DNA of 64,000 nucleotides from Laetmonice hystrix (Eukaryota), in assembly GCA_965235115.1 (NCBI GenBank), contig OZ249436.1, positions 4,404,001 through 4,468,000 of the forward strand, in the 5' to 3' direction. The position numbers and the translations under genes were made by a program. A model generated the notes under the pieces. The model did not search any database, had not been told where the DNA came from, and saw only the letters and a list, made by a program, of their open reading frames with translations. Of this stretch, positions 1-64,000 are shown piece after piece. Numbering within the stretch: position 1 is the stretch's first letter; each line of letters starts with the position of its first letter.

Positions 1-1472
1 CCTAATTGTGGTGCATACGCAGCGAAAACACGTCGGAGGACAAAATGCTGTGGTAGGATTATTTATTGGATCCCTAGTACACGGTCATGTTGGATAATTG
101 CCGGAAATCCTCAAAAACGTGTTTCATAGCATGCCCCTTTAAAGTGATCCCACACTTTCAGTCTGGTTATGTGAGAGTCACTAACATTGTTTAAGTGGTG
201 AGAGACATGGGGACAAATTCCAAAATTCAAAATTTGCTAAAATGGTATACTGCTGTTTCCCAATGTGCCTAAAATAATCCTCGTATGCGTAGCAAGGAAA
301 GGTTAGGTCGTTCCATTGTCTTCACTGGCCCTGCCCCGTGCTCGGCTAGCACGCTATCAAAGGCTCAACCTGCTCTCATGGGGGCGCCACTGTCTGTGGT
401 GAGAGGTAGCCCCATGCAGACAGAAAACAGGAAGTGCCTTATCTCGGACAGAAATTGAGGAATGACTACGCGGACTATTTTGTCTTAGAAATGTTAACAA
501 TATGTTGTGATTTTACCATATTCTGGTGTAGTGTATGCTGCATTATTGTTTAAATAATGTTTGCATGACATAATGAGTTCTCAAATTCTGCATTTTTTCA
601 CCATTCTAATTAAAGACATTGGCATAAATATGTGAAAATGAGTGGGCATATGGAAAAACTCCTGCCGGCTTTTCGAAAAGCGTATGGGAATGCCTCCCGG
701 TAACAGGTTTCTTTATCACGTCATCCTCAACATCCTGGTACTTGGGGATCATTGGTTCCTGCCATACCGAGTATCTTATAAACGCTGTATTCTCGCCTAG
801 AATATGGCATGTCGGCATACTGGCACCAGAACGTTAAACCAATAATTCTCTTACTTTTTCTTCCAAGGTCGCCAGGTCAATATGCTCTGAGTGTCAGCCA
901 TTAAACCCCCACCGTTTTTATTTATACCCTTCCATGTGGTCGGAGAAAATTATACGCTTCCATGTGGTCGGAGAGAATACCTAGGTGAGGAATGACAGTC
1001 AAGCTGTTATCCGAAGGTAGCCCCGTACACTTTGTTCTGTTAGTACCAGCCGAGACAGCCACATGACAATGTCTGTGAGAGAACATACAAAAAGACCGTG
1101 TCGACAGGTTCAGACAGACTTGGGAGGCGAGACACAATAGGAAAAAAACCTGAAAGGAGCATCTGCCGACAATTCTTCCTGTACCACAGAGGTATGAAAG
1201 CATCTCCGAGTCAGAAGGCAACTCCTTCATGTGTCGATAGTGCACGCCGCCTGAAGGAATCTGTAGTATTAAGATAAGGTTTAGAATGGGCGCGATACGC
1301 GCAACATGGAATTCTGATCTTTTAATGGCAGTGCAATATTTCAAAAACAACATTAGCTTATAGCTGTGGGAATATTACCAAAATTAGAGAAACAAACGGA
1401 TAGTTATTTTTTTTTATGAAAGAGCTAAAAGAAGCAAATATCCGCTTAGGGGCAGACAACATATAGACAGGT

Positions 1473-2267
1473 CCCAGCCCGGGGATGGCCCAGCCCGGGC
1501 ATGCATGGCCCAGCCTGGGGATGGCCCAGCCCAGGCATGCATGGCTCAGCCTGGGGATGGCCCAGCCCAGGGATGGCCCAGTCCGGGCATGCATGGCCCA
1601 GCCTGGGGATGGCCCAGCCCAGGCATTGCCCAGCCCGGGCATGCATGGCCCAGCCTGGGGATGGCCCAGCCCGGGCATGGCCCAGCCCCGGCATGGCCCA
1701 GCCCAGGCATTGCCCAGCCCAGGCATGCATGGCCCAGCCCAGGCATGGCCCAGCCCGGGGATGGCCCTGCCCAGGCATAACCCAGCCCGGGGATGGCCCA
1801 GCCCGGGGATGGCCCTGCCCAGGCATGGCCCAGCCTGGGGATGGCCCTGCCCAGGCATGGCCCAGCCTGGGGATGGCCCTGCCCAGGCATGACCCAGCCC
1901 GGGGATGGCCCTGCCCAGGCATGGCCCAGCCCGGGGATGGCCCTGCCCAGGCATGGCCCAGCCCGGGGATGGCCCAGCCCAGGCATAACCCAGCCCGGGG
2001 ATGGCCCTGCCTAGGCATGGCCCAGCCCGGGGATGGCCCTGCCCAGGCATGGCCCAGCCCGGGGATGGCCCTGCCCAGGCATACCCAGCCCGGGGATGGC
2101 CCTGCCCAGGCATGGCCCAGCCCGGGGATGGCCCTGCCCAGGCATGGCCCAGCCCGGGGATGGCCCTGCCCAGGCATGGCCCAGCCCGGGGATGGCCCTA
2201 CCCAGGCATGGCCCAGCCCGGGGATGGCCCTGCCCAGGCATGGCCCTGCCCAGGCATGACCCAGCCT
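1473..2267. repeat. GC-rich minisatellite built from ~15-bp modules (GGCATGGCCCAGCCC / GGGGATGGCCCTGCCC)
   Basis: Directly visible tandem array. The overlapping ORFs in all frames (GPSPGWAMPG...) are repeat translations. Confidence 0.95.
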
Positions 2268-3690
2268 GTTCATGGCCAGACACCACAGTTATCTGCACAC
2301 TAATATAGCAACCCCAGTATCCGTACACCAAACTAATCAATAGCCAGTTTACAAAACGTGTCCTTTGACTTAGACTCTACTGCCGTTGATGAGGACTAGC
2401 TAGTGACCCTCGCAGTCTGTCGAGCGGCGGAGACCGGCGGAGACCGGCAGAGACCGGCCATGGCCACTTTCTCCTCGGTCCTAATGTATCACCCAGTCAG
2501 CTCACCGTTTCAAAAGTAAACTCTTGACCTTGTAGAGTACACCATTTTCTCAGCCACGCTGACGGAATAATACCCCCACTCCCAACCCGCCGCCAATAGG
2601 GAGTTGCTCCCTGTTGTAGCCTTACTTAAAGAAAACCTTCACTTGGCTCCTTGCAGGTAATATGACAGTTCGCAGAAACACTCGCGTTTGTCAACTGCTG
2701 CACTTACATTTACCAAACAAAATGAAATATTGGAGCTGGGCATGTATGACGTCTGTTTCCTGCCCACACAGTCCGTCACCGGTCATGACAACCAATGGTA
2801 CCATGATGGCAGAGTTACTCTTAGCTAAAGGTTACACCATAAACAAGGTCTCCAAATACTTGTCAGAATTTGTTAGAGTTTGTTTTTCTTGATAAATCCT
2901 TCAAAAAATATTAAGGTTGGAAAGATAACCGGGCGCAAGGCCGCGTTTTCGTAATTTTTAATTTTTATTTGATAAATTCCAGAAAAATTGCTCCTTTAGG
3001 ATCGAAGCCGTTCCAATAGGCCTACCCTTGTCTTTTATAATAGAATATAACTGATTTATATTCTATATGAATATATTTCAGCCTCACACCCGACAACAAA
3101 TGTACACGTCGCTGTGAATGTATCATGAATATAGCTTTACACAAAAATCCAAGTTACGCTGTGTTCACCTGGCAGTCGTACCTGTAGAGTATGTAGCTGG
3201 CAGGGAGGGTATACGCGTGTACGTATATGTGCCCTTTGTACCCCGTTAGTGACGCAGTCGGACACACACAACCTGACCCGACCACGTCACAGATCACCCC
3301 CTACCGGCCGTGCGTGTCACTACGACCGTACAATCAGTCGGCCAATCATTGCGCCAGGCCAGGAATAAAGGCACCAACCGAAACGGATCCTCTCTCTTCC
3401 AAACGGCGCATGTTTTATTCATAGAGCGACTGGGATCAGTGGCAGGATTCAGATTTATTCACGGACAATACCAGTTACCTGACGGTCTGTGTCATTGATT
3501 GGTTGATCGATGACTTGGTTCAATGTCCTACACTGTCCAGTTGACCATTGTGTGGCCAGGTATTTTTTGGTTCTCCGTTTACCTTTTTACTGGTCATGGC
3601 CTCTGAAATTTATATAATAACAACTGACCAGTAAAATTGCGGTATCATATATTAAATATAATAGAATCAAACAATTAAAGTGATTATTTT

Positions 3691-4524
3691 AATGTATCTG
3701 GGCATAGACTTCAGGAGACAGGGGAGGGGAGACTAGTCCTGGAGCAAACAGAGCCACTTTGAGCTGACCTTCTCCGGGGACAAATGTTTGGTACAAATGT
3801 ATCTGGGCATAGACTTCAGGAGACAGGGGAGGGGAGACTAGTCCTGGAGCAAACAGAGCCACTTTGAGCTGACCTTCTCCGGGACAAATGTTTGGTATAC
3901 AAATGTATCTGGGCATAGACTTCAGGAGACAGGGGAGGGGAGACTAGTCCTGGAGCAAACAGAGCCACTTTGAGCTGACCTTCTCCGGGGACAAATGTTT
4001 GGTACAAATGTATCTGGGCATAGACTTCAGGAGACAGGGGAGGGGAGACTAGTCCTGGAGCAAACAGAGCCACTTTGAGCTGACCTTCTCCGGGGACAAA
4101 TGTTTGGTACAAATGTATCTGGGCATAGACTTCAGGAGACAGGGGAGGGGAGACTAGTCCTGGAGCAAACAGAGCCACTTTGAGCTGACCTTCTCCGGGG
4201 ACAAATGTTTGGTACAAATGTATCTGGGCATAGACTTCAGGAGACAGGGGAGGGGAGACTAGTCCTGGAGCAAACAGAGCCACTTTGAGCTGACCTTCTC
4301 CGGGGACAAATGTTTGGTACAAATGTATCTGGGCATAGACTTCAGGAGACAGGGGAGGGGAGACTAGTCCTGGAGCAAACAGAGTCACTTTGAGCTGACC
4401 TTCTCCGGGGACAAATGTTCGGTACAAATGTATCTGGGCATAGACTTCAGGAGACAGGGGAGGGGAGACTAGTCCTGGAGCAAACAGAGTCACTTTGAGC
4501 TGACCTTCTCCGGGGACAAATGTT
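3691..4524. repeat. 105-bp tandem repeat, ~8 near-identical copies
   Basis: Unit AATGTATCTGGGCATAGACTTCAGGAGACAGGGG...GGACAAATGTTTGGTAC; 35-aa periodicity in the ORF track. Confidence 0.95.
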
Positions 4525-4647
4525 TCTTACAGGTGTTTCTACATTGCTGTTTTAAAAAATCTAGTTTGGACCCACAATAATTTGTGGAACGACAATGGCT
4601 TGTAACAACCATCTGTTTCCTGAGAATGGAATATTGACAACTTCATG

Positions 4648-4761
4648 AAGTTACTGTGTGGACTAGAACTCCTTGGTAACCTCGAGTTACTGTGTGGACC
4701 AGAACTCCTTGGTAACCTCGAGTTACTGTGCGGACCAGAACTCCTTGGTAACCTCGAGTTA
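4648..4761. repeat. 36-bp tandem repeat x3
   Basis: GAGTTACTGTGTGGACCAGAACTCCTTGGTAACCTC repeated. Confidence 0.9.
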
Positions 4762-5942
4762 ACCGCCGAAGAAGGCAACCACGATCTACCATCCATGAAT
4801 GAGATGTACACGCCCCGAGGTGTATGATACCTTAGAGAGTTTTAATAAGATAGACCACATTTTTTATCTTGTTTCCATGCCAACCGTATAGAGGGGGTGA
4901 TCCTTTAGATACACGCGGATTTCACCATAAAAGATTCCATCAAGAATGAAACAAGGTATAGACAACCAGCTGAACCCCTCGGCGTATAATCCATACGATA
5001 ATGGCGTGTTGAATGGGGTTGGAAGGGGTGTTACCCTATTGAGGGGTGAAAGTCAACCGTAGACTAAACGTGTTCTGTTTGACGCTCACCGACATAAAGA
5101 CCTCACAGGGTCAGCGTGTGCCACGTCGTGCCATATGTTATTTATGGAAAATTTAATGAGCCAAATAGGGTTCAAACATCATGTTTAGCTTTAGATCTTG
5201 AGATTTGTGATGGAGAAAGCCTTGGGGGATTCTGTGTGTCAAGGCTTTGAGAACAACTGAGAACGTATATGTGGTGATTCATGCTACTATCTAAACATGA
5301 CTAACAACATTACCCTGTTAAATTAATCAGATAAATCTTATATCATTCATACCGTAAACAGGACACCTATGGCTGCAGTCAAACGATGGTCTTTGTGGTT
5401 GCGTCGGTAATTCAGGTAGAATGACCCTAAACCCATTTAGAGCTGATCTGCCTACATGCATGACAAAAAGTCAAGGGCGTTGTCAACTAAAACAGAACAA
5501 CGGCCACTTATAGTTGGGTCACCAGGGGGCGTAACGGTCGCACCAAGGAGTACATCCGGGGTCAAGTCCTTTGGTACTTTACCGGGAAGTCAATAACAAA
5601 ATGTCATATTAAAAGACTGGCACGAAAATGTAGTGCTATACACAGCACAGCGTGAAGGGCCCTGAAAGGAAAATTGCATTGCGCACTAGAATACAGTATG
5701 TGGGATTCTTCTGCAGTGAATCTTAAATATTCACCTCAATGGTTTGTTTTTTAAAGCTTAAAGCAATCGGCGAGTATCTCTCATTTCAATGGCTCCAAAA
5801 TGGATTGTTAGGTTAGACAATGCCTTAGACTACATAAATCAATGAATGTTACCCTCAGAAATGGAGAAATCTAATGAAATTCAACATTCCAGTTGCCTGT
5901 TGTCGCCATTAAACGAACGTCTCATGGCTGGTTGTTGACATG

Positions 5943-6016
5943 GCATTGACTTGAGCAGCCAATGAAATTCATCGGGCAATGAAACGATGAATCTCATTGG
6001 CTGCTCAAGTCAATGC
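5943..6016. repeat. Inverted repeat/hairpin, 32-bp arms (1 mismatch), 10-nt loop
   Basis: GCATTGACTTGAGCAGCCAATGAAATTCATCG - GGCAATGAAA - CGATGAATCTCATTGGCTGCTCAAGTCAATGC. Confidence 0.85.
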
Positions 6017-6180
6017 TCTACGGAGGCTTTCTAGTTCTGATCGGGCGTGATAGAAGAAGCAATCAGATTTAAACATTTGGAAATCTAATAAAATTCAACA
6101 TTCCAGGGTCCCGTGGTCGCTATGAAGCGATCGTCTCATGGTTGGTTGTTTGCAAAATCCTTGACCTGGCATTGATTGCT

Positions 6181-6645
6181 TTAAAGATAAACCGGCGTCA
6201 TAGGCCAAAAATTAAAAACAATACCAAAGTTCTAATTTTTTGTGTATAGCCTAGTCATAATATAAGCTTCAAAATAAATCATTAAAAATGATAGGTCACC
6301 ATGCTAATTTTCGGGAAAACGACGGGTAAAGATTGATCTATTTAACCTAGGATTCAATAGGGACATAGACCTTCTGGGAAGATTTCACTTCCGTTGACCT
6401 ACTCGTTGCAATAACATCTTTCCAAATTTTACATATATTCATCTGAGGACAATATTGATCATTTTAAACGAGAGAAAGAGGTACATCACCGTTCTAATTA
6501 GTGGAAAAGCTTTAATGCAAAAAACGGCTTTCTTTGAGTTCAATGTTAAATTGATCAATCTTTACCCATCCTTTTCTCGAAAATAAGAAAAAAAAAACCT
6601 ATAATTTTTTTTTGTTTTATTTGAAAGCTTATACTATGGAAAGCT
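6181..6645. mobile_element. Degenerate MITE-like element with long imperfect inverted repeats (starts TTAAAG, possibly Kolobok-type); right end runs into the 29-bp array
   Basis: CATAATATAAGCTTCAAAATAAA...GGGTAAAGATTGATCTATTTAAC (6257-6346) is inverted relative to GTTAAATTGATCAATCTTTACCC...TTTATTTGAAAGCTTATACTATG (6546-6638). The outer right terminus was not found. Confidence 0.5.
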
Positions 6646-7985
6646 GGATCCAGTGTTATGGGTTTAAGAAAGCTGGGTTCAGTGTTCTAGGTTTAGGAAA
6701 GCTGGGTTCAGTGTTATAGGTTTAGGAAAGCTGGGTTCAGTGTTATAGGTTTAGGAAAGCTGGGTTCAGTGTTATAGGTTTAGGAAAGCTGGGTTCAGTG
6801 TTATGGGTTTAGGAAAGCTGGGTTCAGTGTTATAGGTTTAGGAAAGCTGGGTTCAGTGTTATAGGTTTAGGAAAGCTGGGTTCAGTGTTATGGGTTTAGG
6901 AAAGCTGGGTTCAGTGTTATGGGTTAGGAAAGCTGGGTTCAGTGTTATGGGTTAGGAAAGCTGGGTTCAGTGTTATAGGTTTAGGAAAGCTGGGTTCAGT
7001 GTTATGGGTTTAGGAAAGCTGGGTTCAGTGTTATAGGTTTAGGAAAGCTGGGTTCAGTGTTATAGGTTTAGGAAAGCTGGGTTCAGTGTTATGGGTTTAG
7101 GAAAGCTGGGTTCAGTGTTATGGGTTAGGAAAGCTGGGTTCAGTGTTATGGGTTAGGAAAGCTGGGTTCAGTGTTATAGGTTTAGGAAAGCTGGGTTCAG
7201 TGTTATAGGTTTAGGAAAGCTGGGTTCAGTGTTATAGGTTTAGGAAAGCTGGGTTCAGTGTTATCGGTTTAGGAAAGCTGGGTTCAGTGTTATAGGTTTA
7301 GGAAAGCTGGGTTCAGTGTTATGGGTTTAGGAAAGCTGGGTTCAGTGTTATGGGTTTAGGAAAGCTGGGTTCAGTGTTATGGGTTTAGGAAAGCTGGGTT
7401 CAGTGTTATGGGTTTAGGAAAGCTGGGTTCAGTGTTATGGGTTTAGGAAAGCTGGGTTCAGTGTTATGGGTTTAGGAAAGCTGGGTTCAGTGTTATAGGT
7501 TTAGGAAAGCTGGGTTCAGTGTTACCGGTTTAGGAAAGCTGGGTTCAGTGTTATGGGTTTAGGAAAGCTGGGTCCAGTGTTACCGGTTCAGGAAAGCTGG
7601 GTCCAGTGTTATTGGTTTAGGAAAGCTGGATCCAGTGTTATGGGTTTAGGAAAGCTGGGTTCAGTGTTATTGGTTTAGGAAAGCTGGGTCCAGTGTTATG
7701 GGTTTAGGAAAGCTGGGTTCAGTGTTATGGGTTTAGGAAAGCTGGGTTCCCGTTTATGGGTTTAGGAAAGCTGGGTTCAGTGTTATGGGTTTAGGAAAGC
7801 TGGGTTCCCGTTTATGGGTTTAGGAAAGCTGGGTTCAGTGTTATGGGTTTAGGAAAGCTGGGTTCAGAGTTATGGGTTTAGGAAAGCTGGGTTCAGAGTT
7901 ATGGGTTTAGGAAAGCTGGGTTCAGTGTTATGGGTTTAGGAAAGCTGGGTTCAGCGTTATGGGTTTAGGAAAGCTGGATCTAGTG
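6638..7985. repeat. 29-bp minisatellite, ~46 copies
   Basis: Unit GGAAAGCTGGGTTCAGTGTTAT(A/G)GGTTTA. Confidence 0.97.
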
Positions 7986-8455
7986 CCTGTGCACGTATTG
8001 TGAATGTTTACAGGCTGAATTCTGTCTACATTTACTCTGCCTGTCGAACTGCTCGATTCCGCCAAACGTTAAGTGCACTTCAACACCAGTTACATGACCG
8101 ATCATGTTTTTTGTTTTGATCACATGGCCGATCATATACTCGAGGAGCGTGATGACATGGACATCTGGGGGTCGCTGGGCCGATGGTTAACGGCAAGCAT
8201 GTGTTTCAATGTAATCAGCCTCAAACAGCAGTAAGTAAATGGATGGTTTGATGTCATATCGGCAGGAGTCCGTGGATGGCAAGAGTGTAATATCTAAGAT
8301 CTTCAGGGTTGGTGGTAAAGATGAACTGGGAAAGAAACGTGCCACTTCCGGGAGAGGGGTGGAGGGGGTATGACCTCGGTATGACCTAGGGCGACTTATA
8401 ACTAACACCATTCTGCTTGGTCCTGAAGGTATGTAAGTTTTCAACCTCCCCCCTG

Positions 8456-8838
8456 TAGGGGCGTAGGAAAACTTGAGGGGGGGCCAGGGGGGCCATGGCC
8501 CCCCACTTTGAAATGAGGGGGGCCAGAGTATCTTTTGGCCCCCCCCCCCACTTTTTCCCTCCCCTTGACTTTTGCCATTGGAAGTGTATGGAAGTCTATG
8601 GGGAGGAGGGTATTTTCTCATATTTCAGACCTTATTTTGTGCTCTAAGATGCACCAAATGTCACCAAATTACACTATAAATTTCAAATTTTTTCGGGGGG
8701 GCATGCCCCGGACCCCCTAGCATGGCTTCGCGGCTTTGGCGCTCGCCCAGTCCCCCCGCCAAACTGTAATCCCCCTCGAAAAGTCCTGCGCATGGCCCTG
8801 TTGGCCCCCCCACTTTTAAAGTGCTTCCTACGCCCCTG
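8456..8838. mobile_element. MITE (non-autonomous DNA transposon) with AGGGGCGTAGGAA terminal inverted repeats
   Basis: Left end TAGGGGCGTAGGAA, right end TTCCTACGCCCCTG; CCCTG(T) is duplicated on both flanks (5-6 bp TSD); G/C-tract-rich interior. Confidence 0.75.
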
Positions 8839-9652
8839 CCCTGTGCTCCATGGATGGGTTACATGGTTCTGGTCGGCCAGTGACCGTGACGTCACGCGCA
8901 ATAATAATCTCTCGATTCACCCGTGAGGATCGATCTGTATTCAGATGGAGGCTAATGGTTGAAATAGTTCACGCGGAGGTACTTTATTCAAACCTCACAT
9001 GCCTCCAACGTGAGTACAGCAACTAATTGGATATATTGGAATGGATATATTCTCACGCGCGTGACGTCACGTCCACGTCTTGAGCCGAACAACATTTCGG
9101 AAGTAACTCCGCGCTGACTGACCGAGCCCTTGCCCACCTTGTGCTGTGTATCGGTGGTTTCAGGTTGAACCGGGGTAAACCGTATAAGGTACGCTGAATC
9201 AGGTCCATGGCGTATCAAAGTATTCCTTAAAGGATAAGTCCATCATCGGCCTCGCTTACCTGTCTTTGGGGTTATTTATTAGGCTTGTTAACATGGCGTA
9301 GTTTTGAAAGCTCCCGGACAGCGTGTGTTGAACCCAGAGAAGTAAACATTAATTTGTGAAGGCAAATGATGAAAAGGTTTAGTGGGAATACATGCAATCC
9401 ACCATCCTGACAACAAACTCGTTCACAAGGAGATCGTACCTATGAGACACTTCAGAGGTGTACCTAGACCTTGATTTTTATGTGAGTACTCAGGTAGAAA
9501 GGGTAAAGGAGTAAAGTTGGCATGACAAAAAGACCCCCAGATGCTTGGTGTAAGGCACAAGGTCGTAACCGCGCCGTTGCTTGACTCTGGCAAGCCTAGA
9601 CACGACCAGTCATATAGCACAGTCTGTCTATTCTCAATCTCCTTCTGATTGG

Positions 9653-9991
9653 TTCTTCTTCTTCTTCTTCTTCTTCTTCTTCTTCTTCTTCTTCTTCTTC
9701 TTCTTCTTCTTCTTCTCCTTCTCCTCCTCCTTCTTCTTCTCCTTCTTCTTCTTCTCCTTCTTCTTCTTCGTCTTCTTCTTCTCCTTCTCCTCCTCCTCCT
9801 TCTTCTTCTTCTTCTTCTTCTTCTTCTTCTTCTTCTTCTTCTTCTTCTTCTTCTTCTTCTTCTTCTTCTTCTTCTCCTTCTTCTTCTTCTTCTTCTTCTT
9901 CTTCTTCTTCTTCTTCTTCTTCTCCTTCTCCTTCTTCTTCTTCTTCTTCTTCTTCTTCTTCTTCTTCTTCTTCTTCTTCTTCTTCTTCTTC
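9653..9991. repeat. (TTC)n microsatellite, ~110 triplets with TCC variants
   Basis: Direct; it is the source of the poly-F/K/L ORFs. Confidence 0.98.
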
Positions 9992-11082
9992 ACTAACTTT
10001 CTGTCTGTCTGTCTGTCTCTTTCTGTCTGTCTGTGTCTTTCTCTTATCACACTTGGTATTTGATCCCTGGAGGCCCCTACCCTGTTGTTACGAATGGCCA
10101 GGTAAATATTGCAGATTCTATAGCAGTCCACTGACAAGCGGTGAAATCGAACTCAAGAAACGGTTAATTTAACAGCCCTGCGGTGTTCGACTGGAGTGCA
10201 TTATACTATTAATATATTTCGGAAGGCAGGGCTTCAGTTAACTGATGTGCACAGATTGTATTAGGCACGGGTTCAGTGTGAGATTCCCTCAGGAAGCAGT
10301 GTATGGATTCAAAATGAGGTTTCGTTTACAGGTGAAACAAGAAGTAAATGAATCAATATATGCGCCTATGTTTCAGCAAGTGGTTGGTAAACAAAACGTA
10401 AACGGGCAGCTATTGATAAAGTTGATCCACGTAATCAGGAGCTGTGTCTCACATGAAACCTATCCCAACCCCAGCTGTCCTATATCACAACTTTATACCG
10501 CTATTAATTTATTAATTTATTAATTTATTAATTAATTTATTTATTTATTTATTTACTCATTCTCTATTTGATATTTTTTTGTTTGGGGGACTTGGACCTA
10601 ACCCCACAAAGGCCAGTGTACATTTAACACCCCCCCCCCCAGATAATTTATCGGGTGATACCATGATATAGAGACCGCAGCCGTTGTGAAAAGGTCACGC
10701 TGGAGAAGGCGCAGACCTTGTATCTCTGTCCTCCGACAGACGGCGCGGCAGTCGGTGGGGGGGCGGTTTTTTTTATAAGTGCTGACGATGCGGACCTCGC
10801 CAGATCAGACATAGACCGAGTGGCCTTGATGTGTGTGTGTGGGGGGGGGGGGGACGAGCCGGTCCATATCGAATGGCGTCTGTTAGTGTAATAGTATCGA
10901 TGAAACAAACGTCAATGAAATTAACGAATACTGTTACATATTACCTGACTATTGAGGGAGCCAGTTTTACCCGACACATTAAAAGTGGTGATCTGACTTA
11001 ACTTCATTGTTTAGTAGCCATGACCCACAGCTCATACTAAGTGGGCTCATAGCCAAAACCTTGAGGTCCAAAAGTCGGGCCC

Positions 11083-12060
11083 GGCCGTGACGACTATGAC
11101 GACACAATACTGTAAGTAGTATACGGCTGGTCCGGCCGTGACGACTATGACGACACAATACTGTAAGTAGTATACGGTGGGTGCGGCCGTGACGACTCTG
11201 ACGACACAATACTGTAAGTAGTATACGGCTGGTCCGGCCGTGACGACTCTGACGACACAATACTGTAAGTAGTATACGGTGGGTGCGGCCAGGAGGACTC
11301 TGACGTCACAATACTGTAAGTAGTATACGGCGGGTGCGGCCAGGAGGACTCTGACGACACAATACTGTAAGTAGTATACGGCGGGTGCGGCCAGGAGGAC
11401 TCTGACGTCACAATACTGTAAGTAGTATACGGCGGGTGCGGCCGTGACGACTCTGACGTCACAATACTGTAAGTAGTATACGGCGGGTGCGGCCGTGACG
11501 ACTCTGACGTCACAATACTGTTAGTAGTATACGGTGGGTGCGGCCGTGACGACTCTGACGACACAATACTGTAAGTAGTATACGGTGGGTGCGGCCGTGA
11601 CGACTCTGACGTCACAATACTGTAAGTAGTATACGGTGGGTGCGGCCGTGACGACTCTGACGACACAATACTGTAAGTAGTATACGGCGGGTGCGGCCAG
11701 GAGGACTCTGACGTCACAATACTGTAAGTAGTATACGGCGGGTGCGGCCGTGACGACTCTGACGTCACAATACTGTAAGTAGTATACGGCGGGTGCGGCC
11801 GTGACGACTCTGACGTCACAATACTGTAAGTAGTATACGGCGGGTGCGGCCAGGAGGACTCTGACGTCACAATACTGTAAGTAGTATACGGTGGGTGCGG
11901 CCGTGACGATGACGACACAATACTGTAAGTAGTATACGGCGGGTGCGGCCAGGAGGACTCTGACGACACAATACTGTAAGTAGTATACGGCGGGTGCGGC
12001 CGTGACGACTCTGACGACACAATACTGTAAGTAGTATACGGTGGGTGCGGCCATGACGAC
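11083..12060. repeat. 51-bp minisatellite, ~19 copies
   Basis: Unit CGGCCGTGACGACTCTGACG(A/T)CACAATACTGTAAGTAGTATACGG(C/T)GGGTG; 17-aa periodicity in the ORF track. Confidence 0.96.
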
Positions 12061-13057
12061 AGGAGGCTATGACACTGATAGCCGCCGTAGTTCTGACGTG
12101 GGGGCCACTATTGTGTAGCGAGTTAGGTACGGTAGGGTAGTTTGTAGAGTCCCCACAAAACTACAAACTGCTGAGGTAGAAGCCACCACTGTTTTGTTTA
12201 GCAGCAATATGTACACAATAGACATTATTATGACGTCACTCGCATAGGCCGATTGGAGGTGTCTGTGGTGCCACCTGGCGTAATGGTTTACACCTGGCGA
12301 TTGACGTGAGAACCCCCCCCCCCTTGTTGGCGGAAACCTGGATCCGCCCATGGAAGGAGAGTACAAAAAATCCTATCTTTTAGTAACAAAACAATGTTTG
12401 ACACACCCTACCCTCAACACACACACACCCTTTACCCCTTTACCCCTGGCCTCGATTCGTGGCTGCAGCTGCGACCATTCTCGTGCCAACATGTGATCCA
12501 TTCCCATTGATTGGTCCCCTTCATCAACCCTAATTATTCAATGGATGCCTGCAGATGGAAATATCTGAAACAGTCTTGGACTAGGCGTTGTTTTAATAGC
12601 TACATTATTGGCTTATTTCATCATTTCATGGTTATAAAAAATAATAGTTTCAGAATACGAAATGTTCATGTGACCTGAAGGTTGGGAATACCAGACGGAT
12701 ATATATACGGACGTCTTTCTGTTGTCCTGCCCTCATTGTTTGTGACCCGAACTAGTGTCTCCTTTTTGACCTCCAATTATTATTTTTAGAATATTGACGA
12801 AAATACTGAACCGGCTTTTCAGGCGAAATCAAACAGAGAAGAATGTCTTGGCAACACAGCGCACAGCAGTGACAGCGGATATGTTTCCCTGTAGCTTTCG
12901 CTGCCAGCTTAATCCCATTCATACACCAGCTGAGATCGGCAGTTTGAGGTCCATGACACGGCCGCCAAGCTCCACGCTTTGTAAGACTGCCACCAGGTGT
13001 CGCCAGGGTAAACCACATAACTACATGATGCCTGGTATGGCTACGCCGCATATACTT

Positions 13058-13199
13058 GAGAGAGAGACAGAGAGAGAGAGGGGAAGAGAGACAGAGAGAT
13101 TGAGAGAGATAGAGAGAGAGAAGAGAGAGAGAGAGATAGAGAGAGAAGAGAGGGAGAGAGAGAGAGAAGAGAGGGAGAGAGAGAGAGAGAGAGAGAGAG
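13058..13199. repeat. (GA)n-rich microsatellite
   Basis: Direct. Similar tracts occur at 18834-18908 and 26785-26973. Confidence 0.9.
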
Positions 13200-16100
13200 G
13201 GTGTAAAGAGGGTTGCCGCTAAGCCCAACAATGATTCCTATTCAGCGTAGGATGAGGCTGCCACATGTGCCGCCTCTTTCACTGTCATCCATGTCCCGGT
13301 CTTTGTGTAGCAATCCATGACGCTCCTGACGCGTTCTGTCTGCCAGATATTTTCGTTTTGTATGTTCGTGCTGGCCTCTGGTTTTGCAGCTGGGGGATCC
13401 GACGAAATAGGCCTTTCCGCGTCCAATACAGCTGGGTTTTGTTATTTACAAACAAATACTTTTTACCTAACCTTCTTTTTATTTTACCCAGAAAATGCTT
13501 CGCCTTCTCTATTTTAATAACTGCAATACAGTTTATCATGGGCAGATCGGGAATTTTGAAAGGTAGGCCTATGGTGGAGCTTACAGTCGGTCCGATGAAG
13601 TAAGGAAGCCTTGAGTTGAGTTGAGTTGAGTTGAGTTGTTTATTTCAAAGAAATGGCGAAGTACAATGGCGTTTCAGATTTGGACTATGTCTTATATAAC
13701 AATAGGTATAATTTAGCCGTTTCTTTTGGATATTGCTCAAGCCGAGTTGGCTGTACCTTAACCATTCTAGGGTAGTTAATACATGTATACAATAATCACT
13801 TTATTTGATGTCTTGTTCTGGTTTAATTTTTAATTAATTAATTTGGATATCTTCTTTAGCCTCCCCGGAAACGTTAAGACAGTCATCGCTCACCTTCCTG
13901 TCAGACTTGGCAGTTAAATGACAATAATACTCGCCACCTCCGCCAGGTGTCGCCTTAACATCCGTTTGTAGTGTCTCAGCTTTCCGGTGCCCGGTGTGTT
14001 GGCTGCAGTCGTAGACAGGATAGATTTCTGTCTCAGACTTCAGAGAAGTCGTATCTCGTCTCAGGCTGGGGTTACAGGCTGATCGTATTGAATTATAATC
14101 TGTAACTGCAATACATAGAACTTTAATATATGAGTAAAAGTGTCACTTGTAGGGAAAAGCTGCGGAGAGTCTTTACTGAAGGGTTTTGTAACAAATATTG
14201 CGTCATGGTGATGTCACCTGACCTAAGCGGAAGTGGGGATTGTGACGTTATATGGGCGAGAGAAGCCACAGGCAACAGCTCGACACAGCACACGTAAAAC
14301 AAAAATGATGGGGGTGTCTGTAAAAAGGTAGTACACTGAATTTGTGTAACCTTTTAATTAAGGAAAGGGTTCTAAATACTGTTGATTTGTAAGTGACCAC
14401 TGCCAGTGCTAAAAATAGCTTGAGTCTGTAAAGGATGCCCTTGTCAATTGACTACCAAAAGTTTCATTAAAAACTAAAAACCATAGTTTCAGTTATATTT
14501 TGTAACCCTATGCATATACAAATAACTCTTTCATCATTAGGCCCATGCCCAAAAGTGTTTTAGAAAATGAAAGGTTTTAGAAAGAACCCAGGTATAAAAT
14601 GTGAGGCGGGGAGAAGTGTTACAGCGTTCGTACCAACAGTAGTTTACGTGAGACTTTACTGACAGGTGGTATAGATTTTACCCTGGTCTACAGCCTCTGA
14701 TGTTTTATGTACCTGATAACCTGCCATGAAGAAAAGTACATTTAGATACGTCATGCACATAAAGGGTGGAGGATTTAACACCGAACAGAACGTACAAAGC
14801 CATGGCAAGCTCTGAGAGAGAGAGCAGAGAGTGTAATGGCGGGAGTCGTAGTACATCGTACCGCATTCCTCTCATGGTGACTAATTCTGTGACTCAAGTT
14901 TGACGGTCGCCTTGCCAGTCTATATTTGGATCTACGGTCTAGTGTCATCCTTCAGGTCAGTCTGACCATTTTACGACACTCTTCTTACGTCTGAAATTCA
15001 AACCAAGGTTTTCCTGTCAGCCGGTTAATGATTATGCTGCAGATTCATGGATTACATAAACTTATTGATGATTATGCTGCAGATTCTGACACCAAACGTA
15101 CATCAGTGGGGTTGTTAACCCCCTCCCCCCACCATCCCCGCATCATGGATTACATAAACTTATTTTCCTATCCTCACTCTGATTAGTCCTCTCTAGTGAT
15201 TACATAAACTTATCTTTCTATTCTCACTCTGACCGCATTAATCCTCTCTAGTGGTTACATAAACTTATTTTCCTATCGTCACTCTGACCGCATTAGTCCT
15301 CTCTAGTATGGAAAGTGGAATACAGTAGGAACAATTACTGAAACTAATCGAAAGCACACAATATTATGGCACGCCCACTAGTCTGGCTAAGAAAAATAAA
15401 AGAAATGTACTAGAGTGTTGCCGTCGTGCTGTCGGTGAGTTGCCTCTGGACAGAGGCCCGTGTTGACCTGAAGGATGATTGCCTCCTGTCACAGATATCG
15501 CCTGCTCACGAGAGTGTGTTCGGCTACGAGTTCTAGCTAATTGACCTAGTAATAATAGAATTACCTGCTATTCGACCCTGAAGTAGTGTAATTACCCTCT
15601 TGCTATTTGCTATGTGACCCATAAATATTAGCTCTAAGAACTAATAGCGATTTGATCCCATAGCCAAAGCAGGCGTTTATATTATCAAGAGAGCGACATA
15701 TCTATAATATACATTTATTCGATCTAAAGCCGTTTTTGAAAGAGTCCGTTATGCGATGTTGGTGGAGAATGTTTTGGCTGACATGATAAAGTGGCGGGTG
15801 TGTGTCTGTCCCAGCTATGATTGGTCAGTTTCTGACCCATCACGCGGTGTGCACTTATTGTATTATGTGGAGGAGTGGCAGCGAATGTCAGCCCAAACTA
15901 TCAATCATCATCCTCGACCACTCCCCACTGTACGCCACGCCCCCACCCCCGCCCCTGTAGTTATAGGCCTACAAATAAAGGTTTATATTGGGGGGTGGGG
16001 GTAAGACCTGCATTGTTATCGGTTTGAATAATCGATTGCTCTCGTCGATTCAGTGTCTAAAAAATAGTGTCAGAAAGACATTAGAGGACCATGTCCTAAA

Positions 16101-16676
16101 AGGTCATTGGTGCATTAGAGGACCATGTCCTAAAAGGTCTTCCTGGGACAATAAAGCAAAGAGGACCTACTACCCTAACAAATCTATAGCTGAAACCGCA
16201 AGGGGGGGGGGGGCAGGGGGGGGGGGGTAGGTTAGCGAACCATTTTCCCTCGAGACGGGAGTTCTCTCCATGCTATTATAACATCAGCATGATATTAGAA
16301 AGGCTGACCCCCCTTACCCCCCCCCCCCCCACCCTCCCATTACGATCCACTACTGAACAATCTGAGAAGTCTGAGGGTCTAGAGGATGGAGGTACCTCAG
16401 TATGAAATCTTGCGGGGGGGGGGGAGTGGGGTGAGGGGTGGGGGGTGCGGGGGCGGGAGTAAAGGTCAGTCAGCCTATGATGGTCAGTTCTCATTGCCGC
16501 TCCCCCTCACCCCCCCCCCCTCACCCATTGTGTGATAGGTGACCATGTTGGCACGCAGGCGTCCATGATACACGTACACAGGCCGTAAAATGTCATACAT
16601 CCCGACCACTGCGGGTTTACACGAAAATACGCCAAATTCTGTGCAACACTCCTAAACGGTGTTTGGCGGGATTGGC

Positions 16677-17110
16677 GGAATGAGAAAGTTCAAATTGTTT
16701 GCATAAATGAGAAAGTTCAAATTGTTTGCATGAATGAGAAAGTTCAAATTGTTTGCAGGAATGAGAAATTTCAAATTGTTTGCAGGAATGAGAAATTTCA
16801 AATTGTTTGCAGGAATGAGAAAGTTCAAATTGTTTGCAAGAATGAGAAAGTTCAAATTGTTTGCAGGAATGAGAAAGTTCAAATTGTTTGCAGGAATGAG
16901 AAATTTCAAATTGTTTGCAGGAATGAGAAAGTTCAAATTGTTTGCAAGAATGAGAAAGTTCAAATTGTTTGCAGGAATGAGAAAGTTCAAATTGTTTGCA
17001 AGAATGAGAAAGTTCAAATTGTTTGCAGGAATGAGAAAGTTCAAATTGTTTGCAGGAATGAGAAAGTTCAAATTGTTTGCAGGAATGGGAAAGTTCAAAT
17101 TGTTTGCATG
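16677..17110. repeat. 27-bp minisatellite, ~16 copies
   Basis: Unit GGAATGAGAAAGTTCAAATTGTTTGCA. Confidence 0.96.
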
Positions 17111-17494
17111 AAACGATTAAAAAAAGTTAGTAAGAGAAGTTCGTGCTTTGGAGACAAGCTAGCCTGTCGAAATATTCAGGATTGGCCAATTGCTGTAGGA
17201 AGGCTTGATGTGTTTGACGTAAAAGCAAGCGTAATTGGACGAACTGACTTGGTTTGGTTGATCTGGTAGGATGTAAGATGTTGAAAGTAGACTTGCAGTG
17301 TGAATGGTTGTTTTAGAGTAATCCTGGACTGTGATTGGTTATATCAAAGTCAACCAGAACTGTGATTGGTTTGGTTTACAGTCACACTTACTATGATTAG
17401 GTAGCTGATTAGCTGTTTCAGAGTCATCCTTGACTGTGACTGGTTTATTTCAAAGTAAGACTGGACTGTGATGGGTTGTTTCAGAGTAGCGCTC

Positions 17495-17745
17495 CTGTGA
17501 TTGGCTGTTTGAGATTGATCCTTTACTATGATTGGTTTGTTTCAGAGTAAGCCTGGCACGTAATTGGCTGTTTGAGATCAATCCTTCACTATGATTGGTT
17601 TGTTTCAGAGTAAGCCTGGCATGTGATCGGCTGTTTGAGATCGATCCTTCACTATGATTGGTTTGTTTCAGAGTAAGTCTGACATGTGATTGGCTGTTTG
17701 AGATTGATCCTTCACTATGATTGGTTTGTTTCAGAGTAAGCCTGG
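17495..17745. repeat. ~60-bp tandem repeat (ATTGG-rich), ~4 copies, with more degenerate copies upstream to ~17310
   Basis: TGATTGGCTGTTTGAGAT...CCTTCACTATGATTGGTTTGTTTCAGAGTAAG repeated. Confidence 0.85.
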
Positions 17746-17852
17746 ACTGTGGTAGGACCGGGAAGCTGGGTGGATAGGCTGCAGAATGCGGCCATTATCC
17801 TTGTATACTGCTGACGGGTGGTGCGATCGCGGCCGGCGTGATGCCGGAACAC

Positions 17853-18103
17853 GTGGTGGCTTTGGCCGGAGGGCGTGGTGGCTTTGGGCGGAGGACGTGG
17901 TGTCTTTGGCCGGAGGGCTTGGTGGTTTTGGGCGGAGGGCGTGGTGGCTTTGCCCGGAAGTGGCTTCAACCGGAGGGTGTTGAGGCTTGGGCCGGAAGTG
18001 GCTTCGACTTGGGCCGGAAGTGGCTTAAGCCGGAGCGCGTGGTGGCTTTGGCCGGAGGGCGTGGTGGCTTTGGCCGGAGGGCGTGGTGGCTTTAGCCGGA
18101 GGG
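17853..18103. repeat. ~22-bp degenerate GC-rich tandem repeat
   Basis: Variants of GTGGTGGCTTTGGCCGGAGGGC. Confidence 0.85.
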
Positions 18104-18848
18104 CAGGTCCCCAACTACACCCCATGCAGTAACGGAGCAGAGACTTGCAGGTATAGCTCACGTAGAAAATGAACCTTTGAATTAATTCTAAGAGAAAACA
18201 TGTTTCTGGCGAGCGAACAAGTCATTGTGATTAAAGGAAGAAGTAGAGGCCTATATTGTTTACCAAATTTTGTGCTCTTCGGAGATTTTGAAGGGAAAGC
18301 TTTCAAAGGCATTTCTTATGTCCGATTGATTGCAGTGTGATATTAGAAGCTTAACGTCTTAATATATTATACATATAGGTATAACAGGTATAACAAACAC
18401 CAGAATCATGTCCCAATGCATGACATCAGGATGTGTACGGTTCGTGTATATTGATCGATCTCAGGTCAGGAAATGGCGTGGAGAGTTTGACACGACTGAC
18501 TCAACACTCACCGTTCACAGAGTGGTGTAGAATAGCAAGCTCCGTGACGGAATGCTATCTTAATGTCCCCAGATAGTAGAAGGAAATCCACCATCACTGT
18601 GTTATGAATACCAGAATACATATCAAAATATTGAAATCGAAGTACCCACATGATGTAATAGAGGAAGCCGGTGTATATACAGGGCTACCTGGGTATGACG
18701 ACACTGAACTGATTCACCATCAGGGTCCATAATAAACCATGTATAAAACTTAAGGTAAACAGTTATTGGTGTATCTGGTGATGTTGGGGTGAATCTGAAA
18801 CTGAATCTCGCTTTCTCTGTCTCTGTATCTCTCGCTCTCCTCTCTCTG

Positions 18849-18915
<67 letters not shown>

Positions 18916-19889
18916 GAGAAGTAAGATGCAGAATGTAGATAGACCGGAGTAGGGATACGTACGACATGCGTACATAAGTGCATGCGTCGGCGGGGACCAG
19001 TCGCATTTCACGATTCAAGTCCTGTACCTGTCCCCTGGCCTGGTTCCCGGCTCTATATTGACTTCGTATATTGAGCCTGGTGAAGGCCAATCAAAGCGAA
19101 CGTTGTGATTGGCCCATCGAAAACATGGACGCAAACGAGGTAGTTCCGTACCCTCCGTATTTCTCCAACAAGATACAGATATTTTCGTCAATCCCTTTAA
19201 AATACAGGTGTTAAATGTCCTCGCTTTTCTGGATGTAAACATAGCGTCATCAGTCCCCACACCTGCTACGGTCTGCATACGCAGGGGCATGTTGGCCACT
19301 CCCGGCCACGCTCCAAGCAGAAGTCGGTCACTCTGTGAACGCTGACCAACGGAACGGAAGCGGAAGTGATTACCTCCGGGGCGGAAGTGCTTGGAGATAA
19401 TCACTTCCGTTTCGCAGCTTTCTGTTAGCCATCACCTGGCCTAACATAGCGGATGCGTATGGTAGGCACAGGGGACCAGGCTACCTGTCCCCCTGCGGAG
19501 CGATGATGGGACACAGGGGACCAGTCGAGAGTAGAAATGTCATATGGACTCTATAGAGAAATCTTTTCTCCAGCAATCTTCTTCCACAAATTTCATAATT
19601 ATGAATTATGCAAAAAGTAATTTCACCTTGCTACAAAATATAAATCCATCAAACTGAAAATCAGTAAATAGATCACAGGCGTTACTACTTTTTTTCCGTA
19701 GGGATCAGTTCGTGATGACCTTTTAAACAAACCAGTATTCCAGTTTGACAAGCAATGTGTACTATCCGTGAACATGGGATACTACGCCTCCATTCTTTGT
19801 GTATGTTGCTTGGTAAGCCCTGTATTGACAAGAATCTCACTTTCGTTTGTCAATCTCCATTCGTGGGATTAAGCTACGCTCTGCCCTGA

Positions 19890-22172
19890 ACATCACCAGG
19901 TGTATACTAGGACAATGTGAAATAAGATCCCAACATGACAAGGTCTATACCAGGAGAATGTGAAGTAAGATCCCAACATAACCAGGTCTATATATCAGGA
20001 GAAGGTGAAGTAAGATCCCCAACATCACCAGGTCTATACCAGGAGAAGGTGAAGTAAGATCCCCAACATCACCAGGTGTATACTAGGAGAAGGTGGAGTA
20101 AGATCCCAACATCACCAGGTCTATACTAGGAGAAGGTGAAGTAAGATCCCCAACATCTCCAGGTCTATACCAGGAGAAGGTGAAGTAAGATCCCAACATC
20201 ACCAGGTCTATACTAGGAGAATGTGAAGTAAGATCCCAACATCCCCAGGTCTATACCAGGAGAAGGTGAAGTAAGATCCCCAACATCACCAGGTCTATAC
20301 TAGGAGAAGGTGAAGTAAGATCCCCAACATCCCCAGGTCTATACTAGGAGAAGGTGAAGTAAGATCCCTAACATCACCAGGTCTATACCAGGAGAATGTG
20401 AAGTAAGATCCCCAGCATCCCAAGGTCTATACTAGGAGAAGGTGAAGTAAGATCCCCAACATCTCCAGGTCTATACCAGGAGAAGGTGAAGTAAGATCCC
20501 AACATCACCAGGTCTATACTAGGAGAATGTGAAGTAAGATCCCAACATCCCTAGGTCTATACCAGGAGATTGTGAAGTAAGATCCCAACATCACCAGGTC
20601 TATAGTAGGAGAAGGTGAAGTAAGATCCCCAACATCTCCAGGTCTATACCAGGAGAAGGTGAAGTAAGATCCCAACATCCCCAGGTCTATACCAGGAGAA
20701 TGTGAAGTAAGATCCCAACATCACCAGGGGTATACTCGGAGAATGTGAAGTAAGATCCCAACATCACCAGGTGTATACTAGGACAATGTGAAGTAAGATC
20801 CCAACATCACTGTCTATGCTAGGAGAATGTAAAGTAAGATCCCCAACATCACCAGGTCTATACTAGGAGAATGTGAAGTAAGATCCCAACATCCCCAGGT
20901 CTATACCAGGAGAATGTGAAGTAAGATCCCCAACATCCCCAGGTCTATACTAGGAGAAGGTGAAGTAAGATCCAAACATCCCCAGGTCTATACCAGGAGA
21001 AGGTGAAGTAAGATCCCAACATCCCCAGGTCTATACCAGGAGAATGTGAAGTAAGATCCCCAACATCACAAGGTCTATACTAGGAGAAGGTGAAGTAAGA
21101 TCCCCAACATCACAAGGTCTATACCAGGAGAAGGTGAAGTAAAATCCCAACATCACCAGGTCTATACCAGGAGAATGTGAAGTAAGATCCCCAACATCCC
21201 CAGGTCTATACTAGGAGAAGGTGAAGTAAGATCCCCAACATCTCCAGGTCTATACCAGGAGAATGTGAAGTAAGATCCCCAACATCCCCAGGTCTATACT
21301 AGGAGAAGGTGAAGTAAGATCCCCAACATCTCCAGGTCTATACCAGGAGAAGGTGAAGTAAGATCCCAACATCACCAGGTCTATACTAGGAGAATGTGAA
21401 GTAAGATCCCAACATCCCCAGGTCTATACCAGGAGAATGTGAAGTAAGATCCCAACATCACCAGGTCTATAGTAGGAGAAGGTGAAGTAAGATCCCCAAC
21501 ATCTCCAGGTCTATACCAGGAGAAGGTGAAGTAAGATCCCAACATCCCCAGGTCTATACCAGGAGAAGGTGAAGTAAGATCCCAACATCCCCAGGTCTAT
21601 ACCAGGAGAATGTGAAGTAAGATCCCAACATCACTGTCTATACTAGGACAATGTGAAGTAAGATCCCAACATCACTGTCTATGCTAGGAGAATGTGAAGT
21701 AAGATCCCAACATCACCAGGTCTATACTAGGAGAATGTGAAGTAAGATCCCCAACATCACCAGGTCTATACTAGGAGAATGTGAAGTAAGATCCCAACAT
21801 CACCAGGTCTATACTAGGAGAAGGTGAAGTAAGATCCCCAATATCACAAGGTCTATACCAGGAGAATGTGAAGTAAGATCCCAACATCCCCAGGTCTATA
21901 CCAGGAGAATGTGAAGTAAGATCCCAACATCACCAGGTCTATACCAGGAGAATGTGAAGTAAGATCCCCAACATCACCAGGTCTATACTAGGAGAATGTG
22001 AAGTAAGATCCCAACATCACCAGGTCTATACCAGGAGAATGTGAAGTAAGATCCCCAACATCACCAGGTCTATACTAGGAGAATGTGAAGTAAGATCCCA
22101 ATATCACCAGGTCTATACTAGGAGAAGGTGAAGTAAGATCCCTAACATCACCAGGTCTATACGAGTAGAATG
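19890..22172. repeat. 43/44-bp minisatellite, ~52 copies
   Basis: Unit CAACATCACCAGGTCTATAC(T/C)AGGAGAA(G/T)GTGAAGTAAGATCC(C). Confidence 0.97.
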
Positions 22173-22566
22173 TGATTGAAGAACCTTTGTATTTGCTCAG
22201 GTCTTTATTGTTTTCAAATAAAATTGTTTAAACCTTCACTCGATGCTCTATTCTTATTCAGCAAACAAAAAAAGCAATATATTAGGACCAGCCTTGACTA
22301 ACAAACCATGCAGACTTTTTCATAATAAATTGTCCACATTTTGTGAGGCTAGTAATAAATGCGCTCACCTTAAATTACTTGCACATTAAAGCTTAAACTG
22401 TTTATATGTTGTGGACAAATAGATCGATTACATCTGATCGTATGCTCGCTGGGCTACGTAAATTGTCATTGTGATCCTTATACAACCACCGCCAACAGGT
22501 AAAAACATCGAACGTATTGTCCACTTGCACTGACCGAGCTCTGGAAGAGCGTACAGATCATTAATA

Positions 22567-22752
22567 CGGTGGCCCAAAAGTACACCACGGCTCGGCGAAA
22601 AACTGGGCTCGTCTGGCGAAAACCTCGGCTCTGCTGGCGAAAACTGCGGCTCGGCCGCCTGGTGTAGTAAGGGTTAGGGTTTTCGAGGTGTTTTTCGCTA
22701 GCCGAGCCGAGGATTTGGGTTAGCCAAGCCGTGGTGTACTTTTGGAACACCG
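22567..22752. mobile_element. Tc1/mariner-type MITE (TA target duplication)
   Basis: TA|CGGTGGCCCAAAAGTACACCACGGCT ... AGCCGTGGTGTACTTTTGGAACACCG|TA; ~26-bp TIRs; internal GGGTTAGGGTT. Confidence 0.75.
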
Positions 22753-22777
22753 TACAACTATCCTTCATAACAGTGGG

Positions 22778-23137
22778 TAGAATCATTGCCACCAGATGGC
22801 AATCTGTTCGTTACCAACGAAACATGGGCATGAGGATCAGGAAGGGCAGCACAGTACCTTGGCAGTGGTTCGAAACATGGGCATGAGGATCAGAGAGGGC
22901 AGCACAGTACCTTGGCAGTGGTTCCGTGACTAGAATCATTACCACCAGATGGCACTCTGTTCGTTACCAACGAAACATGGGCAGGAGGATCAGACGAGAG
23001 GGCAGCACAGTGCCTTGGCAGTGGTTCCGTGACTAGAATCATTGCCACCAGATGGCATTCTGTTCGTTACCAACGAAACATGGGCATGAGGATCAGACGA
23101 GAGGGCAGCACAGTACCTTGGCAGTGGTTCCGTGACT
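22778..23137. repeat. ~103-bp tandem repeat x3 (first unit has an internal duplication)
   Basis: TAGAATCATTGCCACCAGATGGCA...CAGTGGTTCCGTGAC recurs at 22778, 22931 and 23034. Confidence 0.9.
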
Positions 23138-23375
23138 CTTCTGGTTACACAATCTAACGGTATTCTTTCGATATAGAAAATAATAACATCTCATAATCTC
23201 ATACTAGGACATGTTCATTTAAGTTGGACCTTGACAGTGTTCCATCAGATTGTCCTCAATGCATGACTGCCAATTTTATCCACCTAGTGGCATATCTGCT
23301 AACTACGACTGTCTCTCCAAACTCAAGTAGATCTACATTAATAGTGAAATTAATAGGCTGGGAGGGTAGTTGGAG

Positions 23376-23487
23376 TTTTACGCCTTGCAACAGCCAGGGT
23401 CATATCACGGCGGTGGAGGTGATGATGAAAGTCAGTTTTTCTTGGTGGAGGAAACCGGAGTACCCGGCGGAAACCACCGGCCTCCGG
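23376..23487 (-). mobile_element. SINE fragment with a MetaSINE/V-SINE-like central domain
   Basis: The minus strand reads GGTGGTTTCCGCCGGGTACTCCGGTTTCCTCCACCAAGAAAAACTGAC...GATATGACCCTGGCTGTTGCAAGGCGTAAAA. This resembles my recollection of the conserved GGGTACTCCGGTTTCCTCCAC core of invertebrate SINEs; not checked against a database. Confidence 0.6.
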
Positions 23488-26400
23488 GAAGGAACTAAAT
23501 TAAAAGGACAACAGACGAGAAAATTTGTATGTAGGTCTTTAGAAAAAGTTATAACTCGCTGAGGGTGATTCAGACTGTTGTAATAATAGAAGTACATTGT
23601 AGATACATGTATTTTATATCACCTGAGTGGGTGGTATATATAGGTCGCTCTCAGCACGTGAATCAGCGAGCGTGAGAAGGAATTCCTGTCCAATATAAGT
23701 CCGACATTTCAAAGGTTGAGCTTGTGCAGTGAGTTAGTCATTTATATGAATAATATTATAGCAATGAAAAGTGTTTAGCTTATCATTCCACTGTAGAAAA
23801 ATAAAGCAACATTCTTTGTTTTAACCAAGCTCTCAAACTACCTCCTCCCTATACCAACTTCCTGACAATAGCCATAGGCCAAAAAAAAAATACTTTCGTT
23901 TCTTGTCCTTTCACATAAAAAAAGAATTTCCATCTTTTTTTTTTTTCTTTTTTTTTTTTTTGATGCAACCAGACAACGGCTGATTCATTGAATGCAAATT
24001 TTGCTGTTGGGTACATAAAGAAATCTGGAAGAAAAAACTAATGCAATGATGTTCAATGTTTTCATTGAAGAATGTGTAAAACTCACATAACAAGCAATAA
24101 GACTAACAGAAAAACGCCAACGCCAAAGAACCGTTGCAACGTTCTGTCTCAGCGCTACACTGCCCACCATAATGAAGCAGTCGGATTAAAAAAAAGACTT
24201 GACTCGGCGATTTTTAGGTGACGCGCGCGGGGACAAGAAACGAATCTACATGTATTTTTTTGGCCATACCGCTGGTTCCATATCTCAAATCATCGTAACT
24301 TAAAGTGTAGACGTAAATGTTTTAGCACGATCAATGATACGTGCGATCAAACAGCAACGTTACAGAGCTGCACTTAGCATGGCCCTTCTTATACAGGACT
24401 GTGTGTATTTAATCAGGACTGTGTGTATTTAATCAGGGCAAGCCTAGGTAAGTTCAATCCACAAGGAACGACTTCTGTTTAGGCCGAAGTGTCAATAAGT
24501 TTCTGTACGCATGAGGAAAGAAACGGCGGGCCTGACGGTAAAACTAGTCAACATGGTCATAAACCGACAGTATATAAAACGGGGTCGGTTAGGGATCAAT
24601 GTAAAGTTGGTGATTTACACACAGTCAAGGAGCCATGGGTGGCAGAGGTTGAGGGTTAATGCATTTGGTCTTTGTAGGCACACCAAACAGACTGACCCTT
24701 TGACTAACTTAGCAAAAGGTTAAACTGAGGTTGGAAGTCGTACAAACAGTTTGTACGGTTTCTAGTTGCGATCATGACTGGTCGTGTTACGGGAGGGAGG
24801 AATAAAGCCAGGATCATTTTCAGCCACAGTTCTCTGGCCTTCTGCCGCTCAACGTCCTCCTATGGTGGCGCTACCTAGTTTGTTTGACTCGAACTATCTA
24901 CAAATGACTACAAATTCTCACCTCGGGCGCCAGATAAAAACATACAAAATCTTCATTTAGATACTCTTGTATTACTCCCACGGTGTGTTGCAAGGTATGC
25001 ATTGACGTTTGAACATCTTTTTGACGAGTGGGTGTTTTTTCGTTGCGGTACTGATAGGCCTATGTATAATTTGTTCTGATGAAGACAAAAGCAGACACAA
25101 ATTTCTCTGCCCTCAGAGTTACTGCGCAGCTGATAGCTTTATAAGCTGAAGGGTACTTTAGCAAAACTAATGGGTTTGCTCTGGATGGAAGGGGCAGAGA
25201 TAGGTGCTCTTTCCAACAAAAACCCAGGCCTCTATCCCTACCCGCTGTGGAAGTACCCTAAACAAGACCCAGCCCCCCCCCCCCCGCCCCCAACAACAAC
25301 AAAATCCAGGCCTCTATCCAGGACCCAGGACCCAGCCCCCCCCCCCCCAACACACCCACCCACAACACGACCCAGCCCCCCCCCCCCCAAAAAAAAAGGA
25401 CCCAGGCCTGTCTATATCCACGGCTCTCGTGGATGACCCCTCCCCCTGACCCGCGCCCCCTCAAAACAGGACCCAGGCCTACAGTATATCCATGTTGATG
25501 TTCAGAATTTAAACATACCCTTCCTGGGGTTAATCCCTCCCCCCGGCTCGTATGTCGGCGGGTTGACCGTAAACACAAACAGCGACCCCCGCAGGGTATA
25601 TACCCAGATCTATGAGAAGAATGGAGTGAGCAGTGATTTGACTTGGAGAAATCCCTCAACTCTCACTTCCCGTGAGAATATTGCTTTATAAATAGTCTAC
25701 AGGAGATGTATTTCCACCTCCTTAATAGATCCCGCCATTCTGTCTTTGTTGTTTCGTAGTAAATATTACGACCAGCAGACCTAGACGGTCACATGTGGGT
25801 GTATCGTACAAAACACAATGTTTTAGTCAAACCTATGTATAGGTGTAGCGCTGCGTTAGCTTGTAAACATCATAGGTATAGGGTGGGCATAACAAGAACT
25901 AGTCGAACTCTAACGTTAACTATTTCAAAATAGCTTCAGAGAAGTTAGGGGACTATAAACACCTTGATATTTTTAACATGTGTTGAAATTTCCAAGTTTA
26001 TATATCAAATAGTCTTTACATGAGACCCTTACATGAGACCCTTACATGAGTCCCTTACATGAGACCCTTACATGAGACCCTTACATGAGACCAAAATTAA
26101 AAGTGTGTCCACTATTGACCACCTGTTTAAGTAAAACCATGCAGGTAGGGCGTTATTACGACCGAGTCTGGAACAACCATTTTTGAGACACAGTTGATTC
26201 CATTGCGTCGATTCTTCTGTCTTCTGTAAATATTTCTTAAAACTCCTTAAATAAATGAATGAATGAAAGAACAAACCGTGAAACAAACAGACAACTGGAT
26301 TAATAGGCCTAAATCTTTCAATTACTAAAAAAACTTGGCAACCTTTTTGATAGGGGGAGGGGGGTCTGGGACCAGAAGTAGGGGGTAGGATTAGGACTAG

Positions 26401-26798
26401 GGCAATAGTGTGAGATTTTAGTTCATACCGCTAAATTCTGCGCATTCCTTAATAAAAACAAAAAAAGGAAATCCCAGGGGGCAGCTGCCCCCTTACCCCT
26501 CCCTAATAGATAATGTTTTACCGAATACGTACTATATTTTAATCGGGGCTCAGTTGCAGCGATCTCCAAAGACGACAGCCTAGAAGTCTCCTGTACGGCC
26601 GACCAGGTGTGACGACTACAGTGCCCCCCCCCCCCACACACACACACACACCCGCCCACACACACACACCCACACCCCGACCGCCCACTCATGTCGCCAC
26701 TCTTAGTGGTGGTCATTCTGCTATGATAATATTCCCACAAAATGGGGGCGGGGCGGTATCGGTTAGGGGGCAGGGGCAGGGATAGAGAGAGATAGAGA

Positions 26799-26860
<62 letters not shown>

Positions 26861-27020
26861 CAGAGACAGAGACAGACAGAGACAGAGACAGACAGAGACA
26901 GAGACAGACAGAGACAGACAGAGACAGACAGACAGACAGAGGCAGACAGAGGCAGACAGAGGCAGACAGAGACATAGGTTGGGGAGTCTGATATATAGAT
27001 ACAGATAAGTTTTGGGGAGG

Positions 27021-29625
27021 GGTCTGGGGACAGGGTGTACGGGTTAGGGTCAGGGCTAGGGATAGCGATAGGTTGGGGAGTCTGGGGACAGGGTGTTGGG
27101 GGATCTGGGGACAGGGTGTATGGGTTAAGGTCAGGGCTAGGGATAGCGATAGGTTGGGGAGTCTGGGGACAGGATGTATGGGTTAGGGTCAGGGCTAGGG
27201 ATAGCGATAGGTTGGGGAGTCTGGGGACAGGGTGTATGGGTTAGGGTCAGGGCTAGGGATAGCGATAGGTTGGGGAGTCTGGGGACAGGGTGTATGGGTT
27301 AGGGTCAGGGCTAGGGATAGCGATAGGTTGGGGAGTCTGGGGACAGGGTGTATGGGTTAGGGTCAGGGCTAGGGATAGCGATAGGTTGGGGAGTCTGGGG
27401 ACAGGGTGTATGGGTTAGGGTCAGGGCTAGGGATAGCGATAGGTTGGGGAGTCTGGGGACAGGGTGTATGGGTTAGGGTCAGGGCTAGGGATAGCGATAG
27501 GTTGGAGAGTCTGGGGACAGGGTGTATGGGTTAGGGTCAGGGCTAGGGATAGCGATAGGTTGGGGAGTCTGGGGACAGGGTGTATGGGTTAGGGTCAGGG
27601 CTAGGGATAGTGATAGGTTGGGGAGTCTGGGGACAGGGTGTATGGGTTAGGGTCAGGGCTAGGGATAGCGATAGGTTGGGGAGTCTGGGGACAGGGTGTA
27701 TGGGTTAGGTTCAGGGCTAGGGATAGCGATAGGTTGGGGAGTCTGGGGACAGGGTGTATGGGTTAGGGTCAGGGCTAGGGATAGAGATAGGTTGGGGAGT
27801 CTGCATGGGGACAGGATGTATGGGTTAGGGTCAGGGCTAGGGATAGCGACAGGTTGGGGGGTCTGGGGACAGGGTGTATGGGTTAGGGTCAGGGCTAGTG
27901 ATAGCGATAGGTTGGGGAGTCTGGGGACAGGGTGTATGGGTTAGGGTCAGGGCTAGGGATAGAGATAGGTTGGGGAGTCTGGGGACAGGGCGTATGGGTT
28001 AGGGTCAGGGCTAGGGATAGCGATAGGTTGGGGGATCTGGGGACAGGGTGTATGGGTTAGGGTCAGGGCTAGGGATAGCGATAGGTTGGGGAGTCTGGGG
28101 ACAGGGTGTATGGGTTGGGGGATCTGGGGACAGGGTGCACGGGTTAGGGTCAGGGCTATAGGGATAGCGATAGGTTGGGGGATCTGGGGACAGGGTGCAC
28201 GGGTTAGGGTCAGGGCTAGGGATAGAGATAGGTTGGGGAGTCTGGGGACAGGGTGTACGGGTTAGGGTCTGGGCTAGGGATAGCGATAGGTTGGGGAGTC
28301 TGGGGACAGGGTGTATGGGTTAGGGTCAGGGCTAGGGATGGCGATAGGTTGGGGGATCTGGGGACAGGGTGTATGGGTTAGGGTCAGGGCTAGGGATAGT
28401 GATAGGTTGGGGAGTCTGGGGACAGGGTGTATGGGTTAGGGTCAGGGCTAGGGATAGCGATAGGTTGGGGAGTCTGGGGACAGGGTGTATGGGTTAGGGT
28501 CAGGGCTAGGGATAGCGATAGGTTGGGGAGTCTGGGGACAGGGTGTATGGGTTAGGGTCAGGGCTAGGGATAGCGATAGGTTGGGGAGTCTGCATGGGGA
28601 CAGGGTGTATGGGTTAGGGTCAGGGCTAGGGATAGCGATAGGTTGGGGAGTCTGCATGGGGACAGGGTGTATGGGTTAGGGTCAGGGCTAGGGATAGAGA
28701 TAGGTTGGGGGTCTGGGGACAGGGTGTATGGGTTAGGGTCAGGGCTAGGGATAGTGATAGGTTAGGGAGTCTGGGGACAGGGTGTATGGGTTAGGGTCAG
28801 GGCTAGGGATAGAGATAGGTTGGGGGATCTGGGGACAGGGTGCACGGGTTAGGGTCAGGGCTAGGGATAGAGATAGGTTGGGGAGTCTGCATGGGGACAG
28901 GGTGTATGGGTTAGGGTCAGGGCTAGGGATAGCGATAGGTTGGGGAGTCTGGGGACAGGGTGTATGGGTTAGGGTCAGGGCTAGGGATAGCGATAGGTTG
29001 GGGAGTCTGCATGGGGACAGGGTGTATGGGTTAGGGTCAGGGCTAGGGATAGCGATAGGTTGGGGAGTCTGCATGGGGACAGGGTGTACGGGTTAGGGTC
29101 AGGGCTAGGGATAGAGATAGGTTGGGGAGTCTGGGGACAGGGTGTATGGGTTAGGGTCAGGGCTAGGGATAGCGATAGGTTGGGGGATCTGGGGGCAGGG
29201 TGTATGGGTTAGGGTCAGGGCTAGGGATAGCGATAGGTTGGGGAGTCTGGGGACAGGGTGTATGGGTTAGGGTCAGGGCTAGGGATAGCGATAGGTTGGG
29301 GGATCTGGGGGCAGGGTGTATGGGTTAGGGTCAGGGCTAGGGATAGCGATAGGTTGGGGAGTCTGGGGACAGGGTGTATGGGTTAGGGTCAGGGCTAGGG
29401 ATAGCGATAGGTTGGGGAGGGGGTTGGGGACAGGGTGTATGGGTTAGGGTCAGGGCTAGGGATAGCGATAGGTTGGGGAGTCTGGGGACAGGGTGTATGG
29501 GTTAGGGTCAGGGCTAGGGATAGCGATAGGTTGGGGAGTCTGGGGACAGGGTGTATGGGTTAGGGTCAGGGCTAGGGATAGTGATAGGTTGGGGAGCCTG
29601 GGGACAGGGTGTATGGGTTAGGGTT
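27021..29625. repeat. 58-bp G-rich minisatellite with telomere-variant hexamers, ~45 copies
   Basis: Unit GGGTTAGGGTCAGGGCTAGGGATAGCGATAGGTTGGGGAGTCTGGGGACAGGGTGTAT. Confidence 0.97.
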
Positions 29626-31337
29626 ACCCGGTAAGTTAAGAGATGGTAATAGCGATAGATTTTGATTTCTTACCTCCAGTTTTCAGGAAGGTATTACCAT
29701 CAGGTATCAGCTGGCCGTCTGGGACAGGTGAGACGTTCAGTACTGATGGGGGTTAGAACCGTCTGACACAAGTAGATCTCAGACTTCAAACTATACATCT
29801 GACCTATATCTGGCCCTGTCTGGGAGGGGGCCGCACCCCCCCCCCCCCCCGCCCTTAAAAAAGCAGTGTGTTAAAGAATCCCTGAGCTGACCTACACCTC
29901 CTCCCACGACCAGGTGGATGTAACCCAGTCTGGCATGTAACCGGTGTCAGTTTGTAACGGTCTGACCTTACAGACCTGCCACACACTACCAAAGGTCATG
30001 GGTATGGATCAACGCAGCACTCTGAATGGATCTTATTGAAGATAACGTGAGGTTTGAACGTTATTAAACACTCAGATTTGTTTCTTTAAAATTGGCGCCA
30101 GATCAAAGGATGCGGAAATCACGCTGAAGAGTGGCGTATTAAGGGGCCGAAATTAATATTGTGCCTTACATTTGCTCTTATATTTTTTTCGATAACATTT
30201 TTGGTAGGCCCTACCCCATATATCATAGTCTATATATGAAGTTGTAAACAGAGTTCTTTCCCATACTCACCTATTCATGTCTGGCATAATACCAGACCGC
30301 GATCAGAAAACCATGGTTTTCAGTAACGTGTTGTCATATTCTAAAGTTTCTTCCATTGTCAGCACAGAGTGCCTCTCCCACGTATGCTGGCTAGTTACGA
30401 TAAAGAACGCTATTAATATCCCCATGGCTGATCCTATAGAAAAGTCACAACAGGGTGCTGCTATATGCTATAGTTTTCTCACAAAGAAAATACCAGGCGT
30501 CTCCCAGACTACAAACGTCTAAATTGGGCATTGACAGTAGCAGGGCTTCCATCCATGACCAGAACATTGTCAGCCAAATACAATGACATGTGTTTTAAAA
30601 TCGTAACACTGCGCCTCGTTAGAAACTTACGCTATTTCAAAGATATTAAAGTCATACATATATATATATATTTGTAATATACTGTCCTGAAATTGTGTAC
30701 ACCATAATCATTAGTCATTCAGTAGTATTGTGTTAAAGTTTCATCAGCCTGGAATTAACCAAAATGCCACTATCCATCCTTATGTAAAATTTATAAATAT
30801 TATTTATTCCCATGTAAACCCATGTATGGATATTTCTGTAATATCCATACCTATTGCTAGACTTTATACTATAAACTATGAAATATATTATATAATTAGC
30901 TATGTTCATGTTTACGCTATGCCCAATTAATTATTGTATGCAGGTCTCCGCATTTGTAACGGCCCTTAGCCGAGCGGGTGATCCTGGGTAAATATGATTA
31001 ATAACAGATTAGGTATATATAAGGGTATCAAACAAATAATTATAGGGTATGACCCAGATAAAACATACATTTGTAATTGAGATAAACACGAGTTATTTAT
31101 AGGTGTACGGTCAGGACGATGATTTGTTGATTGTTAATGAAAGTAGTGTTTTAGTAAAAAGTGGGCTTGTACTTTCTCCATTTTTCTTGTTAAAGATTAA
31201 CCTTATTGCTTTTTGTGTGCAATTTCAAGTGTATTGAAAGATGTTTTAGTGGATTCCACCCATACTTTTATCCCTGCACTTAAACGTGGGTACAAGAAGG
31301 AGTAATATAAATGAATAAATGTTGTATGGAGCGTCTA

Positions 31338-32125
31338 TTAAAGGTCGTACGATGATACCAAAGTAACTGAGTCTCGAAGATCCTGACCATTAAAGGTCGT
31401 ACGATGATACCAAAGTAACTGAGTCTCGAAGATCCTGACCATTAAAGGTCGTACGATGATACCAAAGTAACTGAGTCACGAAGATCCTGACCATTAAAGG
31501 TCGTACGATGATACCAAAGTAACTGAGTCTCGAAGATCCTGACCATTAAAGGTCGTACGATGATACCAAAGTAACTGAGTCTCGAAGATCCTGACCATTA
31601 AAGGTCGTACGATGATACCAAAGTAACTGAGTCACGAAGATCCTGACCATTAAAGGTCGTACGATGATACCAAAGTAACCGAGTCACGAAGATCCTGACC
31701 ATTAAAGATTACGATGATACCAAAGTAACTGAGTCACGAAGATCAAAGATCGTACGGTGATACCAAAGTAACTGAGTCACAAAGATCCTGACCATTAAAG
31801 GTCGTACGATGATACCAAAGTAACTAAGTCACGAAGATCAAAGGTCGTACGGTGATACCAAAGTAACTGAGTCACAAAGATCCTGACCATTAAAGGTCGT
31901 ACGATGATACCAAAGTAACTGAGTCACGAAGATCAGAGGTCGTACGATGATACCAAAGTAACTGAGTCACGAAGATCAAAGGTCGTACGATGATACCAAA
32001 GTAACTGAGTCACAAAGATCCTGACCATTAAAGGTCGTACGATGATACCAAAGTAACTGAGTCACAAAGATCCTGACCATTAAAGGTCGTACGTTGATAC
32101 CAAAGTAACTTGAGTCACAAAGATC
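31338..32125. repeat. 52-bp minisatellite (with ~43-bp deletion variants), ~16 copies
   Basis: Unit ATTAAAGGTCGTACGATGATACCAAAGTAACTGAGTC(T/A)CGAAGATCCTGACC. Confidence 0.95.
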
Positions 32126-34013
32126 ACCAAGCTAGTACATGGACGGTACGTGATGTTTGTTTCATGTTCCGCCTGTAAACGGCCAACTTGGCCTGAATAC
32201 TTCTAATAGTCGCAGTTGAAATAGGATGATGTCACATAGACCAAGAACAGCTACACAGGTCCAATGACAGTGGAAACACTATAATATATGCCGACTGGGA
32301 TTCTTGCGATAATTTATCCGTCTTTTACTCGAAGTTTAATAATCATAGCCCTAATAACATTTAAATAAATCTCAAATTTATATACCGCATAAATGACAGG
32401 TTTATTATACGACATTAAGGAAAAAAGGAATAACAAGAATCATTCCTAGCGGATCCTACTTGATTATGTAACATTTTATGGTCGCACATCATTGTTTGCA
32501 TGGAAGGGGGAAATTGCTAACAACATGAGTATAAATGCTGACGCCATACACAAACCATATTTGAGGGTTAAAATGACAATCCGTTGATCTTTTCTTACCC
32601 ATAGTGCATGAATACGGTATTATACAAATAGATCTGCCCATGGGCCTGCGGTATGCAGCTGACTCGAACCATTCCCCACGACACGGCCGATCTAAGGGCC
32701 GGCCATGGTGGCTGTCATGTCGGTCCTGTAAACTGGTGTATACCTGGCCGGCGGCTGGGTCATTTACCTCAGTCCCAATCATGTTCACCGCCGACGCTTA
32801 TAACCTCGCACTTATAGCGCCACTATTTCAAACGTCGTGTCTGAACTAACGGATGCTCAGTAAAACTAAAGCAGGTGAGGTAGAGTCCAAGTCCCCAATA
32901 CAGGCCAGACCACAAGCTTCAGGGTCGGACCCAGGTTGGCGCCAAGCGGGGGTGGGGGGGGGGGGCGTATGTTTGGTTTGACCCTTTCAGGCAGAACAAA
33001 AGAAAAAAACTTAGTGAAGGAAGGGGCGCAAACCCCGTAACCCCCCCCCCCCCCGCCTCTGGATCCGCTACGGGGCTTTCAGTCTTAATTTAATATATTC
33101 ATATCAATATCTCCAAAACACTTGACCTAAAAGATATGAGGGATATCGGGGCCTGGCCCACTGAGAGTTGTCCGGCTAAGATTGACTCTTGTTGCTTCAG
33201 GGCATGAAAAATACCCTACCCAGTTGGGGATCCAGTGGAAGGGGGCCCTGACCCCCTTTAGATTTTCCTTTTTTATTGATGAAGATGTATTAGTGCAGTC
33301 ACAATCATGCTGAGCGTATAGCGAGGCTACTAGTATACTAAACTTGATTAAAATGTTGAATGTTCTGGCGGGATCCTACTTGTATGGAGATACCGATTCT
33401 ATATGCTTTAACCCACTGATTGTGAACGGGAGTTTTATTTTGTATCTCTTTCAATCTGTGACTCTTTCAATCTTTGACTCTTTCAATCTGTGACTCTTTC
33501 AATCTGTAACTCTTTCAATCTGTGACACACTCTTGAGGACGGCCGTACAGCAACGGGAAGTCTTTAGAGATGGTATGGTGCTGTGCCATAATGCACTCCC
33601 CCACTACCACCACCCTGACCACCACCACCACCCTGACCACCACCACCACCAGCCGCCATGCATGCGGCCAATGGTGCACCAAATGTCGACAGTCAGGATT
33701 ACAGACGCATGCACAGCTCATGCATGGGCGCTAACCAGATGAAAAAATGAAATAATATTTCTTTAAATAAGAAATAAAAAATGTAACTGTTACCAACTCG
33801 AAATATGTATCTACTTGTTTTAGCCCGAGCAAATTAGGATAAAGAATGACATAACGGTAAACAAACAAATGAGACAAATGAGCATATACTAACAAAGCAG
33901 TCACTATAAATAAAATGTTTGCATTGTCCCCATTTGTTTCAATGGCATGGAATAAAATTCTCATCTCGGCATTCAGCTTATACACAATTTTTAAATATTT
34001 CTTTCTCCTAGCT

Positions 34014-34267
34014 CCTACACATGGCAGGTGTATGTGTGGGGTATATTCGTACTACACATGGCAGGTGTATGTGTGGGGTATATTCGTACTACACATGGCA
34101 GGTGTATGTATTGGGTATATTCGTACTACACTTGGCAGGTGTATGTATTGGGTATATTCGTACTACACATGGCAGGTGTATGTATTGGGTATATTCGTAC
34201 TACACATGGCAGGTGTATGTATGGGGTATATATTCGTACTACACATGGCAGGTGTATATTCGTACTA
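34014..34267. repeat. 37-bp tandem repeat, ~7 copies
   Basis: Unit CTACACATGGCAGGTGTATGT(G/A)T(G/T)GGGTATATTCGTA. Confidence 0.93.
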
Positions 34268-35113
34268 TACCGTAACTTAATTATTGGACGGAGTATTGTT
34301 GATATAATTGTAATGTAACGTGACGCCTCATTACCGTGCAACCCCCCCTCCCTTTATTTAAAGTGCATGAATTATTCATAATCCAAATTCAAGCTTTCTG
34401 AGTTTGGAATCGGCATCCACACACGAGTACTGGAGTATCTGAAATTGTATTATGGCAGAATCTGTGGTAGAATTTAAATATTGATATCATTTACGGTATA
34501 GACTTGTTGTTGAATAGGACATTTTGATATCGACTGAACCATTTTCTATAGACAACCCAGCGACGTGTAGAGTATTGATAATTGATCCCTCTTACTGTAT
34601 GTTATCTTATAACTGAAGGGCATGTTTCGTTACGTAACCTGTGAACATCATGCCTTGTAAATGACCGAAATCACCATCGGTACCCGAAAGGGGCGTATAA
34701 TGAAAACGAATTTGAAGCATGTGCAAACGACAAGGATTTGTGGGTTTCTTAATGAAAGATTAATGTATATTATTTCACCGACGGGTCCGTGAATCGACTG
34801 CCAAGCGTCGCCCTAGCGTCACTTATAGTCTCGGTCTCTGTACTCATTGATTCCCTGGTGAGGGGGGGGGGGGGGTAGATCGATATGTGGTTCTACCCCC
34901 CCCCCCCCCCCCCGCGTTCACTGAGGCGAGGTACACGCGCACTTGGTCCTCAGAAGGACACGCCGACCCAGCGGCTCATTATAATACGAGTGATTCACTC
35001 AACCGTGTCAGGTCTGAGACAATGACCAACAAGTTGGCGAGCAGCGGTGGTGGTGGTGCTGGCACCACCAGCACCGCCCAGTCCAGCAACCCACCGGCCG
35101 ATCCTTGGTCATA

Positions 35114-35383
35114 TGACGTCATCACAGACCCTCCAATCGCGTCGCGTGGCGGGGAATTTTGTTTTTAGCGTCACAATAGAGGACGCAGGGTGCGTGACGG
35201 TTTGGATCCGATATAAGGGGGGCGGTTCGGGGGGCTGTCTGTCAGTGTACGCAAGATCAGCTGTCCCACCACGTCGGTATTTGTACGGCAGTCTGGCCCG
35301 GGGGCAATACCGGCCGCCGTTACCCAGCGCTTCTATCGTCCCGAATCACCGCCACATCACTGGGAACCAACAGACGAGAACGG
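35114..35383 (+). promoter_or_regulatory. Probable core promoter and non-coding first exon of the collagen gene
   Basis: CRE palindrome TGACGTCA at 35114, TATAAG at 35212, Inr-like TCAGT at 35242 (~30 bp downstream) and donor GG|GTAAGC at 35383/35384. The acceptor TTTTATTTCAG at 37075 precedes the ATG exon. Confidence 0.6.
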
Positions 35384-37102
35384 GTAAGCCAATGGCTTCT
35401 TGCAGTATTAGAAATGTGACACAGCAAAGACTGGTACTTTCACTCGCCATCTTTACGACCTAAATTACAGACGGGAGAAGATTTGTATAATGCGACTTTA
35501 AATTTGGAATGAACCATAATATTTGGTGTGCGTTTTATAGCTGTTTAGAGATAGTCCTTTTGTAAGTTCAGAGATATTGGCTGTGTTGGCATTTATCCCC
35601 AGAGCAGAACTCGGTATTACCTGAAATTTGTATCAAGCGTAGACTAATTTTTGAGTTTGTGTTTTTGGGGATAATTTTAAAGATTAGTTTTGGGTATTTC
35701 TTGCTGGTGTCTGTAGTTGCTCCGTCATAGGGTGCCGGCATACTTCAGTCTGAACACGCTTAACGCGACGTATGTGCCGGTACCGTACGCAATGAAAATC
35801 ATGACGCAACCCGACATAATGTTCAAAGAGCGGCGCGGCCTACGCTTTTCACAGCAAACCCTAAATTTTAACGACTGAAGGGGAGCCGTGGTTGTGTGGT
35901 GTTAGCCTACAATTGAGGTAATCAATTTACCAGCCAAACGGTGTCTTTCTATCGATTTCTGGCTTTTGGAGATGTTCAGCCCGCCTAACGAGTTATATAC
36001 TTATTCAGGTAATCGTTATGGCCTGTCGTTCGTTCATACTGCCATTTCTGCCGTACAGTAAATAATTGTCGCAGGGAGAACCCTGCACGACATGGAATAA
36101 AGATTAGTGAGAGTATGCAGCCTCTGCCGAATATTTGTCGACTTTGAAAATACGGGGTTCGTCCAAAATGTGTTTAGAATGTTCGTGTCAAATATAAGTG
36201 ATGGCAGAGTAATTGGTGAAGCAGCCTGGTTAGGGGAGGGGAAGATTTTCTGGAAGGGTTTTCAACCTTCGAACAATAATGGCGTGAGTTTGCGGCGGGG
36301 AGGGAACTCAACACGTGGTAGAACTCGGTCCTGTACGAAGGCAGTCAGGCGTGACGGAGCCAATCATAAATGGGCTGTATCGATCAGGAAGCTCATGGTA
36401 ACAAACTCCGCACATTTTCGTATTTCAAGATTTATATATGCCGATGTAAATAGGGTTGACATGCAGCGTGCAACCGATTGAGTCAATTGACGCGAAACGG
36501 CACAATTTAAAAATGTGCCACAGAGAAATTATTAATTCATGGCAGGTAAACATTGTCGTTTCCATGGCAACATTTACTGTTTATGAACCCTGTTGATGGT
36601 GGAACTACAGGGCTTATCGACAACCTGTGGTCCTACAGTGCTTTATATATTGACAAACATCCTTCGCCACAAACCTGACTGAAAATGATCACAACAAAGG
36701 TGACATATTAAATCTTTGAAATGGTCGAGGTGTTTTTTCACATTTAATATATATGGGTTTTTGCCGGTGAAGATTACCTTCGATCCTGACCAGGCGGGTC
36801 ACCTCCCGCCTCTCACTCGCTCTCACTTTTGCATTAATTCATGTATCGACTTTTTATTTTAATTTTAGTCAATTGTAAAACGGAATGTAATTATTGGTTG
36901 GATGCAAGAACCCCGTGCTATGCTGTCAAGGTCGAAACCTGTGTCAAATAATTTTGATGGGCAAAAAACGATAGTGAATCGTAAGTTACACACCAAGCAA
37001 TTGCCATAGTTAACAAATCATTTGTTTGCAATCGCTAATCGACAAATTCTAATCACTGTTTGGGTTTTATTTCAGGCAGTTCCAAGAGTTGGCGCGTGAA
37101 GG

Positions 37103-40100
37103 ATGGGGCACCGAACGGTGTCGGCCATACTTGGCCTAATCTGTCTGCTACTGGTCGCCGACAAATCTACCGCGCAAACACGTCAGTATAACTACAGCAG
37201 TCCTCCGATCGGTTGTGTACATAAAAACAGCCCTAGAACCCAAATATCGGCTGCAGCAACATGCATTGCATGCATATTTAATGGGAGTAGATTAGCTTTG
37301 TTGAATCAAATCGGGTAATATTTGGGCCAATTATAATATTCGTAATATTTGAAACTATACATAATATTTGCAACTATACGTAAAATATTTGCAACTATAA
37401 GGAAGCTCTTGTCGCCTGTAAGCAATACCTTTTACGAAGATAATCAGGCACGTACCCAGGATTGTGCTTAGGGGGGGGTTCCATCAGGACAAGAGGGCTG
37501 CCCGGGGGCTACCTGTGTTTTTGCACCAGTCGACCTGGGGGCCGGGGGGGGGGGGTTCCGGAACCCCTGGAACCCCCCCCCCCTGGGTACGTGCCTGATA
37601 ATCCTATTCAATAGGATGTGAGATAGCCCTGATGTGAGATAGCCCTGCAGTTTCCTGTCACCACTTATTGTATTAAACAGAATGTTCGGGAATTATCGAC
37701 CTCGTATTCGTCGTGGACAGTTCGGGTTCCATTCGTGACCAGAACGTAGAGGGACAGAAGGACAACTGGCTGCAGATTTCCGATTTCATGAATCTTTTGG
37801 TTGACCGTCTCGACATAGGACTCAATAAGGCACGGATCGGAGTGGTGGTGTTCAGTAATGTAGGTGCGAACATTTTCTTCCTCAATGACCCTATAAACCA
37901 GGACAAGTCTGCCGTGAAGGCACGAATCTCCGGAATGGTTTACATCGGAGGAAACACCAACACTTCCGGTGGATTACGTGTAATGAACGGCCAACAGTTC
38001 ACGCGGCAGAACGGAGATCGGGACAATGTTCCCAACATCTGCATCGTCATCACAGACGGAGAGTCGACCCGGGACCGGGACCGAACCATCCCGGACGCTG
38101 AGGCCGCCCGACGGCGAGGGATCGAGATCATAGTGGTCGGAGTGACGAACCGTATCAACGAGAACGAACTGAGAGCTATTTCTTCTCCTCCTCAGGCACT
38201 CGGCAGGAACTATTTCAAGTCGGCACGATTCGACGAACTCGATCTGATTGTTGAAGAAATAACGCGAGCAACTTGCTCTGTAGTACAACCCCCTGCACCC
38301 ACGCCAGGTATTTTCCCCTATTTCTGAAATTTTTGAAGTTCAAAATATAAATCTAGCCTTGCAGGGTTGCGTTATGCATTTTGGATGCTGTAATCTTTTA
38401 ACATCCATCGTTAAAACAGACTATATTGTATACGATTTTTATAGGGCAAAGGGGCATTGGGCCAACACGTTTTGATTCTGACTATTCAAAAAAAAAAACA
38501 AGGCGTCGATGTCAATAAAATACAGCAAATGTGTTGGTATTAAGCGCCAAGCCAATAAATGCATTTGGAGCTTAGTGCCCCTTCCCTCCCGCCCCATTTC
38601 AAGTGTTTGTATTTCGATCTCTCAGCCCCAGCCCGACCCGGCCCACCTGGCTTTCCTGGACCACAAGGAGCGACAGGATTCCCAGGCAGCCCTGGACGCC
38701 AAGGAGCAACAGGCCTTCGAGGATCCCCGGGAGGTCCAGGCTTCCCAGGCCCGCAAGGCGCTACCGGATTCCCAGGACCGTCAGGCCGAGACGGCTCGCC
38801 CGGATCCCGCGGAGCACCAGGTTTTCAAGGACCTGCAGGACCTGCCGGCCGCCCCGGAGGAACCGGCGCAACAGGACGATCAGGTCAGATTCTAAACTTT
38901 CAACCATATCTTATGTAAACTTTTACTTAAGTACAAGCAAAGGCTGATGTTCGAGCAGACCTGCCTAAGATCGTCTTTATTTTAATTTGACTTTTCTCAT
39001 TGTTCAACCTCCCGCGCACAGGTCCCGCTGGAGCACCTGGATTCGGTACGCAAGGAAGCCCAGGGACACCTGGTTCTTCCGGACGTCCTGGTTCAACTGG
39101 AGCAACCGGATTCCCCGGATCACGAGGATCGCCAGGCCTGGCCGGATCACCGGGACAACGAGGCTCTCCTGGAAGTGCAGGACCCGCCGGTCCGCGTGGT
39201 TTTGACGGCAGGCCTGGGTCTACTGGAGCGACCGGCTCAGCTGGTATACCTGGCTTCCAGGGCTCGCCTGGACCCGCGGGTCGCGTCGGTCCTGTCGGTC
39301 CTGCAGGCGCACCAGGTCCGCTCGGATCGCCTGGACTAAGAGGTGAGATGGTCTTTTGTATAATTGCACACCTCCCCTTTCAAATTATAGTCATGCAGGG
39401 CTTCCCTACACGCAAATACAATATTAGAACAGATTTTTAAAGGGGAAATAACCATAAAATTCCAGTATCATTGAAATGCTGAAAAAATACTGCAAACAAT
39501 ATTAAAGGTTCCCCTGGCGGCCCCGGATTTCCTGGCAGTACTGGAGCAACTGGATTTCCCGGTCCAAGCGGGCCTGCTGGCCGGCCTGGAGCACGGGGTA
39601 TCGATGGCAGCACAGGGGTACCTGGATTCCCAGGGTCGGTCGGAGCCACAGGACCAAGCGGACGACCTGGGGGTCCTGGGTTCCCCGGATCTACAGGATC
39701 AACTGGCCGATCAGGACCAGTAGGACCGTCGGGTTCACCCGGACGGCCCGGTTCCGTCGGAGCTACTGGATTCCCCGGTGGCAGAGGAAACACGGGTGCC
39801 ACTGGCTTTCCGGGAGCTCGGGGCACAGTTGGTGCAACAGGTATCTAAGTTAGAATTGAAATCTAGTCAGAATTGAAATCTAGTCAGAATTGAAATCTAG
39901 TCAGAATTGAAATCTAGTCAGAATTGAAATTAGTCCAATTGTATCAAGAGCTGAAACTGGTATACACATGTAATGTATTTCTCCTTGTAGGCTTTGAAGG
40001 TCGCCCCGGAAGAGCAGGTGGAACTGGTTTCCCTGGGCCCACTGGTCGCACTGGTGCAACTGGAGCCAGAGGATTCCGTGGTAGCCCCGGAGCGACTGGT

Positions 40101-43100
40101 TTCAGCGGACGACAGGGTGCCACAGGACCGGCGGGGGTTGCAGGCTTCCCAGGAGGACCCGGTCCTGGTGGCAAGTATCTTGATCCTTGCACTGTATTCT
40201 TGCACACCTTTAATAATTACCTTGAAATTACATGATTTTCAAATTGTATTGCTTTTCCACAGGTCGAACCGGATCCACTGGCGCAGTGGGCCCACGAGGT
40301 TTTCCAGGCCCCTCCGGCCCTGGAGGTCGTCCTGGTCAAACTGGATCCACGGGTGCTGCCGGTGCCCGTGGTTTCCCAGGCCCTCAAGGGATTGGACGTC
40401 CTGGTAGTACCGGTGCCACAGGAGCTCGAGGTTTCCCAGGTGGAACAGGTGGACCCGGATTCCCGGGCCGGAGTGGCGCGACTGGCTTCCCAGGGCCTTC
40501 AGGACGACCAGGTACGTTCCTTGTATTGAAATTTATGGAAGTCTCCATTGAAATTGCACCCTGATTAAATTGAATCTGAATAAAATTAAATCTGAATAAA
40601 ATTGAATCTGAGTGGATTGAAAGTTGTATGGTAACACTGATTTGCTTGAAGGACCCTCCGGACCTAGTGGCCTTCCCGGACCCGCAGGTAGACCAGGACA
40701 GATTGGCAGGACAGGAGGTACTGGCGGTCCAGGGTTCCCTGGACCACAAGGAGCGACTGGCTTTGGGGGACGGCCAGGGCAGACTGGTGCGACAGGCTTC
40801 CCAGGGTCTGCCGGCCCAGCAGGACCCCGAGGTTTTCCTGGTAACCAAGGCCGGACAGGGGCAAGTGGTTTCCCAGGACCTTCAGGACCACGTGGTAGCC
40901 CGGGACTGGGTGGACCAGCCGGTAGACCCGGTGCAACTGGCTTCCCAGGACCTGCTGGCCCACTTGGAAGACCAGGTACGCTGTCAATTTGTAGTGGTGA
41001 TGGTGTAGGGATATTTCTTGAAATATTTCAGTTTTGGAATATCCGCTTGGTGCTTTTGTCAAACACTTTAGACTCTTATTTTTAGGACCTGGTGGCCTCC
41101 AGGGACGTTCTGGACGAACTGGGGCTACTGGATTGCCAGGAAGGCAAGGGGGGCCCGGTATAGCTGGTCCAAGGGGATTCCCTGGACCTGCGGGTCCCTT
41201 GGGCTCTCCCGGTAGACAAGGAGGTCCTGGTGTATCTGGACCTACGGGACGGACAGGCGCTACAGGTAGGTGGCTTGTCGCCACAAAATGCTCTCAAAAT
41301 TGTTCACTTGCAAGATGTCGACCTGGTAAATCATTAATACTAAAATTGCTTCTAGGTGCTCGTGGTGGTCCCGGCAGAGTCGGAGCAACTGGCCTCAGTG
41401 GGCCACGTGGTTTCCCAGGAGCAACAGGATTCCCCGGACAAAGTGGGCGGCCAGGAGGTAGCGGAGTACCTGGCGCTAGGGGACTCGACGGCAGACCGGG
41501 TAGGGCAACAAACTATACTCCCGAAATCTTTTCTTCCAAACTTTATCAACCTGTGTTGTGCGACATCCCATTAAATGTTCTAAAAATGACATGTTTAAAA
41601 ATTACATGTGCTGTTGTACATTTAACGTCAACAAGACTACAGGGGTGGGAAAACAATTTTGTTAACTTGAGCTGGATTGGAGACATCCACCTGTTAAGCT
41701 CCACCCTTTTATGCATTTCAGGTCCAAGTGGTCCGGTTGGATTCCCGGGTAGGACAGGAAGTACTGGCGTCCCTGGACCTCGCGGCTTCCAGGGAGGCCC
41801 AGGATCTGCAGGACCTAGAGGCCAGCCTGGCTTCTCGGGTCCAGCTGGGCCTCAAGGAGCAACTGGGCGAAGTGGACCAGCAGGGTTCCCTGGCAGAACT
41901 GGTACGCCTTGAAACTTGATCATGCAGTTTTTCGTTGAAATATGATGTGGCAGTCGTGTCTTATTATTTTAATATCGATTTCAAACAGGTGCGTCGGGAC
42001 AACCCGGTAGAGTTGGCGGCCCAGGGCCGAGCGGTCCAGCTGGACCAAGTGGACGCCCAGGAGGACCAGGTTTTCCAGGACAGACTGGAGCCACGGGGAG
42101 ACCAGGCGTGGCGGGTTTCCAAGGTCGTCCAGGCCCCGCGGGCCCTTCTGGACCACGTGGTTTGGAAGGTGAATGAACTTACCTTTTTTGAAACTTCCTA
42201 ACATTACTTCTCGATGTTTGTTCTAATATGGCTGCCTACGGTCATCTTCGATAATTCGTAATGAGCCGCGTGAGCAGTCTGTCCTTACTGATCTTGAATT
42301 CCCCTTGGGATTGACATGGTAATGTATTTTGAGCAGTCTGTCCTTACTGATCTTGAATTCCCCTTGGGATTGACATGGTAATGTATTTGTACAGGATCAA
42401 CTGGACAACCTGGTAGGCCAGGTGCTGTAGGTTTACCTGGAATACCGGGGCGAGCAGGACGCACTGGTTCAACTGGTTTCCCAGGACCAAGTGGACCCGG
42501 GGGACTTCCAGGTCCCCGGGGTTTCCCAGGTCCCCAAGGCAATGCAGGAGGTCCGGGTAGAGCAGGAGCGACGGGTCTGTTCGGTCCGACTGGCAGGACT
42601 GGCGCGACTGGTGCACGTGGATTTCGAGGGGTCGATGGTGCAACCGGACCGTCGGGTGTGCCCGGATTCCGTGGAGGACCTGGACCTTCGGGAAGGCCCG
42701 GAGGTCCGGGGGCGACGGGACAACCAGGACCAAGGGGTTTCCAAGGCTCCCCAGGGTCGCCAGGAGCTCCTGGAATCGGGAGAACTGGTATGTTTGATTC
42801 ACGCTTCGTTTAAACGGCCCGAAATAAAGTGGAAATTAGTTATAACGCAGGTTTTATATGGCCTCAATAATTGGGGGCAGGGGCATAATCTAAATGTTTT
42901 TCATGCTTATTAGAAATTACCTCTAAAAATGACTCCTGCAGGTGCAACGGGATTCGCGGGTAGGCCTGGATCAGCAGGTCCTGTAGGACCTCCAGGTAGT
43001 ACGGGTCAACCAGGTTTCCCAGGTTCACTGGGACCGGCCGGTCCTCAGGGAGCTACAGGTAGACCAGGATTGTCTGGTCCTCCCGGGTTCGGACAACCCG

Positions 43101-46100
43101 GCCCCCCAGGCGCCACAGGACAGCCAGGATTCCGCGGCTCTCCAGGACCGGCCGGGCCTGCAGGTCGTCCAGGGCCTGAAGGTCGCCCTGGATCGCCCGG
43201 CTCTGCAGGTGGCGGTGGGCCTGCTGCAGGATGCAGCGATACAGATGAATGTAAGAACGGAAATGGAGGATGCCAACATTACTGTGTGGACACCTACGAC
43301 AGCTATTTCTGTGCATGTCGTGTAGGGTACCAGCTCACACGGACACCCATTAACTGTCCCGGAGGTAAGACTGAACAAGTTTTTCATATTGTGTGAATCT
43401 GGCTTTAAACATGGTAAAAACATGGTAATGCATACTATCTTTTCTGTTAGGGTTTGCTTGGGCAGATGAACATCTCTTAATTGGTGTGTTTCAGTGAATG
43501 TCCCGACCCCAACCCCCCAATGTGACCAGACCATCATAGATCTAGTGTTTGTCGTGGATAGTTCGGGATCTATCCGGGACAACAATCCTCCTGATCGTTC
43601 CTATGACAACTGGAATCTCCTGCTCGACTTTATCGCCAACATCGTGGAGCGTCTGTCGATCGGCCCCGACCGGACCCGAATCGGGCTCGTCGAGTACTCG
43701 AACCTTGCTCGCCACGTGTTCTTCCTCAACTCATTCTCCGATAAGAGAACCGTAAAGGACCAGATTCGTAACACTCCATACATTGGTGGCTTCACCAACA
43801 CGTCAGGCGGTCTGAGACTCATGACCTTCGAGCAGTTCACTCCCCGGAATGGTGACCGCCCAAACATTCCCAATGTCGCCATTGTCATCACGGACGGCAA
43901 GTCAAACACAGATCAACAAAGGTCAGATTTCGGTCGCTAAAATCAAATGCCTACTGTCTAGTGATCTTATTACTGTCCGAAAATGTAACTGGTATCGAAT
44001 GCCAAATGAATAACGTAATGATATTGTCTCCAGGACCATTCCGGACGCTGAGGAAGCTCGGAGACGTGGAGTAAAGATGTTTAGTGTTGGTATAACGCAA
44101 GACGTTGATATCAACGAGTTGAGGTTCCTCTCCTCGCCGCCTCAACAACCTGAAAGAGATTACTTCCAATCGGTCGACTTCAAAGAACTGGACCCTTTGA
44201 TCAATAACGTGGTGGAGCAAACGTGTAAAAATCCCGGACCTGCACAGCAGGGTAGGTGCATTCTAAATCATAGTTATGTGCTTGTGTTAATACTTTCTCC
44301 TATATGTTCAAACTTGGTTTTTGTTGCTTGCTTTGCTTTCTGGCTTTGCTCTCTGCCAATGGCTGACTTTGTTTTGTCTAGTGGGACCGGAGTGTTCCCA
44401 AGCCCGCGCCGATCTTGTCTTCGTCCTCGACAGTTCCGGTTCAATCCGGGACGCTAACCCAGCTGACCGTTCCTATGACAACTGGCAACTTATGCTCAAT
44501 TTCATAATTGATTTTGTGAGAGCAATCGAGATATCTCCGTCAACGAACCAAGTCGGTATGGTTCGTTTCTCTGACATTGGAGAGAATCTGTGGTATTTGA
44601 ACACCTATCGTGATAAAGGTAGCTTGATGGATGCTATAAATCGCATAGACTACATCGGATCGAACACCAACACATCCGGGGGACTGCGCGTGCTACGCGA
44701 TCAGTACAATCCGAATCGAGGAGACCGCCCCGGGGTGAAAAACATCGCTATTATTCTGACGGATGGAGCATCTACGTTTGACCGAGATAGAACGATTCCT
44801 GACGCCCGAAGAATTCGGAATATTGGCGTACAGATATTCAGCGTAGGAATCACGCGAAGTGTCAACGAAAATGAACTCCGGGAAATGTCTAGTCCTCCTC
44901 AACAGTTGGAAAAGAACTATTTCCTCTCGCCAGACTTCAGAGAATTATCTAGAATACGAGAACAAATTGTCTCAGAAACCTGTTCTGCGTCTCAAGCCTC
45001 GCAACCAGGTAAAAGTTTCGACTGTTGGCGACTAACAAATTTGGTAAATGATGTATACCAATAAAGGAACCCTAACCAGATTCCGTGGCAGAATGGGACT
45101 TTCTGACAAGATTGTGTGTCGTCCGAATTAGGTGTTACACTGATTACGAAGTTATAAACCATGAGTCCACACCACGCCATGGGATGAACTCCAGGAATGA
45201 CTTCGTTCATTTGTTCATAATTTGCATATTTTGTGTCCGGTACTTTAACAACTCCAAGATATTTAGGACGCGGGAATTGATTGACTCTTGGCTCAGTCTT
45301 TGCTAACAGCCCTAACGAAAACATTGTTTGATTCTTGTCTGTCTTTGCTAAAGCCCTTAGCGGAAACATTGTATGACTTTTTTCAGGAGGTAACACGGAA
45401 AATCTCTTCTGTCGGTGGACAGCCGAAGCGGGATACATATGCTTTTGTCGCTTTTCCGAGTGCGATAGGCGGCCAGTCAACAGCTCACAGTGCAGCAGTG
45501 AGTAATTAGAAAGTGTGGAAGTGGCCAATAAGGTCTTGGTGGGAGATGATGCTTTAGTAGAAACTCTATGTTGTATACATTATTTCGTGTTTGATTACAT
45601 TACCTGGATATCAATGTTTTTTTACCCCCAGATATCAATGAATGCTCGTTCAACAATGGCGGATGTCAACAGGACTGTAGTGACTCTGAGGGTAGCTTCT
45701 CGTGTAGATGTCGTACGGGTTACGTTCTCTCCGGTGATCGCTGGTCGTGTGACGGTGAGGTTTTTTCTTTAGGATGTTTGTGTTTTTAGAAGTTGTTGGT
45801 AATCTGTGTATAGTAATTTCTGAAATGTCTGAAGATATTTACAAGTTGTATGTATATCCGCAGACAACAATGAGTGCCTGGTTCCGTCAGTCTGTCGAAA
45901 CAGTGGCGACATCTGTGTTAATACGTATGGCAGCTTCTACTGCATCTCCTCAAACGGTAAGTGACGCTTACCAAACTCCCAATGATATAATTTCAAAATA
46001 AACAAGTGAAGTTTGATAATTCTACCGTTGATCCTTGGCGAGTCATTTCAATGTCATTTTAAACTTTTTCCCGTGTTTCAGTGGTGTCTCGGTTCAGCGC

Positions 46101-46425
46101 CCAATCCGCGGCCCTGACCGACGGGTCCCCCGGGGCGGCGGAAACAGTTGGAGCGACTACCAGCACCTCGACCACAGTCCTCGCCACCATCTTGGCTGCC
46201 ATATTGGGTGTCATGGTAACGGTTGCTGTGGTACTTGGTCTGCGCCAGGCACGACGTTGTCGTCGTCCTGACGACGGGAAACGGTGGAAAAGTGCAGGAG
46301 GACGTCTCTTCACCGACGCAGGTTCTCTCCGGAGTTTCATGGCGTCCACATCGGATACGTCCATGGCCAGCATTGACGACGATCTGGCTTCTCAATTTCC
46401 CGGAGAAATTAGTACGGTCTCCTAA
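37103..46425 (+). CDS. vWA/EGF-containing collagen (collagen VI/XXVIII-like domain order) with a ~1000-aa triple helix and a C-terminal transmembrane segment, ~1900 aa
   Basis: Manual splicing gives one open frame of 5703 nt. Exons: 37103-37181, 37681-38307, 38626-38883, 39022-39342, 39508-39840, 39991-40170, 40263-40511, 40652-40975, 41086-41265, 41356-41499, 41722-41901, 41989-42168, 42395-42787, 42942-43364, 43495-43921, 44034-44251, 44382-45008, 45632-45754, 45864-45956, 46082-46425. Signal peptide [19 protein letters not shown]. Three vWA domains carry DLVFV(V/L)DSSGSI, TNT and (I/L)TDG MIDAS motifs. EGF-Ca domains [16 protein letters not shown] and [18 protein letters not shown] segment [22 protein letters not shown] is followed by RQARR. 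Confidence 0.93.
37445..37597. mobile_element. Intronic MITE with perfect 16-bp TIRs and ATAAT target duplication
   Basis: ATAAT|CAGGCACGTACCCAGG ... CCTGGGTACGTGCCTG|ATAAT. Confidence 0.85.
39852..39935. repeat. 17-bp intronic tandem repeat x5
   Basis: AGAATTGAAATCTAGTC; starts ~11 nt after the donor at 39841. Confidence 0.9.
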
Positions 46426-48372
46426 CAATAGAATGTGGAACATTTTGTACAGAATTTTGTAAGCAAAGTCTGACTTTATGGACTTGCTGTGTTTTTGTAT
46501 GTTGACTTTGCTCAGTATTTGTTTGTACGAGGGTGACTAACAGCCGTAGGTTTACAAGTCTACGGTTACTAACATAAAGCTGTTACTGTGTATGCAACTT
46601 GGAGAATCTGGTCTTTTCATAGCTGGCAGTGTGATTTGCTAAAACAGAAATATTGTACACTTGACAATCCGGTCTCTCCATCGACCGTACATGGACAATA
46701 AATCGTAAACCATACTTTCTCCTATTTGTATTTTCTGGCCTCGTGTCCCTGTAGTCCCCAATTATCGCCGCCCATGTTGGCTTCACTGGCCTAGATCGGA
46801 TATCTTCGTCTCGTAAAAAATGGGAGATTGCCGCGTTGTTAGAACTTCGGTCGTAATATTAGCCGACCCGGTTCGGACCTTATGTGTCCGGGGGGGGCTG
46901 GCTGGCGAATAGTCCGGTGGAAGAACTTCCGTTTTCGTAACGCTATATGGTGTGGGAGTGATAGGGCCGTGGGGGATTCTATATCTAGGTCCTATATTCT
47001 TACCCGTGACGTCACGGCAGTTCCCCGACTTGAGCCGCACCTTTTATAGCCCCGAGTTCCAGGGCCCAGTTTTTGACTTTTCCACCGTGAGCATGAGCTC
47101 ATTCTCAATTTTCGTGCTTTTTTTTTTTGTTTTTTGTTTCCATGAGGCGTGCTCGTGGCGAGGCAAGCTCGCGGAAAAACACCCCCAAAACAAACTGAGC
47201 ATGAGCTCCTGGATCCGCCACTATTCCATGCCAGTCTCGACATAGATCTACACTTCCAGGGTCGTGCCCCTTCTAACCCCCCCCCCCCCCTATTAAATAC
47301 CAGATCTGCCCTGTGACAATCTTGGTCTACGTCTCGTGGTTACAGTAACCAGCAGCCTCCCATTCACTTTTAAAACGATCTGGTTATTAAACAGCCTAAT
47401 TAGTGAGACGGGCCCCACTGGCCTTTCCCAAATTCCTGGGGCGGGTTGCACTTACGGTCCTACGGGTTAGGACTGAATTTAGTACCAGCCCTCTGTTCGC
47501 GCCCCCCCCCCACACACACACACACACACACAAGCAAAAAAAGAGTCGCACTTCAGTATCAATATCATTTACTTTACGTCTCCTTTAGGCCTACGTTGAT
47601 GGTTGGGTTTTCTTGCACTTTTTGTAAGGTTTCCTGATCTCCGCCCCAGCAGAGGCTGGATACGGGCCTGTTGTTGGCATAGGCCTATCTACGCCAGACA
47701 CAAGAGGCGGGCACAAAGATTTATGTGGTCAACGTTAGATAACCTATAGCTTTTTGACGGTGCCCTCTTGGGTCCAAAGGTCCCTGTTTTAGGAAAAAAA
47801 TAAAATCAGTACCCTTTTTGTATAGGCTAGAGTAAAAATCTTAATGATCGTCTCCCCTTTGTTTGGCAATTTCCGAAAAAAGACGTTGCTTAGGGGGGGG
47901 GGCTCCCCCCTGTTCTTGACCTTTTTAGCCTGGTTCTCAGGTCTACTCAAGCCCTTTTCGGTTCGCGGTCTCCGCAGTAGACTCGACAACCAGTCCTCGA
48001 GCGACCTCTAGCGAGAAAGGGCCACACGTTGGCGCCGCCTGTCGGTTTCTATGAGAATAACGACAGGTGGCAGCACTCATGGATTCAGGCCAGACCGGGA
48101 CAGAAAATGGAAAATCGATTGTAAAAGCTTAGAGCAAAGCGCATACAAAAAATCTGCCATTTATTGTTACTTTGGCGAGAGCCGAAAGTATTTGAGTTGT
48201 TTTTAGAGGCTTTACCTCTGCTCTGTCAACCAAGAATTATACTTTTTGTGTCACCCTCGTCCGCATTTCGGCCCGCCTGTGGATGTAGACTGGTCCCCTG
48301 TCCACCACTTACATCCAGTGTAACCACAGATTATATTTGTGTATGCTAATCTGTGGTGTAACTGTGGATGTT

Positions 48373-48581
48373 AGCTGGTTCTCGGCTCACTCGCTAGGGG
48401 GCTCTGGGGTCGAGCGTCGACCCCTGACTGGTCCCCCGCTAACTCCTCCCGCCCTGTTCAACTCCTATCGGAGATAGAGACAGGTACACAGCAGCGCGTT
48501 AGCCGAAGAGCGGGAGGAGTTAGCAGGGGACCAGTCAGCGTCGACCCCAGAGCCATCTAGCGAGTGAGCCGGGAAACAGCT
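48373..48581. mobile_element. Long imperfect inverted repeat (MITE-like) directly upstream of COMMD10
   Basis: AGCTGGTTCTCGGCTCACTCGCTAG...CTGACTGGTCCCC.GCTAACTCCTCCCGC is mirrored by GCGGGAGGAGTTAGCAGGGGACCAGTCAG...CTAGCGAGTGAGCCGGGAAACAGCT. Confidence 0.7.
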
Positions 48582-48659
48582 CACTGTCGCTGACGGTCAA
48601 CAGGTGGCAGCACTAGGCGTCCAGTAGAGAGGGCGGTGTCACGGTGTTTGAAGAAGAGG

Positions 48660-51600
48660 ATGGCGCTCATGTTTACAGCCACAGCAAAGTAAGTTTCATG
48701 GCAATCATTTACCGGTAGTATCAGGGGTTATACGTGAATTCATGGTTTCAGTGTCGATCGTTTAGACGTAGGTATACAGGGCCGATTGACGTTTTGCAAC
48801 TGCGTATTGATGAATTAACTTATTATCGCCCACGAACACAGCCACAACTCGCTGTCTCAGTCTCACCCTGTCACTGCCACTGGCCAGTCACGTCGGCCTG
48901 ATTAGGCCATGGGGCAATTTGTTGCATTCGACGCGTTGCATGGCGTTTTTGGCGGAAATTTAGTGAATTGCCTTCCAGTATTGCAGTACATTTTTAGGGT
49001 TTTTGCACAAGGCAGACATTCCTCACGCTGGTATCAATGCCAACAAATGGGACACGAGTTCGAACCCTTCTAATCTAGGGATTTATCTTTTTCTACCGTT
49101 ATTTTGCCTGTATTGAATTCGTTTATGGATTAGGCCTAGGGGTATTTTCTTTCGGATATTGGGTTAGATAGCGGTTAGGGTTAGTGTTAGTGTTTAAAGT
49201 TTGAGGAATGTCTGCCCTGCGCCCAAGCTTTAGGGCCGTAGCCCGTAGACAATCTTGGAATTTTGGAGGGGAAGGGCTTACCTACTAGAACTGCTCTGCA
49301 CTACTGCAGTGGCAGTACTTAGCACATTCGGGAATCCTCGGCCATATCTTCGAAAGTAGCCTCGGGTGAAATAGGCGCCATGTTAAGCATTGCATCGCGG
49401 GTACATTTAGCTGGGACTCTCGCTAGCATGGCAGTGCTTGCAGTATTTTGCCTGCATCAGGCATGAAAGCAACTAAAATAGGCCTCCAGTGTTTTCCCCA
49501 TAGTCAGTGGGCAATATTACGAGAGTATCATGTTCATGAGACAAGTAGTCGTACCATCTGTCGTGGTGCTGTCGTTCATGGGCGCCGCCATATTGCTTCC
49601 CATAATTTGATAAATTACCGTATCACGCCCATTTAGGTAAATTAGGTAATTGATATTTCAGTTCAAACGTTCCCCTTCATGCCACAAAATATATATTTGC
49701 ACATACAATGCCAAGAAGCCGGTTTCAATAAATATATATACACTACTTTCTGGCTCGATGGGATATGACGGTTCACTCAGTGCCTCGCTACACAGGTCGA
49801 TTTGGCCATGTATCTGGTTGCCAATGGCGCCCATTTCACCCGAGGGTATATGCAGATATGACGTCATATGCCCGAGGGAATCCCGAATGTACTTAGCAGT
49901 ACACTAGGCTTATTAAGGTCTCACCATGGACCGGTAATCAATGTATCCAACCCAAACCCATTACATATCAATACAATGACTTTCAATACAAAGAAAAAGT
50001 ATTTTTGATGTAAAAAAATGTTTAGATATCTCAGGGTTTCTGCCAGAGGGTAAAATGGGTAAAATTCCGTACCCTAAAATTTTTCCAGGGTACGGATCCC
50101 TACCCTCAAAATCGTTGGGTAGTCTCGAGTTGGAAACCCCATAACAGGCGCAGGGAACTACCATCTCAAAAAGCTGTGGCGTGGATGATGCATGGTTCAG
50201 ATGACTGGACTTCATAGGCCATTATAGTGGTCAACCATAATGTTGTTCCATTGTCTCACTCGACTGTATATGTTGGGGGAATCTTATCTTCATTTATTAC
50301 TGGTCTTTTGTTAGTTCCTGTTGTAATACTCCAACAAATCACATGTACATTTCATGTATACCCTTTAGATAGCACAGCTGTCAAAAAGCAATAATGTTGG
50401 ATGAGTTTTCTTTCCTTTGTAGCATTAAGAAAGCAGTGGCATTGCTGAATGGACTGCATGACACAAAATTTCCACGCTTGTTATCCAGGATCGTGCAGAA
50501 ACTACATCTAAAGGTAAGTGACAAGTAACAAACAGCTATGTAATGTTGAAAAACAACTTTAGCTGGTGAATGTTATTATTGGTATTATTCCACCAGTTAA
50601 ATTGGATCACAAATTTTGAACTGTAATGTTGCATGGAAGTAGGTGTTTTCAATAACACCATCAGAGAGTTGCAGTAGTTTTACAGTGACGTACCAGGGTG
50701 AGCTGCTGCAATGTGTAGCTCACCTTGTTCTGTATTGTCAGGATGAGTCAGAGAGTTGCAGTAGTTTTACAGTGATGTACCAGGGCGAGCTGCTGCAATG
50801 TGTAGCTCACCTTGTTCTGTATTGTCAGGATGAGTCAGAGAGTTGCAGTAGTTTTACAGTGACGTACCAGGGTGAGCTGCTGCAATGTGTAGCTCACCTT
50901 GTTCTGTATTGTCAGGATGAGTCAGAGAGTTGCAGTACCGTAGTTTTACAATGATGCACCAGGGTGAGCTGCTGCAATGTGTAGCTCACCTTGTTCTGTA
51001 TCGTCAGGATGAGTCAGAGAGTTGCAGTAGTTTTATAGTGATGTACCAGGGTGAGCTGCTGCAATGTGTAGCTCACCTTGTTCTGTATTGTCAGGATGAG
51101 TCAGAGAGTTACAGTAATTTTACAGTGATGTACCAGGGCGAGCTGCTGCAAGGTGTAGATCACTTTGTTCTGTATTGTCAGGATGAGTCAGAGAGTTGCA
51201 GTAGTTTTACAGTGATGTACCAGGGTGAGCTGCGAGCTGCTGCAATGTGTAGATCACTTTGTTCTGTATTGTCAGGATGAAAGGACTTTCAGTGAGAAAG
51301 AAGAGGAGATATTAGAAGATGTCCTTGAATTGAGTAGCAGTGACCTCGAGCTGGTTCTTGAGGCCTGTGAGTTCTTCCTACATCAAGCAGCCTATCATTC
51401 AGCCAAACCCACTGTACTTGGCCAGCAGCTGCAGCAACTCGGCCTAGACGACTCCAAGGTTTGTCATTCAGAACTACTTCGTAATTTTTCTAGAATTTCG
51501 CAGATCAAAGGAGAGGATTGGACAGATATTAATTTAAAGGGAGCCGTAAAATTCATTTTTTCGATTTATGGCAGTCTTAGAAACATATGATTCGCATTCC

Positions 51601-54600
51601 TTGGACTCCCAGTAACATCATGTGAGACTGTTATGGCCCAACGACCAGTATTTAGAAAGGAAAACATGCGGTATTTAGGTCAACGCTAGACTAGAGGGAG
51701 ATTCCCTTCCACACCCGGAAGTCACGTGATCACGCGTCATCATCGCCCGACCGCGGCCAACTCAAATATCCTGTGGGCCGCTCGCTAATTCTGAGCTACG
51801 TATTTGCGAGAGATTTGGCATATTTTCCTTACTAAATACTGGTCGCTGGGCCATAACAGTCTCACATGATGTTACTGGGAGTCCAAGGTATGCGAATCAT
51901 ATGTTTCTAACTTAATCTAAGACTGCCATAAATCGAAAAAATGAATTTTACGGCTCCCTTTAAGAAACGATGTTGCTGTAAGCAGTAGTCTAAGATCATA
52001 TTTACAAAGAGGCTGACTTGAAATAAAAAGAGGCTGACTTGAAATCCTTTTTTATAGTACTTGCTATTTAGAGCAGCCAGAATACTTTTTTTTTTTTTAA
52101 TTGACCATCTTTCAACAGGAGTAACCACTCGGCTATATCTGCTGTTACAAATGTTATGTGGACTTCTTATTATAGGTAGGCTAATTTGTGAGAGACAGGG
52201 AATTAAAGGGGGCTGCCATACTGCCCAGTTTCTAGGCTGTTGAATGCTACAATCTATCTATTGACATGATTTAGCCTGTTTGTATTGTTCAGTGTTCATC
52301 TGGCCCGTTTTATTCAGGTGAGTGTACTTACTGAGGCCTGGGCAGGCAGTGCGAGAGAGGTTGTAGAAAGGTTACGCCGGAGGACACTGGCCCCCAAACA
52401 GGTAGGCTACAGATACAAGCTGTTGGCCTTGGCCTCACAATGAAATCATCAACTTTAACATAGGCACATTATTCAAAAACACTGTGAATTCTTACATCTT
52501 GGGCTAGAATTATGTTTCTTTTTGAACATTTCACGAGGCCCTGATAAACTGGTCAGATTTAAATATATTCTACAATACAGGACATGTTTACCTTTACTTA
52601 TGTGAAAGAAACAATATTTACAACTCAGTATTAAATCTTAGAATCAAACATGCAAAGTGTATGTTTTGGGAAAGGAATCTAGGTCAACTAGAACTCGGTG
52701 TGAGAGTAAAGAGAAACTCTTGTGGCCACTGGCACGGATTTTGTGTTCTGACCTGCAGCTGGAGACAGTTAATTGGCGCCTGAACCTTCAGATGGCGCAA
52801 TCATCGCAAGCCAAGCTGAAGCAGCCGAACGCCATGTTGGAGCTCGGAATCCGAGATGAGGATGGAGAGGTATTTTTCTTTTGAAATGCGCGGGCATCAG
52901 GGGTAACCCTATTACTTTGACAATGTCCCTAAAGAGAAAAGTTGTATAGTCCTCTACAGGAATCGAACCCCGGCCCCAAGATTACTGCACCCATTCGCAT
53001 AGCATAAGGTGTCGACATCCATGCCAGCTAGGCTTTAACAGTGGCTCTGGGAGGGCTTCTTGTCTCAGCTTTACCCCCTCCTCCCCACATCACCACACCA
53101 AATTTTTTATATGAAAGGACAAGAAACGAAACTATTTTTTTTTTTGGCCTTACTGGGGTATGTACAAAAACCAGTAGAAATGAAGTAATTGTCAATGTTA
53201 CCAAAATTATGACAGGTGAAATTTTAACAAAAAATTTGAAGAAGTAATTTCATTGAAATGCAGGCTGGTGATCCATAGTTCTGTGTCTTCCTTCAATAAT
53301 GATTACACGTCATGATTAATTTTGACTTTGATTTAATTGCAGGGAAATCAGCAGGTCCGAATGGAATTCACTCATGACGAACTGTACCGATTTTATGAAC
53401 AGGTAATTTCAACACTCAGTTAAACAGGGGACCTCTCTTTCAACACTCAGTTAAACAGGGGACCTCTCTCTCAACACTCAGTTAAACAGGGGACCTCTCT
53501 CTCAACACTCAGTTAAACAGGGGACCTCTCTCTCAACACTCAGTTAAACAGGGGACCTCTCTCTCAACCCTCAGTTAAACGGGGACCTCTCTCTCAACAC
53601 TCAGTTAAACAGGGGACCTCTCTCTCAACACTCAGTTAAACGGGGACCTCTCTCTCAACACTCAGTTAAACAGGGGACCTCTCTCTCAACACTCAGTTAA
53701 ACAGGGGACCTCTCTCTCAACACTCTGTTAAACAGGGGACCTCTCTCTCAACACTCAGTTAAACAGGGGACCCCTCTCTCAACACTCAGTTAAACAGGGG
53801 ACCTCTCTCTCAACACTCAGTTAAACAGGGGACCTCTCTCTCAACACTCAGTTAAACAGGGGACCTCTCTCTCAACACTCAGTTAAACAGGGGACCTCTC
53901 TCTCAACACTCAGTTAAACAGGGGACCTCTCTCCCAACACTCAGTTAAACAGGGGACCTCTGTCTCAACACTCAGTTAAACAGGGGACCTCTCTCCCAAC
54001 ACTCAGTTAAACAGGGGACCTCTCTCTCAACACTCAGTTAAACAGCTAGGAGACCTCTCTCTCAACACTCAGTTAAACAGGGGACCTCTCTCTCAACACT
54101 CAGTTAAACAGGGGACCTCTCTCTCAACACTCAGTTAAACAGGGGACCTCTCTCTAAACACTCAGTTAAACAGGGGACCTCTTTCTCAACACTCAGTTGG
54201 ACAGGGGACCTCTCTCCCAACACTCAGTTAAACAGGGGACCCCTCTCTCAACACTCAGTTAAACAGGGGACCTCTCTCTCAACACCCAGTTTAACAGGGG
54301 ACCTCTCTCTCAACACTCAGTTAAACAGGGGACCTCTCTCTCAACACTCAGTTAAACAGGGGACCTCTCTCTCAACACTCAGTTAAACAGGGGACCTCTC
54401 TCTCAACACTCAGTTAAACAGCTAGGGGACCTCTCTCAACACTCAGTTAAACAGGGGACCTCTCTCTAAAACACTCAGTTAAACAGGGGACCTCTCTCTC
54501 AGGGTTTGTCAGCCAAGGTCACACGTACATGACCTCAGTAACAGTCACTTAAGTAAGATGATAGTACATTTATGATCTGGCTGTAGAAACTTTGTGAGAA

Positions 54601-55521
54601 TTCAGTTTAAAAATAAAGTTACATGTACATGTGGACGTGGTAGACGTATATTAGATGTTAACAGAAAAAAAGACATTCCAGACCTTTTCTTGAATTAGAG
54701 TAATGATCAACAGACAAGTTGAAGTGTATGAGGTTTCTAGTTTATATAAACGTGTTTACATGCCTCAAGACTGGAGAATCTCAGTTATAATCTGTTTGCT
54801 GTTTTCTGGCCAACATGATGATGTCCTGAGACCTGATAGCATACATTAAGTTAACATGTTATTGTCTTCACCACGACGGCTAGTCGACAGTGGTGACTGG
54901 TATGTGATAGGTGAATTCAGCAGTTTTACATCGGTTTCAGTGTGATAGGTGAATTCAGCGGTTTTACATCGGTTTCAGTGTGATAGGTGAATTCAGCAGT
55001 TTTACATCGGTTTCAGTGTGATAGGTGAATTCAGCAGTTTTACATCGGTTTCAGTGTGGTAGGTGAATTCAGCAGTTTTACATCGGTTTCAGTGTGATAG
55101 GTGAATTCAGCAGTTTTACATTGGTTTCAGTGTGATAGGTGAATTCAGCAGTTTTACATCGGTTTCAGTGTGATAGGTGAATTCAGCAGTTTTACATCGG
55201 TTTCAGTGTGATAGGTGAATTCAGCAGTTTTACATCGGTTTCAGTGTGATAGGTGAATTCAGCAGTTTTACATCGGTTTCAGTGTGATAGGTGAATTCAG
55301 CAGTTTTACATCGGTTTCAGTGTGATAGGTGAATTCAGCAGTTTTACATCGGTTTCAGTGTGATAGGTGAATTTAGCAGTTTTACATCGGTTTCAGTGTG
55401 ATAGGTGAATTCAGCAGTTTTACATCGGTTTCAATGTGATAGGTGAATTCAGCAGTTTTACATCGGTTTCTCTTTCTTACAGCTGGAAACGGTACAGAAA
55501 CAGTTGGATTCGTTGAGTTGA
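48660..55521 (+). CDS. COMMD10: COMM domain-containing protein 10 (Commander/CCC complex subunit), 198 aa
   Basis: Exons 48660-48688, 50423-50513, 51276-51458, 52318-52401, 52759-52869, 53343-53402, 55483-55521; all introns GT-AG and phase-consistent (597 nt). Protein [51 protein letters not shown]...[30 protein letters not shown]...[25 protein letters not shown] matches the COMMD10 sequence as I recall it (FPRLLxRIxQKLHLK; WxLNLQMA; LETxQxQLDSL). Confidence 0.95.
49005..49222. mobile_element. Intronic MITE-like element with 21-bp TIRs
   Basis: GCACAAGGCAGACATTCCTCA ... TGAGGAATGTCTGCCCTGCGC (19/21 match); internal GGTTAGGGTTAGTGTTAG. Confidence 0.65.
50661..51280. repeat. 87-bp tandem repeat x7 that includes the COMMD10 exon-3 splice acceptor
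   Basis: Each unit ends TTGTTCTGTAT(T/C)GTCAG|GATGA. Confidence 0.95.
51538..51959. mobile_element. Kolobok-type non-autonomous DNA transposon (TTAA TSD, AG...CT ends, ~130-bp TIRs)
   Basis: TTAA|AGGGAGCCGTAAAATTCATTTTTTCGATTTATGGCAGTCTTAG ... CTAAGACTGCCATAAATCGAAAAAATGAATTTTACGGCTCCCT|TTAA. Confidence 0.85.
52925..53030 (-). mobile_element. Possible tRNA-derived SINE head remnant
   Basis: Pol III B-box GGTTCGATTCC on the minus strand (GGAATCGAACC at ~52959). No full cloverleaf seen; boundaries approximate. Confidence 0.35.
53409..54500. repeat. 31-bp intronic minisatellite, ~35 copies
   Basis: Unit CAACACTCAGTTAAACAGGGGACCTCTCTCT; begins ~6 nt after the exon-6 donor. Confidence 0.97.
54903..55470. 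repeat. 38-bp intronic minisatellite, ~15 copies
   Basis: Unit TGTGATAGGTGAATTCAGCAGTTTTACATCGGTTTCAG; ends 12 nt before COMMD10 exon 7. Confidence 0.97.
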
Positions 55522-56081
55522 AGGTATCTTACGCCAGTTTGTTTTACTCGAATGGTAAATGTTTTTTGAACCAGGGCCGTGTGCAAGGATTTAAATGTAT
55601 TTGACTATGTATAAGCCTAAAGGGTACAATGTTATGATAAAGTGTCATATTATGTTGTAAATAATGACGTCAGCAAAATAATCCATGAACCATCGTACAT
55701 TCCTTGTTTGTCACAATGCTGTCACATGGCGAATAGGTCACCTATTCGTGCACCCAACGTGAACACTTAGTTCAAGAGAGTTGTCATTTACAATATGTCA
55801 AAAACAATATACATCAATATACGTATCTGTTTACATCGTTACTACACTCTTTGAAATGTAAAGGATTTGGGGTGATGGACCTAACGACTGATATTGAGTG
55901 GTTTGAAACATTTCAGATACAGACCTGTAATTAAGGGGAATCCTTCATAGGAAATAAAATCATGTTAAATGCCACTTGAAGCTTATTGCGCTTGGTTCAG
56001 TTATTTGTAGAAGTAATATACACCTATCAGTTCAGTCCGAAAGGCAATGCCAGGCCCGGTTACTGAGAATGAGCTTATTAA

Positions 56082-56239
56082 CCACTTGCCGGCGGGATTA
56101 ATGTTTAATTATCTGACCCCTGGTCGGGTTAATTCTGTAAATTACATGTATTTTAATGCAATTTTTTGCGTATATACGTCATCCGTTAGAATGGAAGGTT
56201 CAATGCATGCGTATATACACGTCATCCGCCGGGAAGTGG
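56082..56239. mobile_element. piggyBac-type MITE (TTAA TSD, CC...GG ends)
   Basis: TTAA|CCACTTGCCGGCGG ... CCGCCGGGAAGTGG|TTAA (13/14 TIR match). Confidence 0.75.
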
Positions 56240-56275
56240 TTAATACCATTACATGTAAGTTCTCAAGTTCCCCTG

Positions 56276-56428
56276 GGGTGCGTTTCAATAAAGCCCAAAG
56301 ATATCTTTGAAAGCTTCACTGGAGCCAGGTTCGAGGGTTTTATTCAAACACTCGCTCTCTCCCCATCCAGACTGCACTAGTCCAAAGATATCTTTGGCAA
56401 AGATATCTTTTGATATTAAAACGCACTC
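56276..56428. mobile_element. PIF/Harbinger-type MITE (3-bp CTG TSD)
   Basis: CTG|GGGTGCGTTTCAATA ... TATTAAAACGCACTC|CTG, with internal CAAAGATATCTTTG palindromes. Confidence 0.6.
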
Positions 56429-56444
56429 CTGGAGCCTCCACTGC

Positions 56445-57130
56445 GTAATCCCTACTTTCCGGACATGAGTCTGGCCAGGTAATGTTCGTATTCTATGGCC
56501 AGTAATCCCTACTTTCCGGACATAGGTCCGGCCAGGTAATGTTCGTATTCTATGACCAGTAATGCCTACTTTCCGGACATGGGTCCGGCCAGGTAATGTT
56601 CGTATTCTATGACCAGTAATCCCTACTTTCCGGACATGGGTCTGGCCAGGTAATGTTCGTATTCTATGACCAGTAATGCCTACTTTCCGGACATGGGTCC
56701 GGCCAGGTAATGTTCGTATTCTATGGCCAGTAATCCCTACTTTACGGACATGGGTCCGGCCAGGTAATGTTCGTATTCTATGGCCAGTAATCCCTACTTT
56801 ACGGACATGGGTCCGGCCAGGTAATGTTCGTATTCTATGGCCAGTAATCCCTACTTTACGGACATGGGTCCGGCCAGGTAATGTTCGTATTCTATGACCA
56901 GTAATCCCTACTTTCCGGACATGGGTCTGGCCAGGTAATGTTCGTATTCTATGGCCAGTAATCCCTACTTTCCGGACATGGGTCTGGCCAGGTAATGTTC
57001 GTATTCTATGACCAGTAATGCCTACTTTCCGGACATGGGTCCGGCCAGGTAATGTTCGTATTCTATGACCAGTAATCCCTACTTTCCGGACATGGGTCCG
57101 GCCAGGTAATGTTGATAGTCTATGGCCAGT
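56445..57130. repeat. 57-bp tandem repeat x12 overlapping the stop codon of the minus-strand gene
   Basis: Unit GTAATCCCTACTTTCCGGACATGGGTCCGGCCAGGTAATGTTCGTATTCTATG(G/A)CCA. Confidence 0.96.
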
Positions 57131-60100
57131 TTAAGTTTGCCCTTCCTCCGTAACGTCCGCAAGTAGTCGAAGGCAGCGCGTTCCTCTGCGTTGGTAATGT
57201 TGAGTTGTTGATAGAGAAACTTGAGTCCCTCCCGGCGAGCATTCTCCTGTGTCAGGGTCGCGTTGGCCTTGGCGAGGGAAGTTATCAGGGCAGCCTGACT
57301 CCCGGCATTCTTGAGAATCTGGTTACTTTCATTATCAATCTCTTTGACCTGAGGGAGGAGTACAATGTAGAAGGACAGGTCTCAGAATTGCCGCAATAAG
57401 TAGGCCTACACACATGCAACGTTTAGAACGCTTGCAATCAAATTTGAAGTGATGTGAGATAAATGAGAAATTCAAAGAAACATATAAAATCATAAAAAAA
57501 GAAGTAAGAAGGACGACATTTTTTACCTCTTTGTCTGTCAGTTTTCGAAGTGTGATTGCTTCCTGTAAAAGTTTGGCCTGGAAGTTACGTTCCTGGAGGA
57601 CGAGAGCCCGGAGGAAGCGTCCATCCAACTCTTTCGGGATGGCAATCCAGGCGAGCTGCACGTATCGGACGTCAGCGAACAACCCCCAGTCAGACTCCAC
57701 ACACTGACTGTACGGCTTACACAGGTCGGCGCATGGGGCTGGCAAACACAACCACAAACACACACACTGACTGTACGACTTACACAGGTTGACACATGGG
57801 GCTGGCAAACACAACCACAAACACACACTGACTGTACGGCTTACACAGGTTGACACATGGGGCTGGCAAACACAACCACAAACACACACACTGACTGTAC
57901 GACTTACACAGGTTGGCGCATGGGGCTGGCAAACACAACCACAAACACACACACTGACGGTACGACTTACACAGGTTGGCGCATGGGGCTGGCAAACACA
58001 ACCACAAACACACACTGACTGTACGGCTTACACAGGTTGGCGCATGGGGCTGGCAAACACAACCACAAACACACACACTGACTGTACGACTTACACAGGT
58101 TGGCGCATGGGGCTGGCAAACACAACCACAAACACACACACTGACTGTACGGCTTACACAGGTTGGCGCATGGGGCTGGCAAACACAACCACAAACACAC
58201 ACTGACTGTACGGCTTACACAGGTTGGCGCATGGGGCTGGCAAACACAACCACAAACACACACTGACTGTACGGCTTACACAGGTTGACACATGGGGCTG
58301 GCAAACACAACCACAAACACACACACTGACTGTACGACTTACACAGGTTGGCACATGGGGCTGGCAAACACAACCACAAACACACACACTGTACGGCTTA
58401 CACAGGTTGGCACATGGGGCTGGCAAACACAACCACAAACACACACACTGTACGGCTTACACAGGTTGACACATGGGGCTGGCAAACACAACCACAAACA
58501 CACACACTGACTGTACGACTTACACAGGTTGACACATGGGGCTGGCAAACACAACCACAAACACACACACTGTACGGCTTACACAGGTTGGCGCATGGGG
58601 CTGGCAAACACAACCACAAACACACACACTGTACGGCTTACACAGGTTGACACATGGGGCTGGCAAACACAACCACAAACACACACACTGTACGGCTTAC
58701 ACAGGTTGGCGCATGGGGCTGGCAAACACAACCACAAACACACACACTGACTGTACGACTTACACAGGTTGGCGCATGGGGCTGGCAAACACTACCACAA
58801 ACACACACTGACTGTACGGCTTACACACCCAGACACATGGGGCTGGCAAACACAACCACAAACACACACACTGTACGGCTTACACAGGTTGACACATGGG
58901 GCTGGCAAACACAACCACAAACACACACACTGTACGGCTTACACAGGTTGACACATGGGGCTGGCAAACACAACCACAAACACACACTGACTGTACGGCT
59001 TACACAGGTTGACACATGGGGCTGGCAAACACAACCACAAACACACACACTGACTGTACGGCTTACACAGGTTGACACATGGGGCTGGCAAACACAACCA
59101 CAAACACACACACTGACTGTACGACCTACACAGGTTGACACATGGGGCTGGCAAACACAACCACAAACACACACTGACTGTACGGCATACACAGGTCGGC
59201 GCATGGGGCTGGCAAACACAACCACAAACACACACTGACTGTACGGCTTACACAGGTTGGCGCATGGGGCTGGCAAACACAACCACAAACACACACTGAC
59301 TGTACGGCTTACACACCCAGACACATGGGGCTGGCAAACACAACCACAAACACACACACTGACTGTACGGCTTACAACTTATCTCAAAACTTTTTGAAAA
59401 GATTATGCATTCAAGAATCTATACTTTCCTCAGCCTTCATAATTACCTGTATGATTTTCAATTCGGATTCCGTAAAAAACATTCGACTGAGTTAGCCCTT
59501 ATTGCTCTTAATCATTTCATCACGTCTGCCTTTGATAAAAACCAAATAGTGTTGGGCATATTTCTAGATTTTAGCAAAGCATTCGATACGGTTAATTTCC
59601 AAATTCTTCTGGACAAATTACATTATTATGGTATTAGAGGGACACCTTTGAAATGGTTAGATAATTATTTAAGAAATCGTACTCAGTATATCTCATTCAA
59701 TAACGCCCTCTCTTGTGAAAGTTTTACTAAAATGGGAGTGCCCCAGGGATCTATTTTGGGCCCACTTTTGTTCTTAATATATATAAATGACTTCTTTAAA
59801 GTCTCTACGGAAATTACTCCTATAATGTATGCTGACGACAGTAGCCCGTTTCTCTGTGGTTCAAATCTTGATTCCCTTGTGAAAACAGCGAACATTGAAT
59901 TGGTTAATATATGCGAATGGTTGAAAGCCAATAAGTTATCTTTAAACATAAAAAAGACTAAATATATGATTTTCTCCAAGAGGTTGAAACACCAAGATCC
60001 TTCTTGTCAACTTGTGATCAGCAACTTACCAATTGAACGTGTTACTGAATTCAAATTCTTAGGTTACATGATTGATGAGCATCTGACCTGGAAATCCCAT

Positions 60101-63100
60101 ATAACCTACATATCAAACAAAATATCAAAGATGCTAGGAATCTTTATTAAACTTAGAAAAGTTCTTAACGTAGCTACTCTTAGGAATTTATACTTTTCTT
60201 TCATATATTCATACTTCAAAAACGGTATAGTGGTATGGGGATCGACGGCCGAAACCCATCTGTACATCCTCAAAAAGTGCCAAAAACGTGCCATTAGGGT
60301 TATCACATCATCGCATAAATGTGCACATACTGAACTTCTTTTTAAAGAGTTAAACATACAAACTCTAAGTGTTATGTACAAGTACCAAGTTGCTATTCTC
60401 ATGTACAAAGTTCACCAGTCCTTACTCCCCCAGGTTATATTAAATCTTTTTGAAAGGGTAGAATATGATAGAACTAGGCAAAAACATCATTTCAAATGAC
60501 CGAATACTAATACTTTATCCTTAGAGAGATCCATTATAATTCAGGGACCAAAACTTTATAATTCATTGTTACATGTAATAGATTTTGACGCATCTTTATC
60601 CTCTTTCAAGAAGCTTACCTCTAATTTTCTAGAATTATAACATTTATGTTGTCACTTCAATTGTTGTTAAATGTGAGATCTCTGAGTATCAAAAGCTCTG
60701 TTATTTTATACTCAGCTTCTGTTTTTCTGAAATAGTTTATTTCCTTTATTTTTAATGTGTGTATCATTTGGCCAGCCACATATTTTTCGAGACCCGATAG
60801 TTCTCTACTCAGACATATAAGTCATTTTCTGACTTCGTTCTGTTCTGCGGATCTGTTCCTGTAATTCTGTGTTTCTGTGGAAATAAACAAACAAACAAAC
60901 AAACAAACAAACAAACAAACACAGGTTGACACATGGGGCTGGCAAACACAACCACAAACACACACTGACTGTACGGCTTACACAGGTTGGCGCATGGGGC
61001 TGGCAAACACAACCACAAACACACACTGACTGTACGGCTTACACAGGTTGACACATGGGGCTGGCAAACACAACCACAAACACACACTGACTGTACGGCT
61101 TACACAGGTTGGCGCATGGGGCTGGCAAACACAACCACAAACACACACTGACTGTACGGCTTACACAGGTCGGCGCATGGGGCTGGCAAACACAACCACA
61201 AACACACACTGACTGTACGGCTTACACAGGTTGACACATGGGGCTGGCAAACACAACCACAAACACACACACTGACTGTACGGCTTACACAGGTTGACAC
61301 ATGGGGCTGGCAAACACAACCACAAACACACACTGACTGTACGGCTTACACACCCAGACACATGGGGCTGGCAAACACAACCACAAACACACACACTGAC
61401 TGTACGGCTTACACAGGTTGACACATGGGGCTGGCAAACACAACCACAAACACACACACTGACTGTACGACTTACACAGGTTGACACATGGGGCTGGCAA
61501 ACACAACCACAAACACACACTGACTGTACCGCTTACACAGGTTGACACATGGGGCTGGCAAACACAACCACAAACACACACTGACTGTACGACTTACACA
61601 GGTTGACGCATGGGGCTGGCAAACACAACCACAAACACACACTGACTGTACGGCTTACACAGGTTGGCGCATGGGGCTGGCAAACACAACCACGAACACA
61701 CACACTGACTGTACGACTTACACAGGTTGGCGCATGGGGCTGGCAAACACAACCACAATTTGCACAAACTCTTTTATATACAATAGGCTATGTATATAGG
61801 TTTTGGTGCTGTGAATTGAAATACTTGTATTTACCATAGTATTTACCGAGACATGATTGTGCTAAAAGTATATACATGAAACAAATGACAATGATTGAAA
61901 TGTTTTTTACTGTATGTTTCAGTTTATAAGATGGAAACATTTGGTGGTGAACTATCAAACGTTTTTTGGTTTACCAGAAGTGGGAGTGCCGCATCCCTTC
62001 TCACAGCATTTTCCACCCAACCGTTCACGAACGGCCTTGAACAGCGCCTTCTCAACCTTGGTCCGTTCTCGGATGTACTCGCGGGTTGAGAAAATTATTG
62101 CTGTGTTCTGAAATGAAGATATGATCTGTAGATCCTCTGTCTGTAGAACGAGAATTATCCTCTTAAAAAGACAATTAATAAGAATAAACCTGTTGGCGCA
62201 TATTTAACTAAAGGGAACTTGCATATACACTATAAACCTCCCTATGCTATTCGCAAACTCAGACTCCCGGGGGATAGTTTAACCCGATGCAACATTGCTG
62301 ATAGTCCACCTTCATAGCATCCAGCGCGCTCGCGTAGAGGATATTCCTGTAGGCCAGGTCAAAGTTGTTGTGCAGTTCACGGAGTTGATGGGGACGCAGA
62401 AAGTACCGAACGTAAACGGTTATTCCAATCTGACCAATGAATAGAAAATAACACTGATACAACTTCAAGACTGCAAAAAAAAATCACGACAATGCCTAAT
62501 ACCAGAGATATACTTAGAGATGAAGGACTTGCAGTATTTGGAACATAATTTTGACGTAGGCCAGCTATAATCTTGATCATTATTATAGTAGATTTATGTC
62601 TGTCACCTATTGCATAAGGATACCGCGTCCGCTATTTCTTACATGAAATGATAACCGTCTACACCACAAAGAGCTTGCCAGTATTGCTAATGCATGGTGT
62701 GCCGTTCTTTTATAAATAAGCTTGTCACACTTGTGGCTTGCCATTCGTAGAGCGTCAAACTTGTGGCTTGCCACTCGCAGAGCGTCAAACTTGTGGCTTG
62801 CCACTCGCAGAGTGTCAAGCTTGTGGCATGCCGCTCGTAGAGCGTCAAACTTGTGGCTTGCCACTCGTAGTGTCAAACATGTGGCTTGCCACTCGTAGAG
62901 CGTCAAACTTGTGGTTTGCCACGCGTAGAGTGTCAAACTTGTGGTTTGCCACGCGTAGAGTGTCAAACTTGTGGCTTGCCATTCGCAGAGTGTCAAACTT
63001 GTGGCTTGCCACTCGTTGAGCGCAAACTTGTGGCTTGCCACTCGTTGAGCGTCAAACTTGTGGCTTGCCACTCGTAGTGCCAAACTTGTGGTTTGCCACG

Positions 63101-63520
63101 CGTAGAGTGTCAAACTTGTGGCTTGCCACTCGCAGAGTGTCAAACTTGTGGCTTGCCACTCGTGGAGTGTCAAAAACTTGTGGCTTGCCACTCGCGGAGT
63201 GTCAAACTTGTGGCTTGCCACTCGCAGAGTGTCAAACTTGTGGCTTGCCACTCGTGGAGTGTCAAACTTGTGGCTTGCCACTCGTGGAATGTCAAACTTG
63301 TGGCTTGCCACTCGTAGAGTGTCAAACTTGTGGCTTGCCACTCGTGGAGTCTTACCTGGAGTCGGTCTTTCGTAGCAATCTTAATTCCCCGGAACTGCTC
63401 ATTGTGCGAGTAGGCCCGGAACAATTTGAATTCCTTGTCAGGACCAATCAGATACCTCCCTGTAAAGTAAACCTTACTCGTGTCCACGGCCCCAGTCGTC
63501 CGGCTACGTATGAAACCCAT
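57079..63520 (-). CDS. SPFH/band-7 (prohibitin-homology)-like protein, 5' exon(s) probably outside the window
   Basis: Phase-consistent GT-AG exons: 63520-63356 (MGFIRSRTTGAVDTSKVYFTGRYLIGP...TKDRLQ), 62429-62310 (IGITVYVRYFLRP...SALDAMK), 62107-61975 (NTAIIFSTREYIRERTKVEKALFKAVRERLGGKCC...), 57738-57527 (PCADLCKPYSQCVESDWGLFADVRYVQLAWIAIP...KLTDKE), 57348-57079 (VKEIDNESNQILKNAGSQAALITSLAKANA...AGPMSGK*). The motif order followed by an Ala/Glu-rich coiled coil is typical of SPFH proteins; family assigned by recognition, not HMM. The first exon is preceded by an AG acceptor. Confidence 0.8.
59377..60920 (+). mobile_element. 5'-truncated non-LTR retrotransposon (CR1/L2 group), RT-coding 3' part with (AAAC)n tail
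   Basis: Begins mid-ORF2 (LISKLFEKIMHSR), continues through a 3' UTR to AATAAA at 60882 and an (AAAC)n tail ending at 60920. Flanks join in register with the host repeat unit, sharing ACA microhomology. Confidence 0.93.
59405..60499 (+). pseudogene. LINE reverse transcriptase ORF2 fragment (no endonuclease, probable premature stop)
   Basis: Motifs QFGFR, FLDFSKAFDTV, GVPQGSILGPLLFLIYIND, YADD and KFLG. After the TGA at 60497 the frame continues PNTNTLSLERSIIIQGPKLYNSL...FKKL, resembling the normal ORF2 C-terminus. Confidence 0.88.
62730..63350. repeat. 30-bp intronic minisatellite, ~21 copies
   Basis: Unit GTCAAACTTGTGGCTTGCCACTCG(T/C)AGAG(T/C); abuts the minus-strand donor at 63355. Confidence 0.96.
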
Positions 63521-63678
63521 CTACACAGAATCACATTTAGTCACATTAGTCATTTCTGGCAACTTTCGCCTTCCCTCCAGATGCCGGGAATTATTTTTCC
63601 CCTTCAAAATTCAAAAACTTTATGCGGGAGGCCACTGCATGTTCGCATCGCGCCTTTGGTGCCCGAGTGTATGGAATT

Positions 63679-63928
63679 CCGGCGACGACATGCGGGATGC
63701 GAGATGCGAGAAGCCAGATGGGACCAGCGAGATGCAACAAGCGACATGCTACCAGCGAGATGCTACCAGCGAGTTGCGAGAAGCGATTTCATTCTTCTAT
63801 CGCAGCGCATGCAAGCTACAGGAGAATGAAATCGCTTCTCACAACTCGCTGAATCTCGCTGGTAGCATGTCGCTTGTTGCATCTCGCTGGTCCCATCTCG
63901 CTTCTCGCTTCTCGCATGTCGTCGCCGG
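63679..63928. mobile_element. Foldback/MITE-like long inverted repeat (~100-bp arms)
   Basis: CCGGCGACGACATGCG...GCGAGAAGCGATTTCATTCT is mirrored by AGAATGAAATCGCTTCTC...CGCATGTCGTCGCCGG. Confidence 0.75.
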
Positions 63929-64000
63929 TATATTTTCACGACGGATTGTCCGAAAAAACCCTGAGCCCCCCCCCCTGCCTCTTAAAGCTATGGATATGGA

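What the first reader, a model, noticed from the sequence alone, without database searches (positions are those of the whole stretch)
37103..46425. Apparent type I transmembrane collagen: SP-vWA-(Gly-X-Y)~1000aa-EGF-vWA-vWA-EGF-EGF*-TM-tail
Seen: an N-terminal signal peptide, and a last exon with a Ser/Thr-rich stalk, a 22-residue hydrophobic segment, a basic stop-transfer RQARRCRR and a ~60-aa Ser/Thr/Asp-rich tail. Established: the characterised membrane collagens (XIII, XVII, XXIII, XXV, nematode COL-99) are type II proteins anchored at the N-terminus and lack vWA domains. The 1+2 vWA arrangement matches secreted collagen VI alpha1/alpha2, whose helix is only ~335 aa, whereas ~1000 aa is fibrillar length. 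Inference: a trimeric rod of ~300 nm anchored by its C-terminus, with a MIDAS-intact vWA at the tip, acting as a cell-surface tether or adhesion receptor. I do not know of a described class like this.
Basis: partly seen in the sequence, partly recalled or inferred. Interest (0 to 1): 0.85.

Follow-up and report, generated by a model that had tools for sequence, protein, structure and literature searches.

The report
Type I membrane-anchored vWA collagen
A real 21-exon animal gene encodes a roughly 290-nm collagen rod held in the cell membrane by its tail end, the opposite orientation to the membrane collagens described so far, and it belongs to a conserved family that nobody seems to have studied.

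Summary
Window 37103-46425 (+) assembles into one clean gene. The product is 1935 aa: signal peptide, vWA, 1004-aa Gly-X-Y helix, cbEGF, two vWA, Cys-rich motif, cbEGF, truncated cbEGF, stalk, one C-terminal TM segment, 60-aa tail.

No RNA run was available. Three other lines tie the TM exon to the collagen exons:
- Relatives carry collagen through to TM in single uninterrupted ORFs, and 20 of 20 relatives with the Cys-rich motif end in a TM segment.
- The spacing of the helix breaks (503 and 53 residues) is identical in two relatives.
- In DNA runs of this organism, 12 of 12 listed indels fall in my introns, and 16 of 19 changed codons are synonymous.

The family is diverse (29 distinct sequences). 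Its helices are lysine-free with threonine-rich Y positions, and one branch has ~1860-aa helices and furin-type sites.

The described membrane collagens (XIII, XVII, XXIII, XXV) are type II. Seven literature searches found no type I vWA collagen. The closest known things are collagen VI (vWA sequences) and AMACO (domain order).

Function as a membrane-anchored tether or anchoring rod is inferred, not shown.

The parts
37103..37181 (+). Exon 1: start codon and signal peptide ([26 protein letters not shown])
   Evidence: ATG preceded by an in-frame stop. Hydrophobic peak at the N-terminus. Donor CAC|GTCAGT, phase 1. A synonymous SNV at 37114. Not corroborated by relatives: all of them are 5'-truncated.
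37681..38307 (+). Exon 2: N-terminal vWA domain (vWA1) with an intact MIDAS motif
   Evidence: Pfam VWA E 5e-36. DSSGS, TNTSGG and ITDG present. Collinear with the N-terminal vWA of L002 from model residue 29. 4 of 4 listed SNVs are synonymous.
38632..43364 (+). Exons 3-14 (38632-38883, 39022-39342, 39508-39840, 39991-40170, 40263-40511, 40652-40975, 41086-41265, 41356-41499, 41722-41901, 41989-42168, 42395-42787, 42942-43364). They encode the 1004-aa Gly-X-Y helix (genomic 38640-43225). Exon 14 adds an extra Cys and cbEGF1.
   Evidence: Splice model. Pfam Collagen E 2e-17 and 2e-13, and FXa_inhibition E 1e-9. Break offsets 404, 907 and 960 match L002 and L005 exactly in spacing. K=0, R=81. 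All listed indels in this span fall in introns.
43495..44251 (+). Exons 15-16 (43495-43921, 44034-44251): vWA2, split by the only phase-2 intron
   Evidence: Pfam VWA E 2e-31 (profile 1-117) and 4.6e-5 (profile 124-171). MIDAS residues present.
44382..45008 (+). Exon 17: vWA3
   Evidence: Pfam VWA E 4.9e-38. 50-56% identical to vWA1 and vWA2. Closest solved structures are collagen VI alpha3 and mussel PTMP1.
45387..45497 (+).
   Evidence: Found by homology to relatives. Acceptor TTTTTTCAG and donor GTGAGT, phase 1 in and out. Aligned with 22 relatives. Single copy in the genome. Codon changes AGG>AGA and AGC>TCC are both synonymous.
45632..45754 (+). Exon 19: calcium-binding EGF (cbEGF2)
   Evidence: Pfam FXa_inhibition E 4.7e-10 and EGF_CA E 1.5e-6.
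45864..45956 (+).
   Evidence: Pfam EGF_CA E 3.8e-6, profile positions 3-29 of 43. The same truncation is present in 22 of 23 aligned relatives.
46082..46425 (+). Exon 21: Ser/Thr-rich stalk, TM segment, RQARRCRR stop-transfer, 60-aa cytoplasmic tail, stop codon
   Evidence: Tail motif GS-L-RSF...IDDDL...STVS aligns with relatives. Single copy in the genome. Listed SNVs give 2 synonymous codons and A1846V.
46177..46242 (+). Transmembrane segment [22 protein letters not shown] (aa 1854-1875)
   Evidence: Highest Kyte-Doolittle peak of the protein, 2.78. The matching segment of relative P0043 is modelled as helix 376-416, with pLDDT 71-90 in its core.
46697..46702 (+). First AATAAA downstream of the stop codon (candidate poly(A) signal)
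   Evidence: Pattern search in a script. Not otherwise tested.

Best explanation
Window 37103-46425 holds a single-copy, intact, selectively constrained animal gene for a type I transmembrane collagen.

Shown:
- The 1935-aa chain has a cleavable-looking signal peptide and an N-terminal MIDAS-intact vWA domain.
- It has a 1004-aa almost continuous Gly-X-Y helix that lacks lysine, has few acidic residues, is Arg-rich, and has Thr at 20% of Y positions.
- A membrane-proximal module follows: cbEGF, vWA, vWA, 5-Cys motif, cbEGF, truncated cbEGF.
- The chain ends in a disordered stalk, one C-terminal TM helix and a short tail with a conserved motif.
- It belongs to an old, diverse family with the same C-terminal anchor.

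Inferred:
- Three chains, held close together in the ER membrane by their C-terminal anchors, associate through the membrane-proximal module. The triple helix then zips from the C-terminus to the N-terminus, away from the membrane.
- The result is a rod of about 290 nm (1004 x 0.286 nm) standing on the cell surface with three vWA domains at its tip.
- The tip vWA domains, and the six near the membrane, bind matrix ligands, probably collagens. The molecule would then act as a cell-to-matrix tether or anchoring filament.
- The conserved tail couples it to an intracellular partner.
- The window gene has no furin-type site in its ectodomain, so it probably stays anchored. One relative branch has two such sites and is probably released.
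For: Gene model:
- Canonical splice sites and a single reading frame with one terminal stop.
- Pfam domains on the exon translations.
- The model is 51% identical and collinear over residues 29-1499 with the single ORF of L002.
- Helix break offsets are 404/907/960 in the model, 406/909/962 in L002 and 309/812/865 in L005. The gaps of 503 and 53 residues are identical in all three.

Constraint in DNA runs from one sample of this organism:
- 12 of 12 listed indels lie in my introns. Exons make up 62% of the span, so the chance of this is about 8e-6.
- 19 changed codons split into 16 synonymous and 3 non-synonymous.
- These counts come from 40 listed of 92 SNVs; 7 further indels were not shown.

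Family and anchor:
- Of 56 hits to vWA3, 20 carry the Cys-rich motif and all 20 end in a hydrophobic segment. 3 more have the TM segment but a variant motif.
- All 23 aligned relatives show a basic stop-transfer and a tail.
- L003, L022 and L027 carry helix through TM in one ORF; L002, L004 and L005 carry an N-terminal vWA followed by the helix.
- The tree has 29 distinct sequences with a median end branch of 0.58.
- AlphaFold2 on P0043 gives a confident vWA domain, EGF domains at pLDDT 79-93, a disordered stalk, and one helix at 376-416.

Helix chemistry:
- K is 0-1 in 12 of 12 helices of 259-1864 aa.
- Thr occupies 14-55% of Y positions across 14 family rows, against 3% (with K at 20%) in a collagen VI-like control.

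vWA kinship and copy number:
- The closest solved chains are collagen VI alpha3, the collagen-binding mussel PTMP1, and integrin alpha1/alpha2 I domains.
- The TM and Cys-rich exons each match once in the 627-Mb genome.
Against: - No RNA from this organism, so no splice junction is directly observed.
- The signal-peptide exon has no counterpart in relatives, because all of them are cut at the 5' end.
- No single relative record runs from the N-terminal vWA to the TM segment. The full architecture is pieced together from overlapping partial records: L004 or L005 for the N-terminal part, and P0004, L003, L022 or L027 for the C-terminal part.
- The TM and signal peptide rest on hydropathy, conservation and an AlphaFold2 helix in a relative. 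No dedicated predictor was available.
- Two large searches meant to census the family were swamped by multi-EGF and multi-vWA proteins. The TM exon alone found nothing. The taxonomic range is therefore unknown; the only named relative is a partial annelid protein (Lamellibrachia satsuma).
- Trimerisation, folding direction, ligand, tissue and function are all inferred.
- The strong positive charge of the helix (net +73) is not conserved; relatives range from +2 to +117.
Confidence: 0.8

Rival explanations
1. The membrane anchor is only transient. The protein is a precursor of a secreted matrix collagen, for example a cuticular or pericellular one. The cell holds it at the surface for oriented assembly and then sheds it, as happens with MACIT ectodomains.
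For: Relatives L003, L004, L022 and L027 carry two conserved furin-type sites (RKKR and RV[KR]R) between cbEGF1 and the membrane-proximal vWA. The Lys-free, Thr-rich helix resembles what reviews report for annelid cuticle collagen (PMC11766948, passages read; composition).
Against: In the window gene the only R-x-[KR]-R match lies in the cytoplasmic stop-transfer, and L002 and L005 have none. The conserved cytoplasmic tail motif argues for a lasting membrane-bound function. Shedding by other proteases cannot be excluded.
Confidence: 0.3
2. The protein is simply the invertebrate counterpart of a known secreted vWA protein family (collagen VI or AMACO/VWA2) with lineage-specific additions. It would then be a member of a known family, not a new class.
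For: The vWA domains are closest to collagen VI alpha3 among solved chains (E 3e-62 and 1e-71, summed over several domains). The domain order VWA-X-EGF-VWA-VWA-EGF equals that given for AMACO (PMC10095167, introduction passage).
Against: The helix is 1004 aa, against 297-333 aa in most of the collagen VI-like representatives found. It is Lys-free, whereas K fills 20% of Y positions in the collagen VI-like P0045. Neither collagen VI nor AMACO has a TM segment. AMACO has a Cys-rich domain where the helix sits here, and its EGF domains are described as non-calcium-binding.
Confidence: 0.1
3. The architecture is a gene-model artefact: the TM exon, or the signal-peptide exon, belongs to a neighbouring or overlapping gene.
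For: No RNA evidence is available from this organism (one search lists no RNA holder). The model was built by hand from splice consensus.
Against: Relatives have the same order in uninterrupted ORFs. No other coding exon related to the gene lies in the window, and the flanks are minisatellites and a retroelement fragment. The SNV and indel pattern fits the frame in all exons with data, including exons 1, 18 and 21.
Confidence: 0.03

Closest known systems
MACIT membrane collagens (XIII, XVII, XXIII, XXV; nematode COL-99)
   Same: They are collagen triple helices on a single-pass membrane anchor with large ectodomains. They exist in both membrane-bound and shed forms (PMC5583603, passage). One branch of the new family has furin-type sites.
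   Different: MACITs are type II proteins with an N-terminal anchor. This protein has a signal peptide and a C-terminal anchor. From recall, MACITs have several short collagenous domains and no vWA or EGF. Here there is one 1004-aa helix flanked by vWA and EGF domains.
Collagen VI (alpha1/alpha2/alpha3)
   Same: The helix is flanked by one N-terminal and two C-terminal vWA domains. The vWA sequences are the closest among solved structures (9han_C).
   Different: The helix is about 300-335 aa in the collagen VI-like proteins seen here and contains Lys. Collagen VI is secreted, has no EGF or TM, and (from recall) forms beaded filaments.
AMACO (VWA2 gene product)
   Same: It has the same order of globular domains: VWA1, spacer, EGF, VWA2, VWA3, EGF, C-terminal unique region (PMC10095167, introduction passage).
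   Different: The AMACO spacer is a Cys-rich domain, not a helix. Its EGF domains are described as non-calcium-binding, and it is secreted and associates with Fraser-complex cords. Sequence orthology was not tested.
Annelid cuticle collagen (Riftia and others)
   Same: Reviews describe a very long triple helix with globular domains, stabilised by glycosylated threonine (PMC11766948, passages; title of Mann et al. 1996 as cited there and in PMC11923368). The family has Thr at 14-55% of Y positions and almost no Lys.
   Different: The reported molecules are micrometres long (recalled; Mann 1996 is not held). The family helices would be about 290 nm or about 530 nm. No peptide sequences were available for comparison.
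C. elegans MUP-4 / MUA-3
   Same: They are type I membrane proteins with EGF repeats and a vWA domain, with an EGF next to the TM segment. They attach epidermis to the collagenous apical matrix (PMC2150763, abstract and passages). They are a functional model for how this family might work.
   Different: They have no collagen helix, 28 or more EGF repeats, SEA modules, and a 213-aa filaggrin-like tail.
Streptococcal Scl1/Scl2 collagen-like surface proteins (recalled, no call)
   Same: They share the overall layout: an N-terminal globular head, a collagen-like rod and a C-terminal anchor at the cell surface.
   Different: They are bacterial, with short helices and a cell-wall anchor. They are unrelated in sequence. 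This is an analogy only.

Membership tests
Collagen superfamily | Long Gly-X-Y repeat able to form a triple helix | tested here: met
   332 triplets in 1004 aa with four two-residue breaks. Pfam Collagen E 2.3e-17 and 2.2e-13 on two exons.
MACIT membrane collagens | Type II orientation (N-terminal cytoplasmic domain and signal-anchor) | tested here: not met
   The N-terminus is a short signal-peptide-like segment. The only other hydrophobic segment is at aa 1854-1875, 60 aa from the C-terminus. MACITs are type II according to PMC5583603.
MACIT membrane collagens | Several collagenous domains separated by non-collagenous stretches (feature recalled) | tested here: not met
   There is one helix, interrupted only by four G-x-G breaks.
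MACIT membrane collagens | Furin-type shedding site in the ectodomain (feature partly recalled; furin processing of XIII and XXV is mentioned in PMC10381214) | tested here: not met
   The only R-x-[KR]-R match in the model lies in the cytoplasmic stop-transfer. Relatives L003, L004, L022 and L027 each have two such sites.
Collagen VI | Short helix of about 335 aa | tested here: not met
   1004 aa here, against 297-333 aa of Gly-X-Y in most collagen VI-like representatives.
Collagen VI | vWA domains on both sides of the helix, with related sequences | tested here: met
   One N-terminal and two C-terminal vWA domains. The best solved match is collagen VI alpha3.
Collagen VI | Secreted, with no membrane anchor | tested here: not met
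   A C-terminal TM segment and tail are present and conserved in the family.
Fibrillar collagens | C-terminal COLFI propeptide | tested here: not met
   No COLFI match in the 9 non-helical or boundary exon translations scanned. The remaining exons are pure Gly-X-Y.
AMACO / VWA2 | Domain order VWA, spacer, EGF, VWA, VWA, EGF | tested here: met
   Order, compared with PMC10095167.
AMACO / VWA2 | Cys-rich domain between VWA1 and EGF1; secreted; sequence orthology | tested here: not met
   A helix sits in place of the Cys-rich domain, and a TM segment is present. Orthology itself was not tested: no named vertebrate sequences were available to compare.
New family: C-terminally anchored vWA collagens (defined here) | 5-Cys motif C..C.C..C..P.N.[ST].C before cbEGF2 | tested here: met
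   Exon 18 aligns with the motif in relatives. 20 of 56 vWA3 hits carry it.
New family: C-terminally anchored vWA collagens (defined here) | Truncated 4-Cys cbEGF, stalk, C-terminal TM, basic stop-transfer, tail with an RSF / acidic-Ser motif | tested here: met
   Alignment of the model with 23 relatives.
New family: C-terminally anchored vWA collagens (defined here) | Lys-free helix with conserved break spacing | tested here: met
   K=0 in the model and 0-1 in 11 relatives. The 503- and 53-residue spacing is shared with L002 and L005.
Annelid cuticle collagen | Threonine prominent in Y positions | tested here: met
   Thr is at 20% of Y in the model and 14-55% in the 13 relatives tabulated. 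The feature is taken from the reviews read.
Annelid cuticle collagen | Micrometre-long molecule and identity with the sequenced cuticle peptides | not testable with these tools
   Mann et al. 1996 is not held. Lengths are recalled. The family helices are 1004-1868 aa.
MUP-4 / MUA-3 | SEA modules and long EGF arrays | tested here: not met
   No SEA match, and only three EGF-type domains. Features taken from PMC2150763.

The most novel reading that the evidence does not exclude
This family supplies the Thr-rich, Lys-free collagens of the lophotrochozoan or annelid-type cuticle or other apical matrix. The genes for these collagens have, to my recollection, never been identified. On this reading each chain is made as a type I membrane protein, so the secreting epidermal cell (for example at its microvilli) holds and orients each 0.3-0.5 micrometre rod by its C-terminus. 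The Y-position threonines are galactosylated and stabilise the helix in place of hydroxyproline and Lys-derived cross-links. In the furin-site branch the rod is then cut loose into the matrix. In the window gene's branch it stays as the permanent link between cell and matrix.
Probability: 0.15. Interest if true: 0.85.

Novelty: new variant of a known kind. Interest (0 to 1): 0.72.

Why it matters
The membrane collagens described in the papers read here are type II proteins, and (from recall) their helices fold from the N-terminal, membrane-proximal end. A conserved family with the opposite chain polarity shows that animals found a second way to put a collagen rod on a cell surface. In this way the usual C-to-N direction of collagen folding also starts next to the membrane.

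The family has unusual helix chemistry: no lysine, few acidic residues, threonine in the Y position, and break positions conserved to the residue. This makes it a natural system for studying helix stability without hydroxylysine cross-links.

It is also a candidate link to the poorly understood collagens of annelid-type cuticles. It offers a possible evolutionary bridge between collagen VI and AMACO. It adds one more family to the matrix-receptor repertoire of a large part of the animal kingdom that has no genetic model.

Tried and rejected
- RNA evidence: no RNA holder was listed for the gene. The three runs found are genomic DNA from one sample, since their contigs include the introns.
- TM exon alone against the large protein collection (longer proteins): no hit among 1947 candidates.
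- Profile of the C-terminal module (A1) against the same collection: 147 hits, almost all fibrillin, LTBP or fibulin-type multi-EGF proteins. Only P0015 and P0023 of the family were recovered.
- Profile of 21 relatives (A2) against 1.84 billion representatives: the top 150 were dominated by multi-vWA and multi-EGF proteins. The only new member was P0302, and no full-length member appeared.
- ESM Atlas with the C-terminal module of P0029: best score 0.84, generic EGF clusters, no lead.
- Earlier findings of this scan: nothing by place, by words or by sequence.
I used single exons instead.
- Mann et al. 1996 is not held. One paper search returned only unrelated topology papers.
- GPI anchor instead of a TM segment: rejected, because a 60-aa hydrophilic tail with a conserved motif follows the hydrophobic segment.
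- Tandem paralogues in the window: none.
- A conserved polycationic helix as a functional feature: rejected, because net charge ranges from +2 to +117 among relatives.
- No trimer or complex prediction was run. The trimer claim rests on general knowledge of Gly-X-Y helices.
Full report
**What is in the sequence**

The window comes from a 627-Mb, 35-contig animal genome (C1:4404001-4468000). On the + strand between 37103 and 46425 there is a row of open stretches with vWA, Gly-X-Y and EGF character.

I scored every frame-compatible GT/GC-AG pair between neighbouring stretches and fixed the boundaries by eye. This gave a 20-exon CDS with one stop, at its end.

Relatives fetched later all have a motif (YC.WT.E.G..C.C....CD.RP.NGT.C) between the last vWA and the next EGF. 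My model lacked it. The motif is encoded in the 623-nt "intron" at 45387-45497. It has a TTTTTTCAG acceptor and a GTGAGT donor, and is phase 1 on both sides.

The final model has 21 exons, 5808 nt and 1935 aa. All introns are phase 1 except the one inside vWA2. One donor is GC.

**Domains**

- Pfam on nine exon translations gives VWA three times (E 5e-36; 2e-31 plus 4.6e-5 for the split domain; 4.9e-38).
- It also gives Collagen, FXa_inhibition/EGF_CA twice, and a partial EGF_CA (profile 3-29 of 43) for exon 20. Nothing is found for the last exon.
- All three vWA domains keep DxSxS, TNTSGG and TDG. They are 50-56% identical to each other.
- The helix runs from aa 239 to 1242: 1004 aa, 332 triplets, and four breaks of the G-x-G type.
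- A 19-residue hydropathy scan finds only two hydrophobic regions, the N-terminus and aa 1848-1878.
- The N-terminus reads [26 protein letters not shown], with a small-x-small site.
- The last exon encodes a 40-aa stalk (40% Ser/Thr), [30 protein letters not shown] and a 60-aa tail.
- An AATAAA lies 272 nt after the stop.

**Does the TM exon belong to the gene?**

No RNA run holds the stretch, so I used three indirect tests.

*Test 1: relatives.*
- A search with vWA3 among longer proteins gave 56 hits.
- 20 of them carry the Cys-rich motif, and all 20 end in a hydrophobic segment. 3 more have the segment with a variant motif.
- Aligned with the model, 23 of 23 show a TM segment followed by basic residues and a 45-70-aa tail with a shared motif. 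22 of 23 have the same truncated 4-Cys EGF.
- Several are clearly transcript-like: P0004 is 1186 aa on a 3774-nt contig and runs from inside the helix to the tail.
- A scan of metagenome contigs with our three vWA domains gave 65 loci.
- L003, L022 and L027 (~8 kb each) have single ORFs of 2428-2447 aa running helix, EGF, vWA, Cys motif, EGF, EGF*, TM, tail. A 3' untranslated stretch follows.
- L002, L004 and L005 have an N-terminal vWA followed by the helix and the next domains. Pfam confirms these architectures.

*Test 2: collinearity.*
- The model aligns with the L002 ORF over residues 29-1499 at 51% identity in one segment.
- The helix breaks sit at offsets 404, 907 and 960 in the model, 406, 909 and 962 in L002, and 309, 812 and 865 in L005.
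- The two spacings, 503 and 53 residues, are therefore identical in all three. A wrong exon join anywhere between the breaks at offsets 404 and 960 (roughly exons 7-14) would have broken this.

*Test 3: variation within the organism.*
- Three DNA runs from one sample were laid on the gene.
- 12 of 12 listed indels fall in my introns. Exons are 62% of the span, so the chance of this is about 8e-6. 7 further indels were not shown.
- Of the 40 listed SNVs (out of 92), 21 are exonic and change 19 codons: 16 synonymous and 3 not (I814T, A1236P, A1846V).
- The new exon 18 shows AGG>AGA and a double AGC>TCC change that keeps serine.
- The TM exon shows two synonymous changes and A1846V.

The TM exon and the Cys-rich exon each match once in the genome. 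No related exon lies elsewhere in the window.

**The family**

- A tree of the last vWA plus the C-terminal module has 29 distinct sequences, a median end branch of 0.58 and several well-supported clades.
- One clade (P0052, P0041/L003, L022, L027, L031, L033) has helices of about 1860 aa and a single membrane-proximal vWA. In L003, L022 and L027 (and in L004, which is not in the tree) two furin-type sites, RKKR and RV[KR]R, lie between cbEGF1 and that vWA.
- The window gene, L002 and L005 have helices of about 920-1006 aa and no such site.
- The number of membrane-proximal vWA domains varies from 1 to 3, and L005 has two N-terminal ones.
- The only named member is a partial Lamellibrachia satsuma (annelid) protein. 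The best named hits of the vWA domain alone are mollusc and annelid proteins. The host is therefore probably a lophotrochozoan, but I did not establish this.

**Helix chemistry**

- In 12 of 12 family helices of 259-1864 aa, lysine is absent or present once. Acidic residues are rare.
- Thr fills 20% of Y positions in the window gene and 14-55% in relatives. A collagen VI-like control has Thr at 3% and Lys at 20%.
- An extra Cys sits 5 residues before the first EGF Cys, directly after the helix, in the model and in the relatives that reach that point. The Cys-rich motif has 5 Cys. Both are candidates for inter-chain bonds (inference).

**Structure**

AlphaFold2 on relative P0043, with a 22-row alignment, gave a mean pLDDT of 75.5.
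- The vWA domain is confident.
- The Cys-rich motif forms a low-confidence hairpin (pLDDT 52-59).
- The two EGF-type domains score 79-93.
- The stalk is disordered.
- There is one helix at 376-416.
- The tail is disordered.

**Comparison with what is known**

- A preprint on collagen diversity describes a choanoflagellate membrane collagen with an N-terminal TM segment (10.1101/2021.10.08.463732, passages).
- Reviews of metazoan and echinoderm matrix mention vWA collagens of unknown function, but none with a TM segment (PMC3308698 and PMC10381214, passages).
- Seven full-text searches found no type I vWA collagen.
- Among solved structures the vWA domains are closest to collagen VI alpha3, then to the collagen-binding mussel protein PTMP1, then to integrin alpha1/alpha2 I domains.
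- The order of globular domains is that of AMACO: VWA1, Cys-rich, EGF1, VWA2, VWA3, EGF2, unique end (PMC10095167, passage). Here the helix sits where AMACO has its Cys-rich domain, and a TM segment is added. I could not test orthology.
- Annelid cuticle collagens are described as very long helices with globular domains, with glycosylated threonine stabilising the Riftia one (PMC11766948, passages; PMC11923368, passages). The Thr-rich, Lys-free helices here resemble that, but the family helices are shorter than the micrometre lengths I recall. The primary paper is not held.
- C. elegans MUP-4 is a type I protein with EGF and vWA domains that ties epidermis to the collagenous cuticle (PMC2150763, abstract and passages). 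It is a functional model, not a relative.

**How it most likely works**

Shown: the architecture, the C-terminal anchor, conservation, single-copy status and selective constraint.

Inferred from general collagen knowledge:
- Three chains form a triple helix. Folding of collagens starts at the C-terminus and runs to the N-terminus (abstract of PMC11923368). Here that means it starts next to the membrane.
- The finished rod would be about 290 nm long, with three vWA domains at the tip and six near the membrane.
- The vWA kinship with collagen-binding domains suggests matrix ligands.
- The conserved tail suggests an intracellular partner.
- The lack of a furin site in this branch suggests the protein stays anchored.

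I rate the structural reading at about 0.9 and the tether or anchoring function at about 0.4-0.5.

**Limits**

- There is no RNA evidence from this organism.
- The signal-peptide exon has no counterpart in relatives, because all of them are 5'-truncated.
- No single relative record spans the whole protein.
- There is no census of the family's range, because two large searches were swamped.
- No dedicated signal-peptide or TM predictor was available.

Noticed in passing
window 1-36000 and 47000-64000: The gene sits alone in a sea of minisatellites. Tandem Repeats Finder lists 34 rows at score 200 or more. Examples are a G-rich 58-bp unit x43.6 at 27095-29624 (which explains the GC-skew peak), a 43-bp unit x52.7 at 19889-22175, a 63-bp unit x27 at 57698-59376, a 29-bp unit x46 at 6638-7977, and (TTC)113 at 9653-9991. 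The stop-free-stretch scan (130 aa or more) found no other obvious cellular gene, only repeat-derived frames and the RT ORF.
   Followed up: partly
window 59363-60496 (+): An open frame of 378 aa with a reverse-transcriptase domain (Pfam RVT_1, E 1.3e-29). It is a retroelement fragment flanked by the 61-63-bp satellite.
   Followed up: partly
own genome C12:6880000-6953000 (-): At least 60 tandem vWA-domain exons, 46-52% identical to vWA3. They repeat at about 1015 bp and about 2283 bp, and many are identical in score. This is a giant, recently amplified multi-vWA gene or gene array.
   Followed up: no
window 37414-37596 (intron 1): In all three DNA runs a contig replaces these 183 bases with 24 other bases. 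The bin around it has a summed depth of 2600-13400, against about 50 elsewhere. This looks like a high-copy repeat inserted in intron 1 of the assembled haplotype and absent from the other.
   Followed up: no
window 42271-42388 (intron 12): An exact 59-bp tandem duplication just upstream of the exon 13 acceptor.
   Followed up: no
L003, L004, L022, L027 (metagenome contigs): One branch of the family has helices of 1861-1881 aa (about 530 nm if fully helical) and two conserved furin-type sites, with an acidic helix-like linker between them, after cbEGF1.
   Followed up: partly
L005:1-1000: This relative has two vWA domains in front of the helix, so the number of tip domains varies within the family.
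   Followed up: no
P0038 (Lamellibrachia satsuma, partial): The only named family member contains a long AVVYLAVVYL... run between EGF1 and the vWA, and it lacks the truncated EGF. This looks like a repeat or intron read through by the gene predictor, not real protein.
   Followed up: no
L006-L066, contigs named JAAU...: Many loci from the metagenome scan are genomic-looking. Their ORFs cover 5-47% of the contig, and they carry single vWA exons of about 210-300 aa. They seem to come from intron-bearing multi-vWA genes of some eukaryote.
   Followed up: no

What the first reader, a model, noticed from the sequence alone, without database searches (positions are those of the whole stretch)
50661..63355. 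Recurring theme: tandem arrays nucleate on gene-structure boundaries
Seen: in two adjacent genes all six large arrays either contain a boundary (acceptor 51275, stop codon 57079, acceptor 57739) or end within ~12 nt of one (53402, 55483, 63356). Inference: either a mutational process linked to transcription, splicing or chromatin boundaries, or selection that tolerates boundary-spanning duplications because one intact exon copy always survives. Either way it is a route to intron expansion and to new micro-exons or introns, related to the tandem-duplication model of intron gain.
Basis: inference. Interest (0 to 1): 0.7.

Follow-up and report, generated by a model that had tools for sequence, protein, structure and literature searches.

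The report
Minisatellites straddling exon boundaries ("mirages")
In a genome crowded with locally made tandem repeats, several repeat arrays in two neighbouring genes copy or touch splice sites and a stop codon, which is a known kind of repeat and is explained here mostly by very short original introns rather than by boundaries attracting repeats.

Summary
The genes are COMMD10 (+) and an SPFH/Band-7 gene (-). Three arrays copy a boundary in every unit: acceptor plus 5 nt of exon, acceptor plus 41 nt of exon, and the last 16 codons plus the stop. Three arrays stop 5-12 nt short of a splice junction.

This kind is already described: "mirage" minisatellites in amphioxus, and human F7, CBS and LMNB2.

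"Nucleation on boundaries" is not supported.
- Arrays cover 8-34% of 364 kb sampled, and most lie away from any recognised gene.
- The non-array parts of the affected introns are only 57-419 nt.
- A null that duplicates a unit-length piece anywhere in such an intron predicts 7.9 boundary hits among 31 intronic arrays in seven genes; 11 were seen (P=0.09).
- In introns with more than 450 nt of unique sequence, 0 of 16 arrays were near a junction.

Intron expansion is shown: paralogous introns measure 221 and 4236 nt.

Two things remain open: a small excess of arrays that just abut junctions (6 against 1.9 expected), and an array at the stop codon of all four SPFH paralogs.

The parts
48660..48688 (+). 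COMMD10 exon 1 (MALMFTATA..)
   Evidence: Pattern scan. The spliced 198-aa reading frame is collinear with P0007 and others.
50423..50513 (+). COMMD10 exon 2
   Evidence: AG/GT junctions; collinear with homologues.
50661..51280 (+). Array A1, 87 nt x 7. Each unit carries the acceptor TTGTCAG plus GATGA, the first 5 nt of exon 3. This is a spanning ('mirage') array.
   Evidence: Unit table: 7 of 7 units keep the acceptor. The unit is found only at this locus in the genome.
51276..51458 (+). COMMD10 exon 3 (HN domain)
   Evidence: Pfam COMM_HN, E=6.6e-10.
52318..52401 (+). COMMD10 exon 4
52759..52869 (+). COMMD10 exon 5 (COMM domain)
   Evidence: Pfam COMM_domain, E=5.8e-11.
53343..53402 (+). 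COMMD10 exon 6
53409..54501 (+). Array A2, 31 nt x 35. It starts at intron position +7, right after the donor GTAATT (abutting).
   Evidence: No significant similarity to the exon or donor (p=0.24). Locus-specific.
54903..55470 (+). Array A3, 38 nt x 15. It ends 12 nt before exon 7, leaving only tctttcttacag (abutting).
   Evidence: No similarity to the exon (p=0.93). Locus-specific.
55483..55521 (+). COMMD10 exon 7, coding part with stop
56445..57130 (-). Array A4, 57 nt x 12. The unit is the last 16 codons of the SPFH gene, plus TAG, plus 6 nt.
   Evidence: Unit table: 12 of 12 units keep TAG, and the gene-proximal unit differs from all the others at 3 positions. The C-terminus is homologous to P0010 and P0018. 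Locus-specific.
57079..57348 (-). SPFH-A last exon with stop
   Evidence: 83 relatives, and the alignment runs to the end of 333-aa proteins..
57527..57738 (-). SPFH-A exon 4 in the numbering (fifth coding exon)
   Evidence: The PCADLCKPYSQC stretch is conserved in P0017 and P0018.
57698..59376 (-). Array A5, 59-63 nt x 27. The unit is about 22 nt of intron, the acceptor CCAG, and the first 41 nt of exon 4.
   Evidence: 27 of 27 units keep CCAG|CCCCATG. Matches occur only at this locus.
59377..60918 (+). 5'-truncated non-LTR retrotransposon fragment with an (AAAC)n tail, inserted into the array
   Evidence: RVT_1, E=1.3e-29; tail at 60881-60921.
60919..61758 (-). Array A6, the distal half of the A5 array (61-63 nt x 14)
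   Evidence: 14 of 14 units keep the acceptor copy.
61975..62107 (-). SPFH-A exon 3
62310..62429 (-). SPFH-A exon 2
62723..63350 (-). Array A7, 30 nt x 21. It begins 5 nt after the exon end, directly behind the donor GTAAG (abutting).
   Evidence: No significant similarity to the exon (p=0.35). Locus-specific.
63356..63520 (-). SPFH-A exon 1. The transmembrane exon 0 lies beyond the window and ends at 64875 in window-like coordinates.
39843..39935 (+). Small array (17 nt x 5.5) in a collagen/VWA gene, starting 2 nt after an exon end (39840)
42271..42388 (+). Perfect 2-copy 59-nt duplication ending 6 nt before a collagen exon (starts 42395)
   Evidence: A contig of run X4 joins 42166/42393 (GT..AG, cut +2), which is exactly this intron removed.

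Best explanation
The arrays are locally generated minisatellites in a genome that makes them at a very high rate.

Inferred mechanism: short tandem duplications of 15-95 nt arise more or less anywhere, by replication slippage or unequal exchange, and are then amplified by unequal crossing-over. Duplications inside coding exons are removed by selection. Duplications inside introns are neutral. Duplications that straddle a splice junction or the stop codon are also tolerated, because the outermost copy keeps the intact exon, splice site or stop.

Shown: the original introns of these genes were very short. Only 57-419 nt of non-array sequence remains in the affected introns, and a unit is a large fraction of such an intron. 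Geometry alone therefore puts roughly half of the arrays in short introns (7.2 of 15 expected) on or next to a junction, and about a quarter of all 31 intronic arrays (7.9 expected). Arrays that include a boundary are 'mirage'-type minisatellites. Also shown: intron expansion of up to about 20-fold, and a 3' UTR made of copies of the C-terminal coding segment.

Inferred: the pseudo-acceptors are presumably ignored because only the last copy is followed at exon-like distance by a donor (exon definition).
For: (1) Each of the six unit families matches only its own locus in the 627-Mb assembly. The arrays are therefore made in place, not carried by transposons.

(2) Large arrays (200 nt or more, period 10 or more) cover 34% of a 264-kb block around the window, and 8.5% and 21% of two 50-kb blocks elsewhere. 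92 of about 111 large arrays lie outside the annotated genes. Their ends show a strong splice motif in the intron-containing orientation within 0-12 nt at 2 of 184 ends, against 4 in the wrong orientation.

(3) Under the uniform-duplication null, over 31 intronic arrays in 7 genes: 5 spanning seen against 5.95 expected; 11 spanning or abutting against 7.87 expected (P=0.087). Introns with at most 450 nt of unique sequence: 11 of 15. Introns with more than 450 nt: 0 of 16.

(4) The exon parts inside the units are ancestral coding sequence. PCADLCKPYSQC and LAIDYQHYLAGPMSGK align with homologues from other species.

(5) Paralogous introns show the unexpanded state. Intron 4 is 221 nt in SPFH-D and 4236 nt in SPFH-A, of which 216 nt is unique. 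Intron 2 is 2172 nt in D with 75 nt unique.

(6) The same structures are in print: 'mirages' in amphioxus (PMC3087553, passages) and human F7, CBS, LMNB2 and PDGF (PMC1557585, passages).
Against: Arrays that stop 0-12 nt short of a junction are more frequent than the null predicts: 6 seen, 1.93 expected, P=0.008 over all genes. The excess is driven by the discovery genes (3 against 0.45). In the other genes it is 3 against 1.48, P=0.17.

Within short introns the total is also somewhat high (11 against 7.2, P=0.03).

All four SPFH paralogs carry an array that copies the C-terminal codons and stop. None of COMMD10, GalT, IRK or bHLH does. That is far from random unless it is one inherited event.

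All five spanning intronic arrays are at acceptors and none at donors.

The null assumes that the unit length equals the length of the first duplication. Exon models rest on homology, with transcript-like evidence for one collagen intron only. The sample is 364 kb of a 627-Mb genome, and four of the seven genes are paralogs.
Confidence: 0.65

Rival explanations
1. Boundaries are true mutational hotspots. Something tied to splice junctions or transcript ends (nucleosome edges, co-transcriptional nicking, U1-bound donor-like motifs) raises the rate of tandem-duplication breakpoints within about 10 nt of junctions and stops.
For: There is an excess of abutting arrays: 6 against 1.93 expected, P=0.008. 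Gaps are 2, 2, 5, 6, 6 and 12 nt.

All four SPFH paralogs have arrays at the stop, with different units (57, 34, about 71 and 19 nt). A repeat junction lies 6-8 nt behind the stop in each.

The stop is embedded in a donor-like motif in 3 of 4 paralogs: 8.1, 7.1 and 5.4 bits, against 4.8-12.2 bits for real donors here.
Against: The excess is not significant outside the discovery genes (3 against 1.48, P=0.17). Arrays in long introns: 0 of 16 near a junction, including 10 arrays in a PP1-like gene, none closer than 79 nt. 92 arrays outside the annotated genes show no splice-motif spike, though this scan detects only about half of real sites. Stops of three unrelated single-exon genes are 601-3002 nt from any array. 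The shared junction 6-8 nt behind the stop is more simply explained as one inherited array that was later remodelled.
Confidence: 0.15
2. Erosion ratchet. Arrays arise anywhere in an intron. Deletions at the unstable array edges then remove the unique DNA between the array and the nearest junction, until selection on the core splice signal stops them. Old arrays therefore end up abutting donor hexamers or polypyrimidine tracts.
For: Abutting arrays leave just the core signals: GTAATT, GTAAG, tctttcttacag, and AG alone in SPFH-C intron 1. The far edges of two arrays run into degenerate unit remnants (p=0.035 and 0.052).
Against: The perfect, presumably very young, 2-copy duplication in the collagen gene already lies 6 nt from its acceptor. 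The opposite flanks keep 55-308 nt of unique DNA (401 nt lie between the two arrays of COMMD10 intron 6). No direct evidence of deletions was found.
Confidence: 0.1
3. Pure coincidence plus selection after the fact by the reader. Nothing beyond geometry, including the abutting excess and the stop-codon arrays.
For: The replication set matches expectation (6 against 5.87). The total over all genes has P=0.087.
Against: The abutting class has P=0.008. Stop-codon arrays are in 4 of 4 paralogs and in 0 of 4 other genes checked.
Confidence: 0.08
4. The exon models or the assembly are wrong, so the coincidences are artefacts.
For: No RNA could be laid on these two genes. Arrays are hard to assemble.
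Against: The spliced reading frames are complete, all junctions are AG/GT, and exon lengths are identical in four paralogs (165, 120, 133 or 124, 212 nt) and collinear with homologues from other species. One predicted collagen intron is removed exactly in a contig of run X4.
Confidence: 0.02

Closest known systems
'Mirage' minisatellites of amphioxus (Adh3, globins BflGb6 and BflGb9, and other loci). Source: PMC3087553, passages read; the original Adh3 paper, Canestro et al. 2002, was not held.
   Same: Tandem arrays whose units comprise the end of an intron plus the start of an exon, or an exon end. There can be several per gene. Unit lengths are tens to about 160 nt. AG/GT signals are repeated in the units. 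The boundary unit is excluded from homogenisation; here the first A4 unit differs from all 11 others. The authors proposed them as a route to intron gain.
   Different: The taxon differs. The best COMMD10 and PP1 hits are annelids and molluscs, and no near-identical Branchiostoma protein appeared, so this is probably a lophotrochozoan. Here mirages also cover stop codons. Somatic or allelic instability and normal splicing were shown in amphioxus but could not be tested here.
Human VNTRs whose first monomer spans an exon-intron boundary: F7 IVS7 (37 bp), CBS, LMNB2, PDGF, and an interferon-induced gene. Source: PMC1557585, passages read.
   Same: The authentic splice site is reiterated in every repeat unit, and the outermost copy is the functional one.
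   Different: The human cases named there are donor-side. Here all five spanning intronic arrays are acceptor-side. Usage of the pseudo-sites is unknown here.
Intron gain by tandem duplication of an AGGT-containing segment (Rogers model; Hellsten et al. 2011, PMC3265369, seen in a search listing only) and 'OVERMEGA' megasatellites that overlap exon-intron junctions (bioRxiv 10.1101/2021.07.19.452908, passages read).
   Same: Tandem duplication across gene-structure boundaries acts as a source of new gene structure.
   Different: No new intron or exon is demonstrated here. The arrays enlarge existing introns and a 3' UTR.

Membership tests
Mirage-type minisatellite (array spanning a gene-structure boundary) | Head-to-tail tandem array with a minisatellite-size unit | tested here: met
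   TRF periods of 30-87 nt, 7-35 copies, 90-98% matches.
Mirage-type minisatellite (array spanning a gene-structure boundary) | Units contain a copy of the authentic junction: intron end plus splice site plus exon start, or exon end | tested here: met
   Met for A1 (acceptor plus 5 nt), A5/A6 (acceptor plus 41 nt; 41 of 41 units) and A4 (16 codons plus stop; 12 of 12 units). Also met for SPFH-B intron 2, C intron 2, D intron 3 and the stop-codon arrays of B, C and D.
Mirage-type minisatellite (array spanning a gene-structure boundary) | The same feature, tested for the three abutting arrays A2, A3 and A7 | tested here: not met
   These arrays end 5-12 nt from the junction. Local alignment of the exon and splice signal against the units is no better than shuffles (p=0.24, 0.93, 0.35). 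They are ordinary intronic minisatellites next to a junction.
Mirage-type minisatellite (array spanning a gene-structure boundary) | Normal splicing uses the authentic copy and the pseudo-sites are silent | not testable with these tools
   No run on record as RNA was listed.
Mirage-type minisatellite (array spanning a gene-structure boundary) | Copy-number instability between alleles | not tested
   Short-read contigs break at the repeats.
Intron gain by tandem duplication (Rogers model) | A new intron bounded by duplicated proto-splice sites, absent in relatives | tested here: not met
   All intron positions holding arrays in the SPFH genes are shared by the four paralogs. The arrays enlarge old introns, and no novel intron position was seen.
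COMMD10 (COMM domain-containing protein 10) | HN domain plus C-terminal COMM domain, about 200 aa, collinear with named COMMD10 proteins | tested here: met
   PF21672 and PF07258 hits. 60-73% identity to proteins named COMMD10-like. Spliced reading frame of 198 aa.
SPFH / Band 7 family | Band_7 domain (PF01145) behind an N-terminal membrane anchor | tested here: inconclusive
   Single exons of the window gene gave no Pfam hit. Its full-length relatives P0010, P0017, P0018 and P0037 hit PF01145 (E=8.7e-6 to 8.9e-10) and align along the whole gene. The joined protein itself was not scanned.

The most novel reading that the evidence does not exclude
Splice junctions and the stop codon of the SPFH genes are real hotspots for tandem-duplication breakpoints in this genome. 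On this reading, the arrays that stop 2-12 nt from junctions, and the arrays with four different units at the stop codons of four paralogs (each with a repeat junction 6-8 nt behind the stop, which in three of them lies inside a donor-like motif), reflect a site-specific mutational process linked to splice-site-like sequence or chromatin boundaries. Such a process would continuously seed intron expansion and in-frame pseudo-exons. All four independent acceptor-spanning units (the 93-nt array of paralogs B and C counted once) are multiples of 3 nt.
Probability: 0.15. Interest if true: 0.7.

Novelty: new member of a known kind. Interest (0 to 1): 0.4.

Why it matters
The locus shows, within one gene cluster, how minisatellite birth in short introns can enlarge an intron about 20-fold. 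It also shows how it can fill an intron or a 3' UTR with intact copies of splice acceptors, coding segments and stop codons.

In the papers found by four full-text searches, boundary-spanning minisatellites are described in amphioxus and in a few human genes. Finding at least nine such arrays in five genes within 60 kb of a probable lophotrochozoan suggests the phenomenon follows minisatellite load, not lineage.

It removes most of the apparent attraction to boundaries and says what a genome-wide test must control for.

The four paralogs, with expanded and unexpanded versions of the same introns, are a ready-made system for asking how a spliceosome picks one acceptor among 41 identical ones.

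Tried and rejected
- RNA evidence: no RNA holder was listed for 50400-58000. It gave one intron-less contig in X4 and nothing about array polymorphism.
A planned 2-Mb test was therefore reduced to 364 kb including the window.
- Pfam scans of 545 stop-to-stop reading frames found few further genes: GalT, IRK, bHLH, PP1-like and a weak TMEM65 hit. Most arrays therefore could not be assigned to genes, and unrecognised small-exon genes may exist.
- A word-index search with exon 57527-57736 found nothing.
- I tested whether the abutting arrays A2, A3 and A7 are hidden spanners. The result was negative. By-eye matches such as AACAG next to A2 or GACTCCA next to A7 were dropped as too flexible.
- The splice-motif scan at array ends uses consensus frequencies I recalled. 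It detects only about 45-50% of the real sites here, so its negative result is weak.
- The search of earlier findings held nothing for this genome.
- The original mirage paper (PMC117041) is not held.
- Cluster look-up of the SPFH relatives gave no names.
Full report
WHAT IS THERE

The window is G000:C1:4404001-4468000 of a 627-Mb assembly in 35 contigs. The region 48.6-65 kb holds two convergent genes.

The plus-strand gene is COMMD10. It has COMM_HN and COMM_domain hits and 60-73% identity to COMMD10 of annelids and molluscs over one exon. Seven coding exons splice with AG/GT into a 198-aa protein collinear with P0001-3 and P0007.

The minus-strand gene encodes a membrane-anchored SPFH/Band-7 protein. 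Its last exon finds 83 relatives, and the alignments run to the very end of proteins of about 333 aa. Four of those relatives hit PF01145. Six exons splice into a complete frame.

Upstream lies a collagen/VWA/EGF gene at 37.6-46.4 kb. The first 37 kb gave no Pfam hit and holds about 20 further large arrays.

THE OBSERVATION

TRF lists seven arrays between 50661 and 63355. Two share one unit and are separated by a 5'-truncated reverse-transcriptase element with an (AAAC)n tail. All six boundary coordinates are right.

Three arrays contain a boundary in every unit:
- A1 (87 nt x 7): the acceptor TTGTCAG plus 5 nt of exon. 7 of 7 units are intact.
- A5/A6 (59-63 nt): about 22 nt of intron, CCAG, and 41 nt of exon. 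41 of 41 units keep CCAG|CCCCATG.
- A4 (57 nt x 12): the last 16 codons, TAG and 6 nt. 12 of 12 units keep the stop. The gene-proximal unit differs from all the others at three positions.

The copied exon parts are ancestral coding sequence, conserved in relatives from other species.

Three arrays only abut a junction:
- A2 starts at intron position +7.
- A7 starts 5 nt after the exon end.
- A3 ends 12 nt before the exon.
Their units show no significant similarity to the neighbouring exon or splice signal.

All six unit families match only their own locus in the assembly, so the arrays were made in place.

IS IT MORE THAN CHANCE?

I built two nulls for arrays in introns.

If an array is a point insertion that may not touch an exon, the five intronic arrays of the finding are very unlikely (expected 0.51 of 5). 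That null forbids what is actually observed, namely spanning arrays.

The second null removes the arrays. It then duplicates a segment of unit length uniformly anywhere that overlaps the remaining 'ancestral' intron. Those introns are short: 147, 419, 298 and 216 nt of non-array sequence in the finding's introns. This null expects 1.75 of 5 (P=0.003), for a pattern that was selected after being seen.

REPLICATION

The SPFH gene turned out to be the first of four tandem paralogs (A-D) with identical exon structure. They are 47-83% identical. I also used the collagen gene's five small arrays. A PP1-like gene 15.6 Mb away was mapped with annelid and mollusc relatives.

Results under the second null:

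| Set | n | Seen | Expected | P |
|---|---|---|---|---|
| All intronic arrays, seven genes: spanning | 31 | 5 | 5.95 | - |
| All intronic arrays, seven genes: abutting (gap 0-12 nt) | 31 | 6 | 1.93 | 0.008 |
| All intronic arrays, seven genes: total | 31 | 11 | 7.87 | 0.087 |
| Introns with at most 450 nt of unique sequence | 15 | 11 | 7.2 | 0.03 |
| Introns with more than 450 nt of unique sequence | 16 | 0 | 0.65 | 1.0 |

The ten arrays of the PP1-like gene are all in the long-intron class, and none lies closer than 79 nt to a junction.

Outside genes, large arrays cover 34%, 8.5% and 21% of the three sampled blocks. For 92 large arrays outside the annotated genes, strong splice motifs in the orientation that would place the array in an intron occur within 0-12 nt of 2 of 184 ends, against 4 in the wrong orientation. 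This scan is weak: its frequencies are recalled, and it detects about half of the real sites here.

The stops of three single-exon genes (GalT, IRK, bHLH) are 3002, 656 and 601 nt from the nearest array.

INTERPRETATION

Boundaries are not needed for arrays to form, and they do not attract arrays where introns are long. Spanning arrays occur at the rate expected if duplications fall at random and are tolerated when they straddle a junction.

Intron expansion is shown directly by paralogous introns:
- Intron 4 is 221 nt in D, 1068 nt in B, 1248 nt in C and 4236 nt in A (216 nt unique in A).
- Intron 2 is 570-926 nt in A-C and 2172 nt in D (75 nt unique).
- Intron 1 is 243 nt in D and 1549 nt in C (116 nt unique).

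New exons or introns are not shown. All intron positions with arrays are shared by the paralogs.

WHAT REMAINS UNEXPLAINED

First, the abutting class is in excess. The excess is carried mainly by the discovery genes; in the other genes it is 3 against 1.48, P=0.17.

Second, all four SPFH paralogs have an array that copies their own C-terminal codons and stop. The units are 57, 34, about 71 and 19 nt, and a repeat junction lies 6-8 nt behind the stop in each. I read the shared junction as a sign of one old array that was remodelled in each copy. Recurrent births at a hotspot are not excluded. The stop lies in a donor-like motif in three of the four paralogs.

Third, all five spanning intronic arrays are at acceptors. 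The four independent ones have unit lengths of 87, 63, 93 and 69 nt, all multiples of three. The D, B and proximal A5 units are open in frame. That would soften leaky use of pseudo-acceptors. It is a count made after the fact (1/81 by chance), and half of the non-spanning periods are also multiples of three.

COMPARISON WITH WHAT IS KNOWN

Tandem repeats spanning exon-intron boundaries were named 'mirages' in amphioxus Adh3 and were found in amphioxus globin genes. There the units also repeat AG/GT signals, the boundary copies escape homogenisation, and the authors proposed a route to intron gain on the Rogers model (PMC3087553, passages). The original 2002 paper was not held.

Human F7, CBS, LMNB2, PDGF and an interferon-induced gene have minisatellites whose first monomer spans the exon-intron boundary (PMC1557585, passages). 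Vertebrate megasatellites that overlap junctions are also described (bioRxiv 10.1101/2021.07.19.452908, passages).

My four full-text searches turned up no genome-wide test of boundary enrichment for minisatellites and no report from lophotrochozoans. The library lacks most subscription journals, so this is not proof of absence.

VERDICT

The structures are new members of a known kind, mirage-type and ordinary intronic minisatellites. The idea that arrays nucleate on boundaries is not supported by the replication data. Tolerance plus short ancestral introns in a minisatellite-rich genome is the best explanation (confidence 0.65). A boundary-linked mutational bias keeps about 0.15.

Noticed in passing
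window-like coordinates 57079-101484 (window plus L001-L004; C1:4461079-4505484): Tandem cluster of four SPFH/Band-7 paralogs on the minus strand with identical exon lengths. Each has an array that copies its own C-terminal codons and stop. The units are 57, 34, about 71 and 19 nt, with a repeat junction 6-8 nt behind the stop in all four.
   Followed up: partly
L002 (window-like 79705-80169) and L003 (88257-88720): Paralogs B and C are 96.6% identical over 465 nt covering the 93-nt array plus exon 2. Their other exons are 72-90% identical and their other introns do not align. This looks like a gene-conversion tract centred on the array.
   Followed up: partly
stop codons at 57079-81 and, window-like, 85240-42 and 97096-98: The stop codon sits inside a donor-like motif in three of the four paralogs: AAA|GTAGGG, GAA|GTAAGG and GAA|GTGAGT, scoring 5.4-8.1 bits against 4.8-12.2 bits for real donors. 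Paralog B lacks it.
   Followed up: partly
window 59377-60918: A non-LTR retrotransposon fragment is inserted in the A5/A6 array. The 59-nt unit variant occurs only in the proximal half (7 spacings in A5, none in A6), so the two halves have turned over separately since the insertion.
   Followed up: partly
L004, window-like 101490-101753: A 97-nt x 2.7 array ends 5 nt upstream of the ATG of paralog D, possibly next to an acceptor (tatag|A).
   Followed up: no
window 42166/42393: A 227-nt contig of run X4 lacks exactly the predicted collagen intron (GT..AG), as a spliced transcript would. X4 may therefore be an RNA library although it is not recorded as one. It also held 35% of the sampled words of 50400-58000.
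   Followed up: no
window 51538-51962 (COMMD10 intron 3): By eye: two inverted arms of about 130 nt facing each other around a GC-rich core, like a MITE or foldback element.
   Followed up: no
window 27095-29624: A 58-nt minisatellite (2.5 kb) whose unit is built of degenerate GGGTTA/TTAGGG telomere-like hexamers, 4.4 Mb from the contig start.
   Followed up: no
window 9653-9991: (TTC)113 microsatellite, 94% pure.
   Followed up: no
window 40033-40072: Contigs of runs X1 and X2 'go back 40' inside a collagen G-X-Y exon. This may be an allelic tandem duplication in coding repeats.
   Followed up: no
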